This document shows positions 1 through 37,043 of a DNA stretch of 37,043 nucleotides, piece after piece. Each line of letters begins with the position of its first letter. Within the stretch, counting starts at the first letter, position 1. The notes under the pieces are model-generated. The model saw only the letters and a program-made list of their open reading frames with translations, was not told the origin of the DNA and did no database searches. Where the stretch lies: IMG/VR virus record IMGVR_UViG_3300037329_000040; one strand, 5' to 3'. Position numbers and translations under genes: made by a program. Origin of the DNA: an uncultured virus (IMG/VR IMGVR_UViG_3300037329_000040) (lineage: Duplodnaviria > Heunggongvirae > Uroviricota > Caudoviricetes).

Positions 1-726
1 GGATACAAGTACCGCCTGGGTTCCACTTGTGGCAACCATGCTTCTGATTTGTGACCCATAGTTTACGGTTACCCACTCGGTGCCGTTTCCGGTAGAGTAT
101 GCGTACCATGAGCCATAATCGGAGTATAGAATCCATATATTTCCGTTATGGTGCATAATCATATTTTTGTCATGTCGGATGTTTGCAAAATTTGTAGTAT
201 CCCCCGTAATTGAGGTTACCGGAATCCAGGAGCCACCGCTGTTTGATGTGACCATTGCAGTTACACCATCGGAGCTGATTGCTATCCCCCTGTTATCATA
301 AACGGCAAAGTTTCTAAAATTTGCTGTAGTGCCACTAGAAAAAGGGCTTTCAATTGTAATAGGGTAATTAGATTGTACGTTTCCAATTTCAAGGTTCTCT
401 AGGTCAAGAAAGTCGCCAGACTGGGCACTGCTGCCTGTTAAACGCCCACCAGCTGCGACAAACCTGTTATCGAAAACTGTTTTCCCAGCAGTCACACCGT
501 CTACTGTAGCTTTAGCCCCAATGATAATTGGGATTGATGCTTTTCCCATAACATTGTAAATGCCTGCTTGGATTCCTCCGCGACCTAGGCCGCTTCCTCC
601 TCCCCCAGCAATAATGTACTCTACAGTCTTTACACCAATGGGTACCTGCCAGGTTTGTGAGGATGTAATTAGGGCCTCAAACTGCTGAGGGACCGGAGCT
701 ACTACACCTAGTTGATTAATGGCCAT
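1..726 (-). CDS. Putative receptor-binding/tail-associated glycine-rich-domain protein, truncated at the window edge (MAINQLGVVAPVPQQFEALITSSQTWQVPIGVKTVEYIIAGGGGSG...)
   Basis: Not in the ORF track. The ATG at 726 overlaps the TAA of 726..1058 (TAATG); both ends of the frame were checked and are open down to base 1. TWQVP.GV..VEY...GGGG is a typical phage glycine-rich-domain start. Confidence 0.75.
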   Translation of the reverse strand, partial: MAINQLGVVAPVPQQFEALITSSQTWQVPIGVKTVEYIIAGGGGSGLGRGGIQAGIYNVMGKASIPIIIGAKATVDGVTAGKTVFDNRFVAAGGRLTGSSAQSGDFLDLENLEIGNVQSNYPITIESPFSSGTTANFRNFAVYDNRGIAISSDGVTAMVTSNSGGSWIPVTSITGDTTNFANIRHDKNMIMHHNGNIWILYSDYGSWYAYSTGNGTEWVTVNYGSQIRSMVATSGTQAVLVS

Positions 727-1058
727 TATGAAATCTCCAAACCGAATGCTGTAAACGTTAAGGCCAAGGCCGTATTTGATTTTACAGAGACAACGTCATC
801 TCCATTAGCTGTAATTCCAAGTGTCAGGGTGGTGGTAGAGTTTCCTGCAATTACTGCGTCATAAACAATTGCCGTTCCTTCGTCTGCAGTAGCAGCATCT
901 GGTCGAATAAAGATTCTGTATGTTGCGTTAAGGGCTGTGGTGTTTGCAACAGCGATGGTCGAAGCAATTGCCTGGCCGCCTGTTGGGACGGTATACAGGT
1001 CAGCGACGTTAGTATCTGCTGGCCTGGCCTGGCCTAGCACTTTGTATTCAGAAGCCAT
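726..1058 (-). CDS. Virion adaptor-like protein, YKVLGQ family (paralog of 4226..4558)
   Basis: 110 aa; shares YKVLGQ..PADT..ADLYTVP...GIT....D...V.......L.F..FG.EIS with 4226..4558. Confidence 0.75.
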   Translation of the reverse strand: MASEYKVLGQARPADTNVADLYTVPTGGQAIASTIAVANTTALNATYRIFIRPDAATADEGTAIVYDAVIAGNSTTTLTLGITANGDDVVSVKSNTALALTFTAFGLEIS

Positions 1059-1140
1059 GGGAAATTCCTTTTCTTTATTTTCTTGCCTTAGGCAAGTTTT
1101 GTTATACTATACATTATACGCTATTTTTAAGTTTTTTGTT

Positions 1141-2214
1141 TTAACCTTCAATTGAGTACTCATACAGCAAGAACTCTTCTAGATTGCCTGCCATGGTCAT
1201 TGGGTCAAACCACATACTATACACAGGGTATCTGTTAATGTACATCTCAAAAGTCTTTTCAGTGGTGTTTCCTGCGGTGTCTGTAGCACGGACTGTAAAA
1301 ATAGCCTCGTCTGCATCAGCTAGCAATGAGTCATCGCCAGTTATCTGACCGGTTTCTTCATCTATAGAAAACTCTGCGAATAGTGAACCTGAAACTATGC
1401 TGTAATCGATATCACTTGATTCAACGTCTTGAGCAACTAAGGATAATACTGTAGTATCTCCCTTTTCCCAAAACAGGGGAGAGTTTGTAATCCAAGATGC
1501 AAAAGTTCCAGCACTAATAGCGCTTGTCAATATGTGCTGAGCAGGAGCCTGGGTTGGCAGGGGAATTCCAGGGTTAAGAACAGTGATCGTATAGGGGTTA
1601 AAAGTAGGAGGCATATCGTCAGGCCTTGTAACCACTAACTCTGAAGAGGAAGTCCTTACAATGTTTTTTGCTGCCCTTACGACAAGGTCTGATCCGGTAA
1701 AGTCAACTGTAACATCCGTAGAAAAATTACCACCAATTATTGTCGTGGTGTCGTTAAAGCTTTCTAGCAAAGACGGCGTTGCGCTTGAGGCAAAGACAGG
1801 TGCTCCGTCGTCGATATTATTACTTGAAACGGTAAAGGTTGTGGACTTGGTTTCAAACTTAAGGGTGTCATCCGTTGTTGTTCCAACTACAGATATACGA
1901 ACAATTTCATCGGTGGCAATTAATCTGCCCTCTGTCGTGTACCCCACAAGATCTCCAGATGCATTGATTGCATAGATATCGTAGGTGCTGTCATCTTTTT
2001 CGCTTGTAATGAAATATGACCCAGCAGGCTGAGGGGAGACCAACTCAAAGTTAGTGTTTCCATCGGTACCTACGTAGAGGTAAAAGCCATTACCTCCGCC
2101 ACCCACAGAAGCAGAAGCTACCTTTTCCCAAGCTGATCCTGACCATATCCAAGTAAAGCCTCCACCACTTAGCTCTTGGCCAATGGAGGGGCTGGTAGGA
2201 AATACAATTGCCAC
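1141..2214 (-). CDS. Virion fibre/decoration protein with N-terminal xFPxSP module and Ig-like domain
   Basis: MAIVFPTSP...TWIWSGSAW N-terminus; central region clearly paralogous to 5251..7101 (TYDIYAI, GGNF, AKN.VR.SS..LV.TRPD, NPGIP); YSIVSGSL Ig-like motif. Confidence 0.7.
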   Translation of the reverse strand: MAIVFPTSPSIGQELSGGGFTWIWSGSAWEKVASASVGGGGNGFYLYVGTDGNTNFELVSPQPAGSYFITSEKDDSTYDIYAINASGDLVGYTTEGRLIATDEIVRISVVGTTTDDTLKFETKSTTFTVSSNNIDDGAPVFASSATPSLLESFNDTTTIIGGNFSTDVTVDFTGSDLVVRAAKNIVRTSSSELVVTRPDDMPPTFNPYTITVLNPGIPLPTQAPAQHILTSAISAGTFASWITNSPLFWEKGDTTVLSLVAQDVESSDIDYSIVSGSLFAEFSIDEETGQITGDDSLLADADEAIFTVRATDTAGNTTEKTFEMYINRYPVYSMWFDPMTMAGNLEEFLLYEYSIEG

Positions 2215-2217
2215 GCG

Positions 2218-2643
2218 TTATACCTCTATCCAAAAAGAGTTGTGATATATATATTCAATAAAGTTTGTTGTGTTTACCCAACGAGATCCCTGTACAGGAT
2301 TAGACGGGGCAGTCGTTGACAGTGCGGTTAGGGGAAGAAATTCCAGGTCTGAAATATCCGCCATTACGTGGGCATGGTCAAAGTCCGTGATCTCGGACTT
2401 GGTATGGTTATGATCAAAGTCAGTAATCTCGGACTTCGTGTGATTGTGGTCAAAGTCAGTGATCTCAGACTTGATGTGGTCGTGAGGCTCTGGGGGAAAT
2501 TCTGTTGGTTTTTCAGACACTCCACCCCAAGCAATATTCCCAGCGGTATCGTTACTCCATGTCGTACCATTCCAAACCCAAGTGCGGTCACCTGAAGTGA
2601 AAGAATCACTAAGGGTGGGGGAGTCTGGGAAGTTAATTGCCAT
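2218..2643 (-). CDS. Short tail-fibre protein with xNFPD module and HxHxKSEITDF repeats
   Basis: Four H-x-H-x-x-S/A-E/D-I-T/S-D repeats typical of phage tail-fibre repeats; leaderless start 6 nt after TGGTAAAAT. Confidence 0.75.
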   Translation of the reverse strand: MAINFPDSPTLSDSFTSGDRTWVWNGTTWSNDTAGNIAWGGVSEKPTEFPPEPHDHIKSEITDFDHNHTKSEITDFDHNHTKSEITDFDHAHVMADISDLEFLPLTALSTTAPSNPVQGSRWVNTTNFIEYIYHNSFWIEV

Positions 2644-2816
2644 AATAGTATTTTACCATACTTTTGTTTAAATTATGAATGCCTTCATCTTTTATGTAGT
2701 GGTATATGACTATTGCATCAGCATGCTATGGAGCAGTTATTTTATGAACACACCAGCATAGTGATCTGGCATGTTCATGTAAGTTTTCATTACTGTGTTA
2801 TAAAGCTTTAGCATTA
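2644..2816 (-). repeat. Copy 1 of a ~175-bp duplicated intergenic element (hairpin plus extended -10 promoter)
   Basis: Near-identical to 5049..5223; the rightmost ~60 bp are identical. Confidence 0.9.
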
Positions 2817-3083
2817 GGGTGCTACTTCCTCTTCTGGCTCTGGTTCTGGGCGAATAGCTGGGTGAGTGTCGGGTGAGTTACCTGCGACAAATTCGCTTTC
2901 AGGGTCAACTAGCGAAGCGATAAACACCTCAGCCCAATCAGTTGCCTGAGCAGCATCTGCCCAGGGCGTAACGTCGGGCCAGTCTGGTTGCAGCATAAAG
3001 GGTGCATCACCCTCGTTTGGGTTTTCGTTATCCCAAATTCTAATTGCGTTGTCTGTGTCAATTTCAAAGCGGTATCGAGTCAT
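2814..3083 (-). CDS. Small acidic protein downstream of the propeller gene, possible fibre assembly chaperone
   Basis: 89-aa ORF with AGAAAGAG RBS; function inferred from position only. Confidence 0.55.
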   Translation of the reverse strand: MTRYRFEIDTDNAIRIWDNENPNEGDAPFMLQPDWPDVTPWADAAQATDWAEVFIASLVDPESEFVAGNSPDTHPAIRPEPEPEEEVAP

Positions 3084-3098
3084 TGTTTTCTCTTTCTG

Positions 3099-4226
3099 TT
3101 ATGGAAGTAGGACTGAAGGTGTTTTAGGAGTAATTGCAAGAACAATGCCCTCGGGGGCAAGGCCCGGAGAGGTGGCCAGCAAAGCTGGGCCGCCGCCAAT
3201 AAGAAACTGACCACCACCGAAAATCGCGGCCTGTATTCCACTCTGAACCCCCGACGTCTGACTAGTCCAAGTGACTCCATCAAGTGAGGTGGCCAATTTC
3301 CCATCGTCACCGGCGATAACCCAAATCACGTTATCGAATGCGATGGAAGTAATAGTACTAGACCCGAACCCTGGTGCCCTAGTTGTCCAAGTAATTCCAT
3401 TGGGTGAGGTGGCCAAGTTTCCACCGCTACTGCCTGCAATCCAAAGCCCATTGCCATACGCCACGGCACGGATTTGACTTCCCCCGAACCCTGATGTCCG
3501 AGATGTCCAACTCGAGTAAGGACTTGTTGAGGTACTTATTTTTCCATTGTTACCGACAACAACCCAAAGCCCAGCACCGAATGCCCCAAACCAGACAAGA
3601 TCGCCGGTAAGGGCTTGGGCTCCGGTACCCCAACCTCCACCATCTCCTGAGATTCCAATACGTCCTTCTGGGCCAAAAGTCATAAAAAAATTATCGCCGA
3701 ATACCACGTTCCGTATAGTGTTATTCCCATGCACTGACGTGGCCTGAGCCCAAGTAATTCCATCTGTAGATCTAGCCAGCCTGCCGTTGCTACCAACAGC
3801 GACATAAACCCCGTTGCCGTAAGCCACCCCCCCCATGTGATCGGTCGTCATTGCCGATGTCCTGCTAGTCCAAGTGATGCCATCGGGTGAGGTGGTCAAT
3901 CTTCCTGAGTTACCAACAGCGACATAAAGCCCATTGCCGTAAGCCAGGCCATTGACAACGTCAGTACCAAACCCCGGCGACTGAAGCGTCCACTTCGAGC
4001 CATTTACAGTGCTAACTGCATTAATGCCTGAATTAAAAGCAATTGTTGTGGCTGGGCCTTTGCTGCTTCTCCCTCCAACTTCAATCTCTGCAGTCGAGGC
4101 AAGTTCGTAAACTCCCGCTGGCAAGTCAACCGTGTAAGTACCAACTTGTGTAATACCGTAGTAAGTTGTAACCTCACCGCTTGCGCCTCCGCTTGCGCTT
4201 CCAGATGGAAATACTGATACGGCCAT
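3099..4226 (-). CDS. Beta-propeller (BNR/YVTN-like repeat) putative receptor-binding protein
   Basis: About six repeats of vAYGNGl(y/w)VAVG..G.l.tS.DGiTWt. Confidence 0.8.
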   Translation of the reverse strand: MAVSVFPSGSASGGASGEVTTYYGITQVGTYTVDLPAGVYELASTAEIEVGGRSSKGPATTIAFNSGINAVSTVNGSKWTLQSPGFGTDVVNGLAYGNGLYVAVGNSGRLTTSPDGITWTSRTSAMTTDHMGGVAYGNGVYVAVGSNGRLARSTDGITWAQATSVHGNNTIRNVVFGDNFFMTFGPEGRIGISGDGGGWGTGAQALTGDLVWFGAFGAGLWVVVGNNGKISTSTSPYSSWTSRTSGFGGSQIRAVAYGNGLWIAGSSGGNLATSPNGITWTTRAPGFGSSTITSIAFDNVIWVIAGDDGKLATSLDGVTWTSQTSGVQSGIQAAIFGGGQFLIGGGPALLATSPGLAPEGIVLAITPKTPSVLLP

Positions 4227-4558
4227 TAGCTAATCTCGCTTCCGAATACTTGGAATGACAAAGCATCTGCAGTTGCAGTGCTTACTGTAATAATGTCTGC
4301 AGCCCCAAGGGTAATACCTTGTGTGGCAGAGAAAAGAGAGTTGGCACCTAGCGGCACATCCTTGAGCAGGGTGTTTGCACCGGCAGCTGTAGCACCTGCA
4401 ACGCGGATGTAAACGCTAAAAGTGGCTTCGGTATCCGTTAGGTTCGTCACGTTCAGCGTGCTAACCACCGTGGACGTTGCAGCGGGTACCGTATAAAGAT
4501 CCGCATTGCTAGTGTCCGCAGGCGCTGCCTGCCCTAGCACCTTGTAAGTTATCGCCAA
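4226..4558 (-). CDS. Virion adaptor-like protein, YKVLGQ family
   Basis: Paralog of 726..1058; TAATG-coupled to the propeller gene. Confidence 0.75.
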   Translation of the reverse strand: MAITYKVLGQAAPADTSNADLYTVPAATSTVVSTLNVTNLTDTEATFSVYIRVAGATAAGANTLLKDVPLGANSLFSATQGITLGAADIITVSTATADALSFQVFGSEIS

Positions 4559-4559
4559 T

Positions 4560-5048
4560 TTAGGCTCCCATCATCATGAACGCATTTGTAAAGTTGCTAG
4601 CAGAAGATTCAATAGCATCTGTGTTGGCTGCTATGTCTAGGCTGTTTGCACTAATTGCATTGACTACCGTTGTCGAAAAATTTTCGTCATTTCCAAGAGC
4701 TAAAGCTAGCTCATTGAGGGTATCCAAGGTTCCTGGAGCGGCATCTATTAGGCCTGAAATTTTATTATCAACCTCGGTCGAGGTGTCGTAGTCTGTAAGC
4801 TTGGTATCCACCTCGGAGGAGGTGTCGTAACTTGCAAGCTTAGCATCAACCTCAGAAGAAGTGTCATAGTTGGTAAGATCAATACTCAACTCATCTGTGA
4901 GTTCGTTATAGCTCATGGGGGATCCCACAGTAAGTATTGCTGAGCTGGTTTCATTAGCTAGCCATACTGTACCGTCCCAGGTCCAGGTACGTCCTTCTGC
5001 GGAGTACTCGTCGTTTACGCTAGGTGCATCTGGGAAGTTTAAAGACAT
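4560..5048 (-). CDS. Tail-fibre protein (xNFPD module plus APGTLDTLNELA domain)
   Basis: YDTS.EVD repeats and IDAAPGTLDTLNELA, shared with the C-terminal part of 7101..9935. Confidence 0.75.
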   Translation of the reverse strand: MSLNFPDAPSVNDEYSAEGRTWTWDGTVWLANETSSAILTVGSPMSYNELTDELSIDLTNYDTSSEVDAKLASYDTSSEVDTKLTDYDTSTEVDNKISGLIDAAPGTLDTLNELALALGNDENFSTTVVNAISANSLDIAANTDAIESSASNFTNAFMMMGA

Positions 5049-5223
5049 AATATTATTTTACCATACTTTTGTTTTTAAATTATGAATGATTTCATTTCTT
5101 ATGTGGTGGTATAAGGCTATCGCATTAGTATGCTGTGAGGAAGTTACTTTATAAACATACCAGCATAGTGATCTGGCATGTTCATGTAAGTTTTCATTAC
5201 TGTGTTATAAAGCTTTAGCATTA
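5049..5223 (-). repeat. Copy 2 of the ~175-bp duplicated intergenic element
   Basis: Aligns with 2644..2816. Confidence 0.9.
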
Positions 5224-5250
5224 TGCTCCTTATTTATATTCTTTGCGGGC

Positions 5251-7101
5251 TTAGGTGAGGTAACGAATTATGACAATTCCGTTTTGACCGGCTTGTCCTC
5301 TGTTGTTTCCGGTGTAATTGTTACCATTTCCCCCACCACCAGGGTTACCATTACCCGAAGTAATAGTACCGCCATTGCTGCCGCTTGAACCTCCGCCACC
5401 TGCACCACCAACAGCGTAAATCGTACCATTTAACCAAGTAAGTCCTGCCCCACCTGTTCCGCCAGTATTGCCAGGAGAGTCTCCACCTGCTCCACCTGCT
5501 CCACCTCCGCCACCGCGACCGTAGTTGCCCGTACTGCCACCACCGTCGTTACCTTGGCCACTGGTTCCTGACCCACCATAACTACGGGAATCGCCTTGGC
5601 CAGAACCACCGCTGGTTCCACCTCCGCCACCGCCGCCACCGAAAGAAACATTGCCGTTAAAAGAAGAGTCTTGCCCGCTTGTCGTGGCCCCTCCGAGACC
5701 TACTACTACGCTATAACTGCCCAAAGCCAAAGTTGAAGATGTCGCTATATAACCGCCAGCTCCACCGCCACCTACAGTCTCAGAGGCTAGACCACCGCCA
5801 CCTGCAACTACTAGGTATTCCGCTGAGACAGACTCACTAACCACGAGGGTCCCATTACTGGAAAATGTGTGGTAAGTATAATCGCCAGAAGTACTTCTAG
5901 TCCCGCCAGAAATAGGATAAACAACAGAGGTAGTAAACTCCCTGTCCACAGACAGACCACCCTCGTCTGTTGCTCTAATTGTGAACGTAGCATCTGTTCC
6001 AACAGTATCTGTGCTTGTGCCGCTAATTAGGCCAGAAGTGCTAACTGAAAGCCCAGTGTTTAAAGAGCCGGACTGCAGGGTGTAGCTCAACGTGCCACCT
6101 CCGTCACCTCCTGCCGCCACAAGCTGAAAGCTGTACGCTTTGTCCTCTAGGATGCCAGTAACTCCATCAGCCGTAGTGGTCCAAACAGGTACTACGTTAG
6201 CAATAAAACTAAACGCACTGTCCAAGAAGTTTCCGCCAGTGTCAATGGCCCTAAAAGTCACGTTGCTGGTGTCACCATCAGAAAGGGAGCCAGTGAAAGT
6301 TCCGCTAATCACACCAGTTTCTTCAACTAATGAAAGACCAGCCGGTAAACTCCCAGAAACTATAGAGTAATCAATGTCGGTTTCTTCGGTGTCGGTTGCA
6401 ACAAGTGTAAGGGAGTAGCTTCCGCTGGGATCATGATACTGGGTTGTGGCAGTCTCCCAAACAGGGCTTGCTCCGGCACTTACGGAATTTACTAGCAAGT
6501 AGGCATCTGAACCGGAAGGTACCGGGATTCCTGGGTTTGCAACTTTTACTGTGTATGGAGAATCGTCAGGGTTAAATGAGTCTGGTCTAGTAGCAACCAG
6601 CTGAGTGCTTGAGGAGCGTACAACGTTCTTTGCCAATGTTTCTGCACCGCTCTGGCCAATAAAACTAACCACAACGTCTGCAGCAAAGTTCCCACCATTT
6701 ACAACTGTTGAGTCGTCAATAGTCGGCAGCGAGCTTGTAATAACCCCGGAAATAAAAGCTCCAGCTGTAGCGACATCGCCAAACGTAGAGGGCACAGTAA
6801 AAACCCCTTCGTAGGTAAAGTATATAACCTCGCCAGCTGCAGCACCAAGAACTACAATTTCAGTAAAGTCTGCATATATATCAATCCCTGCTCCATTTGC
6901 ATAACCAGCATAACTACCATCTTCAGCAATAGCATATATGTCGTAAGTTGTGTCGCTATTGGCAAAAAGAATTGCGTACCTACCCGAAGCATACGTGCGG
7001 TTTAAAACGTAAGTAGTTTTACCAGTAGCTCCTACTGTTAGGAAAAAACCGTTTGCCCCGCCGCCGCTGCCGTCAGCAAGGCTTCTTAGTGAAATTGCCA
7101 T
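5251..7101 (-). CDS. Ig-like plus glycine-rich-domain virion protein
   Basis: Likely start is MAISLRS at 7101 (TAATG overlap). Two YS/T.(V/Q)SGSL..GL Ig-like repeats; C-terminal YTYHTF...EYLVVAGGG...GIVIIRY glycine-rich domain. Confidence 0.8.
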   Translation of the reverse strand: MAISLRSLADGSGGGANGFFLTVGATGKTTYVLNRTYASGRYAILFANSDTTYDIYAIAEDGSYAGYANGAGIDIYADFTEIVVLGAAAGEVIYFTYEGVFTVPSTFGDVATAGAFISGVITSSLPTIDDSTVVNGGNFAADVVVSFIGQSGAETLAKNVVRSSSTQLVATRPDSFNPDDSPYTVKVANPGIPVPSGSDAYLLVNSVSAGASPVWETATTQYHDPSGSYSLTLVATDTEETDIDYSIVSGSLPAGLSLVEETGVISGTFTGSLSDGDTSNVTFRAIDTGGNFLDSAFSFIANVVPVWTTTADGVTGILEDKAYSFQLVAAGGDGGGTLSYTLQSGSLNTGLSVSTSGLISGTSTDTVGTDATFTIRATDEGGLSVDREFTTSVVYPISGGTRSTSGDYTYHTFSSNGTLVVSESVSAEYLVVAGGGGLASETVGGGGAGGYIATSSTLALGSYSVVVGLGGATTSGQDSSFNGNVSFGGGGGGGGTSGGSGQGDSRSYGGSGTSGQGNDGGGSTGNYGRGGGGGAGGAGGDSPGNTGGTGGAGLTWLNGTIYAVGGAGGGGSSGSNGGTITSGNGNPGGGGNGNNYTGNNRGQAGQNGIVIIRYLT

Positions 7102-9935
7102 TATCCTAATCTCCATCCAAATGTAGCGCTCGTGTAAATAAAGACAACTGCAAAGCCTGCAACGTCTAGGTCAGCATCTTCAGAGAGGCCGTTTATAAGG
7201 TTGCCGTTTCTGGCAACCAAAATTGATGTAGCTGCCCCCGTACCATCTAGGACCTGAACCTCATCGCCCGCTGAGGGGGATGCCGGCAGGGTAAGAGTGA
7301 TACCAGAAGCAACTGTGGTTATGTAGCGATATCCAGCTACGCAGGAGGTATTGACACCGATTGAGGACACAACCTCGGTCTTTTTTTGACCAATTGAAGT
7401 GGCCACAGTAGTAGAAAAGTTTTCGTCATCACCCAATGCAGCTGCAAGCTCATTTAGTGTATCCAGAGTACCTGGAGCGGCATCTATCAGGCCTGAGATT
7501 TTATTATCTACCTCGGTTGAAGTATCGTAAGATGAAAGGTCAATACTTATGTTTCTTGTGCCAGGATCATAGCTTAACGGTAAGTCGGCAGACACCACAC
7601 CAGGTTTGCCTTGTATTCCCTGAGAACCAGTTGCACCCTTAAAGTTTGTTGCAGCCTCCACCCAGTAAGAGTCGTAGTAGATAAAGAATCTTGCATTCGT
7701 GCTATTAAACCAGCCATCGCCAGGCTCTGGACTATTAGGGGCTGTTTCTGACACCAAAAACTTGCCCTGAGCACCCGTTGGCCCAACCATTACAGAAACT
7801 GCTTCTACCCAAAAGTTATCGTAATAGATATAAAGAACACCCTCATCGGAGTTCCACCAAAGTGTGTTTGGCTCTACCTCAGAAGGTGGGGCATCCCCGA
7901 CCTCGACAGAGGCGCCTCCTGATGCATAGCTAAGTAAATCCCAGGTGTCAATTCCATCACCAATTTTTAGCTTGTTGGTGTCAGACTCAAAAGCAGCCTC
8001 TCCTAATCCCAGAACAGGGTTTTCGGATAACCACTCTGCGGCTGTACTTCTTCTTAAGTTTATGGAAGACTGTGGAACATCTGAGGTTCCGCCGTCCACG
8101 ACTAGAGAGTCATAGTCGAGAGAGATCGTTGAGCTAACTGAATCATAATCTATGGGAGATGTGGCTTGAAGAGCTCCAATGCTACCGGTATCTCCCTTTG
8201 GAATAACAAAATCAAATACTGCACTTCCTGTGGTTCCAACGTTTGTGACAACAACACTGTCCTGTGGGGCACCTGTAGTTACAGTTCCAACCGATATGGT
8301 AGCAGCCTCGCCCTGAATACCTTGCGCACCCTGCAAAGCAAGTGGATACCAGTGAGCAGATGCGTTGTCGGGTATTTCTCCAACTACAGGATCTCCAGAT
8401 GCAAACCAAGAGGCTGCTTCGTAAAATACTGCATCATTGTTTACGTAGTCCGCAGAAGCCTCCCAGGGCCCCTGCCAGGTGATACCAGTAGCACCAGTTT
8501 CTCCGATAGGCCCTTGAATACCAGTTAGTCCAGCTGGAATGGTAAAATCAAATACCGCTTCTTCTGCTGTGCCAGAATTAACTACTGTTGCTGAGTTTCC
8601 TGTTGTTACTGTTGTTACAGTTCCTACTGAAAGGCTGGCTGCAAGGCCTTGAGGAATCTCAAAGTCGAATACTGCATCCCCGGTCGTACCGGAGTTAGAT
8701 ATGGTTGCAGGATCCGCTGAAGTTACTGTTTCTACGGTTCCAACTGCAATAGTTGCAGCTACACCTTGCACACCTTGTATTCCAGCTGGAAGTGTAAAGT
8801 CGAATACCGCATCCTCTGGCGTTCCAGAGTTGGTCACGTCAGCTGGTGTTCCGCTTGTCACGGTAACAATCGTACCAACCTCAATCGTTGCAGCAGCACC
8901 TTGAGGAATCTCGAAGTCAAAGACAGCGTCTCCGGTTGTTCCAGAGTTAGCGACCGTTGCTGGATCTGAAGATGGCACGGTAGCTACCGACCCAACTTCA
9001 ACTGTGGCTGCCTCTCCCTGAATACCTACAGGAATAGTAAAGTCAAATACAGCGTTGGTTGTGTCTCCAGAGTTTGTTACAGAAGCGGGGGTCCCCACAG
9101 GGACCGTTGTTGTTGTTCCCGCAGTGGCAGATCCTGCTAGACCTTGTGGAATAACAAAATCAAAGGTCGCGTCTCCATTTGTACCGGAGTTAGTAATCGT
9201 AGGCTGAGTTCCAGCATCGGATGCGGAAACAGATCCTACAGCAATCGTTGCGGCTTCTCCCTGAATACCCTGAACTCCGGATGGAATAGTAAAATCAAAA
9301 ACTGCGGCAATGTCTGTGCCAACATTCGTTACTAATGGTGGGTCTGTCGGTGCTCCGCTAGTAACGTCTCCAACCTCGATAGTTGCAGCTACAGCTCCTG
9401 CTGCAAATAGCTCCCAGTCAGATCCCGGCTGCGCCGGTGCATACCCAGAAGCATAGTTTAAGTTTGGCCCAGTAGCGTAATAGGTACTGCCTTCTGACTC
9501 TACTAAATCATTTTCAGCATAGCTCTCGGCATTGTCATAAGTTCCCAGCCAATTTATAGGCAATATTACGCCAGATACTGTTGCAGCAGAAAAGTCTACA
9601 GTTCCAGTAAAGCTTGGAGAATCTATATCTGCCTTATCGTCAAGAAGTCCAATAACTGTGCTTGCAAAGTTGGAATCGTCGTTTAAGGCCGCTGCCAGTT
9701 CATTTAGGGTATCGAGACTTGAAGGGGCAGAGTCAATTATTTGATTAGTTATCAGGGTGTAGATGCTGGATGAAGTTTCGTAATATGGAAGAGCTCCCCA
9801 GTTAGAAGCTCCGTTTCCAATCTTAAATTTAGTTGTGTCGGCCTCAAAGCCTATTTCTCCAGATGCCAAGATAGGATTAACGGAGGACCACTCTGAGGCA
9901 AGTCCCCTACGGTTTACAATTCTTGTGTACGACAT
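7101..9935 (-). CDS. Long tail fibre: two Mtd-N-like domains, about ten AVFDFxIP repeats, collagen-like spacers, C-terminal LTLPASP domain
   Basis: RRG...W...NP.L..GE.GFE.DT.K.KIG.G...W..L.Y occurs at the N-terminus and again near residue 625; GxQG triplets. Confidence 0.85.
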   Translation of the reverse strand: MSYTRIVNRRGLASEWSSVNPILASGEIGFEADTTKFKIGNGASNWGALPYYETSSSIYTLITNQIIDSAPSSLDTLNELAAALNDDSNFASTVIGLLDDKADIDSPSFTGTVDFSAATVSGVILPINWLGTYDNAESYAENDLVESEGSTYYATGPNLNYASGYAPAQPGSDWELFAAGAVAATIEVGDVTSGAPTDPPLVTNVGTDIAAVFDFTIPSGVQGIQGEAATIAVGSVSASDAGTQPTITNSGTNGDATFDFVIPQGLAGSATAGTTTTVPVGTPASVTNSGDTTNAVFDFTIPVGIQGEAATVEVGSVATVPSSDPATVANSGTTGDAVFDFEIPQGAAATIEVGTIVTVTSGTPADVTNSGTPEDAVFDFTLPAGIQGVQGVAATIAVGTVETVTSADPATISNSGTTGDAVFDFEIPQGLAASLSVGTVTTVTTGNSATVVNSGTAEEAVFDFTIPAGLTGIQGPIGETGATGITWQGPWEASADYVNNDAVFYEAASWFASGDPVVGEIPDNASAHWYPLALQGAQGIQGEAATISVGTVTTGAPQDSVVVTNVGTTGSAVFDFVIPKGDTGSIGALQATSPIDYDSVSSTISLDYDSLVVDGGTSDVPQSSINLRRSTAAEWLSENPVLGLGEAAFESDTNKLKIGDGIDTWDLLSYASGGASVEVGDAPPSEVEPNTLWWNSDEGVLYIYYDNFWVEAVSVMVGPTGAQGKFLVSETAPNSPEPGDGWFNSTNARFFIYYDSYWVEAATNFKGATGSQGIQGKPGVVSADLPLSYDPGTRNISIDLSSYDTSTEVDNKISGLIDAAPGTLDTLNELAAALGDDENFSTTVATSIGQKKTEVVSSIGVNTSCVAGYRYITTVASGITLTLPASPSAGDEVQVLDGTGAATSILVARNGNLINGLSEDADLDVAGFAVVFIYTSATFGWRLG

Positions 9936-10067
9936 GAGCTATAACTCTCCTATTATACTTATCATTATACCAGATATTTGTTGTAAGGCACCCCAGGTAA
10001 TTGGCCCTAATCTGCCTTTAAGTATTACAAGATAAACAGTCTTTAACAAGTGTAACACATAGCTAAG

Positions 10068-10095
10068 TTGATTTTTAGTAATTTACTGCTATACT
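10068..10095 (+). promoter_or_regulatory. SigA-type promoter for the lysozyme-like gene
   Basis: TTGATT-N16-TATACT with TG extension. Confidence 0.6.
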
Positions 10096-10151
10096 AGTAT
10101 AGCAAAAACCAGACACCCTTAAAAAAGGTGTTTTTTTATTAGGAGGGGCAA

Positions 10152-10775
10152 ATGAATAAAAAACATATTGCTATGCTAGGAACTGCAACCGTAATACTTG
10201 TGAGCTGTGCAAGCTCTGAGGTTAAACAGGATGACATCTTTGTAGCCATTCCCGCTAATATTGCACTAGAGACTTCCTCTGGGATTATAAATCACATGAT
10301 ATCTTCCGCTCAAGAAGAGCCCATCGCTCAGCAAACAGTTTACGAAAGCAAGGCTTTAGCCCTATCTGGGGCAACTTACCAGGAAGCCTTACAGGTTAAT
10401 ATTCCTGAAGATACCCGTAAGAGCCAGCCTCTTTCTAACAACGAACTTGTACAGGTTTTAAAGGAAGTGGGGTTTTCTGGAAATGGTTTAAGAATGGCTT
10501 GGGCGATCGTTATAAAAGAATCTACCTCTAATCCTGACGCTCACAATCAGAACAGATCTACGGGGGATAACTCTTATGGTCTGTTTCAAATTAACATGAT
10601 CGATGGACTAGGTCCCGCTAGGTTGAAGAAACATTTACTAAATAGCAATGAGGATCTTTTTGACCCCCGAGAAAATGCCAGAGTTGCCTTTACCATTTCT
10701 GATGGGGGAACTTCTTGGAAAGCATGGACAACCTATAAAGATGCAAAGAATTTAGCTAAACAGTTTCCTGGCTAA
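10152..10775 (+). CDS. Lipoprotein lysozyme-like/lytic transglycosylase (SLT/Rpf-like) protein
   Basis: Signal peptide with lipobox LVSC; AWAI..KES...P.A.N...GD.SYGLFQIN...N...A...S.GG..W..W.TY motif; AGGAGG RBS. Confidence 0.85.
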   Translation: MNKKHIAMLGTATVILVSCASSEVKQDDIFVAIPANIALETSSGIINHMISSAQEEPIAQQTVYESKALALSGATYQEALQVNIPEDTRKSQPLSNNELVQVLKEVGFSGNGLRMAWAIVIKESTSNPDAHNQNRSTGDNSYGLFQINMIDGLGPARLKKHLLNSNEDLFDPRENARVAFTISDGGTSWKAWTTYKDAKNLAKQFPG

Positions 10776-11016
10776 CCTTACCCCACTTGCCAATAGGGCA
10801 CTCTGCATGAGCAAGCTTTACCTTTAGCTTCATAAAGCATCCGCACTTAGAACACTGACTTGTTGCTAGAAGGAACGGACATCCTTTGCAGATATCGTAT
10901 CTTTCTTGAGCCACATCTTTTGTGACCTTTTCTGTGTTGGGGTTTACAAAATCCCAAGGCCTTGCATCTCCTAGGTCTTTTTTCCATTGCTGATAAGCAC
11001 TCAAGTCTTCTGACAT
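10756..11016 (-). CDS. Cys-rich Zn-binding protein (DUF6171-like), paralog of 19232..19438
   Basis: ER..IC.GCP...C.KCGCFMKLK..L..A.CPIGKW is present in both. Confidence 0.75.
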   Translation of the reverse strand: MSEDLSAYQQWKKDLGDARPWDFVNPNTEKVTKDVAQERYDICKGCPFLLATSQCSKCGCFMKLKVKLAHAECPIGKWGKVSQETV

Positions 11017-11279
11017 TACTCAACCTCATAATCATCGTCTGGGCCTTGCTCTGCAGGAACCCAACCTTCTTCTCTTCTAAACTCTTCTGCTTTTTCATCA
11101 TATTTCCAGAAGGGGTAGTCCTCTAACCCCTCTACATCTGATGCATCTACTATTGTTGGGCTAGACAGCATTCCTGCTATAAGCCCCTCGGTATTAGGGT
11201 TTTTCTCTATAGTCATAGTGTGAAAGACTTCTCCGTTTATTATAAATGCAAATATTTTTTTATCATTTGTTTTTGACAT
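11016..11279 (-). CDS. Hypothetical protein (start corrected to MSKTNDKK)
   Basis: GAAAGAGAGAGA RBS precedes the ATG at 11279; the longer ORF overlaps the upstream gene. Confidence 0.65.
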   Translation of the reverse strand: MSKTNDKKIFAFIINGEVFHTMTIEKNPNTEGLIAGMLSSPTIVDASDVEGLEDYPFWKYDEKAEEFRREEGWVPAEQGPDDDYEVE

Positions 11280-11298
11280 ATCTCTCTCTTTCCGATTG

Positions 11299-12108
11299 TT
11301 AAGCGTTGTAATATCCTGGAGGTGCACAGCAGCTTGCATAAGAAGTAGAAACCCAAGTTGCCCCAGTGCAGCTATTTCTGTATCTAACAGCAGATGCCCT
11401 GACACAGTTTTGACAAGACCCTGTCCAACTACTAACAAATTGAGTAGTTGGGGTACAACAAGACTGGGATCCAGACACTACATTTTCAGCCCCTGTGCAA
11501 CTGTTCCTGTATCTAGTGGCCGTCAACTGGCTTCCTCCGCTGCAAGATCCTGTCCAGCTACTTACCACGCTAAAACTAGGCGAGCAAGGTGGAGCAGCAG
11601 GTGGTGGTGGCGGTGCTACATATCCACAAACACCATTCCTCTGAGCGTTTGAACCAGTGTAGTATGGAATTTGGTCGGAGACGTTTACGATATAATTTCC
11701 AGTTGGTGATCCGTTTAGGTAATAATTTGTCCTATACTCTCGTTTTTCAAAAGGAACACTCCAGCCTCCAGTGGAGCATTCAAAACCTGTTTCTATAATC
11801 ACAAGATATGTTCCGCCAGACAAATATGGAGTGGGAGCCGGTGGTGCAGATGGGGCAGCTGGTGCAGTATAAATATAGTAGCTATAATCTATCTGCGTTT
11901 CATAGTCAACTAATGACCCTGCAGGAACACTTTGTCCAAAAGTTTTATTGCTTAAGGATGAGTTTGATGTTCCGGATGAGCCAAGAGACTTTCTGAGCAG
12001 TCCGGCTTGTATTAAAAGGCTAAAAGCTTCTTCTGGAGTCCTGTTAGACAAGTCTGGCATGGCTACCATACCCTTTGAGCCCGTAAACTTTCCTCCGATT
12101 CCTAGCAC
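11299..12108 (-). CDS. PASTA-domain protein with Pro-rich linkers and Cys-rich C-terminal repeats
   Basis: V.MPDL...T.EEA...L..AGL...QS..AG..V PASTA-like pattern; two VSSWTGSC...A.RYRNSCTGA..VS...SCC repeats. Confidence 0.65.
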   Translation of the reverse strand: MLGIGGKFTGSKGMVAMPDLSNRTPEEAFSLLIQAGLLRKSLGSSGTSNSSLSNKTFGQSVPAGSLVDYETQIDYSYYIYTAPAAPSAPPAPTPYLSGGTYLVIIETGFECSTGGWSVPFEKREYRTNYYLNGSPTGNYIVNVSDQIPYYTGSNAQRNGVCGYVAPPPPPAAPPCSPSFSVVSSWTGSCSGGSQLTATRYRNSCTGAENVVSGSQSCCTPTTQFVSSWTGSCQNCVRASAVRYRNSCTGATWVSTSYASCCAPPGYYNA

Positions 12109-12118
12109 AGCTTTTGCC

Positions 12119-12766
12119 TTACGCCGTTAGGTCGCCGAATAGGTACCACGTATTTTCTGCTTTTTTTACAAGCAAGGATTGAGTGAACTGGGCGGAAGTC
12201 TTTTTGTTATTGTTCTTGCTGTTTATAATAACGGATGTCGGTACTCCAGCTTCCCCAACAAAACTGATTTGACCAGCAGCTGACTGAATAAAAGCTATTT
12301 GAGATCCAATGGGAAACTCCACATTAGAGTTCTTGGGAACTGTTATCACTACTGAGTTGGGAGAGGTTATATCTATGGTCTTTCCCGCGTCTGATATCTG
12401 CAAAGTGTGAGAGGCTGATCTTTCTACTAAAAAGGCATTACTTCCAAACAGCCGCCATTGACCGTTATAGTAATACTGTGGCTGCACGGCATTAATACCT
12501 ACAACCATTGCAAACTTACCGTTGCTAGTACTTGTTAAGACTGTGTCTCTTTGTGCTTCAGATGTAAAGAAGTTTAGAGATCCATTAAGCAAAGAGTTTC
12601 CGGTTATGTCAAAGGAGTTGTCGATAGAGACGGCCCCGGAAAATGAGTGATCTCCTGTCCAATAAAAGTCTGAAGAAGAGTCTGTCATTCCTGCCACTGG
12701 GTGCCAGGTGTCTGAGGCTGCATCGTACACGTATGCTATTTTTCCGATATTACTAATGGTTGACAT
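12119..12766 (-). CDS. Minor tail/virion protein
   Basis: C-terminal ITVP.N....FPIG.QI...Q...GQ...L.K....W.L.GDL domain typical of fibre-base proteins. Confidence 0.65.
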   Translation of the reverse strand: MSTISNIGKIAYVYDAASDTWHPVAGMTDSSSDFYWTGDHSFSGAVSIDNSFDITGNSLLNGSLNFFTSEAQRDTVLTSTSNGKFAMVVGINAVQPQYYYNGQWRLFGSNAFLVERSASHTLQISDAGKTIDITSPNSVVITVPKNSNVEFPIGSQIAFIQSAAGQISFVGEAGVPTSVIINSKNNNKKTSAQFTQSLLVKKAENTWYLFGDLTA

Positions 12767-13209
12767 TATGAACCTATTGCCTTCCAGGATTGAGTGTCTG
12801 CGTCATATACGTACATTGTTAAAGGAGATGAGTCCTTATCTACCCAGATATTGCCATCTACAAAAACTCCAACGGGGGTATCATTTTGATAAATGGCAAC
12901 CGTGCCTAAAAGGACAGAAGCTGAAGAAGATCCATCCATCCATACAGAACCATCTTCTGGATCCGTTGGCTCTGTTATAGAGTAAGAAGACCCAATCCCA
13001 AAATCATTGATATCTGATTGCAGATTATTTAAATAACTAGCAATAGACTCTGACCTAATTGGGTTTGCCGAATCGTCAGGAATGGTCCCGTCTGGGGTTC
13101 CATAGTGATACATCCTTAAAGCTTCTTGGATGTTTGCATCATCAGTTAGGCTAGGAATAATCGTATTATAAAATATTGGTGTTGGGTTTGGTTTAATTGG
13201 CTCAGACAT
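12766..13209 (-). CDS. Minor tail/virion protein
   Basis: 147 aa; EP....G..W.D fibre-module motifs; translationally coupled to neighbours. Confidence 0.6.
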   Translation of the reverse strand: MSEPIKPNPTPIFYNTIIPSLTDDANIQEALRMYHYGTPDGTIPDDSANPIRSESIASYLNNLQSDINDFGIGSSYSITEPTDPEDGSVWMDGSSSASVLLGTVAIYQNDTPVGVFVDGNIWVDKDSSPLTMYVYDADTQSWKAIGS

Positions 13210-14227
13210 TTATCTCTACGCCTCCTAGGTCTATTATTGAGTGGGTCTTGACAAGTGTGTCATCCATGAACACCACTGGATTTACCCCGTCGGGGCTCAG
13301 GACTACAGTGCTGTCTTCCACGTAGGCAACAAAATACTCTGTGCCAGAATCAAGACCGACAATTTCAGTATTATTGTTTGCCAAATAAACGATCTTATCT
13401 CCATATACCAGGGTGTTACCTGGAACAGTTATTCCACCGGGGAATGGCACTGTAGATCCTGCTATAATAATTGCGTCGGCGGGGTCTGAGCTGTATACCT
13501 GAACCTCTGATATGTCGATTACGACTTCTGTACGTCCTCCGACTGTTGCAAGAAAATCTACCTTTCGGTATCCATTTACAAGCTCAACGGCTGACGTGCC
13601 TGCGTTAAATTCTGCTATTGTCAATCTAGCTAACAAGTATCTTTGGTTTAGGGCTACAGTCTGGTCCTGAACAACAGATCCGGTGTTTGCAACAATATAA
13701 GTGACACCAGTAAATGTTGTATTTATGTCTTCTATGATAAAAGTTGACATAACTGGGGAATCTCCGTTTACCCTCATTTGGATATTCAAATCTCTAGCGT
13801 CTAGAGTTTCCAATTGCTCATTCTCTAGACCACCTGCGAACAAGGAAAAAATAACCCCTCTAATAAAAAGCAAAGTGTTGTTCAAGAGAACGGGGGTATA
13901 GGCTTCGCCATTTATAAACTTGAAAAATGGATTAAACAAAACTGTATTAGGAACAAGCCTAAGAACCTTTGCCCAGGTTATTACTCCGTTAACAATCTTG
14001 TACTGATAAAGAAAAAGATATTCATCGTCTGAGGGGTTTATGTTTATGTATAGGTCTCCAACAAGTGGCAGGGGAGACAAAGATATCTGATCGCTAGTTG
14101 GCTTTCCGACATCTGTAAAAATGTAACTTCCTCTAGTACCAGTGGCCCCAACGTCTAGATCTAAGCTAATGGATGCTGGACCACCTAAAACAACCAAGTC
14201 ATCTGTACTGATGACAACTTCGGGCAT
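13202..14227 (-). CDS. Minor tail/virion protein
   Basis: 341-aa ORF in the structural operon; G.RGS...GDLYIN motif. Confidence 0.6.
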   Translation of the reverse strand: MPEVVISTDDLVVLGGPASISLDLDVGATGTRGSYIFTDVGKPTSDQISLSPLPLVGDLYININPSDDEYLFLYQYKIVNGVITWAKVLRLVPNTVLFNPFFKFINGEAYTPVLLNNTLLFIRGVIFSLFAGGLENEQLETLDARDLNIQMRVNGDSPVMSTFIIEDINTTFTGVTYIVANTGSVVQDQTVALNQRYLLARLTIAEFNAGTSAVELVNGYRKVDFLATVGGRTEVVIDISEVQVYSSDPADAIIIAGSTVPFPGGITVPGNTLVYGDKIVYLANNNTEIVGLDSGTEYFVAYVEDSTVVLSPDGVNPVVFMDDTLVKTHSIIDLGGVEINV

Positions 14228-14613
14228 TAGGCTGTCGCTCCTGATACCTGGTCTGTTACAGAAATATTACCAGTTAGCAAAGTAAAGACTGTCCCACCAC
14301 TCCCCTTACTTATTTCAACGTCGTAAACGTAAGAAGTGTTGGCGTTCATTTGATTTCCCAAGGCTGGGGATATGGTGCAAGTTATAGAGTTATCTGCCAA
14401 AGAAATGGTGGCAACGCAAGTAATTTTTGCTCCAACTCCGGTGGAACCCCTAGAGGTTGAAATCACAAAATTTGCACCGCCGCCAGGAATGATATTACCT
14501 AGGTCATAAGTTGATAAGTCATAGGCGCTGCGATTACTGTTCTTGGGGTATATCTTAAATTCAAAGGTATCGCCCTTGTAATATGAGAAATTATATGTAC
14601 CGGGAAAACTAAT
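14227..14613 (-). CDS. Baseplate-upper-like protein, probably starting at a non-canonical ATT (xSFPGTYNFSYYKGDTFEF...)
   Basis: The frame is open 49 codons upstream of the track's GTG; AAAGGAG lies 6 nt before ATT at 14613; (K/R)GDT, (Y/F)D(V/I) and G.ISV motifs are shared with 17922..18308. Confidence 0.65.
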   Translation of the reverse strand: MSFPGTYNFSYYKGDTFEFKIYPKNSNRSAYDLSTYDLGNIIPGGGANFVISTSRGSTGVGAKITCVATISLADNSITCTISPALGNQMNANTSYVYDVEISKGSGGTVFTLLTGNISVTDQVSGATA

Positions 14614-14711
14614 GATTGACTCCTTTGCTTAAATACATTATAGCATATTCAAGTGTTTCTTTATTATCTTTAGCAAGCCCAAGCATCATGTTACTAGATA
14701 GAAAGAATAGA

Positions 14712-14918
14712 TTAAGACTGCTCTATTACCGAAAGCCTAGCGGCTATCTGGTCAAGTGCACTCGCAATGGTTTCTGGTTGGGGGCTTTGCCAACTTGAAG
14801 ACTCAGAGGGTGTATATGGGGAGTTGACGCTACCGTCTGCCCCAGCCTGACCCTGTGCCCCTACTAGTCCTCTTAGACCTAAAGATCCAGGAAACGGTAC
14901 TATTTTAATTTTTGGCAT
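14712..14918 (-). CDS. Short collagen-like virion protein (KIKIVPFPG family)
   Basis: Gxx triplets; N-terminal motif shared with 17221..17922. Confidence 0.7.
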   Translation of the reverse strand: MPKIKIVPFPGSLGLRGLVGAQGQAGADGSVNSPYTPSESSSWQSPQPETIASALDQIAARLSVIEQS

Positions 14919-14935
14919 TTATGTTTTCCTTTATA

Positions 14936-16411
14936 TTAGGTCATATCTACATACTGTATACCTGGAGCAGCCGTAAGGGCAATTACTCCTGGAGTCACAC
15001 AGTCATACTCTAGGTCAGAGTAGGCAGCAACGTGTGGTAGACCGCCGTAGACGGTGCTTAAGGCAGCTACACCAACAACGTTTACGACGTTTAACTTGTC
15101 CTCGCCGAAGGATGGAGCTCCTCCTCCAGACTGAAATTGGAATCCTGCAGGAATGGCTCCAATACCTGCTTGACGAACTCGTAGGATAAGAACCTTGGCA
15201 GGAACTCCTCCTCCGAATGGCTTGAACTGAGCTCCAGCAGAGTTTGGTACAGTAGTAGAGAAAGTGCTGGATGCAATTGTTCCTAGGTAATCGAGAGCAG
15301 ACTCATTGGCCTTCAGAGCTGCAAGGGAGTTGCTGGAAGAGAATACAGCACTCTTCGCACCACTTGAATCAAAGATTGCAGCCAATGCATCGGCGTTGGC
15401 AAAGAAGCCAGCCATTGCAGACGTTGGAGCCAATAATGCCATCGCAGATCCAGAGTTAGCTATGATTGAGAAGTTTGGACTTTCGGCTAAGTGAGTAAGT
15501 GCTGCAGGGACAGCAGCTAGTGCCTGCATGGCTCCAGCATTACCGGCAATCAAAGTAAGGGCTGATGCATTATTGATAATTCCGTTTACGGTTGTAAAGG
15601 TACCAGTTAGGCCAGCTAGGTTAACAATAACTTTTGCTGCGTTGGCAGCGAAGTGGCTGCTTGACTTCAATATTTCCCAAGCGTCCTCCTGACTAAACAC
15701 AGCATTAATTGCTGAAGGAGTTGCTGCTATTTTTGCTACAGCCGAGGCGCTAAGCTTTAGCTCATTCATTGCTATATCGCTAGCAGCAATTATGGACATT
15801 GCGTTTTCGGAGGTAATAAGAATGTCTAACGAGCTGACATCGTTAGTGATTGCGTCTATTGCGGTTGTACTGTTTGCAATTGCCTGAACTGCGGCATTAT
15901 TTGAGACAAGAACGTTCATAGCCTTATCACTGTCAATAACTGCAGCACGGGATTGAGCGTCGGCAATTAAGCTTTCAATGTCTGCAAAAGTACCTGGAAC
16001 TAAACCAGCCAAAACCGCAATGGCATTCTTAGCATTTGGGTTGTTTAGGTTTGGACTGGTAACAAAATGTCCCTTTGATGTTGGGTTTGCGAAGATTGCA
16101 GTAATTGCGCTAACACTCAGGCAAATAGCGCTCATTGCTGCTGCGCTTTCTGTGATGGCAAAAGCCGTTGCTGAACTTTGAGGAGAGGCTAGCTCAAACA
16201 CTGACAGTGTCGCAGTTGGGCTTGCGATAATAGCGGTTATAGTATTGGGGCCAGCTGCAATTCTCCTAGCTTGTCCTCTCATGGACAGCAAAACTTTAAA
16301 TTCAGCTAAGCGACCGCCGTTTGGCTCTGATAAAAATTCTTCTAGCTCCGCGCCAGATGTTGTTCCACCTTCAACTGAGTTTAGGAGTCTTATAGATCTT
16401 AGTGATGGCAT
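14936..16411 (-). CDS. Ala-rich helical-repeat virion-associated protein
   Basis: 491 aa; repeated S..A(M/I)..(I/L)... units. Confidence 0.6.
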   Translation of the reverse strand: MPSLRSIRLLNSVEGGTTSGAELEEFLSEPNGGRLAEFKVLLSMRGQARRIAAGPNTITAIIASPTATLSVFELASPQSSATAFAITESAAAMSAICLSVSAITAIFANPTSKGHFVTSPNLNNPNAKNAIAVLAGLVPGTFADIESLIADAQSRAAVIDSDKAMNVLVSNNAAVQAIANSTTAIDAITNDVSSLDILITSENAMSIIAASDIAMNELKLSASAVAKIAATPSAINAVFSQEDAWEILKSSSHFAANAAKVIVNLAGLTGTFTTVNGIINNASALTLIAGNAGAMQALAAVPAALTHLAESPNFSIIANSGSAMALLAPTSAMAGFFANADALAAIFDSSGAKSAVFSSSNSLAALKANESALDYLGTIASSTFSTTVPNSAGAQFKPFGGGVPAKVLILRVRQAGIGAIPAGFQFQSGGGAPSFGEDKLNVVNVVGVAALSTVYGGLPHVAAYSDLEYDCVTPGVIALTAAPGIQYVDMT

Positions 16412-16418
16412 ATTTTAT

Positions 16419-17012
16419 TTATCTTCCTGTTGATTGTAAGTAAGCTTCGAACCTCAGGGGTTCGTCTTCATCTAATTCGTCACGTATGGCTGCTTCGTCT
16501 AAGGCCATAGCTTCGTATAAATCGTAGGCGATTGCAGTTAGCAACCACTGTCCTAATTCTGTGTTAAAGGATGTTTCGTCATCGTCTGGCTCATCCTGTG
16601 AGTCGAAAAACATGAATAGCCCCAAGCCCTCAACGACCACTGAATCGTCGGCTTGTGGAGAAAGACTCCTTAGACCTCCACGATCTTCGTAGGAGACAAA
16701 GGTTAGGGATGTTGCACTTCTTTGGATTACAAGAGGCTGTCCACCCATAAGGGATTGTCCGTTTACGGTACTGATGTTAAGTCCGTCAACTAAGGTATCT
16801 TGCTTAAGTCCTAGAGCTGTAACTGTAGCATCGCTCACAGGCTTATCTGTGTCTGAAGTGTTGTCTACATTGTCTAGCTGGCTGTTTACGATAGCTGTGA
16901 TGTCTGAGAACTGAGCTACCGCAGCTTCTATGGACGTTTGCTGAGCTGCAACAGCTCCTGTTAGTAATGTTGTTGCATCTGTTAATGCTGCAACTGATGA
17001 TTCAATAGTCAT
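16419..17012 (-). CDS. Tail-fibre-like protein
   Basis: LDNVDNTSD.DKPVS.A...AL..KQD.L and TVNGQSL fibre motifs. Confidence 0.7.
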   Translation of the reverse strand: MTIESSVAALTDATTLLTGAVAAQQTSIEAAVAQFSDITAIVNSQLDNVDNTSDTDKPVSDATVTALGLKQDTLVDGLNISTVNGQSLMGGQPLVIQRSATSLTFVSYEDRGGLRSLSPQADDSVVVEGLGLFMFFDSQDEPDDDETSFNTELGQWLLTAIAYDLYEAMALDEAAIRDELDEDEPLRFEAYLQSTGR

Positions 17013-17224
17013 TAGTTTCCTCCAGTTATGTAATTCACAAACATAGCTTGAGTAGTAATCATATTTGTGGCTATGTCCACAAGCGGAACTTGTGAAGCGT
17101 TTTCCGAAATAACTACCGCTGCTGAGATATCAGATTGAAGGCTAATCTTTGAAAAGTTTACAGCATCTAGTAATTCTGTTGTACTGGAAATTAGATCGGC
17201 AATGGCGTCTTCTGTTGCTGTCAT
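17012..17224 (-). CDS. Small helical protein, N-terminus similar to 16419..17012
   Basis: E...A.L...TT.L..AV shared; coupled start and stop. Confidence 0.6.
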   Translation of the reverse strand: MTATEDAIADLISSTTELLDAVNFSKISLQSDISAAVVISENASQVPLVDIATNMITTQAMFVNYITGGN

Positions 17225-17922
17225 TGTGATTCCCTCCTAAGATCTGAGTATATTCTCTGGTTCTTGATCATTACGGAAGCTTGTTTTATCGTGAAAATCT
17301 CACTAACACTGATGCCTGGGACACCCTGAATGCCCTGCGGACCTTCTACGGTACTATCTTGGCCAGCTGGTCCTTCTACTGTGCTATCTTCACCAGTTAG
17401 GCCCCTATCACCCAGAAGGCCTTGAACCCCCTGAATACCTTGAACTCCCTGAAGAGCTAGCGGATACCAGTGCTCGGCATTTGAGGCTGGCACCTCTCCA
17501 ACTACAGGATCTCCAGAAGCAAACCAAGAGGCTCCATCTTTAAAAACTGAGTCGTTGTTTACGTAATCTGTGGCTGAGTCCCATAAGCCTTGCCAAGTAA
17601 TACCCGTTGCACCAGTATTGCCAATTGGCCCTTGGATGCCCGGATCTCCTTGGAGTCCCCGCGGGCCCTCAACGACGCTGTCAGCCCCTGTTGGACCTGG
17701 TACCGTACTATCTAACCCTGGGTTGCCTTGTGGTCCCTCTGGGCCTTGTGGCCCTTGTACAGTGCTATCTAAACCTGTTGGGCCAGCTTCTCCTTGGAGG
17801 CCTTGTGGCCCAGTCTCTCCAAGCTGTCCTGGAAAAGGTACAATCTTAAACTTTGTCATTACCAGAGGTCCGTCGGGGCCTGCTGACCCTGGGGCTGGTA
17901 TAATCTTTATTTTTGCACCCAT
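17221..17922 (-). CDS. Collagen-like fibre protein
   Basis: Long Gly-X-Y runs; TGITWQG.W....DYVNND...WYPLALQG domain shared with 7101..9935. Confidence 0.85.
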   Translation of the reverse strand: MGAKIKIIPAPGSAGPDGPLVMTKFKIVPFPGQLGETGPQGLQGEAGPTGLDSTVQGPQGPEGPQGNPGLDSTVPGPTGADSVVEGPRGLQGDPGIQGPIGNTGATGITWQGLWDSATDYVNNDSVFKDGASWFASGDPVVGEVPASNAEHWYPLALQGVQGIQGVQGLLGDRGLTGEDSTVEGPAGQDSTVEGPQGIQGVPGISVSEIFTIKQASVMIKNQRIYSDLRRESQ

Positions 17923-18308
17923 TAGACACCGCTCCCTGTGACATCTCCGATGACTGAGATTGTTCCGATTACGGGTGTCCAGATTACCTCTGTGTCTATG
18001 GTAACTTGTATATCGAAGGGTAACTCTGCAACAATTTTATTGTAACCCGCTCCCCACGCTGAAGTAACAGCGGCAGATGCAGTGATCTCTATGTATCCTT
18101 CTCCAACAACAACGTCTAGCTCATTTAAGACTTCGCCCTTTTGGTCATATGCGGATGCTTTGTAAGTCCATCCAGTCATGTCGTAGGGGGTAGCCTCGTC
18201 AGCTTCATAGAATTCAATTCTTAGAGGAGATGTATCTCCCCTAACGACACTCCAATTAAGAAACGCTGGATTAGCGCCTAGCATTTCGGGAGAATAAATT
18301 GATGACAT
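17922..18308 (-). CDS. Baseplate-upper-like/virion protein
   Basis: W.VVRGDT..L..EF...FDIQ...GTI.V..DVT pattern; leaderless start 6 nt after TGTTATACT. Confidence 0.65.
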   Translation of the reverse strand: MSSIYSPEMLGANPAFLNWSVVRGDTSPLRIEFYEADEATPYDMTGWTYKASAYDQKGEVLNELDVVVGEGYIEITASAAVTSAWGAGYNKIVAELPFDIQVTIDTEVIWTPVIGTISVIGDVTGSGV

Positions 18309-18333
18309 GTACTACAGTATAACACTATTAATT

Positions 18334-18411
18334 AAAAAAGAAGTAGCTATTTAGGGGACAGACGCCGGTACCCAGGAGGGTGGGTATGAGAGACATCCCA
18401 GGTACCAGCTA
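18334..18411 (-). ncRNA. Candidate stem-loop sRNA with a C/U-rich (anti-RBS) loop
   Basis: TGGTATACT at 18426-18418. The 14-bp stem (18409-18396/18377-18364) is fully paired only on the minus strand (3 G-U); loop UGUCUCUCAUACCCACCC; U-tract near 18334-18339. Confidence 0.6.
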
Positions 18412-18532
18412 ATATTAAGTATACCATAGGTAATAGAAGAAATGACTTGTTATATAGCTCTTCACAGAATATTATTCAATAAATAATCAAGGAATAGAAC
18501 TTTATTCGATATTCTTCTATGTAACATAAATC

Positions 18533-18587
18533 GTTATAATATTGTTATTAAAAAAAGACTTGACAAGGTATCAAAGTGTGCTACCAT
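18533..18587 (+). promoter_or_regulatory. MtrA-like box plus SigA promoter pointing into the AT-rich tract
   Basis: GTTAT-N6-GTTAT at 18533; TTGACA-N16-TACCAT at 18560-18587. Confidence 0.5.
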
Positions 18588-18599
18588 ATGAAAGGTTGT

Positions 18600-18730
18600 T
18601 GTTTGTTATTATATATATTAATTCTTATTAACTATTATATAGTTTATTGAATTTATTTATATATAGTTTATATATAGATATATATATTATAGTAATATAG
18701 TAATAAAGTAAATATAATTATATAAAATCG
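18600..18730. other. Extremely AT-rich non-coding tract (candidate unwinding element)
   Basis: Almost only A/T, with TATATA runs. Confidence 0.5.
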
Positions 18731-18734
18731 AACT

Positions 18735-19031
18735 TTATTCTTTATTTCCCAGATATGTGATTAGTTTGTCATAAAGCTTGTCAACTTGTTTCTCCAAGTG
18801 ATCTACCTTTTTATAGGTTTCTGCTTCCAGGCTTTCCTGGTTATCTTGCCGCGCTTCGAGTCTATTCATCTGATCCTTTATGGACGTACCGCCGTTTGTC
18901 TTTAACTCGTGCTTAATCTCTTGAAAATAGTGTTTTACTAACCAACGGACCCCGAGACCAAAAGCGGTAAGAATTGTGGAGACCGATACTACTAGTGTTA
19001 GCCACATAGCCGCTGTTTCGGAAACATTCAT
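18735..19031 (-). CDS. Single-TM plus coiled-coil membrane protein (start corrected to MNVSETAA)
   Basis: Hydrophobic helix followed by a NGG.S.KD...R.E coiled-coil pattern; possibly lysis-associated. Confidence 0.65.
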   Translation of the reverse strand: MNVSETAAMWLTLVVSVSTILTAFGLGVRWLVKHYFQEIKHELKTNGGTSIKDQMNRLEARQDNQESLEAETYKKVDHLEKQVDKLYDKLITYLGNKE

Positions 19032-19231
19032 AATATAACAATTATAGCTCGCGTTTTTTAATTTTTCGGTATTTAGTTCGGCGCGATAAGAGACACCCAA
19101 CCCCAACATACGTATGATAAACACTGGCTTACGCCTGTGAGCAAATACGATACGGGGTTAATATCTCAAAAGCTTTTTTATAATAGCAACTATCCCTGAT
19201 ATAATGGACATATAGAAGAATTGAGAACCTA

Positions 19232-19438
19232 TTGAAAGACAATGGCGACGTAGAATTTAGTGACATCTTTGATCCCAGACAACCTCGAAGTGACAAAGCT
19301 TTGATAGAAGAACGTTTGGCCATATGCAATGGTTGTCCATGGTTCAATAAGAGATTAGCTAAGTGTAAGAAGTGTGGTTGTTTTATGAAACTTAAGAGTA
19401 GTTTAAAGCAAGCTAGTTGTCCTATAGGTAAATGGTGA
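19232..19438 (+). CDS. Cys-rich Zn-binding protein (DUF6171-like)
   Basis: Paralog of 10756..11016. Confidence 0.75.
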   Translation: MKDNGDVEFSDIFDPRQPRSDKALIEERLAICNGCPWFNKRLAKCKKCGCFMKLKSSLKQASCPIGKW

Positions 19439-19662
19439 TTGATGCTTAAGCCATCAGAGATGACTTTGTACCTGAAAAAATAAAAAATTAGGTTGTGCTT
19501 GACTTATATATGCTTATAGTCTATAATATTTAGATAAGGTTTACTTATATTAGATTATAATCCATAATCACATTCACAAGGCTTTCCTTTTATTCCACAT
19601 CCTTGACATTTCATAGCTAATTATATCAGATCAAGGTTATGTACCTTGCATTATATGTCTAT

Positions 19663-19771
19663 GTTATGAGATTGTTATTCAATATACCCAATCGTTACCA
19701 AAACGTTATCATATACGTCATTTCGTTACCAAATTGTTATAATATATATCATTTCGTTATCAAATTGTTAT
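19663..19771. repeat. Four GTTAY-N6-GTTAT boxes with an exact 31-bp period (MtrA-like)
   Basis: Starts at 19663, 19694, 19725 and 19756. Confidence 0.85.
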
Positions 19772-20029
19772 AATACAAATATTGACAGATCTGAATATGT
19801 ATGATATAAGGCAAAATCTGAAAAAATCTATATTTAGCAAAATCTGAATTTTGACTAGTAGGGAACCATACGCACTCACAGCAGAATATTCCCAATTGTT
19901 AGTCCGCACACTCCTGGCGTCATAAAAACAATTGACCCGTACGCCCTATAAAGTAATGCACCCCTGCCAGGTTGTAGAAAACCTACAAAGGAATGGCTAA
20001 AACTTTGTAGGATAAATCTTTTTGTTTAT

Positions 20030-20070
20030 CGGCGTGTCGACTTGACTTTTTGAGGTTTAGGGTATAGTCT
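20030..20070 (+). promoter_or_regulatory. First early promoter: CGGCGTGTCG box plus TTGACT-N17-TAGTCT
   Basis: The same box abuts -35 elements at 20582, 20703, 21358, 21613, 21826 and 22422. Confidence 0.8.
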
Positions 20071-20106
20071 TTAGGTATAGATAAAGAAACATAGAAAGGA
20101 TAAAAA

Positions 20107-20241
20107 ATGTTTTTAGATTCAATTTCAACCTCCGTAGGTTTCTGCGAGATTTGCTCCAATGCAACACCACAGGTGTTCGTTGAGGATTTCGGACAGGAAT
20201 GTTGCGAAATCTGCTACATCGCTTACGGCGAATGTAACTAG
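20107..20241 (+). CDS. 44-aa Zn-finger-like early protein (MFLDSISTSVGFCEICSN...CCEICYIAYGECN)
   Basis: GAAAGGATAA RBS; paralog of 21698..21808. Confidence 0.75.
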   Translation: MFLDSISTSVGFCEICSNATPQVFVEDFGQECCEICYIAYGECN

Positions 20242-20295
20242 ATAAAGTCTTACCCTAGTGGTAAGCTTTTAGTATCTTAGAAAGGATAAAGTAAA

Positions 20296-20460
20296 ATGAA
20301 TAGATTCAAAGAATTGGATACGCTGTCACTATCAGACATCGAGGTGGAAATTGAAACAATGATTTCTATCGTAGGTGATACCCCTAGTGATAGTGAAATC
20401 AAATACATTAGCGGTCTAATGGTAATGGCTAACACCCTAGGTTCAACGAGAGGCTGGTAA
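20296..20460 (+). CDS. 54-aa hypothetical early protein
   Basis: GAAAGGATAA RBS; promoter variant at 20246. Confidence 0.7.
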   Translation: MNRFKELDTLSLSDIEVEIETMISIVGDTPSDSEIKYISGLMVMANTLGSTRGW

Positions 20461-20542
20461 CATAATGATAACGCTCACTTTTGATACTTGGGAGGACTAT
20501 GACAACGCTATTGCTGGAATTGCTAGTGTTGTAACCGAAATG

Positions 20543-20573
20543 AATACCCCAGAAAAATAGGGGTATTTTTTTT
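20543..20573 (+). terminator. Intrinsic terminator after the small ORF 20465..20560
   Basis: AATACCCC/GGGGTATT stem plus T-run. Confidence 0.7.
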
Positions 20574-20644
20574 CCATTCATCGGCGTGTCGACTTGACAA
20601 ATTTTCGATCGTGGGCGGGTCCTAGTGGTCTAATGCCCTTATGA

Positions 20645-20660
20645 CCACTATATGTAGTGG
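20645..20660. promoter_or_regulatory. NrdR-box-like palindrome CCACTATATGTAGTGG
   Basis: Resembles acaCwAtATaTwGtg; a second TAGTGG half-site lies 32 bp upstream. Confidence 0.45.
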
Positions 20661-20775
20661 CCTATAAACCCCTGGAGCGTTACCAAACTGTTACATAATA
20701 CACGGCGTGTCGGCTTGACTTTTCAGCTGTAAGGTGTAGACTCTAACTATACAAAGAAAGATAAAGGATAAAGAA

Positions 20776-20916
20776 ATGAAGAAGATTTTTGTTAGCAAAG
20801 AAAATGACTCAATGGTTAGCTTTAGTGCAAGAGCGGATAATGTTGATAACGCTATTGCTAAGCTTGAGGGGATGGGCTACACCATCCTAATGGTAACTGG
20901 TAATGAGTCCATCTAA
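20776..20916 (+). CDS. 46-aa hypothetical early protein
   Basis: AAAGGATAA RBS, own promoter. Confidence 0.7.
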   Translation: MKKIFVSKENDSMVSFSARADNVDNAIAKLEGMGYTILMVTGNESI

Positions 20917-20918
20917 AA

Positions 20919-20940
20919 TGTCAGACCCCTATGGTAAGGT
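20919..20940 (+). promoter_or_regulatory. Representative TGTC-N12-TANNNT (PafBC/RecA-NDp-like) promoter; 19 copies through 33019
   Basis: TGTCAG-ACCCCTATGG-TAAGGT; invariant spacing in all copies. Confidence 0.85.
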
Positions 20941-20946
20941 AGAACT

Positions 20947-21081
20947 ATGAAGAAATCAAGAATGAATAAAGAAGAAAAAATGTTTTACTCAACAGTCCTA
21001 GCGGGCATCAAGTCTGGCAATAAGCCAGTAGGTGCAGCTTGGCTTAGGTGGATAGACTTGCAGCTTAGCAAGACATTCTAA
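20947..21081 (+). CDS. 44-aa basic leaderless early protein
   Basis: ATG 6 nt after the -10 of the 20919 promoter. Confidence 0.65.
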   Translation: MKKSRMNKEEKMFYSTVLAGIKSGNKPVGAAWLRWIDLQLSKTF

Positions 21082-21133
21082 ACTGTCTGACCCTAGTACT
21101 AAGATAAACATACAACAAGAAAAGGATAAGCTA

Positions 21134-21268
21134 ATGATAGTAGAAATAGAATTGAATGACGGCACAACAATTACCCCTGTATACTCTCCAGAGCACTATG
21201 ACGATGTAGTCAACTGGTGTACTGATCAGTACATCAAGGGCGGTATAGTATCTTGGATGGTGCTCTAA
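21134..21268 (+). CDS. 44-aa hypothetical protein
   Basis: AAAGGATAA RBS; coupled to the small TM ORF 21268..21357. Confidence 0.65.
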   Translation: MIVEIELNDGTTITPVYSPEHYDDVVNWCTDQYIKGGIVSWMVL

Positions 21269-21425
21269 TGGATAACCTAACCATAGTGTCAATAGCTATA
21301 ACTCTAGTGTCTATTGTATTGTTAGTAATGTTTGCTACCTGGCCTATAAAAAAATAGTGGCGTGTCGTGTTGATAATGTCTCACCTATGCACTATGCTAT
21401 AGATATACAAACAAAGGATAAAGAA

Positions 21426-21575
21426 ATGACAAAGTCAAAAAGAATTAGCGTATACGCCATCTGCCTAGCAGGCACAGCTTACCTAGCCTACCTATTGCTT
21501 AGGGTTGCATCACTAGGCTACACTTGGAACTGGATTTGGAACGAAGACTTTGCAAGCCGTCTAGGTAGCCTATAA
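21426..21575 (+). CDS. Small membrane protein (start corrected to MTKSKR)
   Basis: AAAGGATAA RBS; hydrophobic helix. Confidence 0.7.
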   Translation: MTKSKRISVYAICLAGTAYLAYLLLRVASLGYTWNWIWNEDFASRLGSL

Positions 21576-21697
21576 CCGTTACCGTTTTGTTATAAAAAAC
21601 TTTCGCCAAACACGGCGTGTCGACTTGACTTTTGGGAGATATGGTATAGACTAATAGTATAAATAAAGATAAAGAAATAAAAGAAAGGAAGTAAAAA

Positions 21698-21808
21698 ATG
21701 ATTGATTTCAAATTTTGCGAAATATGTTCAAACACTGTTCCAACTGTAGAGGTTGAAGGTGAAACCGCTTGCGTAAATTGCTACGAAGCGTACGGCGAGA
21801 TAAACTAA
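21698..21808 (+). CDS. 36-aa Zn-finger-like protein (MIDFKFCEICSN...CVNCYEAYGEIN)
   Basis: AGAAAGGA RBS; paralog of 20107..20241. Confidence 0.75.
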   Translation: MIDFKFCEICSNTVPTVEVEGETACVNCYEAYGEIN

Positions 21809-21979
21809 ATAGTTTATTTCTCCTTCGGCGTGTCGCTTGACATTTGCCGAATTTTTTGCCGGGCACATTTTGATCAAGAAAAAGCATTTAAGAAGAAGGT
21901 TAAGAACACCTACAAACTCCCCTACAAAATGTCAGACCCCTGGTGTAGGATTATCTTATAATCGAAAGGATACCAACCA

Positions 21980-22024
21980 ATGGCTTGTAATTGTGAAGAT
22001 AGACCTTGTTGCGGCTGCAACTAA
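21980..22024 (+). CDS. 14-aa Cys-rich micropeptide MACNCEDRPCCGCN
   Basis: Own promoter (21930) and CGAAAGGATA RBS. Confidence 0.65.
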   Translation: MACNCEDRPCCGCN

Positions 22025-22074
22025 AATGTCAGACCCCTGTGCTAAGATAAACCTATAACCAGAAAAGGATAATA

Positions 22075-22206
22075 ATGAATTGTGGATTTTGTAAGTTTGC
22101 TAAGGCAACTGAGGCTGTATTGCTAATAGACGACACAGTGAACGCACTGTGCCCAAAGTGTGCCTTTAGCGTTGAAGAATTTACTGTGAATGTGGGGTGT
22201 TTGTGA
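22075..22206 (+). CDS. 43-aa CxxC/CxxC protein
   Basis: Promoter at 22027; AAAGGATAATA RBS. Confidence 0.65.
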   Translation: MNCGFCKFAKATEAVLLIDDTVNALCPKCAFSVEEFTVNVGCL

Positions 22207-22487
22207 GACACTACTTCAGTAACTTTCTAGATGATGACTGTATTCGCTGTGAGGAATGCGGAAGCAATTCCTATACCGCTCCAGTCGTGTGCCCTGGTAA
22301 AATGTAGCAGGTCGTATTCCAGAAATGGAATGCCGCCCGGGCGCTTTGTTGCCACAATAAAACGTTTAAGAACTAACCACTACGATCCTTGGATCTTTTT
22401 TGTAACAAAATGATAACGTTACGGCGTGTCGTTTGCATAATGTCTGCCACCTGTGATAGGTTATACATATAACGCAAAGGATGACTA

Positions 22488-22682
22488 ATGACAAAAATGT
22501 ATCGCAAGACCACCTGCAACGGCTGTGGATTTACTCAGACAGCTACCTTGTCTTACTACCTTGACGCCAAGGCGTGGAGGGCTAGCCACACCCTAGCCGT
22601 TCACAACGAGCTATGGGATAAGAAAAACGATTTGGCTAGGGGAGAGTTCTTAGACTTTCTTCTTGCTGGCAGAGTTGCCTAA
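22488..22682 (+). CDS. Hypothetical early protein (CxxC)
   Basis: ORF track; composite promoter at 22402-22462. Confidence 0.7.
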   Translation: MTKMYRKTTCNGCGFTQTATLSYYLDAKAWRASHTLAVHNELWDKKNDLARGEFLDFLLAGRVA

Positions 22683-22734
22683 AATGTCTGACCCCTATGC
22701 TAAGATAAACTTACAAACAGAAAAGGATAAATAA

Positions 22735-22917
22735 ATGCCATACAACGCCAAAGGTTATGACCTCGCAGAAACCAGCTTGAAATTGCTAAAAGAGGAGTTC
22801 GGTCTAGCTTCTTCTTACGCTAAAATGACTGGCTATCTTATTGCCAGCGTTTCAGAATCAGACGCTGAAAGAATACTTGAAATAGTAAAGCAGTCAATTT
22901 CAGAGAGGGCTGAGTAA
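22735..22917 (+). CDS. Hypothetical early protein
   Basis: Promoter at 22685; AAAGGATAA RBS. Confidence 0.7.
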   Translation: MPYNAKGYDLAETSLKLLKEEFGLASSYAKMTGYLIASVSESDAERILEIVKQSISERAE

Positions 22918-23079
22918 ATGTCTGACCCAAAAGAAATAGAGTTTGACGAATTCCTAGACGAGCTTTTTCCACCTTATCAAATTGGAGGTTTTAGATTCTA
23001 TGCCTCACAGGTGCTAAAGACTCTTGACCCAATAGCCTACAGGATTTCCTTTTCAGAATACGAGAGCGATAATGACTAA
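22918..23079 (+). CDS. 53-aa acidic phage protein (FDEFLDE...DPIAYR)
   Basis: Directly follows the previous stop; open frame. Confidence 0.65.
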   Translation: MSDPKEIEFDEFLDELFPPYQIGGFRFYASQVLKTLDPIAYRISFSEYESDND

Positions 23080-23364
23080 GCAGATGACTACAGAAGAACT
23101 CGAACAACTTATTTTCAAAATAGACTTGATGTTGTCAGATAATCCTGATAGACTATTCGTAACGAAAGAAGGTAGCTGATGATTTTTTACAATGGTTTCA
23201 ACTTGCTAGTAGACATAATCCTAGTATCTGCGGCAGTCCTTATCACTCTTGGCTATGCTAAGCGTAAGTATTTCTCAACTAAGCGAGAAAGTTTTATTCC
23301 TCCTTTTTAGGGGGTAATAAAGGGGTGAGATCCTGAAACGATCTAACCAAGCCACCCAACAAAG

Positions 23365-23412
23365 ATAGCACCTAGAGAGTTATTATCCTTTCGCTCTGGG
23401 TGCTATTTTTTT
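23365..23412 (+). ncRNA. Anti-RBS stem-loop A1 (also terminator-like)
   Basis: 13-bp stem, 16-nt loop AGTTATTATCCTTTCG, followed by a T-run. Confidence 0.7.
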
Positions 23413-23518
23413 GCCCCCGGCCCCTTTTTATTCCTGGCAGAAAGTTTTTAAGAAGTCAATTAAGAACACCTCCAAAACTCCCTAGAAAAATGTCTTACCC
23501 CTGATGTATAGTGTAACT

Positions 23519-23782
23519 ATGGAAGATGGAACTTACAGATACGAGAATGCAGCGTTCACACCTATCCAGGAAATTTTTGGGTATTGGGTTGCTAAAGAAG
23601 AAATAGCCCGTGACGAAATAGAAGATGGTATGACTATTGGTGTTTGGACTGATAAAGACGGCAGACTTTGGATAGATAGAAGTTATCATCTGTCTGACTT
23701 GGTGCCCGCAATCGCTCTAGCCCAAGTTTGGAATCAGAAAGCAATCTATGACATTGCCAAGAATGAAGCAATAAATGTCTGA
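23519..23782 (+). CDS. Hypothetical protein, leaderless (MEDGTY...)
   Basis: ATG 6 nt after TATAGT; G.W.D......D...A..L.....QKAIYD pattern. Confidence 0.7.
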   Translation: MEDGTYRYENAAFTPIQEIFGYWVAKEEIARDEIEDGMTIGVWTDKDGRLWIDRSYHLSDLVPAIALAQVWNQKAIYDIAKNEAINV

Positions 23783-23803
23783 CCCCTGTGCTATAGTTTC
23801 ACT

Positions 23804-23968
23804 ATGAGCAAATTAGGAAGATACAACGAGGCAAGGCGCAAGGTTGAAAGCCAAGCGTTATTTTACAACATACTAAAAAACCCCCACCTAGTAGCGCAGG
23901 TCGATAAGTATAAGGGTTCAAGGCAGTCTAACAACTATAATGCTATCAAAGAAAGTAGGAGTGAATAA
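23804..23968 (+). CDS. 54-aa basic leaderless protein
   Basis: ATG 6 nt after the -10 of the 23776 promoter. Confidence 0.6.
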   Translation: MSKLGRYNEARRKVESQALFYNILKNPHLVAQVDKYKGSRQSNNYNAIKESRSE

Positions 23969-24139
23969 TGGCTAAAACACTATTTTGGGGAAAGACTAGT
24001 TGCGACACTTGCGATCGTGTTATGCATGATGCCCAAGTCTATTACTTTGATTCCCGACACTTATGCCTAGTTTGCTATGCCAGCGAACAAAATGTCTTAG
24101 CCCTAGTGTAAGCTTATCTTATAACCGAAAGGATACAAA

Positions 24140-24334
24140 ATGGCAAAATACGATGTAGTAGTTCAACTAACAGGTCGTGATGGAAACGCTTTTGCGGTAA
24201 TGGGAGCGGTAAAGTCTGCACTAAAAAAGTCTGGAGCAACCGCTTCAGAAATTAGCGAGTATCTTTCTGCCAGTATGTCGGGAGACTACGACAACCTTTT
24301 GAGGGTTGCTATGGAATACGTGGAGGTAAAATAA
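24140..24334 (+). CDS. Conserved phage protein (DGNAFA.MG...SGDY..LL family)
   Basis: Recognisable motif; CGAAAGGATA RBS. Confidence 0.75.
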   Translation: MAKYDVVVQLTGRDGNAFAVMGAVKSALKKSGATASEISEYLSASMSGDYDNLLRVAMEYVEVK

Positions 24335-24603
24335 TGGGAATGATGACAGCGATAGAATTGCAAGAGCAAGGCATGAGCCTAGAGAATCAGATAGCTATTC
24401 ACTTTAGTAGTAATTGCTATCCCCCAATTCCGCATCAAATGATACCTACGGCAATAACAGCTATTGACGCTTATTGGGAAGATGAATTAGATAAACTAAT
24501 ACCGTTGCCGCAAGGTGTAAGCTTTAGGGGCAATACCGAGGTGTCTGCCAGGAACGTAATCAATTCATACTACTTAGGCGCATGGTGTTCGGAAGATAGT
24601 TGA
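24334..24603 (+). CDS. Hypothetical protein
   Basis: TAATG-coupled; H...N.YPP.P motif. Confidence 0.7.
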   Translation: MGMMTAIELQEQGMSLENQIAIHFSSNCYPPIPHQMIPTAITAIDAYWEDELDKLIPLPQGVSFRGNTEVSARNVINSYYLGAWCSEDS

Positions 24604-24654
24604 CAAACAGCTGAGAACATGCTAAGCTATAATCTATAACCCCTACAGAGAGAC

Positions 24655-25188
24655 TTGCCCCAAATGCTAGAAACTTACATTGAGAAATACTCCAAGCTTG
24701 TATCCCAAGCAACCCTAGGCCAAGTTGAGCAAGCAGCAATTTGGTACATGGACGCTGAGCGCATTGCTGAAAAAGTAGCAATAAACTTAGGGACCACCTT
24801 AGAGATAGGGGCCAGTGTTGTAAGTTCATTCTCACCTCGAGAGCGGTGGACCATGAACATCGCTAGGGCCATAGCATTCTCACTAGGGCAAGAGGTCCGC
24901 TGCCTAAAGAATAACATCCGTATGGCCGAGAAATCACTCACTGACGGGTTTGGTGCCCTAAAAGGCCTAAAGACTAATGCATTCGCCAAGGCTATTGCAG
25001 GTGACCAAGAGCAAGTTGTGATAGACGTCTGGATGATGAAAGCCGTTGACCACGCCAAGTCCTCACCTAGCCAAAGTGACTATTATGCACTTAGCCAAGC
25101 AGTAAAGGCAGTTGCCAAAATCCATGGCCTAACACCTAGAACAACCCAAGCAATTATCTGGATAGTAAAGAGAGGTTCACATGAATAA
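24655..25188 (+). CDS. Conserved phage protein, DUF7178-like (possible DNA glycosylase-like fold)
   Basis: WY...SP...W..N...G.K..AF..AI.GD...V.ID.W...P...QA..W motif series; TTGACA promoter at 24600. Confidence 0.55.
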   Translation: MPQMLETYIEKYSKLVSQATLGQVEQAAIWYMDAERIAEKVAINLGTTLEIGASVVSSFSPRERWTMNIARAIAFSLGQEVRCLKNNIRMAEKSLTDGFGALKGLKTNAFAKAIAGDQEQVVIDVWMMKAVDHAKSSPSQSDYYALSQAVKAVAKIHGLTPRTTQAIIWIVKRGSHE

Positions 25189-25336
25189 GGTAACTCCAAT
25201 TAGGACAGAGAGTCAACACCCAGCATTGCTAAGTATGCGCAATAAGATAATTAGCCTCGAGGAAAGCATCGTTGATATGCAACGTCAACTAGACTTCATG
25301 AGAATAGAAATTACTAAGCTTCAGTAGGGGTACTGA

Positions 25337-25364
25337 CGTCCTGGCCATGACGAAAAACTGGCTA
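25337..25364 (+). ncRNA. H-type pseudoknot in a 3' UTR, copy 1
   Basis: CGTC/GACG plus TGGCCA/TGGCTA; covaries with 26460..26488. Confidence 0.6.
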
Positions 25365-25636
25365 TTTTTTTCTGTCTGTGCCCGCCCCCTTTTGCCACAG
25401 AAATCAATTAAGAAGATCTACGAAAACCCCCTACAAACTTTGTAGGTTTTCTACTTGACTTTCATCAACAGATAGGGCATACTAGTATTAGTTGAAAAGG
25501 GAAAAGCAAGACAGAAGTTGTTACCAAAAAGTTATCAAATAGACTTGACAAACACCCTTTCATCTGCGATAATAGACCTATCAACAAATCGTTGGTAATA
25601 ATCAAGACAGTCCCTCTGGGGCGGTAAGGAAGCAAA

Positions 25637-25783
25637 ATGAACGAAGTAACTGTTGGCTCACAGTTCACCACAGCAAAGTCTGGCGTTACAGGCATTGTTC
25701 AGGAAGTAGTAAAGAACACTAATGGCACTTACAGAGTTCGACTTGATGTTTCTGGTCAAGAGCGTTGGACTACTGTAAAGTAG
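25637..25783 (+). CDS. 48-aa beta-rich (SH3-like) protein
   Basis: AAGGAAG RBS; two SigA promoters upstream (25455, 25545). Confidence 0.65.
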   Translation: MNEVTVGSQFTTAKSGVTGIVQEVVKNTNGTYRVRLDVSGQERWTTVK

Positions 25784-25794
25784 TATCATTAGAC

Positions 25795-25836
25795 TTGGGG
25801 AAGATAGAGTTATTATCCTTTCGCTATCTTCCCCAA
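25795..25836 (+). ncRNA. Anti-RBS stem-loop A2
   Basis: Perfect 13-bp stem unrelated to A1; identical 16-nt loop. Confidence 0.7.
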
Positions 25837-25989
25837 TAAAATAACTAAACATAGGGGTGGTGTAGGACTACATAAGAGCAGTAAGATAGAGTCCTTATAC
25901 GACTATTGCCACCACCCCATAAAATGTCCTACCCCTATTGTATAATTACTAAGTAAGCAAATAACCCCTAATGAAAGTAGAACCCTATA

Positions 25990-26436
25990 ATGGCTAGAAG
26001 CATTTCCGTAAAAATCCCAACAGCTCTCCTAATCGCAGAAATTGAAGCAAAGATTGCAAGCATTGACGCATCAGTTGAAAGCTATGAAGATGACTTGGCA
26101 AAGTATGAGGTGGACAAAGAGCAGTATCGCAAAGACCTAGCTGTTGCAATTAGCAAAGTTATGTTGAATAGCGATACCATTGGCTATGAGTATGACGCTC
26201 CAATTCGTGTTGTTACCTATGGAGATAGTCGTATTCAGATTGAGTTCAAGCCAAGTGCAGTAGCTGGAATACCTGAGATGCCACAACAGCCACAAGAGCC
26301 TAACAGGAAAATGTGGTATGGTCGTGAATACTACTCTCCAAAAGAAATGCTCCAGAAAAACCTCAAGGTATTGCGTATGACCACCCAAGAGGAAGTATCT
26401 GGCTCAACCTATGGGGCGTTGATAGAGTTCCTATAA
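25990..26436 (+). CDS. Hypothetical coiled-coil protein
   Basis: 148-aa ORF; promoter at 25925. Confidence 0.75.
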   Translation: MARSISVKIPTALLIAEIEAKIASIDASVESYEDDLAKYEVDKEQYRKDLAVAISKVMLNSDTIGYEYDAPIRVVTYGDSRIQIEFKPSAVAGIPEMPQQPQEPNRKMWYGREYYSPKEMLQKNLKVLRMTTQEEVSGSTYGALIEFL

Positions 26437-26459
26437 ACCTGCAAAGGTTTAGGGAAAAT

Positions 26460-26488
26460 GACCTGAGTATGTCTAGGTAAACTGCTCA
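26460..26488 (+). ncRNA. H-type pseudoknot in a 3' UTR, copy 2
   Basis: GAC/GTC plus TGAGTA/TGCTCA. Confidence 0.6.
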
Positions 26489-26549
26489 CCCTAAAGTGTC
26501 TGACCCCAATGCTAGTCTGTATGTATAACCAAGGAAGCAGGTATCCCAA

Positions 26550-27053
26550 ATGGGAACACGCAACATAACTAAGGTAATCAAAGATGGCAACACAGTAGTT
26601 TCTCAGTATGGACAATGGGACGGATACCCTGAGGGACAGGGCGTTACCGCTCTAAACTTTATCCGTAACCCTGAGATGATTGAACTACTAACCCATAACA
26701 TTGACAACCTATACACGATGAGTGATACAGTATGGGCTTTAGAGATTGATAAGATTCAGAAAGCAAATCTTGACGATAAGGAGTTTGAAAAGCTCTGGCC
26801 TACTATGTCAAGAAACACTTGCGCAGACATTCTAGAAGTGATTGCTACTAGTGATGGAATGTTGCCTATTGTTCTAGACCTAGAATTTGAGTTTGATGAG
26901 CTAATGTGTGAAGGTATCTATACCCTCAATTTAGATAACAGAACCTTTGTTTCTACCTATGAAGGAATTACTCTCGTTCTCACCTTTGATGAGATACAGG
27001 CAGGACTAACCAACGATGACTATGTTTGGGCGTTCACTTTAGAAAAAGCATAA
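26550..27053 (+). CDS. Conserved phage protein (MGTR...Y..WDGYP family)
   Basis: Motif recognition; promoter at 26497. Confidence 0.7.
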   Translation: MGTRNITKVIKDGNTVVSQYGQWDGYPEGQGVTALNFIRNPEMIELLTHNIDNLYTMSDTVWALEIDKIQKANLDDKEFEKLWPTMSRNTCADILEVIATSDGMLPIVLDLEFEFDELMCEGIYTLNLDNRTFVSTYEGITLVLTFDEIQAGLTNDDYVWAFTLEKA

Positions 27054-27216
27054 GCAACACGCCGATCCCCTGGACTTGACATCTGGGGGATCTGGCCCCC
27101 GGGCCCCTCGTTACCAAAACGCAATTAAGAAGAAGAAGAAAAACCCCTCCAGGGCTTGCATAATGTCACCCCCTTGGTGTATAGTAGTACTATCAAACAA
27201 AGAGAGAAGACCCCTT

Positions 27217-28212
27217 ATGTCGCACGAAATTGAAACAGTAAATGGCCAGTCCGCATTCGCATCACTACGTCAGCCTGCATGGCATGGATTGGGAACCGTA
27301 TTTGATGAGGAAGTTACAACCAAGGAAATGCTAGACCTAGCACACCTTTCAGATTGGAACGTCCGTCTAGAAGATGTTGCAATTCCCGAAGGCTTTGCAA
27401 GTGACAAGAGCTTTTCTTTTGTTACACGCACTAACCCTTTTGACAAAGAGCAGAACGATGTTCTAGGCGTGGTTGGTGAGCGTTATGTTCCATTGCAGAA
27501 CGAAGACTTGTTTGACTTTGGAGACCTAATGTTGGATGGTGGAGGACGTTGGGAGACAGCTGGCTCTATCAAGGGTGGCCGTCAAGTATTCGGTTCTCTG
27601 GCTCTTGAGCGTGAGAGTATCTTAGACCCTAGTGGCGTAGCCGATAAAGTCAACACGTATTTGCTAATCAACACAAGCCACGATGGTTCAGTTGCCATCC
27701 AAGCTTCTATTACTCCAGTTCGTGTTGTATGCGCTAACACTCTCAACTTTGCTCTTAGGGGTAAAGCTAAGCAGTCCTTCAAGATTAGGCACACAGCAAC
27801 CGCTTCTGGCAAGGTTCAACAAGCTCGTGAGGCACTTGGATTAGCTAACAAGTACATGGATGAGTTTGACCTTATGGCACAGCAGATGATTGAGTCAGAA
27901 ATCTCTAAAGCCAAGTTTGACAAGATTGTTGCTTTGGCATACCCTGCACCAGTAGGCGAAGATAAGAAGGGTTCGTTCAAGAAGTATGGAACGAAGATTG
28001 ACGTAATCAACTCTATTTACTACAGCGATACAACCGCCATGATTAGTGGAACGGCTTGGGGCGCTCTAAACGCCATGACAGAACGTTTGGATTGGTATCG
28101 CACAGCTCGTGGTGGTTCCAATGAGTCTATCTTGGCTTCCGCTTCTGGCTTTGACCCAATGATAAATGCAGAGAAAAACCGTTTGCTTCAGTTGGTATTA
28201 GCCAACGCATAG
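27217..28212 (+). CDS. DUF932 / phage-plasmid TIGR03299-like protein
   Basis: PAWHGLG, LGVVG.RY...QN, ETAGS..GG, SHDGS, TPVRVVCANTL, RHT, GTAWG..NA..E motifs; start corrected to MSHEIE. Confidence 0.9.
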   Translation: MSHEIETVNGQSAFASLRQPAWHGLGTVFDEEVTTKEMLDLAHLSDWNVRLEDVAIPEGFASDKSFSFVTRTNPFDKEQNDVLGVVGERYVPLQNEDLFDFGDLMLDGGGRWETAGSIKGGRQVFGSLALERESILDPSGVADKVNTYLLINTSHDGSVAIQASITPVRVVCANTLNFALRGKAKQSFKIRHTATASGKVQQAREALGLANKYMDEFDLMAQQMIESEISKAKFDKIVALAYPAPVGEDKKGSFKKYGTKIDVINSIYYSDTTAMISGTAWGALNAMTERLDWYRTARGGSNESILASASGFDPMINAEKNRLLQLVLANA

Positions 28213-28228
28213 CAAAACGAAAAGCAGG

Positions 28229-28257
28229 TGGCCTTCCCAAAACTGGGAGGGCCATTT
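28229..28257 (+). terminator. Hairpin terminator after DUF932
   Basis: TGGCCTTCCCA-AAAC-TGGGAGGGCCA. Confidence 0.65.
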
Positions 28258-28310
28258 GACTTTCACGAAGATCTGTGCCCGGCCCCACTTTTGATAATAA
28301 ATAATATATA

Positions 28311-28353
28311 TAGTTATCAAAAAGACTTTAAGAAGAAGGGTAAAAACCCCTCG
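28311..28353 (+). repeat. 43-bp perfect repeat of 30212..30254 (partial third copy near 30276)
   Basis: TAGTTATCAAAAAGACTTTAAGAAGAAGGGTAAAAACCCCTCG. Confidence 0.9.
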
Positions 28354-28421
28354 AGAGGTACTTGCATAATGTCTGACCCCCATGGTAGTATTGATTTATC
28401 AAAGAAAGAGAGAGACCCCCA

Positions 28422-28619
28422 ATGACCTATGTACTCAGACCAGAATCATACGTTTCAGAAGATGGCAACTACGGTAGTGGCATGCTGCTTACCTTTTCTT
28501 ATGACCAGCTAACCGAAGACCAGTGGGGTGTTCTTGACACCCTAGCCGACAGCGATAAAATGTCGTATGCCGTTGCTATACTAAAGGGACACGAAGACCT
28601 ATCAGAATGGGAAGACTAA
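28422..28619 (+). CDS. Acidic hypothetical protein
   Basis: Promoter at 28370; GAAAGAGAGAGA RBS. Confidence 0.7.
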   Translation: MTYVLRPESYVSEDGNYGSGMLLTFSYDQLTEDQWGVLDTLADSDKMSYAVAILKGHEDLSEWED

Positions 28620-29223
28620 TGGCTGAAGTAACTATGGGCAGCACCTGGACTAATTTCTTTAGTATGCCAGTTATAACTAATAACGATACCCTGGAGGATG
28701 AAGATGAATCTTGAATACTGGCAAGGTGTGTATGATACCTGTGAGTATCTTAGAGATGAATTGGGCCTTGAGGGGATGATGGATACTCATATGGCTGTTC
28801 AGGCTATTGAGGAGCTAGGGCTATGAGTGAGTACCGTATATATTCTGATGGCACACTTTATCTAAATAAGATAAAGGCTGATAGGCTATACGACGTATAT
28901 CGGTGTGTCGGTTGCGGTAAGTCTTGGAGGTCTACCGCTAATAAAATGGGACACAAAGAGGCTACCTGCAGGAGGTATCGTTGACAGTATCAAAGGCTAA
29001 GGCCAGACGTGATGGAACCTATGTTCATGTTCCTAAAATGTCATACCCTACCCCTACAATAGGAACTATGAAAACAACAAAGCCATGTCCCAACCACGAA
29101 GGTGCCTTTGATTGCACACCATTCTGTAACAAGTGTGAAGGAGAGCAAGAGTATAATGTCTGAGGGTAATGATAGACTAGAGGAACTAACAGACGAAGAA
29201 CTACTACACTTAGGGAGAAGCTA

Positions 29224-29409
29224 ATGTCAGAAACAGGATACTTTTTTAGTAAGAAACAGGCTGCTATGATTGCAGAACTAATTGCTCAGAAGGTAGAGGA
29301 AGACCATTCCAAATACCATTGTCTAGTAGAAGCGTATGACAAGCTAACTAGAGGTTGGACTTGGAAATCAGATGACCACGAAGCAAGAAAGCTAGAGGAC
29401 GCAAAATGA
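29224..29409 (+). CDS. Hypothetical protein
   Basis: GGGAG RBS; ORF track. Confidence 0.65.
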   Translation: MSETGYFFSKKQAAMIAELIAQKVEEDHSKYHCLVEAYDKLTRGWTWKSDDHEARKLEDAK

Positions 29410-29513
29410 GTGCTTGGACAGACGGTAGCATAATCAACGAAGATGTGTTGAATAGCCTAACCAAAGAGCAACTAGATAAACTAGCAGAGATGTTGAAAGA
29501 CGTATAACCCAAG

Positions 29514-29786
29514 ATGAAAATTCGCAAAAGACAAAGTAGGGAGACTACCTTGACGTTTATGACTAAAGAGTTTACCAAGCTTGACCAGTTCCTAGACTAC
29601 ATGGTTAGTCATCTCTATACTCTCTATGATGAGGTAGACCAGATAACTTGGGAGGACATTGAGTTTGAATACCTGAGTGGTAGCATTGACACTACCCAAC
29701 ACTACCTTGCCAAGTGTGGTAAGGACTACATGGCGCTCAACCAATACCAGGAAATCTTGGAGGAACAAAAATGGAAAAATTCATAG
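29514..29786 (+). CDS. Acidic hypothetical protein (start uncertain)
   Basis: ORF track. Confidence 0.6.
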   Translation: MKIRKRQSRETTLTFMTKEFTKLDQFLDYMVSHLYTLYDEVDQITWEDIEFEYLSGSIDTTQHYLAKCGKDYMALNQYQEILEEQKWKNS

Positions 29787-29986
29787 AGACTGATAGGAAC
29801 AACGTTGAGTTCCATCGCCGACTCTGGTCAGAGATAGCCAAAGAGAATGGTTGGTACAACGAACCGTTCTACGTCCAAACATTCCAAAACGAGGCAGGTG
29901 AGATTTGGGACAGTGTTAGCAGTCGCGACATGACCCAGGACCGCGTATACCTCGGAGAGGAATTTGACGGCGAGGATGACGACTGA
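29771..29986 (+). CDS. Acidic hypothetical protein
   Basis: GGAGG RBS. Confidence 0.7.
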   Translation: MEKFIETDRNNVEFHRRLWSEIAKENGWYNEPFYVQTFQNEAGEIWDSVSSRDMTQDRVYLGEEFDGEDDD

Positions 29987-30358
29987 GGAGAAGGTCCCCA
30001 CGGGTAGGTAAAGAAGACTTTGAATAAACAACAGACAGGGAGACACACAATGGAAGATGAATACGTCGTAGAGCTATTTGAGATGGCTGAGAAGGGTGAG
30101 ATTTCTTACCAAGAGCTGAACATGGAATTGGAGACAGGTGGCTTTGACGGCGACCTGATCGATTTCCTCTAGCAGGACCCTTCGGGGCCCGGGTCTCTAT
30201 AACAGTATTAGTAGTTATCAAAAAGACTTTAAGAAGAAGGGTAAAAACCCCTCGGGTCCTTCTATCAAGACTATTAGTTATTAAAAAGACTTTAAGAAGA
30301 AGGTTGACAACCCCCTAGGATCATGAGACAATAGAGTATCAAAGAAAGTAGGATTTCA

Positions 30359-30529
30359 ATGGCGGAATACACCGTAAGTATTTATGAAAAGATTGCTCAC
30401 ATTGTAGACGTAGAAGCTGAATCAGAAGATGAAGCATACGACAAAGCCTACGAGGCTATCTCTTTGGGTAAGCCCTATGACATCGAAGCTGTGGAATTTA
30501 CTGGTGAGTGGAGAGCAGAGCTTAGCTAA
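30359..30529 (+). CDS. 56-aa acidic protein (VEAESEDEA motif, DpnD/PcfM-like)
   Basis: AGAAAGTAGGA RBS; TTGACA promoter at 30304. Confidence 0.65.
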   Translation: MAEYTVSIYEKIAHIVDVEAESEDEAYDKAYEAISLGKPYDIEAVEFTGEWRAELS

Positions 30530-30580
30530 AATGTCAGACCCCACTGTTATAATAAAAGTATAAACGAAAGTAGGATTTTA

Positions 30581-30811
30581 ATGGATCAGAAGGTATACGC
30601 AGATCGTAAGCCACGGGTATCTGAGGTAGGATCATGGAACAGGATCTTTCATAACGAGGACATCTCAGTCTATGAGGCTAGTAATTTTTATGATTACTAC
30701 AAGACTGTTACTCGTGCTAAGAAGACTAAGTACTTCTTTGGAGAGACTGCCTGGATGAGTACCCAGAGATTTGTCTTATCGCTCAGCCTCTCCGCTTACT
30801 CTATTTTCTAA
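30581..30811 (+). CDS. Hypothetical protein (FFGETAW motif)
   Basis: Promoter at 30532; GAAAGTAGGA RBS. Confidence 0.7.
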   Translation: MDQKVYADRKPRVSEVGSWNRIFHNEDISVYEASNFYDYYKTVTRAKKTKYFFGETAWMSTQRFVLSLSLSAYSIF

Positions 30812-30876
30812 AAAGACTTGACAATGGCCGCTGCCTATGTCATACTTGACACATAACCCCAAGAGATAGGAACCCC

Positions 30877-31410
30877 TTGCACGTACTTCAAAACATAGCT
30901 ATTCAAGCAGACGACTCCGAGCATGCCTTTCGTTCTGTACAAGAGGGACTAGAAGCAAAGCTAGGGGATGACCCCTACTCCGATAGTAATACATGGTTTG
31001 ATTGGTTTGTTACTGGTGGTGGACGGTTCTCTAGTAGTGAGGACCCTTACAACGATAACTACATGGATGATGTTGTAAAGCAAGATACCCCAGAGTTTGT
31101 GGACAGGCTTACTCAGTCTATGACTAATCGCAGTACAGAGATGTCTGAGTATCTAGTTAGTGCAGAAAAGATTGACTACAAGGCTCTGCTTGTCTCTTTG
31201 AGGGGAGCAAGCTCTGGTAACCCTGACTACAAGGTAATGTCTGACCTCTACTCTATCAAGAAGCTCTATGACATGGCTGGTGGACTTTGGGACTTCAACT
31301 CATACTTCTATGACATGCATAACGACAGCACAAGTATGCAACCCATGCAAAAAAGTATTGACAATGGCGACAAGACGTGGTACATTGTACCTGTAGACTT
31401 CCACTTCTAA
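30877..31410 (+). CDS. Conserved phage protein (MH...WFDW...GGR...VDFH family)
   Basis: Motif pattern; TTGACA promoter at 30818. Confidence 0.7.
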   Translation: MHVLQNIAIQADDSEHAFRSVQEGLEAKLGDDPYSDSNTWFDWFVTGGGRFSSSEDPYNDNYMDDVVKQDTPEFVDRLTQSMTNRSTEMSEYLVSAEKIDYKALLVSLRGASSGNPDYKVMSDLYSIKKLYDMAGGLWDFNSYFYDMHNDSTSMQPMQKSIDNGDKTWYIVPVDFHF

Positions 31411-31419
31411 GGAGACCCC

Positions 31420-31812
31420 ATGACTACATACGAAAGTTTGACCTACACTCAGTGGGAAGAAAAGTTCAAGCCAGTCACTAATCATCTTACCAAGCAACCT
31501 GACTCTATAATCTTTGAGACGTATGGTGAAGACTGGGAGCACCTTGCTGGTATAGATAATCATTTCATCTGGACGTTTGGAGACTCAGGTGGCTGTAGCT
31601 ACATTAGCAATGGACAGCATTGGGTAAACAGGTTGCACTATCACATCACAGAGATACCTTGGGAAGAAGACGTGTCCTATGACATCACTGTCAGCACCGA
31701 TGAAGACTGCGAGTGCTACGATGAGTCGCGTATGGAAGCAAACGAAGAACCAGGAAATCCAGATTGCATAGAGTGTGAAGGCTCAGGACTGATTACGGTG
31801 TACAATGATTAA
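31420..31812 (+). CDS. Hypothetical protein (FETYG...VNR..Y.ITE.PW, C-terminal CxxCxG)
   Basis: AAGGAG RBS. Confidence 0.7.
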   Translation: MTTYESLTYTQWEEKFKPVTNHLTKQPDSIIFETYGEDWEHLAGIDNHFIWTFGDSGGCSYISNGQHWVNRLHYHITEIPWEEDVSYDITVSTDEDCECYDESRMEANEEPGNPDCIECEGSGLITVYND

Positions 31813-31993
31813 TACTATAGCTACAAACCTTACTTTGCAAAACGTCAGCATGGAGTTGATTAGAAAGCAGAGAAGGTTACTCAACCTGTTAACAATGGGA
31901 GAGAAAATTACAGAAGACCAGATGGACCTAGTCTATGCATTCTTAGATTGCTTAGATGATGCCATATGGAATAAGGCAGGGGAAGAGAACTAA
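31805..31993 (+). CDS. Hypothetical protein
   Basis: Overlap-coupled ORF. Confidence 0.55.
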   Translation: MINTIATNLTLQNVSMELIRKQRRLLNLLTMGEKITEDQMDLVYAFLDCLDDAIWNKAGEEN

Positions 31994-32376
31994 TGCAAAC
32001 CAATGAGCACGACGTTAACGTATACGTAGATAATGATATCGTAAAGATAGTATGCTACAGGATGATGGTTGATAGCGAAGGAGAGTTGGTGGCCACAGAT
32101 ACCCAGAGTGAACCTAAGATCTTTGCCATCTCCATTAATGAAACGGACCCTGAGCTTAAAGAGATCCTGAGGTTTGCATTAGATGCTGAGTACTATGATT
32201 CTGTAGAAGAGAAAGAAGACTGGGTAGCATTGCATGGTTCATGGCAGTCATACTGGGCAGGCACAGATACTTGGGAATCTAGTACCACCTTCTCAAAGAA
32301 TGCCACTCCGATCCTGGCGTCTTTCTTGGACTCACTTCCTTTCTACGAGCCTAAGACTTTGGCATACAACAACTAA
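31993..32376 (+). CDS. Acidic hypothetical protein
   Basis: TAATG-coupled. Confidence 0.65.
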   Translation: MQTNEHDVNVYVDNDIVKIVCYRMMVDSEGELVATDTQSEPKIFAISINETDPELKEILRFALDAEYYDSVEEKEDWVALHGSWQSYWAGTDTWESSTTFSKNATPILASFLDSLPFYEPKTLAYNN

Positions 32377-32456
32377 TTAAATAAAGATTGACAGAGTCGA
32401 GCCTAGCTCCTTTGTCATAGCGGACAACGTGGTTAGGGGTAACTAGTTGTCCGCAC

Positions 32457-32497
32457 TGGAGGTGTTGAGGGTTCCTACTTTCTCCTTGACACCTCCA
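32457..32497 (+). ncRNA. Anti-RBS stem-loop B (third of three tandem hairpins)
   Basis: 14-bp stem, loop GTTCCTACTTTCT; the 3' arm contains the TTGACA of a TTGACA-N17-TACAAT promoter. Confidence 0.65.
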
Positions 32498-32531
32498 ACC
32501 ATTTTTGGTACAATAGGACAATAGGAGAATA

Positions 32532-32756
32532 ATGAAACGAAGCCTGACAAAAGACCAAGTGGTCGCAAAGAGAATTGCTGAAATGGTCAGTGATGTTACA
32601 TTGGACTTAGACGAGGTAGGGAAATCTATTGCAAACGCTCACCCAACAGTTATCTATAACAGGTTAGTTTTACTTGCAGAGGCTGCCGTAGAGGAAAAGA
32701 CTACAGAAAAAGGACATTCCAGTTTGAACAATTACCTAGAGGAAAGAGGTTTCTGA
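32532..32756 (+). CDS. Hypothetical protein
   Basis: AGGAG RBS; promoter at 32486-32514. Confidence 0.7.
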   Translation: MKRSLTKDQVVAKRIAEMVSDVTLDLDEVGKSIANAHPTVIYNRLVLLAEAAVEEKTTEKGHSSLNNYLEERGF

Positions 32757-33016
32757 TGGCAGAGACAGAGTTTACAGTCAAGACAGAAATGTTGGCAGAC
32801 CTATGGTTGAACTATAAAGACGACCCAGAGTTCTTAGACTTCATCTCATACAACGATTTGGGGTTACCGCTTTCATACATGCTTGCTAATCTAATCGTTC
32901 TTCCTACACCATTAGCAACAACGTTTGTAGAAGAAACGTTTGTTCTTTTGCTTGCCGCAATGGAAATTCCAGAAGATGAAGGGTTCGAGTCGCTAGACGA
33001 TTTGTTCTCTATCTAA
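32756..33016 (+). CDS. Acidic hypothetical protein (YNDLGLPL motif)
   Basis: Coupled ORF. Confidence 0.7.
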   Translation: MAETEFTVKTEMLADLWLNYKDDPEFLDFISYNDLGLPLSYMLANLIVLPTPLATTFVEETFVLLLAAMEIPEDEGFESLDDLFSI

Positions 33017-33077
33017 AATGTCAGAGGGTGGAGTTATAATGAGTTACATCAGAGATAAGAAAACGGAGAATACTAAA

Positions 33078-33341
33078 GTGGCTGACGAGCTAGACACTAC
33101 AGAACTACGGGAGAAATGCTTTATACTATCAGAATACTTCTTGCCAGTATTTGAAGACTTCTGGACTGAGGAAGGCAAGGTTGTAACTGAAGATGTGCGC
33201 TTTGCTTTATTCACGAATGGACTAACCTTTCAGATTGCTTTTGCTGTTGAGTATGACTTGATTAGTGTTGAGGGATTGTCTCAAGAAGCTATTGACGACA
33301 TCAACGAGGCTCACGCTCACCTAGTTAGTTTGTCAGGGTAA
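33078..33341 (+). CDS. Acidic hypothetical protein, distantly similar to 32756..33016 (start corrected to GTG)
   Basis: The track's ATG lies inside the 33019 promoter motif; GGAG RBS precedes the GTG at 33078. Confidence 0.6.
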   Translation: MADELDTTELREKCFILSEYFLPVFEDFWTEEGKVVTEDVRFALFTNGLTFQIAFAVEYDLISVEGLSQEAIDDINEAHAHLVSLSG

Positions 33342-33502
33342 CCTGTCATTCTTTCTGGGTGACCAGGCCCCGGCCACCTATCTCCATAACCACCATATAA
33401 ACAATAAAGGTATTAAGAAGCATTAAGAAGACACCTCTACGATCGTGAGTTTTTATTGATAAAAGACTTGACATTGATAAAGATCTAAGCTATACTATAG
33501 TT

Positions 33503-33578
33503 AAGAAGTTGAGTAGGTGCAAGCCAGCTAACGTCATTGCGATGTGGCTGTGAACTAGCTGCTCAGCTTCTTTTTTTA
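33503..33578 (+). ncRNA. Stand-alone ~75-nt structured RNA
   Basis: TTGACA-N17-TATACT at 33468-33496; AAGAAGTTGAGTAG/CTGCTCAGCTTCTT basal stem, inner AGCCA/TGGCT stem, T-run; no ORF. Confidence 0.65.
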
Positions 33579-34653
33579 TGCTTGCGGGTCCTATCCCTAT
33601 ATCCTTATTCATCCTATCTGTCATAAATACATTACGAAGGAAGTCAAAAGATCGTGAGAGGTATTTACTATAGGGGTATTTCTTATACTTGTGTTTTATT
33701 TATAGCTATACCCCGGCTCTGCCGGCTGGCTCTGCCAGGGCATTAAGAAGAGACCCCTAATCCCCCTAGTATATATAAAAGACATTACGAAGGACATCGA
33801 AAGATCGTGAGAGCTATATCTGTATATGTCTAATAGTTTAAATAGGTATATATGTATAGTTGGTATTTATTTTTTGGGGAACCAATCTGATCCAATCCTC
33901 CTAGTATAAGACATAATACCCATAGAGGAAAGACATTATGATAGGGGTTATATTTTGCTATAAATAGTATTTGTTTTATAACAAATAAGATAGTTTATTA
34001 GATATTATTAATACTTATTGCTATGTTTGTTTATATTATTAGGGATATATATATGGATATTTGGGAGGGAATTTCTTCTGATCTTCATTCCTCCTAGTAT
34101 AAATAACACATCAAAGGGTAGTAGGGATACATCTGCTATGGGTATATGGGGGCTATGGTTATACCACATATGGGGATATTTGTCAAGGATATTTGATTAC
34201 GGTTATGTAACGTGTGGGTCTTTCATCCATACCTATCCACTCCTATCCACTTCACTCCACTTAGCAATATATTCAGTAAGATAATAACTATCTATACAAT
34301 GTCGTCAGACATGCTTCTAATCATCGCTGTGTGTTAATCTGAGGCGGTATCAGTACTATTTCTGACTGGGTTATGGTTATATGTCTCAGAGCCTTATATG
34401 GCTTATAGTCTTATATGTCTCATAGTTTTCTTTGATAGCCATGTTCTTTAGGCTTATAGTCTTTCTTAGGATCATTTGTTTGTTCTTATAGGGTTATTGT
34501 TTATACTAGGGAGATAGGTCTCTTCTGATACCCCAAAATTATTTGGTGCGATCGTCTATCCAAGCTAGAAAGGCCACAGCTGTAAATAATGCTATAAATA
34601 TTGCTATTCCAGCTATGTCAGGATTAGCTGCCTCTACTATGTGTGAAGTGTTA

Positions 34654-34902
34654 TTATACAAAGGATTCCTGTCCAATATAGACATACCTGGCTACATCAG
34701 ATACCCCACTCATATTTATTTCAGCACCCAGTCTTAGTTCATAGGTGGCTATTAAATGATTAATTTCAATGTTGTCGTCATATGGATTATCAAAGGGACT
34801 TATGTCTCCTTGTACAATAAACTCAAAAGTTGGTTTCAGAGTTGGTACGCTATAGGTAGTTCCATCTGCTGGTCCTCCAACAAATTCTACTGTTATCGCC
34901 AT
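34654..34902 (-). CDS. Hypothetical protein (F.GGP.DG motif)
   Basis: AGAAAGA RBS. Confidence 0.65.
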   Translation of the reverse strand: MAITVEFVGGPADGTTYSVPTLKPTFEFIVQGDISPFDNPYDDNIEINHLIATYELRLGAEINMSGVSDVARYVYIGQESFV

Positions 34903-35020
34903 GGTGTGTCTTTCTATTAGATGGATGGTGGTTAGATGTTTTAGATATTTTAGGTATTTTAGATATTTTATATACCCTCGGAATATGTGAGAATGGTGCT
35001 ACGTTAGTAGCCTAGTGTGC

Positions 35021-35233
35021 TCATACCGCCGAACTTAGCTCTTTCGCGACGAGCTCTAATTCTTCATATCGGACGAGCTCACAGTTGTGGTACTTGTTAT
35101 AAGATGACTCCAGAGCGCGAATTGCGTTAGCTTTCTCTTTAACATTGTACACAAACACGCTCACCTTACAAGGCTCGCAGTGGATGATTCCGCTCCAGCC
35201 AGTTAGGGTTTCTTCGATCTCTGTCTTATTCAC
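35021..35233 (-). CDS. Hypothetical protein (CxxC)
   Basis: ORF track; coupled to 35226..35417. Confidence 0.5.
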   Translation of the reverse strand: MNKTEIEETLTGWSGIIHCEPCKVSVFVYNVKEKANAIRALESSYNKYHNCELVRYEELELVAKELSSAV

Positions 35234-35417
35234 CTTGGGCCTTGTCTCTAAAATGTTCTGGGGGATGGGTCTCTACGAAGTCTATTTCTATGTCTTCCAA
35301 GTTAGCTATTATCCTTATCTTATTATTGTTTGTCAATACCAGCGATAATGATCTACAGCTACAGGTGCTTGGAGCTACCAGCGGTAGCCTATCGTTGCAC
35401 CATTTGCATATTACCAT
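35226..35417 (-). CDS. Small Zn-ribbon protein (CxxC...CxC), leaderless
   Basis: TGATATAAT 6 nt before the ATG. Confidence 0.6.
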   Translation of the reverse strand: MVICKWCNDRLPLVAPSTCSCRSLSLVLTNNNKIRIIANLEDIEIDFVETHPPEHFRDKAQGE

Positions 35418-35491
35418 ATGTATATTATATCAGGGATGTTGGAGGATATCAAGTCGGAGACTTGTGGGTATCTCCTATTTTCCGCCGAACA

Positions 35492-35962
35492 TTAATCCCT
35501 ATTTTTTCTGCGAACGCCGGCTCCGATGACAAAGGCTGAACCAATAATTACCAAGTTTTTCACAATGTACTGTCCCTCGAGAGTTAGTCCAAAGGGGATA
35601 ACCGTGAAGCAGATCTCAGGTAAGAGGATTAGTGGTAGGAAGGTTCCTGGCATCTGGAACGCTAGGAGAATAAGTCCTATCCTGTTTAAAGATGGTATTA
35701 AGAAGGCAATGCCGATAGCCACTTCCCATAGACCCAAGAGGGGAACAATGATCTCTGGTGTTAGCCAATAGATTGTTGCTGCTACAAGATCGTATGCAGG
35801 GGATAGTTCTCCTATAGTCTTTAGTGCTCCAAACCAGATGAAGATAATGCCAATAGAGAATCTTAGAAAGGGAACTCCATACTTACCCGAAAAGTTAATC
35901 ATTACCCGATCAAACATGTCCGTGTATCTGGAGATACTATCTATAATTGCTAACTTATTCAT
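35492..35962 (-). CDS. DoxX/YkgB-like (DUF417) membrane protein
   Basis: LR.SIG.IF.WFG.LK, G..EV.IG and LTLEGQYI.KNLV motifs; about four TM helices. Confidence 0.75.
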   Translation of the reverse strand: MNKLAIIDSISRYTDMFDRVMINFSGKYGVPFLRFSIGIIFIWFGALKTIGELSPAYDLVAATIYWLTPEIIVPLLGLWEVAIGIAFLIPSLNRIGLILLAFQMPGTFLPLILLPEICFTVIPFGLTLEGQYIVKNLVIIGSAFVIGAGVRRKNRD

Positions 35963-36257
35963 TGTGTCTTCTTACCTCTCTATTGTTATTCTTTTACTTG
36001 GAGTGACAAGTGCATGAGCATGTTACTCCATTAGATATTTCTTGTTGACATAGGCTGTGTTGATTAGTCATACACCAGCCAAACCTACCCTCGGTCCTAC
36101 GCCCCATTACGAAGCATTTGCATTATTAAGATAGCATCTATGCAGATAGCATGCTGACACTTATGTATGCAGATTCTTTCTTGGATTAGGCCAATTATCT
36201 TTTTGCGCTCTGCTTGGCTACCGTCTCGGAATCCCAACTTATAAGTATTACCACCCA

Positions 36258-36575
36258 TTAGCTCAAGCCTGAATCACTGTCTTCCACTATAATGGACGAC
36301 TTTCCACTTTTGTGGACTGCCCCCTCTATAGATACTATCTTAGTCGAAATTATCCAACCGTCCTTACCGCTTATGTACATGCGCTTCCCAACTTGAAGTG
36401 GAAGCATCCTGCCAGAATCCTGGTCCTTGTACGGCTGTGGAATCTCAGAGGTAGGGCTGCCCTCCTCATAATCAAAACAATACTTGTACCAATACTTAAA
36501 TTCGAACTGGCCATTGCGTATGCAATAACCGCTAGTTAGGTCATAGACAGTCCCAGACTCAGTTGTAATTATCAT
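36258..36575 (-). CDS. Hypothetical protein (TESGTVY...L.VG..M...ST.IVSIE)
   Basis: ORF track. Confidence 0.65.
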   Translation of the reverse strand: MIITTESGTVYDLTSGYCIRNGQFEFKYWYKYCFDYEEGSPTSEIPQPYKDQDSGRMLPLQVGKRMYISGKDGWIISTKIVSIEGAVHKSGKSSIIVEDSDSGLS

Positions 36576-36758
36576 TTGGTATTCCTATCACAGAAGAACA
36601 CGAACACCCACTTGCCAATAATAATGTCCAGTGTTGGCTGAGTCTTCATATCGTAAAGGTCTATACCAAACACATATTCAGTCCCTAATGAGTTAGAGTC
36701 TTTGTATTTTCTAAACTTAATCATCTTGTGCCTCTCATGTTTTTACGGATGTTAGCTT

Positions 36759-37001
36759 TTATGTTTTTATAGATGGTTCAAGTGCCTCGATTGCTTTCCT
36801 AACGCAAACTTCTGCACCATCACCATAGCGATGTTTATAGTATACTCCTTCTTGCTCATAAATGTCAAGATAAGTAGGATCTTCACCAATAGTAGCAATG
36901 TAAGTATTCACATCGTCGGGGTCGGTGCCACCTTCCGCCCTAGTGATATGTATCTCACTGAGGAGAGTCCGATTTACTCTAATCTGAACGTGTAGTGGCA
37001 C
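36759..37001 (-). CDS. Hypothetical protein (H.Y.DGA..CV.KA.EAL)
   Basis: AAGGGAG RBS. Confidence 0.65.
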   Translation of the reverse strand: MPLHVQIRVNRTLLSEIHITRAEGGTDPDDVNTYIATIGEDPTYLDIYEQEGVYYKHRYGDGAEVCVRKAIEALEPSIKT

Positions 37002-37043
37002 CGATTACTCCCTTCAGGTATTCAAAGCAATAAATGTGCATCA

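Follow-up and report, generated by a model that had tools for sequence, protein, structure and literature searches.

A plus-strand array of PafBC-like promoters before tiny genes of an uncultured phage, a probable borrowing of a host DNA-damage switch

A plus-strand promoter array before tiny genes

The window analysed here is the whole 37,043-nucleotide stretch of IMG/VR record IMGVR_UViG_3300037329_000040, which carries a family of short, similarly spaced sites on its plus strand, most of them before small open reading frames (ORFs). An initial annotation had listed 19 such TGTC sites, all on this strand, and an AGTC variant at 20246; the variant is real, and all 19 TGTC sites are recovered here. 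The predicted promoters, scored in bits with a leave-one-out weight matrix covering motif positions -4 to +30, are as follows.

20246..20267 (+), AGTC-variant promoter that opens the array; 28.2 bits; predicted +1 at 20274; before ORF 20296-20460 (54 aa)
20919..20940 (+), TGTC-type promoter; 39.8 bits; predicted +1 at 20947, the A of the ATG of ORF 20947-21081, leaderless
21084..21105 (+), TGTC-type promoter; 28.2 bits; 22-nt leader, ORF 21134-21268
21377..21398 (+), TGTC-type promoter, TTGATA upstream resembling a -35; 16.0 bits; before ORF 21426-21575
21930..21951 (+), TGTC-type promoter; 36.1 bits; before a 14-codon Cys-rich micro-ORF, 21981-22025
22027..22048 (+), TGTC-type promoter; 42.8 bits; 20-nt leader, ORF 22075-22206
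22441..22462 (+), TGTC-type promoter, TTGCAT upstream; 26.1 bits; before ORF 22488-22682
22685..22706 (+), TGTC-type promoter; 40.3 bits; before ORF 22735-22917
23133..23154 (+), weak member without C-tract, TTGATG upstream; -0.1 bits; before ORF 23179-23310
23491..23512 (+), TGTC-type promoter; 32.7 bits; predicted +1 at 23519, the A of the ATG of ORF 23519-23782, leaderless
23776..23797 (+), TGTC-type promoter; 30.8 bits; predicted +1 at 23804, the A of the ATG of ORF 23804-23968, leaderless
24093..24114 (+), TGTC-type promoter; 30.8 bits; before ORF 24140-24334
25925..25946 (+), TGTC-type promoter; 17.5 bits; before ORF 25990-26436 (148 aa)
26497..26518 (+), TGTC-type promoter; 28.2 bits; before ORF 26550-27053 (167 aa)
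27164..27185 (+), TGTC-type promoter, TTGCAT upstream; 26.0 bits; before a DUF932 gene (ATG 27217 to 28212)
28370..28391 (+), TGTC-type promoter, TTGCAT upstream; 32.3 bits; before ORF 28422-28619
28561..28582 (+), doubtful extra match, absent from the first list; 9.9 bits; overlaps a canonical TTGACA-16-TAAAAT promoter at 28534-28561
29039..29060 (+), weak member; 0.7 bits; ATG at 29068, one base past the predicted +1
29157..29178 (+), TGTC-type promoter, G-tract (GAGGGT) replacing the C-tract; 20.9 bits; before ORF 29224-29409
30532..30553 (+), TGTC-type promoter; 36.8 bits; before ORF 30581-30811
33019..33040 (+), weak member, G-tract; 3.6 bits; on the ATG of ORF 33018-33341, with an alternative GTG start at 33078
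18560..33496 (+), interleaved second class of canonical promoters at 18560, 19499, 19782, 24600, 25545, 30304, 30818, 31358, 32486 and 33468; TTGACA/TTGACT, N16/17, often TGn, TAnnnT-like

The pattern TGTC-N12-TANNNT occurs 25 times in the window against 6.13 expected from 100 shuffles (sd 2.36, largest 12), none of which reached 25. The 19 annotated TGTC sites are all among these matches, and five matches fall outside the family (16850, 16871, 35291 and 35965 on the plus strand, 25529 on the minus strand). Under the weight matrix 17 sites score 16 to 43 bits and three of the 19 are weak (23133, 29039 and 33019); no match of at least 8 bits lies on the minus strand, and 20 mononucleotide shuffles gave 0 to 2 such matches per strand. 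The tight family of 17 sites follows the consensus [A/T]AAA-TGTC-W-G-ACCCC-t-n-TG-n-TAnnnT-N6-A(+1). Across all 21 sites, G2, T3 and C4 as well as T17, A18 and T22 are invariant (21/21), partly by selection, and G6 (13/21), T14 (14/21), G15 (13/21) and A29 (18/21) are frequent. At every one of the 21 sites the GTC triplet occupies -27 to -25, 13 bases ahead of the -10 hexamer, and at 20 of them a T precedes it; the spacing from TGTC to the -10 is invariant, though it is fixed by the search pattern. Position 5 is A or T in 19/21 sites, not G as in the published tGTCgg, and an ACCCC tract is present in 16-17 of the 21, the phage GACCCC spanning -23 to -18. G-tracts stand in for C-tracts at some phage and host sites. 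The TAA of cTAAAATGTC often doubles as the stop codon of the preceding ORF.

Taking A29, the conserved A seven bases past the -10, as the predicted start places TGTC at -28 to -25. Among 138 unique related IMG/VR sites this A recurs in 112, with T14 in 116 and G15 in 115, all three in columns that the search left free. The predicted +1 coincides with the A of the ATG at three sites (20919, 23491 and 23776), which open ORFs of 44-87 aa and are predicted to yield leaderless mRNA, and most other sites have a leader of 18-25 nt with an AAAGGA-type ribosome site; the annotated placement of each site before a ribosome site or a leaderless ATG thus holds. So does the claim that most sites are without a -35, as a -35-like hexamer (TTGCAT or TTGATA-like, 18-nt spacer) was found at only 5 of 21 (21377, 22441, 23133, 27164 and 28370), leaving 16 with no -35 consensus. 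Upstream of position -4 the 138 IMG/VR sites likewise have no -35, the most informative column there reaching 0.18 bits.

Related phages and candidate hosts

At least 143 IMG/VR stretches carry the motif, and in five related phage genomes of 97-111 kb it forms clusters on one strand. In three of 100-111 kb the weight matrix found 14, 10 and 4 sites, on one strand, within 4-9 kb and with none elsewhere. The consensus is unchanged across phages of 37-43% G+C, which probably infect different hosts. The promoter array is mosaic between the window and one relative, G003. All five relatives encode WhiB, which among 14 control genomes appeared only in Corynebacterium, and the phage NrdE finds its nearest matches, at 73-77% identity, in Rhodoluna, Aquiluna and Nanopelagicus genomes; on this basis of WhiB in the relatives and NrdE affinity, the phage is an actinophage of aquatic actinobacteria. 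It is large and apparently lytic, and no integrase was found among the 117 ORFs of G003.

Tandem pafB-pafC pairs of WYL genes are present in five of five candidate-host genomes, with WYL+WCX and HTH_PafC+WYL+WCX domains, and match the PafBC structures 6sj9 and 7p5x; the PafB position matching R46 is Lys in G009, the one genome checked. A third, weaker WYL match occurs in G008 and in G040. In these genomes AAATGTC-N12-TANNNT was found upstream of recA, of adnA-like genes (AdnAB-like UvrD+PD-(D/E)XK helicase-nuclease genes), and of imuA'-like and DUF6504 genes. The recA, adnA-like and imuA'-like genes belong to the classic PafBC regulon. Totals summed from table columns put this pattern at 105 matches in the genus of G009 (41 genomes), where the reversed-pattern control gives 32, and at 104 in the genus of G007 (also 41 genomes), where the control gives 27; for ATGTCNG-N10-TANNNT there are 246 matches and 62 control matches. 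In 121 Nanopelagicales genomes AAATGTC-N12-TANNNT was not enriched (175 against 259 control). About 64 of the 104 matches in the genus of G007 have G at position 6, and position 5 varies. Between orthologous host promoters the bases at positions 5-12 change freely and AAA-TGTC-n-G is kept, and three DUF6504 promoters read TGTC[C/T]GACCC[C/T]T, nearly the phage consensus. The host motif also stands before non-repair genes, namely those for NYN-domain, ARPP-1 and LysM proteins and indoleamine dioxygenase.

Candidate readers of the TGTC box

PafBC promoters are published with the motif tGTCgg(N10)tA(N3)T, whose 5' portion covers -23 to -28; they have a housekeeping -10, lack a -35 and keep the GTC strictly conserved across actinobacteria, and PafBC is found in almost every actinobacterial species (PMC8635444). 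As had been claimed, the phage spacing matches the motif given in that paper base for base: GTC at -27 to -25, the 12-base gap between TGTC and TAnnnT, the frequent G6, the missing -35 and the actinobacterial setting are common to both (PMC8635444), and the AAA flank is common to the phage sites and Aquiluna/Rhodoluna DNA-repair promoters. We propose, with a probability of roughly 0.55 on sequence comparison, that the promoters are read by host RNA polymerase with its housekeeping sigma, PafBC recruiting it in place of a -35 ('sigma adaptation'). What this reading predicts at the sequence level was found throughout (motif spacing, actinobacterial lineage, host pafBC and host repair promoters), and the phage probably borrows the host PafBC switch. 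The initial annotation went too far in wiring most of the early genes to PafBC, given about ten canonical TTGACA-N16/17-(TGn)TAnnnT promoters interleaved in the block and the three weak sites.

By analogy with the published mycobacterial structure, sigma region 2 would contact TAnnnT and sigma region 3 the TG that lies two bases before it. The winged helix of PafB would read the invariant GTC at -27 to -25, and PafC would form the bridge to sigma region 4. Transcription would start at the conserved A seven bases past the -10, giving about twenty tiny genes leaderless transcripts or leaders of 18-25 nt. The phage-specific C-tract (G-tract in a few sites) at -23 to -18 would most simply act as a DNA-shape element that keeps the spacer straight and disfavours the bend needed for a canonical -35; DNA at -18 to -23 is bent in canonical open complexes and straight in the PafBC complex (PMC8635444). 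PafBC is a constitutively made protein that single-stranded DNA activates, so the block would fire when such DNA arises from infection, nuclease attack on incoming DNA or phage replication. We infer the PafBC dependence, start sites, timing and trigger of the phage promoters.

Several observations speak against PafBC: the consensus does not change with phage G+C (37-43%), AAATGTC-N12-TANNNT is not enriched in the Nanopelagicales genomes, and the R46 position of PafB is Lys in G009. In addition, ACCCC is far more conserved in the phages than in host promoters; being absent from the host motif, it needs its own explanation. We infer the role in DNA shape proposed above, though a box read by a phage protein instead of PafBC would also be expected to show such a tract. 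Such a phage-encoded adaptor or activator, akin to T4 MotA/AsiA or PafBC without detectable similarity, would read the whole TGTCWGACCCC box and recruit host polymerase, an explanation that we consider rather unlikely. On this view the TGTC promoters would form a middle class and be activated by a gene product expressed from the canonical TTGACA promoters. The interleaving of the latter in the block fits this, since a phage activator could be made from them beforehand, as happens in T4. The 11-base box is also kept as a unit across differing G+C, whereas host promoters keep only AAA-TGTC-n-G; dozens of tiny phage ORFs have no family assignment, and small proteins without detectable homology could include such a factor; and PMC8635444 itself draws a comparison between PafBC and T4 MotA/AsiA. 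Yet the core, the spacing and the AAA flank coincide with host DNA-damage promoters, a match that would be fortuitous with an unrelated reader, PafB reads precisely the GTC that is invariant here, and the exchange of C-tracts for G-tracts fits DNA shape better than base readout. The searches for a phage factor, including the WYL mimic that had been suggested as an alternative to the host protein, also argue against it. No WYL domain was found in the five related genomes, nor Sigma70_r2 in their six frames (the control detected it in 10 of 14), and no sigma family among the 117 ORFs of G003 or the 65 ORFs of the window. Host PafB/PafC profiles, full length and N-terminal, found no homologue among 5590 stop-to-stop ORFs of the window and three relatives (G002, G003 and G006; best E 0.011), and the phage ORFs scanned, which in G003 were those of at least 80 aa, contained neither MotA/AsiA Pfam families nor another DNA-binding family.

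It is improbable that the sites are factor-independent extended -10 promoters whose upstream block serves as a repressor operator, a recombination module boundary or the preceding stop or terminator. Many actinobacterial promoters are without a -35 and TGnTAnnnT alone can suffice (PMC8635444), and both the frequent use of the TAA as a stop codon and the mosaic array would suit such a block. Only 13-14 of the 21 sites, however, have the TG, the exact 12-base gap to the -10 would be needless for an independent element, and the block matches host DNA-repair gene promoters. Least probable, by a little, is that some host protein besides PafBC reads the box, for example a further WYL or winged-helix factor that works by 'sigma adaptation' in aquatic actinobacteria, as might be read from the third WYL match, from the non-repair genes bearing the motif and from the suggestion that sigma adaptation may be widespread (PMC8635444), since the same motif heads recA, adnA-like and imuA'-like genes.

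Comparison with known regulatory systems

We found no paper describing a PafBC-like promoter array in a phage. The phage array differs from PafBC host promoters in having about 20 copies packed into 13 kb, ahead of tiny genes whose function is not known, and in two additions, the strongly conserved ACCCC(T) tract (-22 to -17) and a TG that often extends the -10. The arrangement resembles T4 middle promoters, which exist in many copies and have a box around -30 in place of the -35, with the -10 left to the host housekeeping sigma. T4, in contrast, encodes its factors and remodels sigma region 4, whereas here the box matches a host activator's site and no phage factor was found in the ORFs scanned.

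Phage lytic promoters tied to LexA are known from coliphage 186 (tum) and Bacillus phage GIL01. As in these, the site of a host DNA-damage regulator carried by the phage would couple expression to that regulator, but those temperate phages rely on repression, whereas activation by PafBC is predicted here in an apparently lytic large phage. The WYL regulators CapW and BrxR answer DNA damage or phage infection and, in the accounts of PMC9122588 and PMC9122589, control host defence genes, whereas here the phage would be the client of a WYL activator.

Architecture of the TGTC promoter array

The window contains 25 matches to TGTC-N12-TANNNT, against an expectation of 6.1 (sd 2.4) from 100 dinucleotide-preserving shuffles, none of which reached 25. 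All 19 sites that the initial annotation had read as promoters of the host PafBC (RecA-NDp) type were recovered by pattern search, on the plus strand only and spanning 20919-33040; its AGTC variant at 20246 is also present, and a further block match lies at 28561. In a leave-one-out weight matrix 17 sites scored 16 to 43 bits and 28561 scored 9.9 bits, whereas 23133 (-0.1 bits), 29039 (0.7) and 33019 (3.6), all among the original 19, proved weak despite matching the pattern. The minus strand of the window gave no matrix hit of >=8 bits.

The consensus over the 21 aligned block sites is much longer than first described. The flank at -4 to -1 upstream of TGTC is A-rich (A in 20/21, 14/21, 20/21 and 18/21), and TGTC is followed by W, then G (13/21), A (19/21) and CCC (16/21, 16/21 and 17/21). 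TG (14/21, 13/21) is frequent one base ahead of TAnnnT, which is followed by five unconstrained bases, TAT (16/21, 18/21 and 14/21) and a purine-rich leader. With TAnnnT taken as the -10 and the conserved A seven bases downstream as the predicted start (+1), TGTC falls at -28 to -25, a phage-specific tract, GACCCC, at exactly -23 to -18, and TG, an extended -10, at -15/-14. A G-run replaces the C-run at 29157, at 33019, partly at 23133 and in several host orthologues, an interchange more in keeping with DNA shape, met by a G/C tract in whichever orientation, than with base readout; we infer that the tract would be a DNA-shape element.

The expected features downstream of the sites were borne out. 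The predicted +1 is the A of an ATG at 20919, 23491 and 23776 (ORFs of 44, 87 and 54 codons), so that mRNAs there would be leaderless, and most other sites precede an 18-25-nt leader with an AAAGGA-type ribosome site. That most sites lack a -35 also holds, as a -35-like hexamer (TTGCAT or TTGATA, 18-nt spacer) occurs in just 5/21. The stop codon of the preceding gene is often the TAA inside cTAAAATGTC, and the units are thus packed end to end. About ten canonical promoters, TTGACA-N16/17-(TGn)TAnnnT, lie on the same strand within 18560-33496, so that two promoter classes are interleaved; AAAAGAC precedes several of the canonical ones.

Features of the window
5251-7116 and 7101-9935 (-), tail-fibre-like proteins with Mtd_N (major tropism determinant N-terminal), He_PIG and glycine-rich domains
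18309-20245, AT-rich segment (about 35% G+C) that separates the structural genes from the array, with no blastn match in the related phage genome G003
18560, 19499, 19782, 24600, 25545, 30304, 30818, 31358, 32486 and 33468 (+), canonical promoters by pattern match, which head DUF7178 (24655-25188), a DpnD/PcfM-like ORF (30359-30529) and ORFs at 30877, 31420 and 32532
21981-22025 (+), 14-codon Cys-rich micro-ORF, MACNCEDRPCCGCN, served by its own TGTC promoter (21930) and ribosome site and lying in the 97-base interval from one full promoter to the next

The plus-strand half of the window consists of small ORFs nearly free of family matches, plus DUF7178 and DUF932, and on the minus-strand half lie genes for tail-fibre-like and lysis-type proteins (Mtd_N, collagen repeats, SLT), with 42-48% G+C in the structural half. 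A Pfam search of 65 window ORFs found no regulator.

Phage relatives and host lineage

No close relative of the window turned up in the phage collection, whether searched for near or for distant DNA matches; the nearest record, a 19.9-kb fragment (G001), includes the first two sites only. Each of five long related genomes (G002-G006, 97-111 kb, two with terminal repeats) carries a one-strand motif cluster. The window-derived matrix found 14 sites in G003 (30.6-39.7 kb), 10 in G002 (90.4-96.9 kb) and 4 in G006 (70.2-74.0 kb), and none in these three genomes outside those clusters or on the opposite strand. G003 resembles the window in mosaic fashion, with about 90% identity over a large part of 20.2-31.5 kb. 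Its 117 ORFs of >=80 aa encode DnaE, DnaB, primase, RecA, NrdIEF and Cpn10, and include no integrase, sigma or WYL protein.

In IMG/VR, at least 143 stretches contain a strict motif, AAATGTCWGACCCCT-N4-TANNNT; among the matches listed, 80 loci fall on 70 contigs (counted by eye). At columns that the search had left free, 138 unique IMG/VR sites read T14 in 116/138, G15 in 115/138 and A29 in 112/138, thus repeating features of the window, and these sites show no conservation upstream of -4. Streptomyces BE-cluster phages are nearest for the DUF932 protein of the window (54% identity) and the G003 portal (47-48%). Cultivated Planktophila phages were rejected as relatives, being 39-kb phages with their own sigma factor according to PMC10202952.

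WhiB is encoded in 5/5 phage relatives and, among 14 control genomes, in Corynebacterium only. The G003 NrdE shares 77% identity with freshwater Actinomycetota and Rhodoluna MAGs, 74% with Aquiluna and 73% with Candidatus Nanopelagicus. Its best match (84%), which tops all actinobacterial genomes, is a 23-kb contig in a MAG titled Beijerinckiaceae (JBIPLL010000671.1, L166), probably a phage contig mis-binned into an unrelated MAG. The window is contained in 24 DNA sequencing runs labeled salt lake metagenome; the runs listed include none of RNA. Given WhiB, the NrdE affinities and the run labels, the host is an aquatic actinobacterium.

PafBC and its motif in candidate hosts

In PMC8635444, the in vivo PafBC motif is given as tGTCgg(N10)tA(N3)T, with a 3' part that is the housekeeping -10 and a 5' part at -23 to -28. 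PafB R46 and R50 read GTC, whose conservation throughout the actinobacteria is strict, PafC touches sigma region 4 at promoters without a -35, and the DNA is straight in the complex, whereas canonical open complexes bend it at -18 to -23; the amount of PafBC is unchanged on damage, and almost every actinobacterial species has it (PMC8635444). Activation is by single-stranded DNA, as PMC11804915 describes.

Two adjacent WYL genes were found in 5/5 candidate-host genomes searched (one Rhodoluna, two Aquiluna and two of the Nanopelagicus lineage). Their products, WYL+WCX and HTH_PafC+WYL+WCX, match the PafBC structures 6sj9 and 7p5x. R50 is kept in the PafB alignment, while at R46 the Aquiluna MAG G009 has Lys, and the Rhodoluna and Nanopelagicus PafB N-termini read Arg by eye. 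Comparison with motifs upstream of host recA, proposed in the initial annotation, yielded AAAATGTCAGACC-N7-TAGCTT or AAAATGTCTTAGAC-N6-TAGCTT in Aquiluna, and recA of Nanopelagicus and Rhodoluna has, by reading, cGTC-N12-TAnnnT.

Of three host groups, two show enrichment of the motif, the genera of G009 and of the Rhodoluna genome G007, and AAATGTC-N12-TANNNT is without enrichment in 121 Nanopelagicales genomes. A version with W at position 5 showed no enrichment in five candidate-host genomes; the host motif varies at that position.

Promoter patterns in candidate-host genomes; the control is the pattern read backwards, and sums were added up from table columns
AAATGTC-N12-TANNNT, genus of G009 (MAG titled Aquiluna), 41 genomes: 105 matches, 32 control
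AAATGTC-N12-TANNNT, genus of G007 (titled Rhodoluna), 41 genomes: 104 matches, 27 control
ATGTCNG-N10-TANNNT, genus of G007, 41 genomes: 246 matches, 62 control
AAATGTC-N12-TANNNT, Nanopelagicales, 121 genomes: 175 matches, 259 control

Recurrent host sites precede recA, a UvrD-plus-PD-(D/E)XK helicase-nuclease gene (AdnAB-like) and DUF6504 genes, which are counterparts of genes at the core of the mycobacterial PafBC regulon, among them recA, adnAB and the imuA'-imuB-dnaE2 cassette. The phage consensus is nearly matched by three DUF6504 promoters, with TGTCTGACCCTT or TGTCCGACCCCT, and their orthologues have CGAGGGGG, CGTGGGGT, GGTGGTCC or GGTGGCAG in the same place. Hosts thus keep AAA-TGTC-n-G and the -10, and ACCCC is a phage addition.

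AAATGTC[A/T]GAC..CTGACTAATAT recurs across lineages, and in the Nanopelagicales genome G040 (L281) a similar site lies ahead of an indoleamine 2,3-dioxygenase gene. In Rhodoluna-genus MAGs (L282, L283) it has no convincing ORF downstream; as the translations look like RNA genes, these sites, which may head an RNA gene, were not counted as PafBC promoters. A Rhodoluna-genus contig (L286, G185:C14:5500-22000) carries seven TGTC-N12-TANNNT sites in about 14 kb, five with the AAA flank, and the genes behind them include an NYN-domain protein (157 aa) and an ARPP-1 protein; the region may be a mobile or defence island under PafBC control. An Aquiluna-genus genome (L269, G162) has, downstream of this motif too, a 158-aa protein without a Pfam hit that resembles the 157-aa NYN protein and shares the stretch HLIDIENLC with it.

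Candidate readers of the promoters and the cultured phage Peebs

The phage and PafBC motifs have identical spacing to the base, and the invariant phage letters are those that PafB reads. Judged from sequence, the TGTC sites would be PafBC-type promoters used by the phage, a reading to which we assign a probability of roughly 0.55. A reader encoded by the phage itself is unlikely but deserves consideration, since the small proteins of no known family are possible readers and the canonical promoters within the block leave room for a T4-like early-to-middle switch. Against it, the search for WYL or sigma-like phage genes found WYL in 0/5 and Sigma70_r2 in 0/5 genomes, and profiles built on host proteins (five PafB and five PafC, each as full-length and as N-terminal versions) scored no better than E = 0.011 across 5590 stop-to-stop ORFs taken from the window, G002, G003 and G006. 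The same results speak against the WYL-type phage mimic that the initial annotation had offered as an alternative. That the sites are factor-independent extended -10 promoters with an unrelated upstream block is improbable, and we give still less credence to another host factor reading the box.

Building on the PafBC reading, we tentatively propose that a large global family of aquatic actinophages starts its small host-takeover genes through PafBC and its single-stranded DNA alarm, as its cultured relatives, the Streptomyces BE-cluster phages, would in diluted form, making a LexA-independent damage and defence signal the phage's ignition switch. The rigid G/C tract would optimize the promoter where canonical ones must bend, and the consensus would show what a PafBC promoter looks like at its best and how DNA shape governs sigma adaptation. 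Should the proposal hold, the phage would be the first case of one using actinobacterial PafBC "sigma adaptation" for its own transcription, an activator counterpart to LexA-wired prophages. It would also explain in concrete terms how actinophages that are abundant and uncultured in lakes and salt lakes, and that lack a sigma factor, program their genes. The literature searched contained no description of PafBC-type promoters in phages, and the papers in which RecA-NDp and phage co-occur are, by their titles, on other topics. Rafique et al. reportedly addressed pafBC and mycobacteriophage resistance in 2025, which may bear on the proposal. Under the proposal, pafBC mutants should be resistant to such phages, and the phage consensus, as an optimum reached in nature, would help to define the requirements of PafBC-type promoters other than GTC: an A-tract flank and a straight G/C spacer.

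The analysis also singles out cultured Streptomyces phages as direct test cases, with Peebs as a cultured system in which the PafBC idea can be tested. Each Peebs terminal repeat (L280, record 1-11248, and the second repeat) has six TGTC-N12-TAGACT/TAGAGT sites on the gene strand, 22-52 nt ahead of annotated genes, 5/6 with a TTGnnn -35-like hexamer one base upstream. Their presence suggests that the -26 element is an old feature of this phage lineage. Genome-wide, the Peebs gene strand has 21 matches vs 7 and 10 in controls. The Peebs repeat has some 12 TAGACT-type promoters in all, and in about half of them TGTC stands at the PafBC position.

Follow-up and report, generated by a model that had tools for sequence, protein, structure and literature searches.

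Three hairpins of one kind, A1, A2 and A3, lie on the + strand of the window, which is the whole 37,043-nucleotide stretch of DNA analysed here from an uncultured virus of the Caudoviricetes (IMG/VR record IMGVR_UViG_3300037329_000040). The source is a phage with a genome of about 105-115 kb that probably infects actinobacteria. The hairpins are positioned as follows:

23361..23410, + strand: hairpin A1 (LOOP1 class), core stem 23365-23377 / 23394-23406, loop 23378-23393, T run after the stem
25795..25836, + strand: hairpin A2 (LOOP1 class), perfect 13-bp stem, loop 25808-25823, no T run
32457..32497, + strand: hairpin A3 (LOOP2 class), 15-bp stem, loop 32472-32482 (TTCCTACTTTC)

The original prediction described A1 (23365-23406) and A2 (25795-25836) as hairpins with unrelated 13-bp stems and an identical 16-nt loop, and this description is confirmed. 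The stem arms of A1 are ATAGCACCTAGAG and CTCTGGGTGCTAT, with one U.G pair and a possible extension to 17 bp (23361-23410), and those of A2 are TTGGGGAAGATAG and CTATCTTCCCCAA (cmsearch score 54.4 bits); the common loop is AGTTATTATCCTTTCG. The third hairpin, A3, which was missed earlier, is of the same kind and has a different loop. Words with at most three mismatches to the A1/A2 loop 16-mer occur five times in the window against 0.47 expected (0/100 shuffles reach 5). The calculated folding energy is -23.4 kcal/mol for A1 (z -6.2) and -19.8 kcal/mol for A2 (z -5.6). The + strand is preferred by A1 (-23.4 vs -16.1 on the - strand) and also by A3. Pairing of the A1 loop with the upstream GGGGGUAAU into a pseudoknot was rejected, since GGGGGUAAU is predicted to be locked in a hairpin of its own.

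All three hairpins occupy 3' untranslated positions between a stop codon and the next promoter, just before the promoter or overlapping it. A2 begins 12 nt past the stop codon of a 48-aa ORF, the RBS of which is GGTAAGGAAGC and not RBS1 (see below), and the 3' arm of A3 contains the TTGACA (32486-32491) of the next promoter. The stems are G+C-rich, as in intrinsic terminators, with lengths of 13-17 bp and energies of -19.8 to -23.4 kcal/mol. The loops of A1, A2 and A3 (16, 16 and 11 nt) are longer than the terminator type of about 3-8 nt, and none of the three appears in an intrinsic-terminator scan of the window that allows 3-8-nt loops. A U run directly follows the stem of A1 and is lacking in A2 and A3; A1 probably doubles as an intrinsic terminator.

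Two further elements precede A2:

25342..25371, + strand: small terminator-like hairpin (TGGCCA / TGGCTA, 11-nt loop, T7) inside the CGTCCTGGCC module
25545..25573, + strand: consensus-like promoter (TTGACA, 17 nt, TG-n-GATAAT), 11/12 matches

This promoter would yield a transcript of ~255 nt carrying the 48-aa ORF and then A2. In more distant relatives a LOOP1 hairpin stands immediately 5' of the CGTCCTGGCC module; no such hairpin occupies that place in the window. The 48-aa protein bears only a weak resemblance to an SH3/Tudor/KOW-like barrel (Pfam E 0.006, short of the cut-off; Foldseek best E 0.057), and its designation as an RNA chaperone was rejected because this resemblance gives no basis for such a label.

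Gene starts of the region are preceded by two classes of ribosome-binding sites, each complementary to one loop class. Sites of the first class, RBS1, are complementary to the A1/A2 loop:

20094..20103, + strand: RBS1 site GAAAGGATAA, 10-nt complement to the A1/A2 loop, start 20107
20280..20289, + strand: RBS1 site, 10-nt complement to the A1/A2 loop, start 20296
20763..20771, + strand: RBS1 site, 9-nt complement to the A1/A2 loop, start 20776
21121..21129, + strand: RBS1 site, 9-nt complement to the A1/A2 loop, start 21134
21413..21421, + strand: RBS1 site, 9-nt complement to the A1/A2 loop, start 21426
21963..21972, + strand: RBS1 site CGAAAGGATA, 10-nt complement to the A1/A2 loop, 14-codon ORF, start 21980
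22064..22075, + strand: RBS1 site, 12-nt complement to the A1/A2 loop reaching the A of the ATG, start 22075
22722..22730, + strand: RBS1 site, 9-nt complement to the A1/A2 loop, start 22735
24126..24135, + strand: RBS1 site CGAAAGGATA, 10-nt complement to the A1/A2 loop, start 24140, between A1 and A2

Sites of the second class, RBS2, are complementary to the A3 loop:

23950..23960, + strand: RBS2 site AGAAAGTAGGA, 11-nt complement to the A3 loop, start 23968, between A1 and A2
25973..25980, + strand: RBS2 site GAAAGTAG, 8-nt complement to the A3 loop, start 25990
30343..30353, + strand: RBS2 site AGAAAGTAGGA, 11-nt complement to the A3 loop, start 30359
30566..30575, + strand: RBS2 site GAAAGTAGGA, 10-nt complement to the A3 loop, start 30581

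The nine RBS1 sites are those named in the original prediction; in every one at least 9 nt are perfectly complementary to the A1/A2 loop, and the 12-nt match claimed for the site at 22064 does extend to the ATG. Further 7-nt complements precede the starts 21698 and 22488. Complements of at least 9 nt to the A1/A2 loop are thus present at 9 of 48 gene starts, all at 20.1-24.2 kb (0/2000 shuffled loops reach 9), and to the A3 loop at 3 of 48 (23/2000 shuffled loops reach 3); overall they span 9-12 nt at nine starts for LOOP1 and 8-11 nt at four starts for LOOP2. By complementarity LOOP1 (..UUAUCCUUUC..) pairs with RBS1 (GAAAGGAUAA) and LOOP2 (CCUACUUUC) with RBS2 (AGAAAGUAGGA). RBS1 is a Shine-Dalgarno sequence, and the rRNA tail of the ribosome constrains both partners, so part of the LOOP1/RBS1 match is expected. 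A3, with its second loop class antisense to a second RBS class (AGAAAGTAGGA), is new here. The conserved word stands at most 5 to 9 nt from the start codons, whatever the promoter type. The disappearance of the AAAGGAT class after 24.2 kb also holds: no later + strand start uses AAAGGAT, as far as rough gene calls allow. A duplex-energy scan of the loop against the window returned 87 sites on the + strand and 69 on the - strand with energies of -9 kcal/mol or below, some non-RBS sites scoring better, and was discarded as evidence for being too unspecific.

Hairpins of the A1/A2/A3 type form a conserved RNA family outside Rfam. The whole window gave no Rfam match at the gathering score (including c4, RF01695, and 6C RNA, RF01066), and the best sub-threshold rows belong to unrelated families (E 0.52-8.7). 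Our own hairpin scan of related viral contigs produced 35 rows, from which 21 distinct members were accepted, always on the gene strand. The 14 dropped rows comprise 13 A/T- or G.U-rich pseudo-stems of 8-10 bp around opposite-strand RBSs and one 11-bp A/T-rich stem (L039). Loop lengths in the family are 11-19 nt, and the loop core TCCTTTC is invariant in all 21 accepted hairpins despite their unrelated stems. A scan of viral contigs for the exact 16-mer gave 20 matches, three of them from relatives and the others chance-like.

The expectation that relatives would combine stem covariation with loop conservation was borne out, all 13 of 13 pairs being changed on both sides. In the cmsearch alignment (22 matches, 15 distinct) 91.4% of the stem cells pair against 52.3% in shuffles (0/500 reach 91.4%), and sliding the 3' partners by up to 3 columns leaves at most 60.3% of cells paired. 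About 9% of the stem cells are G.U pairs, which would be mismatched if read on the other strand. Compensatory changes separate orthologues (L189 vs L196, L197b vs L204) and are present in the A1 homologues of the complete relative G005; homologues of A3 occur in the relatives G003 and G006. The covariance model (R1) recovers members with 16-19-nt loops and misses those with 14-nt loops (L189 type) even with filters off and E up to 10; the latter came from our own hairpin scan.

The order RBS1 genes, LOOP1, RBS2 genes, LOOP2 is common to the window, two related contigs and one complete relative, with some interleaving. In the window eight RBS1 sites (20095-22722) are followed by LOOP1, one RBS2 and one RBS1 site, the second LOOP1, four RBS2 sites and LOOP2. 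The complete 116-kb genome G006 has five RBS1 sites (74031-75030), LOOP1 at 77874, five RBS2 sites (78018-82780) and LOOP2 at 83608, with only one more RBS1 site and one more RBS2 site elsewhere on the strand; G003 has the same order. The complete 111-kb genome G005 contains eight RBS1 sites, two LOOP1 hairpins and no LOOP2, and its sole AAAGTAG-plus-start site (78455) is without the GAAAGTAG word. The complete 112-kb genome G007 has neither hairpin class and no RBS block; its AAAGGAT-plus-start and AAAGTAG-plus-start sites amount to one isolated case each. Complete relatives without an RBS class thus also lack the matching hairpin class. This order and co-occurrence are described here for the first time. 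The hairpin system is dispensable: it is absent from 9 of 24 loci examined and from G007.

The idea that loop and RBS class evolve together is supported for presence and absence, in a sample of the window and three complete genomes, and fails base by base. The G005 loop is the complement of GGATTAG, and the G005 RBSs are still GGATAA/GGATGA; the distant relatives L187 and L198 keep UAUCC loops, and their nearby RBSs are mostly GGAAA. The original prediction of loop-displayed antisense RNAs is partly supported: a conserved, covarying + strand structure with a loop antisense to the RBS plus spacer of an early block speaks for it, and the failure of fine-scale co-evolution speaks against it. The 3' untranslated positions of A1 and A2 lend no support to free-standing small RNAs.

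These data suggest that early gene blocks end in a hairpin with a loop antisense to the RBS of the block, which could serve as a translational switch for whole blocks. We lean slightly towards the reading that A1, A2 and A3 are 3'-end elements of early units, the loops of which throttle translation by pairing with the RBSs of the block. A stable stem would keep the 11-19-nt loop open, and this loop is the antisense of the Shine-Dalgarno sequence and spacer; the matching gene block lies mostly 5' of its hairpin. The likeliest mechanism is pairing between loop and RBS in competition with 30S binding, and such pairing may also attract RNases. In trans, hairpins could pile up as stable 3' fragments and pair with the RBSs; in cis, the loop could pair with an RBS on the same message. 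Once transcription reached the end of a block, translation of the whole block would be throttled, resulting in block-by-block shut-off. Transcription and stability of the hairpins, loop-RBS pairing, repression, its timing and the choice between cis and trans action are what we infer from the letters of the window and its relatives.

Several other explanations of the hairpins have to be weighed. They could be nothing more than common elements of 3' ends (terminators, stabilisers or sites of RNase III processing) with a loop bound by a phage or host protein, such as a termination/antitermination factor, the RBS complement being functionless. Their location between a stop codon and the next promoter fits this, as does the T run with a matching upstream A run that ends A1 as well as the homologue in G005; of the 21 accepted hairpins, however, only 2 have a T run immediately 3' of the stem, and loops of 11-19 nt are atypical of the intrinsic terminators among which the scan listed none of A1, A2 and A3. 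A CGTCCTGG-like word follows the stem end by 0-4 nt in 10 of the 21 (in both cases read through, L187 and L189, it starts a small hairpin followed by a T-rich stretch), and L191 carries a hairpin with an unrelated loop at the position equivalent to A2, both of which favour a 3'-end role. Two other hairpin families with conserved loops (GATCCGCCTC and TCTCTCATACCCACC) and variable stems exist in this phage group; a search for RBS complements of these loops found none, so loop conservation alone does not prove RBS pairing. A protein site, however, needs no antisense of an RBS. The fit of two loop classes to two different RBS classes over 9-12 nt, together with the location of each hairpin class mostly 3' of its matching block and its absence where the RBS class is missing, therefore weighs against ordinary 3'-end elements, and we consider them an unlikely explanation.

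The loop could instead mimic the 3' tail of 16S rRNA and not regulate phage genes; it would then either distract a nuclease or toxin that attacks the anti-SD tail or soak up Shine-Dalgarno sequences of the host. Endoribonuclease toxins of actinobacteria cleave within the anti-SD tail. The original prediction also regarded the loop as an anti-SD mimic, and for loop class 1 this fits: the invariant LOOP1 core UCCUUUC equals the final bases of the 16S tail quoted there, which may differ from that of the host. The variable part of the loop, moreover, tracks RBS changes poorly. The idea does not extend to LOOP2, since CCUACUUUC departs from the quoted tail and fits phage RBS2 over 11 nt. LOOP1 itself has UA where the tail has CC, just as RBS1 has UA after GGA, and the loop-RBS match within the phage reaches 10-12 nt vs 7 possible for the quoted tail. 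Given also that the hairpins co-occur with the RBS classes of the phage itself, mimicry without regulation of phage genes is very improbable. The least probable explanation is an asymmetric protein-binding site in duplex DNA, like the stoperators of Cluster A mycobacteriophages, placed one way round after promoters and the opposite way within terminator palindromes. RBS1 does follow two repeated promoter types at a short, constant spacing, and the contrast drawn between start-associated sequences (discussed below) and the 13-bp stoperators of L5 (PMC3203893) was counted in its favour. Stem covariation with G.U pairs and the better folds of the + strand, however, indicate RNA; the word keeps its 5 to 9 nt from start codons regardless of promoter type, and a DNA site leaves the long, sequence-unrelated inverted repeats around the reversed copy unexplained.

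Antisense pairing of the loops with phage RBSs, the reading favoured here, has partial precedents. In T4, the RegB endoribonuclease and the RegA translational repressor shut off many early mRNAs at their RBSs; these effectors are proteins, whereas the effector proposed here would be an RNA loop. S. aureus RNAIII and Rsa RNAs and actinobacterial 6C RNA (RF01066) pair with the SD regions of several mRNAs through hairpin loops rich in pyrimidines, one of them the loop of a terminator hairpin. They are host-encoded, independent transcripts with C-rich loops, in contrast to the phage hairpins, which are U/C-rich and have no Rfam match. The c4 RNA of P1/P7 (RF01695) shares an operon with its target. 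This phage-encoded structured RNA, with complements probably located in its loops, pairs around the RBS of a phage mRNA and blocks translation (PMC12197685). The likeness lies in a structured phage RNA with RBS-complementary stretches probably displayed in loops; c4, however, has one target and an immunity function and shares no sequence or model similarity with A1, A2 and A3, whereas here 9-11 targets fall to each loop class, there are two classes, and the element is 3' of its target block. In the icaR mRNA of Staphylococcus aureus (PMC3868564) and the hbs mRNA of B. subtilis (PMC5737220) an anti-SD motif of the 3' UTR pairs with the SD region, and this type of pairing controls translation and RNase III cleavage (PMC3868564, PMC5737220). 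Those cases concern one gene of a cellular mRNA in cis, whereas the motif here is displayed in a loop and addresses a phage gene block, with cis action only one possibility. The claim that such an architecture had never been described was thus too strong, loop-displayed RBS antisense being known from c4, RNAIII and the icaR 3' UTR.

A closer parallel in arrangement is offered by the start-associated sequences (SAS) of Cluster K mycobacteriophages, a conserved word that goes beyond Shine-Dalgarno and lies 3-7 bp before the starts of 11-19 non-structural genes (PMC3203893); that paper leaves open whether the binding partner is RNA or protein. In Adephagia 16 forward SAS precede the only reverse copy (58682-58694), which a conserved hairpin (about 58,650-58,715) displays in its apical loop. 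The hairpin lies in the gap separating genes 92 and 93, where late transcription begins according to RNA-seq (PMC11373665). Peanam likewise has its one reverse copy within a conserved hairpin loop, 3' of every forward copy, and this placement of the reverse SAS in some Cluster K phages is new here. No reverse copy was found in Keshu, SirPhilip and TM4, which have 11-17 forward SAS. The gene starts of the window use a word different from the 13-bp SAS word GGGATAGGAGCCC; Cluster K is another phage group with only one class, and many of its members are without the reverse-copy hairpin. The window system is therefore an analogue and not a member of the Cluster K SAS system. Tentatively, and with more doubt than confidence, both the window system and the SAS of those Cluster K phages with a reverse copy in a hairpin loop at the early/late boundary could be explained if some actinophages gave each temporal block a private RBS address and a closing antisense hairpin, making a protein-free multi-stage timer.

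If the antisense reading is true, whole gene blocks of a virus would be controlled by RNA only, which would be a new route to temporal order: about ten genes would be reached at once through a few bases of one loop, and another set through the second loop. The same type of loop would be a candidate for the missing partner of mycobacteriophage SAS, unexplained since 2011 and tractable in Mycobacterium smegmatis, and such pairs could supply compact orthogonal RBS and silencer elements for synthetic biology in actinobacteria. If it is false, what remains is a conserved phage RNA structure that is missing from the catalogues and has a loop under striking constraint.

Sequencing runs containing window positions 19900-26500 number 24, all of them DNA runs labelled salt lake metagenome, with 0 RNA runs. 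In DNA contigs from four runs none of the 40 substitutions listed (of 81) falls in A1 or A2, a count that is uninformative because ~1.3 would be expected there and 41 of the 81 rows are not shown. One DNA-run contig ends inside A2 and continues with a different LOOP1-type sequence.

Both LOOP1-class hairpins of the window, A1 and A2, are present at the positions given in the original prediction and carry, as it held, an identical 16-nt loop (AGTTATTATCCTTTCG). These and the other features needed here are:

23365–23406, + strand: hairpin A1, stem ATAGCACCTAGAG / CTCTGGGTGCTAT with one U.G pair
25795–25836, + strand: hairpin A2, perfect stem TTGGGGAAGATAG / CTATCTTCCCCAA
32457–32497, + strand: hairpin A3 of the LOOP2 class, window homologue of a hairpin in the related contig G003, 15-bp stem, loop TTCCTACTTTC
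25545–25573, + strand: near-consensus promoter, probably that of a 48-aa ORF
27217–28212: DUF932 protein gene (Pfam E 5e-50)

With flanking pairs included, A1 reaches 17 bp (23361–23410). The predicted RNA folding energy is −23.4 kcal/mol for A1 (z −6.2) and −19.8 for A2 (z −5.6), and A1 folds better on the + strand than on the − strand (−23.4 vs −16.1 kcal/mol). All nine ribosome-binding sites named in the prediction have a perfect 9–12-nt complement to the LOOP1 loop. This complement is found at 9 of 48 called gene starts, a count reached by none of 2000 composition-preserving loop shuffles. The AAAGGAT-type sites (RBS1) disappear as claimed: by rough gene calls, they occur at no + strand start of the window beyond 24.2 kb. 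Duplex-energy scans of the loop against the window are unspecific. At position 25800, within A2, a population variant (one run) leaves the window sequence and continues with another LOOP1-type sequence (..GCGTTTCTTATCCTT..), which suggests recombination at the hairpins.

When all retrieved loci (1.34 Mb) were scanned for hairpins, 35 rows had TCCTTTC in the loop, from which 21 distinct hairpins were accepted, every one on the gene strand. Their stems are G+C-rich, 8–19 bp long and unrelated in sequence; the loops (14–19 nt) have the form ..TT.yTT(A/C)TCCTTTC(T).. Fourteen rows were rejected: 13 were weak pseudo-stems, rich in A/T or G.U, that flank an RBS when the opposite strand is read, and the last (locus L039) was an 11-bp A/T-rich stem. 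A covariance model built from ten accepted hairpins gave 22 matches (15 distinct) in 0.73 Mb, and all 13 stem pairs of its alignment change on both sides, in agreement with the proposed stem covariation. Pairing cells make up 91.4% of this alignment against 52.3% in shuffles (none of 500 reaches the value) and at most 60.3% when the 3′ partner is slid by up to three columns; the alignment is fitted to the model and so favours structure, and the unfitted scan listing shows the same. Compensatory changes are seen between orthologues, a closing C-G (L189) being replaced by U-A (L196) and a G-C (L197b) by A-U (L204). About 9% of the alignment cells are G.U pairs, and therefore the structured molecule is the + strand RNA. 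Rfam holds nothing similar to this family. The LOOP1 hairpins are thus a real, conserved and uncatalogued phage RNA structure. No such hairpin is found in 9 of the 24 related loci examined, the system being dispensable in some relatives.

The covariance model also matched the G003 hairpin, with loop AGTTATCCTACTTTCG, of which A3 is the homologue. Four window genes (starts 23968, 25990, 30359 and 30581; 8–11 nt) have the complement of the A3 loop, AGAAAGTAGGA, as their RBS, and GAAAGTAG is frequent as an RBS word in the phage group. At 3 of 48 starts the complement is at least 9 nt long; 23 of 2000 shuffled loops give at least as many such starts. Directly upstream of A3 lies a second hairpin (window 32420–32454, + strand; locus L032 ~8440–8462), whose stems are unrelated in the window and G003; both have the loop core UUAGGGGUA, a purine-rich sequence with partial complementarity to CCUA in the loop of A3.

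Four features were mapped on the early strand: RBS1, the AAAGTAG-type sites (RBS2), LOOP1 and LOOP2. Their order is the same in four lineages, and the layouts are:

Window: eight RBS1 (20095–22722), LOOP1 (A1), RBS2 and RBS1, LOOP1 (A2), four RBS2 (25974–30567), LOOP2 (A3)
G003 (fragment): RBS1, LOOP1, RBS2, LOOP1, four RBS2, LOOP2
G004 (fragment): the RBS1-then-LOOP1 part only; the available stretch stops before any LOOP2
G006 (complete, 116 kb): five RBS1 (74031–75030), LOOP1 (77874), five RBS2 (78018–82780), LOOP2 hairpin (83590–83631)
G005 (complete, 111 kb): eight RBS1, all in 71406–74327; two LOOP1 hairpins

G006 is divergent (a neighbouring protein is only 47% identical to that of the window), and just one more RBS1 and one more RBS2 site lie on the same strand outside its blocks. 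G005 has no LOOP2 hairpin and a single AAAGTAG-plus-start site (78455), without the GAAAGTAG word. Neither hairpin class is found in G007 (complete, 112 kb), where AAAGGAT and AAAGTAG each precede a start only once, as stray sites that form no block. Each hairpin class lies 3′ of most of its matching-RBS gene block, with some interleaving, and is missing where its RBS class is missing.

The early region of the window consists of repeated modules. The promoter word GGCGTGTCGACTTGAC precedes early genes in seven copies (~20,030–22,440, + strand) and occurs in at least 149 viral contigs, several of them 96–116 kb. A second recurrent promoter type is AAATGTC.GACCCCT.TGCTA...T, and in some of its copies no space remains for a leader (e.g., before 23520 and 23804). 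Downstream of both types, the RBS word (A/G)AAAGGATAA stands 5–9 nt before the ATG. A spacer module, TTTAAGAAG...TTAAGAAC...CAAACT, is repeated on the + strand at 21870–21925, 23436–23485 and 25395–25440, between terminator-like hairpins and the next promoter, and occurs also in relatives.

Within this arrangement, A1 lies 50 nt past a stop codon and A2 starts 12 nt past that of the 48-aa ORF (25637–25783, + strand), and the next promoter follows each hairpin after 0–90 nt. The 48-aa product is strongly conserved in the phage group (80% mean column identity, 14 sequences); its predicted fold is a small barrel of four strands (pLDDT 77), which weakly resembles Tudor, SH3 and KOW domains. A terminator-like T run follows the A1 stem; of the 21 accepted hairpins, just 2 have such a run immediately behind the stem. 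A CGTCCTGG-like word lies 0–4 nt past the stem end in 10 of 21, and in the two members read further, L187 and L189, this word is the start of a small hairpin with a T-rich stretch behind it. The hairpins sit at 3′ ends and mostly are not terminators themselves.

The sequence evidence argues strongly for a functional link between loop and RBS. Since the two are complementary and lie on the same strand, RNA–RNA pairing would be the simplest link, and translational control through loop–RBS pairing is the best reading, one that we consider somewhat probable. The proposal that the loop is also an anti-SD mimic of the actinobacterial 16S rRNA 3′ end needs qualification: LOOP2 departs from the 16S tail yet matches RBS2, and LOOP1 has UA, as RBS1 does, where 16S has CC; therefore, the loops track the phage sites and not the ribosome tail. 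Loop class and RBS class co-occur, by presence and absence, in the window and three complete relatives, but base-by-base tracking is weak. Both loops of G005 have changed to AGTTTCTAATCCTTTCA with no corresponding change in its RBSs; in L187 and L198, UAUCC loops persist amid mostly GGAAA sites. This weak tracking speaks against a tight antisense pair, as do the unspecific duplex-energy scans, the two conserved-loop hairpin families of the group that lack an RBS complement, and the dispensability of the system in some relatives.

The architecture was predicted to be undescribed, which is correct only in part. Displaying the antisense of an RBS in a loop is a well-established principle, used also by RNAIII and 6C-type RNAs. 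No description of hairpins like those of the window was found in open-access papers and preprints. Further examples of the principle are the c4 RNA of P1/P7 (PMC12197685) and the icaR 3′ UTR (PMC3868564). Unlike these four systems, the window phage element would act on some ten RBSs, an entire class, has two matched loop/RBS classes and places its hairpins at the end of their own gene block.

An independent parallel, in phages that can be cultivated, is offered by the 13-bp start-associated sequence (SAS) of Cluster K mycobacteriophages (PMC3203893), in connection with which the accessible text of that paper contains neither "antisense" nor "hairpin". Both words are likewise absent from the accessible text of a 2025 survey of 188 Cluster K genomes, in which SAS function is still called unverified (PMC12699233). 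Adephagia has 16 forward copies (29744–58173) and one reverse copy (58682–58694), the latter in an apical 12-nt hairpin loop, GTCGACCAGCGTTGCGCG [loop] CGCGCCCTGGTCGAC:

JF704105 58650–58715 (locus L235 1469–1534), gene strand: reverse-SAS hairpin in the gap between genes 92 and 93

This region is conserved in 137 phage records. Among eight aligned phages, the loop is kept in five, variant in one and unrelated in two, and stem changes in the five loop-keeping phages are G-C to A-U and G.U. In Adephagia and Peanam all forward copies lie upstream of the reverse copy, and the same holds for the hairpin-loop copy of LilPharaoh, a phage with an additional stray reverse match (two mismatches) at 8188. 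Keshu, SirPhilip and TM4 have no reverse copy despite 11–17 forward copies. Cluster K, a group of actinophages unrelated to the window phage, has the same architecture at an early/late boundary, and there too it is optional. Another conserved hairpin lies just upstream of the Adephagia one.

The window has a G+C content of ~43%, with no tRNA genes or Rfam families found in it; tail-fibre-like genes occupy the − strand from 1 to 19 kb and many small genes the + strand from 20 kb onward. Close relatives among viral contigs are G001–G004, and complete relatives with terminal repeats measure 111–116 kb. The host is likely actinobacterial, because the best matches of the DUF932 protein are in phages of Streptomyces, Mycobacterium, Microbacterium and Arthrobacter (608 records; top identity 54–56%). 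The 24 listed sequencing runs that contain window DNA are all DNA runs and carry the label salt lake metagenome.

Two other hairpin families of the phage group have conserved loops, variable stems and no RBS complement. The first (loop TCTCTCATACCCACC, with no complementary RBS found) occurs at window 18364–18409 (− strand) and in L034, L044, L070, L081, L102 and L031; in the window its strand is that of the structural genes, and in relatives it lies opposite the promoter word, usually with a T run behind it. The second, on the promoter strand of distant relatives (L040, L042, L046, L047, L049, L053, L054 and others), has the 10-nt loop GATCCGCCTC, whose complement is not an RBS word. Two sets of tail-fibre-like genes in the window are each preceded by one of two near-identical 13-bp hairpins with loop ATCACTATG (2744–2778 and 5151–5185, − strand). 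In L038, L047, L064, L065, L066, L089 and L096, hairpins arise from inverted repeats of GGGTTATCCACA; the word resembles a DnaA box, and these are possibly origin-like sites.

Follow-up and report, generated by a model that had tools for sequence, protein, structure and literature searches.

Shut-off of the dozens of tiny early genes of large lytic phages is poorly understood beyond models such as T4 and T7. A locus of the uncultured virus IMGVR_UViG_3300037329_000040 (Caudoviricetes) bears on this problem. Of this virus, a stretch of 37,043 nt was analysed (the window, about one third of a genome whose size was estimated to be ~110 kb from completeness values), and the question raised by the locus is what purpose is served by a stem-loop, hairpin B, whose loop is complementary to ribosome-binding sites (RBSs) of several genes of the same phage. 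Because the open loop mirrors an RBS motif of early genes, the element to which the hairpin belongs may regulate their translation, and a conserved, co-varying element that is absent from Rfam and displays such a loop suggests a possible answer to early-gene shut-off at the RNA level. Anti-RBS pairing is the best reading of the hairpin B loop, albeit unproven.

Structure and conservation of the hairpin element

Hairpin B extends from position 32457 to position 32497 of the window (+ strand), its parts being, from 5' to 3', TGGAGGTGTTGAGG, GTTCCTACTTTCT and CCTTGACACCTCCA. When read in the + sense, the stem is composed of 14 pairs (12 Watson-Crick and two G.U), and a possible fifteenth pair (G.U) leaves an 11-nt loop, UUCCUACUUUC, at 32472-32482, whose core CUACUUUC is the complement of GAAAGUAG. 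The predicted RNA fold of the region 32440-32515 has an energy of -27.3 kcal/mol (z = -3.75), equalled by one of 200 shuffled sequences, and the hairpin was also recovered by an inverted-repeat scan (I10). Sequence, fold and inverted-repeat scan thus confirmed, with 14-15 pairs, the 14-bp hairpin of the original prediction.

Hairpin B is the third and last hairpin (H2) of a conserved element of ~110 nt, located at 32389-32497 and also comprising hairpins H0 and H1; the fold of 32382-32512 has an energy of -61.3 kcal/mol. In the predicted fold of H0 (32389-32417, + strand), a variable outer stem, in which five of the six pairs are altered on both sides among 15 sequences, encloses a conserved inner GAGC-CUA-GCUC. 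H1 (32420-32454, + strand) has a lower stem that is entirely different from relative to relative, surmounted by an invariant GUUA-GGGG-UAAC with a GGGG tetraloop; GTTAGGGGTA is unchanged in 15/15 sequences, which were retrieved with a pattern that included TTAGGGGTA. The 15 sequences come from 15 related IMG/VR records, each containing exactly one copy of the element.

When the 15-sequence alignment was analysed with RNAalifold, 28 pairs were found, nine of them with compensatory changes. Paired cells amounted to 97.3%, compared with 41-51% when the partners were slid, and the covariation score was 0.334 against 0.182 in shuffled alignments, none of 500 shuffles scoring as high. Helix 4, the stem of H2, is 100% paired in the 15 sequences; among 13 of its pairs, three are changed on both sides and four on one side only, and in three of these four a G.U pair arises with the unchanging TTGACA of the 3' arm. 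Opposite this arm, three B-stem pairs are G.U or U.G in 5/15 sequences. As these wobbles would be A.C mismatches on the opposite strand, the RNA is read in the + sense.

The three-hairpin element is a real, uncatalogued RNA element. No Rfam family was found in the window at the gathering threshold, and when E values up to 10 were accepted in the region 32300-32600, the single match was to a lncRNA (HOTAIR_3, E = 2.3) at chance level; a tRNA/tmRNA scan found none. The region is absent from the nearest record (G001), and nucleotide searches of a cultured-phage collection gave no match in either near or distant mode. A relaxed pattern from which the loop was omitted gained one new IMG/VR record, and scans of IMG/VR for the exact loops (16-nt and 14-nt words) returned mostly chance matches, the only true relatives being L009, L010 and L020 for the loop of the sister hairpins A described below and L001 for the B loop. 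Among metagenome loci, taken without de-duplication, the H2 hairpin was present in 41 of the 120 listed, with CTACTTTC in the loop in 36/41. In 11/11 loci, CTACTTTC occurs once per locus, invariably inside the hairpin B loop, and the loop core CUACUUUC is near-invariant among relatives. More generally, hairpins at corresponding positions have unrelated stems and retain the loop core, as is the case for A1 and L140 (4322-4363).

The promoter and the flanking genes

The 3' arm of H2 includes the -35 box of a promoter located at 32486-32514 (+ strand) and consisting of TTGACA (32486-32491), a 17-nt spacer, TG (32506-32507) and TACAAT (32509-32514). It matches 11 of the 12 consensus positions in addition to the TG, and all 15 aligned sequences share TTGACAC, TnTG and A-AAT. 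An AGGAG Shine-Dalgarno sequence (32523-32527, + strand) and the ATG (32532) of a conserved gene of 74 aa (32532-32756, + strand), putatively driven by this promoter, come next, and their layout is the same in relatives. Eight relatives of the 74-aa protein were found, all without an informative name (two of them 'hypothetical protein') or a Pfam domain, and the flanking genes, including the 74-aa gene, gave no PHROG or Pfam family match. The last gene of the upstream operon (31993-32376, + strand, 127 aa), whose 3' untranslated tail the element would be, found no relatives in a protein scan. In L001, the counterpart of this gene is strongly diverged and the intergenic element differs at two positions only.

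With the 3' arm of hairpin B also serving as the -35 box of a conserved promoter, the region unites an operon end with the promoter that follows, and its architecture resembles the PeSL terminator/promoter cassettes, which are compared below. Another promoter cassette is present in at least 15 copies in the window, together with several hairpins, and the RBS classes discussed below are sub-families of repeated promoter-leader cassettes. We also considered, and rejected, the idea that a small RNA of its own starts from a promoter in H0: the TTGACA at 32390 is not accompanied by a workably spaced -10 box (it is 22 nt from CATAGC in the window), several relatives carry TTCCTA or TTGGCG instead, and a transcript starting there would truncate the co-varying stem of H1.

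As for the phage itself, the PHROG families found in the window are tail-fibre-like or of unknown function only, and no T4 core gene was seen there. A DUF932 protein resembles proteins of actinobacterial phages, and a tail protein shows weak likeness to proteins of Pelagibacter phages, neither likeness settling the host.

Ribosome-binding sites matched by the loop

The original prediction placed the complement of the loop just upstream of several start codons, and this was borne out by five matches of 11, 11, 10, 8 and 7 nt, each 3-10 nt ahead of a start codon on the + strand. Both 11-nt matches are AGAAAGTAGGA, at 23950-23960 (gene 23968-24111; -16.5 kcal/mol with the B loop) and at 30343-30353 (gene 30359-30529; -16.1 kcal/mol), the latter ~4 nt away from where a transcript of the promoter at 30304 is predicted to begin. 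The 10-nt match, (C)GAAAGTAGGA, is at 30566-30575 (gene 30581-30811; -15.2 kcal/mol), and the 8-nt match, GAAAGTAG, is at 25973-25980 (gene 25990-26436, whose relatives in other genomes have the same GAAAGTAG motif). These four sites are referred to as class-B RBSs. The 7-nt match, TAGGAAC at 30867-30873, precedes the TTG start of the gene 30877-31410, and the orthologues of this gene have GAAAGTAG-type sites. On the map, hairpin B is downstream of all these putative targets, as had been predicted.

In 116.7 kb of sequence from 11 loci, GAAAGTAG was found in 42 copies on the + strand, whereas 1.78 would be expected for a random 8-mer; 39 of the 42 copies stand ahead of an ORF that has 35 codons or more. 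Motif and start codon are separated by 3-7 nt in 36/42, and the distance to the -10 box is scattered. We therefore rejected the idea that GAAAGTAG is a DNA operator, because its fixed spacing is to start codons and not to -10 boxes. The structural genes, on the - strand, have ordinary AGGAG or GGAGG sites, and in the operon nearest upstream of hairpin B the first gene (31420) is preceded by an ordinary AAGGAG site, whose pairing with the loop is only weak (-7.6 kcal/mol).

Chance expectation and specificity of the complementarity

The original prediction would have failed if the loop had been no better than random pyrimidine-rich loops. When the loop was shuffled 5000 times with its pyrimidine-rich composition preserved, and compared with the upstream regions of 46 early-region ORFs, the B loop proved better: its longest match (11 nt) was equalled in 39/5000 shuffles, its count of three genes matched over 10 nt or more in 11/5000, and the sum of its top four matches in 6/5000. 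The word GAAAGTAGGA has four exact copies, of which the three on the + strand are all RBSs and the one on the - strand is the loop; with up to one mismatch, it has eight matches against 2.9 expected, and none of 100 shuffles had as many. In contrast to these significant results, a looser search, with the 13-mer and up to three mismatches, gave no significant excess (15 matches against 13.0 expected, with 33/100 shuffles reaching 15). It should be noted that the three best targets have in common a longer sequence, TATCAAAGAAAGTAGGA or one closely related to it, and are therefore to be regarded as copies of one leader cassette rather than as independent events. Moreover, the loop and the RBSs are both related to the 3' tail of the ribosome, the former by likeness and the latter by complementarity, so that part of their mutual fit would arise without any direct interaction. 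An origin of loop and RBS from an inverted duplication was rejected, as their likeness ends at the loop boundary.

The other hairpins with loops of this kind belong to a second class. Sister hairpin A1 (23361-23410, + strand) has a 17-bp stem and the loop AGTTATTATCCTTTCG, followed by a T7 run; A2 (25795-25836, + strand) has a perfect stem of 13 bp, different from that of A1, and the same 16-nt loop. This shared loop matches another RBS class, GAAAGGATAA, and both the class-A and the class-B motifs are conserved across the phage group. The A hairpins stand just ahead of promoter cassettes, the distance from loop to promoter varying from 4 to ~90 nt. Computed duplex energies, which ignore the topological limits of pairing within a closed loop, were -15 to -16.5 kcal/mol for the B loop on class-B sites, against a background of -5.4 +/- 2.6 kcal/mol, and -6 to -7 kcal/mol on class-A sites; conversely, the A loop gave -13 to -14 kcal/mol on class-A sites and -5 to -9.6 kcal/mol on class-B sites. 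Being class-specific, these energies support the prediction that the B loop targets an RBS class distinct from that of A1 and A2. The class was also said to be later, which applies to its map position only.

When the loops of 24 family members were permuted among the hairpins, the summed best match to the RBSs within 3 kb upstream, a statistic in which orthologous positions are not independent, was 186 +/- 7 compared with 216 for the real arrangement, a value reached in 0/2000 permutations. However, the broader claim that the genes are bar-coded by RBS variants, each with a cognate hairpin, stood only in that two loop classes match two RBS classes; a strict bar code did not emerge, because the variants do not track each other. 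The programmable, multi-channel silencing cascade which the original prediction derived from the bar code is conjectural. A cross-genome matrix of B loops against RBS sets showed no diagonal, the loop of a genome performing no better on its own RBSs than the loops of others. L168 and L169 have GAAAGCAG at three genes and a single GAAAGTAG, and yet their loop is still CCUACUUUC; L165 and L170 have a UACUAC loop, and no GAAAGTAGT site was found in them. For three of ten B hairpins tested (those of L166, L168 and L169), the 3 kb upstream contained no match of 8 nt or longer.

Proposed function and alternative explanations

The explanation that we favour, although tentatively and at somewhat less than even confidence, is that the element is a three-hairpin operon tail which overlaps the next promoter, and whose last loop pairs with class-B leaders and limits the access of ribosomes to them. 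On this view, the structured RNA of ~110 nt, of + sense, would form the untranslated tail of an early operon message, and the hairpin would be present only in messages that originate upstream, those from the downstream promoter starting without it. The loop core CUACUUUC would be the antisense image of GAAAGUAG(GA), an RBS motif found on a set of early and middle genes, and the loop would most likely pair with class-B leaders, either in cis, along one long message, or in trans, as a 3' fragment stable enough to reach other messages, with restricted ribosome access as the outcome. The A hairpins, with their loop UAUCCUUUC, would act likewise on the GAAAGGAUAA class. The sequence analysis establishes the structure, its strand sense and its conservation, the overlap with the promoter, and the complementarity with its in silico specificity; the accumulation of the RNA, its pairing and the resulting repression are what we infer.

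In an extended form, which we regard as distinctly unlikely, the phage group would divide its early messages between at least two translation channels defined by the non-canonical RBSs GAAAGGAUAA and GAAAGUAG, each channel having its own family of hairpins with tailored loops that fit its RBSs better than the ribosome tail does; as stable operon tails accumulate, they would shut the channels in turn, and would constitute an RNA-only timer of early genes.

It is also conceivable, if somewhat unlikely, that the hairpin is a terminator or insulator and nothing else, curbing read-through so that the downstream gene uses its own promoter. The loop would then be conserved for another reason, for example as UP-like or activator DNA upstream of the -35 box, and its fit to the RBSs would be a by-product of the relation of both to the ribosome tail. 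Such a role agrees with the overlap between hairpin B and the -35 box of a conserved promoter, with the analogous placement of the A hairpins (A1 also having its T7 tail), with the persistence of the intergenic cassette where the upstream gene has been replaced or has diverged, and with the missing co-variation between loop and RBS variants. In addition, the available part of the PeSL literature reports stem-loops that were demonstrated to terminate transcription (PMC2839356). Hairpin B, however, does not look like an intrinsic terminator, in which a short loop is followed immediately by a U tract. Its stem is suitably G/C-rich, but its loop is of 11-13 nt, ACCA stands between the stem and the T run, and the T run begins 5 nt past the stem and belongs, in relatives, to the promoter spacer; the hairpin was not on the list of a terminator scan that accepts loops of 3-8 nt only. 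Canonical terminators are present elsewhere in the phage (e.g. 20542-20568 and 25430-25446). Furthermore, termination needs no fixed loop, yet the core is near-invariant while the stems turn over, and the conserved H0 and H1 would be superfluous. A site upstream of a promoter is at odds with the variable distances of the A loops from their promoters, and a by-product of the ribosome tail is at odds with the fact that, wherever the A or the B loop departs from the common Gram-positive ribosome-tail motif, its RBS class has the exactly mirrored substitution.

A conserved loop on a variable stem is also the classic signature of a hairpin recognized by a protein, and the loops, together with the invariant top of H1, may be bound by an RNA-binding protein, of phage or host origin, with a role in processing, antitermination or stability. 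The invariance of GTTAGGGGTA at the top of H1 and the fact that the loop does not follow RBS changes are in keeping with this. Nevertheless, we consider it quite improbable, in that no candidate protein is apparent, the neighbouring genes matching no known family, and that neither the existence of two loop classes mirroring two RBS classes nor the enrichment of the complementary 8-mer at start codons is explained.

Regulation in cis is a further alternative. In read-through RNA, the 5' half of the loop (UUUCCU) might pair with AGGAGA of the 74-aa gene and block its translation, while transcripts from the gene's own promoter, devoid of the hairpin, would be translated; the e and soc genes of T4 follow the same logic, being blocked in read-through messages and translated from their own promoters. 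The location of the promoter between loop and RBS fits this scheme, and so does the sum of the energies of cognate loop-leader pairs, -95.8 kcal/mol compared with -82.2 +/- 4.2 kcal/mol after permutation (reached in 2/1000). However, this result is driven mainly by L154 and L161, in which both the loop (UACUAC) and the leader (GUAGUAUG) have changed, and the covariation is essentially one lineage event. In 13/15 sequences the pairing is weak (5-7 bp, -3 to -7 kcal/mol), the scheme offers no reason for the invariance of the loop's 3' half (CUACUUUC), and the genes that follow A hairpins carry the other RBS class. This makes regulation of the 74-aa gene in cis a very improbable function of the loop.

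Finally, it is scarcely credible that the element acts as a decoy which, through its likeness to the 16S rRNA 3' end (where a G-rich hairpin loop precedes an anti-Shine-Dalgarno-like stretch), titrates a factor recognizing the ribosome tail or Shine-Dalgarno sequences in general. In favour of this idea, the A and B loops are each 1-2 letters off the 10-nt tail motif of many Gram-positive 16S rRNAs, CACCTCC is present in the 3' arm of B, and the UAGGGG top of H1 resembles the last 16S hairpin. The comparison, however, uses this general motif, which may not be that of the host; CACCTCC becomes CACCCCC in most relatives in a stretch fixed by its promoter context; and the positions at which the loops deviate from the tail motif are exactly those of the RBS classes, which indicates the phage's own leaders as the partner.

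If anti-RBS pairing is correct, the leader-hairpin pairs of this phage group would be natural and mutually orthogonal parts for synthetic biology, and the stem-loops of promoter/terminator cassettes, until now seen as terminators and recombination sites, would gain a regulatory role. Should the pairing fail, a well-defined new structured RNA and a map of promoters, leaders and hairpins would still be available for an uncultured phage group.

Comparison with known systems

Hairpins of Gram-positive bacterial RNAs are a close parallel as regards the loops: in RNAIII and in RsaE/RoxS, C/U-rich loops, including that of the terminator hairpin, pair with the Shine-Dalgarno regions of several mRNAs. 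These are host sRNAs, whose UCCC motifs face canonical GGGA or GGAG sites, whereas the loops described here match non-canonical phage variants (GAAAGUAG and GAAAGGAUAA) and, unlike those of RNAIII and RsaE/RoxS, are on hairpins located at operon ends.

The c4 RNA of phages P1 and P7 is upstream of its target, is excised as a discrete RNA and serves lysogenic immunity. Unlike c4, the present element is downstream of its putative targets, in an apparently lytic early region. Rfam includes a c4 model, and the absence of any Rfam family at the gathering threshold in the window therefore gives no sign of homology. According to the available portion of its description, c4 pairs with the RBS region of ant, the complementary sequences being likely in loops, and its binding around the RBS blocks translation (PMC12197685). 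Hairpin B is predicted to share with it the display, in a loop, of a short complement to one of the phage's own RBSs, encoded on the strand of the target rather than opposite it (PMC12197685).

In the icaR mRNA of Staphylococcus aureus, a UCCCCUG motif of the 3'-UTR pairs with the Shine-Dalgarno region of the same message, and the passages available propose that initiation is blocked and that the duplex is possibly a substrate of RNase III (PMC3868564). The likeness lies in a pyrimidine-rich motif of the RNA tail which is complementary to an upstream RBS region in the same orientation (PMC3868564); there is no sequence homology. As far as the accessible text of that report goes, the icaR case concerns one bacterial gene and one target, with motif and target on one mRNA (PMC3868564), whereas here the motif is shared by several genes, the farthest at a distance of 8.5 kb (23950 to 32472), the loops fall into two classes, and loop and targets may lie on different RNAs.

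In genomic architecture, the locus resembles the PeSL/PmSL cassettes of T4-type phages, in which, as outlined in the portions of the two reports at hand, a strong sigma-70-like promoter is likewise fused to a G/C-rich stem-loop, and the Shine-Dalgarno sequence and start codon of the next small gene are at the 3' end of the cassette (Arbiol et al. 2010, PMC2839356; Comeau et al. 2014, PMC4122927). PeSL cassettes occur in many similar copies per genome, which flank ORFans in hyperplastic regions and mediate shuffling; the surroundings of the present locus, with many tiny ORFans and repeated regulatory cassettes, and the conservation of its cassette next to a swapped or diverged gene, appear similar. 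PeSL/PmSL cassettes are borne by T4-type myoviruses, whereas a T4 core gene was not seen in this window, which covers about one third of the genome. The available PeSL descriptions speak of conserved stem motifs (GGGG...CCCC) and, within that text, mention no complementarity between loop and RBS, whereas here it is the loop that is conserved and mirrors an RBS class. They also describe dozens of copies, unlike the B element, whose three hairpins occur together once per record (15/15). What the locus has in common with PeSL are the sigma-70-like boxes, invariant or nearly so in 15/15 sequences, the stem overlapping the promoter, and the Shine-Dalgarno sequence and start codon at the 3' end.

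Hairpin B and its genomic setting

The window is a piece of a large uncultured phage genome, with tail-fibre-like genes on the - strand between 1 and 18.3 kb and, on the + strand between 19.6 and 33.3 kb, about 46 small ORFs, nearly all of which lack a known family. The 14-bp stem-loop claimed in the original prediction, hairpin B, was confirmed at 32457-32497 (+ strand; 5' arm TGGAGGTGTTGAGG, loop GTTCCTACTTTCT, 3' arm CCTTGACACCTCCA) by the sequence itself, by an inverted-repeat scan of the window (which recovered it as I10) and by RNA folding. Its stem comprises 12 Watson-Crick and 2 G.U pairs, an optional 15th G.U pair leaving a loop of 11 nt, and with short flanks its predicted folding energy is -27.3 kcal/mol (z = -3.75; equalled by 1 of 200 shuffles).

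Hairpin B is located in the 155-nt gap separating gene 31993-32376 from gene 32532-32756. Directly 5' of it is hairpin H1 (32420-32454, + strand), with a GUUA-GGGG-UAAC top, preceded directly by hairpin H0 (32389-32417, + strand); the whole 131-nt stretch is predicted to fold with -61.3 kcal/mol. The 3' arm of B includes the -35 box of a promoter close to consensus (TTGACA 32486-32491, 17-nt spacer, TG, TACAAT 32509-32514, + strand); further downstream come AGGAG and then the ATG at 32532. Because transcripts from this promoter begin 3' of B, only RNA coming from upstream can include the hairpin. Two - strand ORFs overlapping the element (32351-32521, 56 aa, and 32443-32568, 41 aa) are probably spurious.

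Conservation and covariation

Hairpin B is part of a conserved, uncatalogued RNA element: Rfam contains no family for it, and no match to the region was found in the cultured-phage collection. In a close IMG/VR relative (L001), about 150 nt of intergenic sequence show 2 changes, and the upstream gene is strongly diverged; in a more distant record (G002), the region is 72% identical and all three hairpins are rebuilt with different letters. A gapped pattern derived from these two relatives returned 19 loci (about 14 distinct), and each of the 15 records searched as a whole contained exactly one copy of the element.

For an alignment of 15 sequences, RNAalifold predicted 28 pairs, 9 of them with compensatory changes. 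In this structure 97.3% of the cells are paired, a figure that drops to 41-51% on sliding the partners by 1-3 columns, and the score for covariation, 0.334, exceeds the 0.182 +/- 0.014 of the shuffles (0 of 500 equal). In the B stem 100% of the cells are paired, with 3 of 13 pairs changed on both sides. The three B-stem pairs opposite fixed letters of TTGACA become U.G or G.U in 5 of the 15 sequences; since a DNA cruciform or the opposite sense would turn these into A.C mismatches, the alignment indicates that the structure under selection is RNA of + sense. Among 120 loci listed by a metagenome scan, not de-duplicated, 41 contained the B hairpin, the remainder being chance hits, and in 36 of these 41 the loop included CTACTTTC.

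Complementarity of the loop to ribosome-binding sites

All the loop matches originally named were found, each a few bases 5' of a start codon: the reverse complement occurs as AGAAAGTAGGA at 23950 and 30343, as GAAAGTAGGA at 30566 and as GAAAGTAG at 25973 (all + strand), and as TAGGAAC at 30867. Exact copies of GAAAGTAGGA in the window number four, namely three at + strand RBSs and one, on the - strand, that is the B loop itself. A loose test (13-mer, up to 3 mismatches) gave no enrichment (15 matches, 13.0 expected); with GAAAGTAGGA and at most one mismatch, 8 matches were found against 2.9 expected (equalled by 0 of 100 shuffles). When the B loop was shuffled with preserved composition and compared with the upstream regions of the 46 early-region ORFs (5000 trials), the observed three genes matching over 10 nt or more were equalled by 11 shuffles and the sum of the top four matches by 6, although a longer leader string is common to the best targets, which are therefore cassette copies rather than independent events. 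As shuffled loops so rarely did as well, the fit is better than that of random pyrimidine-rich loops; both hairpin and complementarity are real and go beyond chance.

A point against a strict bar code is that gene 31420, the first of the nearest operon, has an AAGGAG site and pairs weakly with the B loop (-7.6 kcal/mol). The RBSs of the structural genes on the - strand are ordinary AGGAG or GGAGG, or absent. In the G002 orthologue of gene 30359 (L139 6257), AGAAAGTGGGA replaces AGAAAGTAGGA, which turns an A-U pair with the B loop into G.U.

In the relatives GAAAGTAG is a pervasive leader motif and is present on the same orthologous genes in different genomes; over 11 non-redundant loci (116.7 kb) it has 42 + strand copies against 1.78 expected for a random 8-mer. 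An ORF of at least 35 codons begins 1-12 nt after 39 of the 42 copies. For 36 of the 42 the start codon follows after a gap of 3-7 nt, whereas the nearest -10-like box lies at scattered or undefined distances; the motif is therefore tied to translation starts, not promoters. The complementary CTACTTTC has 11 copies in these loci, one in each and always in the B loop.

Sister hairpins and predicted class specificity

Hairpins A1 (23361-23410) and A2 (25795-25836) share an identical 16-nt loop, AGTTATTATCCTTTCG, on unrelated stems. Over at least 7 nt, the reverse complement of this loop matches GAAAGGATAA-type RBSs; the ten small genes concerned lie at 20.1-28.7 kb, nine of them within 20.1-24.2 kb, and the observed values are equalled by 0-7 of 5000 shuffles. 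Duplex energies are also predicted to be class-specific: the B loop gives -15 to -16.5 kcal/mol with class-B RBSs (those complementary to it) and -6 to -7 with class-A RBSs (background -5.4 +/- 2.6), and the A loop -13 to -14 with class A and -5 to -9.6 with class B (background -4.4 +/- 2.5). A second hairpin family with its own RBS class is thus upheld by both the shuffles and the predicted energies.

Further members of the family in relatives have loops such as CGTTTCTTATCCTTTCT, TGTTATATCCTTTCTT and CTTACTTCCTTTCT, each on a new stem of 10-17 bp, and hairpins in corresponding positions retain the loop core alone. The B loop of G002, AGTTATCCTACTTTCG, resembles an A/B hybrid, and the two families are thus related. 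When 24 family loops were permuted among positions, the summed best RBS match within 3 kb upstream was 186 +/- 7 compared with 216 observed (0 of 2000 equal); since orthologous positions depend on one another, the permutations establish no more than an association of loop type with the type of the neighbouring RBSs.

The original prediction was that genes are bar-coded by RBS variant, each bar code with a cognate hairpin. The correspondence between loop and RBS classes holds in silico, but several findings speak against a strict bar code, since between genomes the variants of the two do not follow each other. A cross-genome matrix of loops and RBSs showed no diagonal, a genome's own B loop fitting its RBSs no better than foreign loops. 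In two related loci (L168 and L169) three genes carry GAAAGCAG and a single one GAAAGTAG, and the loop is still CCUACUUUC; L165 and L170 have UACUAC loops without a GAAAGTAGT partner; no match of 8 nt or more lies within 3 kb upstream of the B loop in L166, L168 or L169. The RBS classes also represent sub-families within repeated promoter-leader cassettes, and AAAATGTCTGACCCC...TAnnAT is present in at least 15 copies. A programmable multi-channel cascade goes beyond this evidence.

Possible function of the element

An anti-RBS role is the best, if unproven, interpretation that these sequence patterns allow. The element would be the structured tail of an early operon, joined to the next promoter in the manner of the PeSL, the composite promoter/stem-loop cassettes of T4-type phages; the B loop would pair, acting in cis or in the form of a stable 3' fragment, with the GAAAGUAG leaders of the phage's own messages, limiting initiation, and the A hairpins would play the same role toward the other RBS class. 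Taken as a whole, we hold this reading only tentatively, at somewhat less than an even chance. The transcript predicted from the promoter at 30304 in the window has its 5' end about 4 nt from the motif, so that pairing could stabilize the message as well as repress it.

The architecture of the B element matches that of PeSL cassettes, but the parts of their descriptions examined here present the stems as conserved, not the loops, and do not mention RBS complementarity (PMC2839356, PMC4122927). The icaR 3' UTR (PMC3868564) and the c4 RNA of P1 and P7 (PMC12197685) resemble the proposed action of B. In literature searches, phage operon-end hairpins with anti-RBS loops were not found described.

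It is rather unlikely that the element is a terminator or insulator only, its loop being conserved for another reason, and improbable that the loop is a protein-binding site. Masking in cis of the RBS of the downstream gene, in read-through RNA, draws on cognate loop-leader energies that sum to -95.8, compared with -82.2 +/- 4.2 when permuted (2 of 1000 equal); the pairing is just 5-7 bp and the signal comes mostly from one lineage, and we consider it very improbable. The 16S rRNA 3' tail of many Gram-positive bacteria is similar to the A and B loops and complementary to both RBS classes, a common relation from which some loop-RBS fit follows without direct interaction; the letters setting the loops apart from that tail are mirrored exactly in the respective RBS classes. 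Mimicry of the 16S 3' end is hardly credible.

Other repeats in the region

A promoter-like cassette, AAAATGTC(T/A)GACCCC-N4-6-TAnnAT (families D1-D6), occurs in about 15 copies between 20913 and 31255 (e.g. 22021-22079, 23485-23510, 25919-25944 and 30526-30579), followed by a short leader with RBS and ATG; distinct from the TTGACA-type promoters, it may represent a phage-specific, perhaps middle, promoter class. Where the + strand early region begins, CGTTACCAAAnnGTTATAATATA (D10, D15) is present as three tandem copies 31 nt apart (19693-19777), with additional copies at 20678, 21577 and 25519, which could be clustered promoters or operators. The GGCGTGTCGACTTGAC repeats (D16; 20025-20046, 20577-20598, 20698-20719 and 21608-21629), one of which, at 20577, is directly 3' of a canonical terminator (20542-20568), may mark a third kind of promoter setting.

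A 43-nt repeat, GTTATCAAAAAGACTTTAAGAAGAAGG(G/T)T(A/G)A(A/C)AACCCC (D4, D8), has 7 copies between 21873 and 33440 (e.g. 28313-28355, 30214-30256 and 30277-30319), two of them in tandem 63 nt apart and one containing the TTGACA promoter at 30304. Strings like UAGGGG(G)UA, comparable to the invariant H1 top, lie near other hairpins (23300-23325, 25850, 20559 and 33672), one being about 36 nt 5' of A1; TTAGGGGKTA with at most one mismatch gave 11 matches against 5.3 expected (equalled by 3 of 100 shuffles).

An 11-bp hairpin at 27064-27092 (GATCCCCTGGA / CTTGACA / TCTGGGGGATC), with TTGACA in its loop, lies just 5' of the DUF932 gene region. The DUF932 protein (27076-28212; Pfam E = 7.7e-50) shares 53-56% identity with hypothetical proteins from Streptomyces phages; its matches extend to 608 phage records, mostly of actinobacterial phages, a weak hint at the host group.
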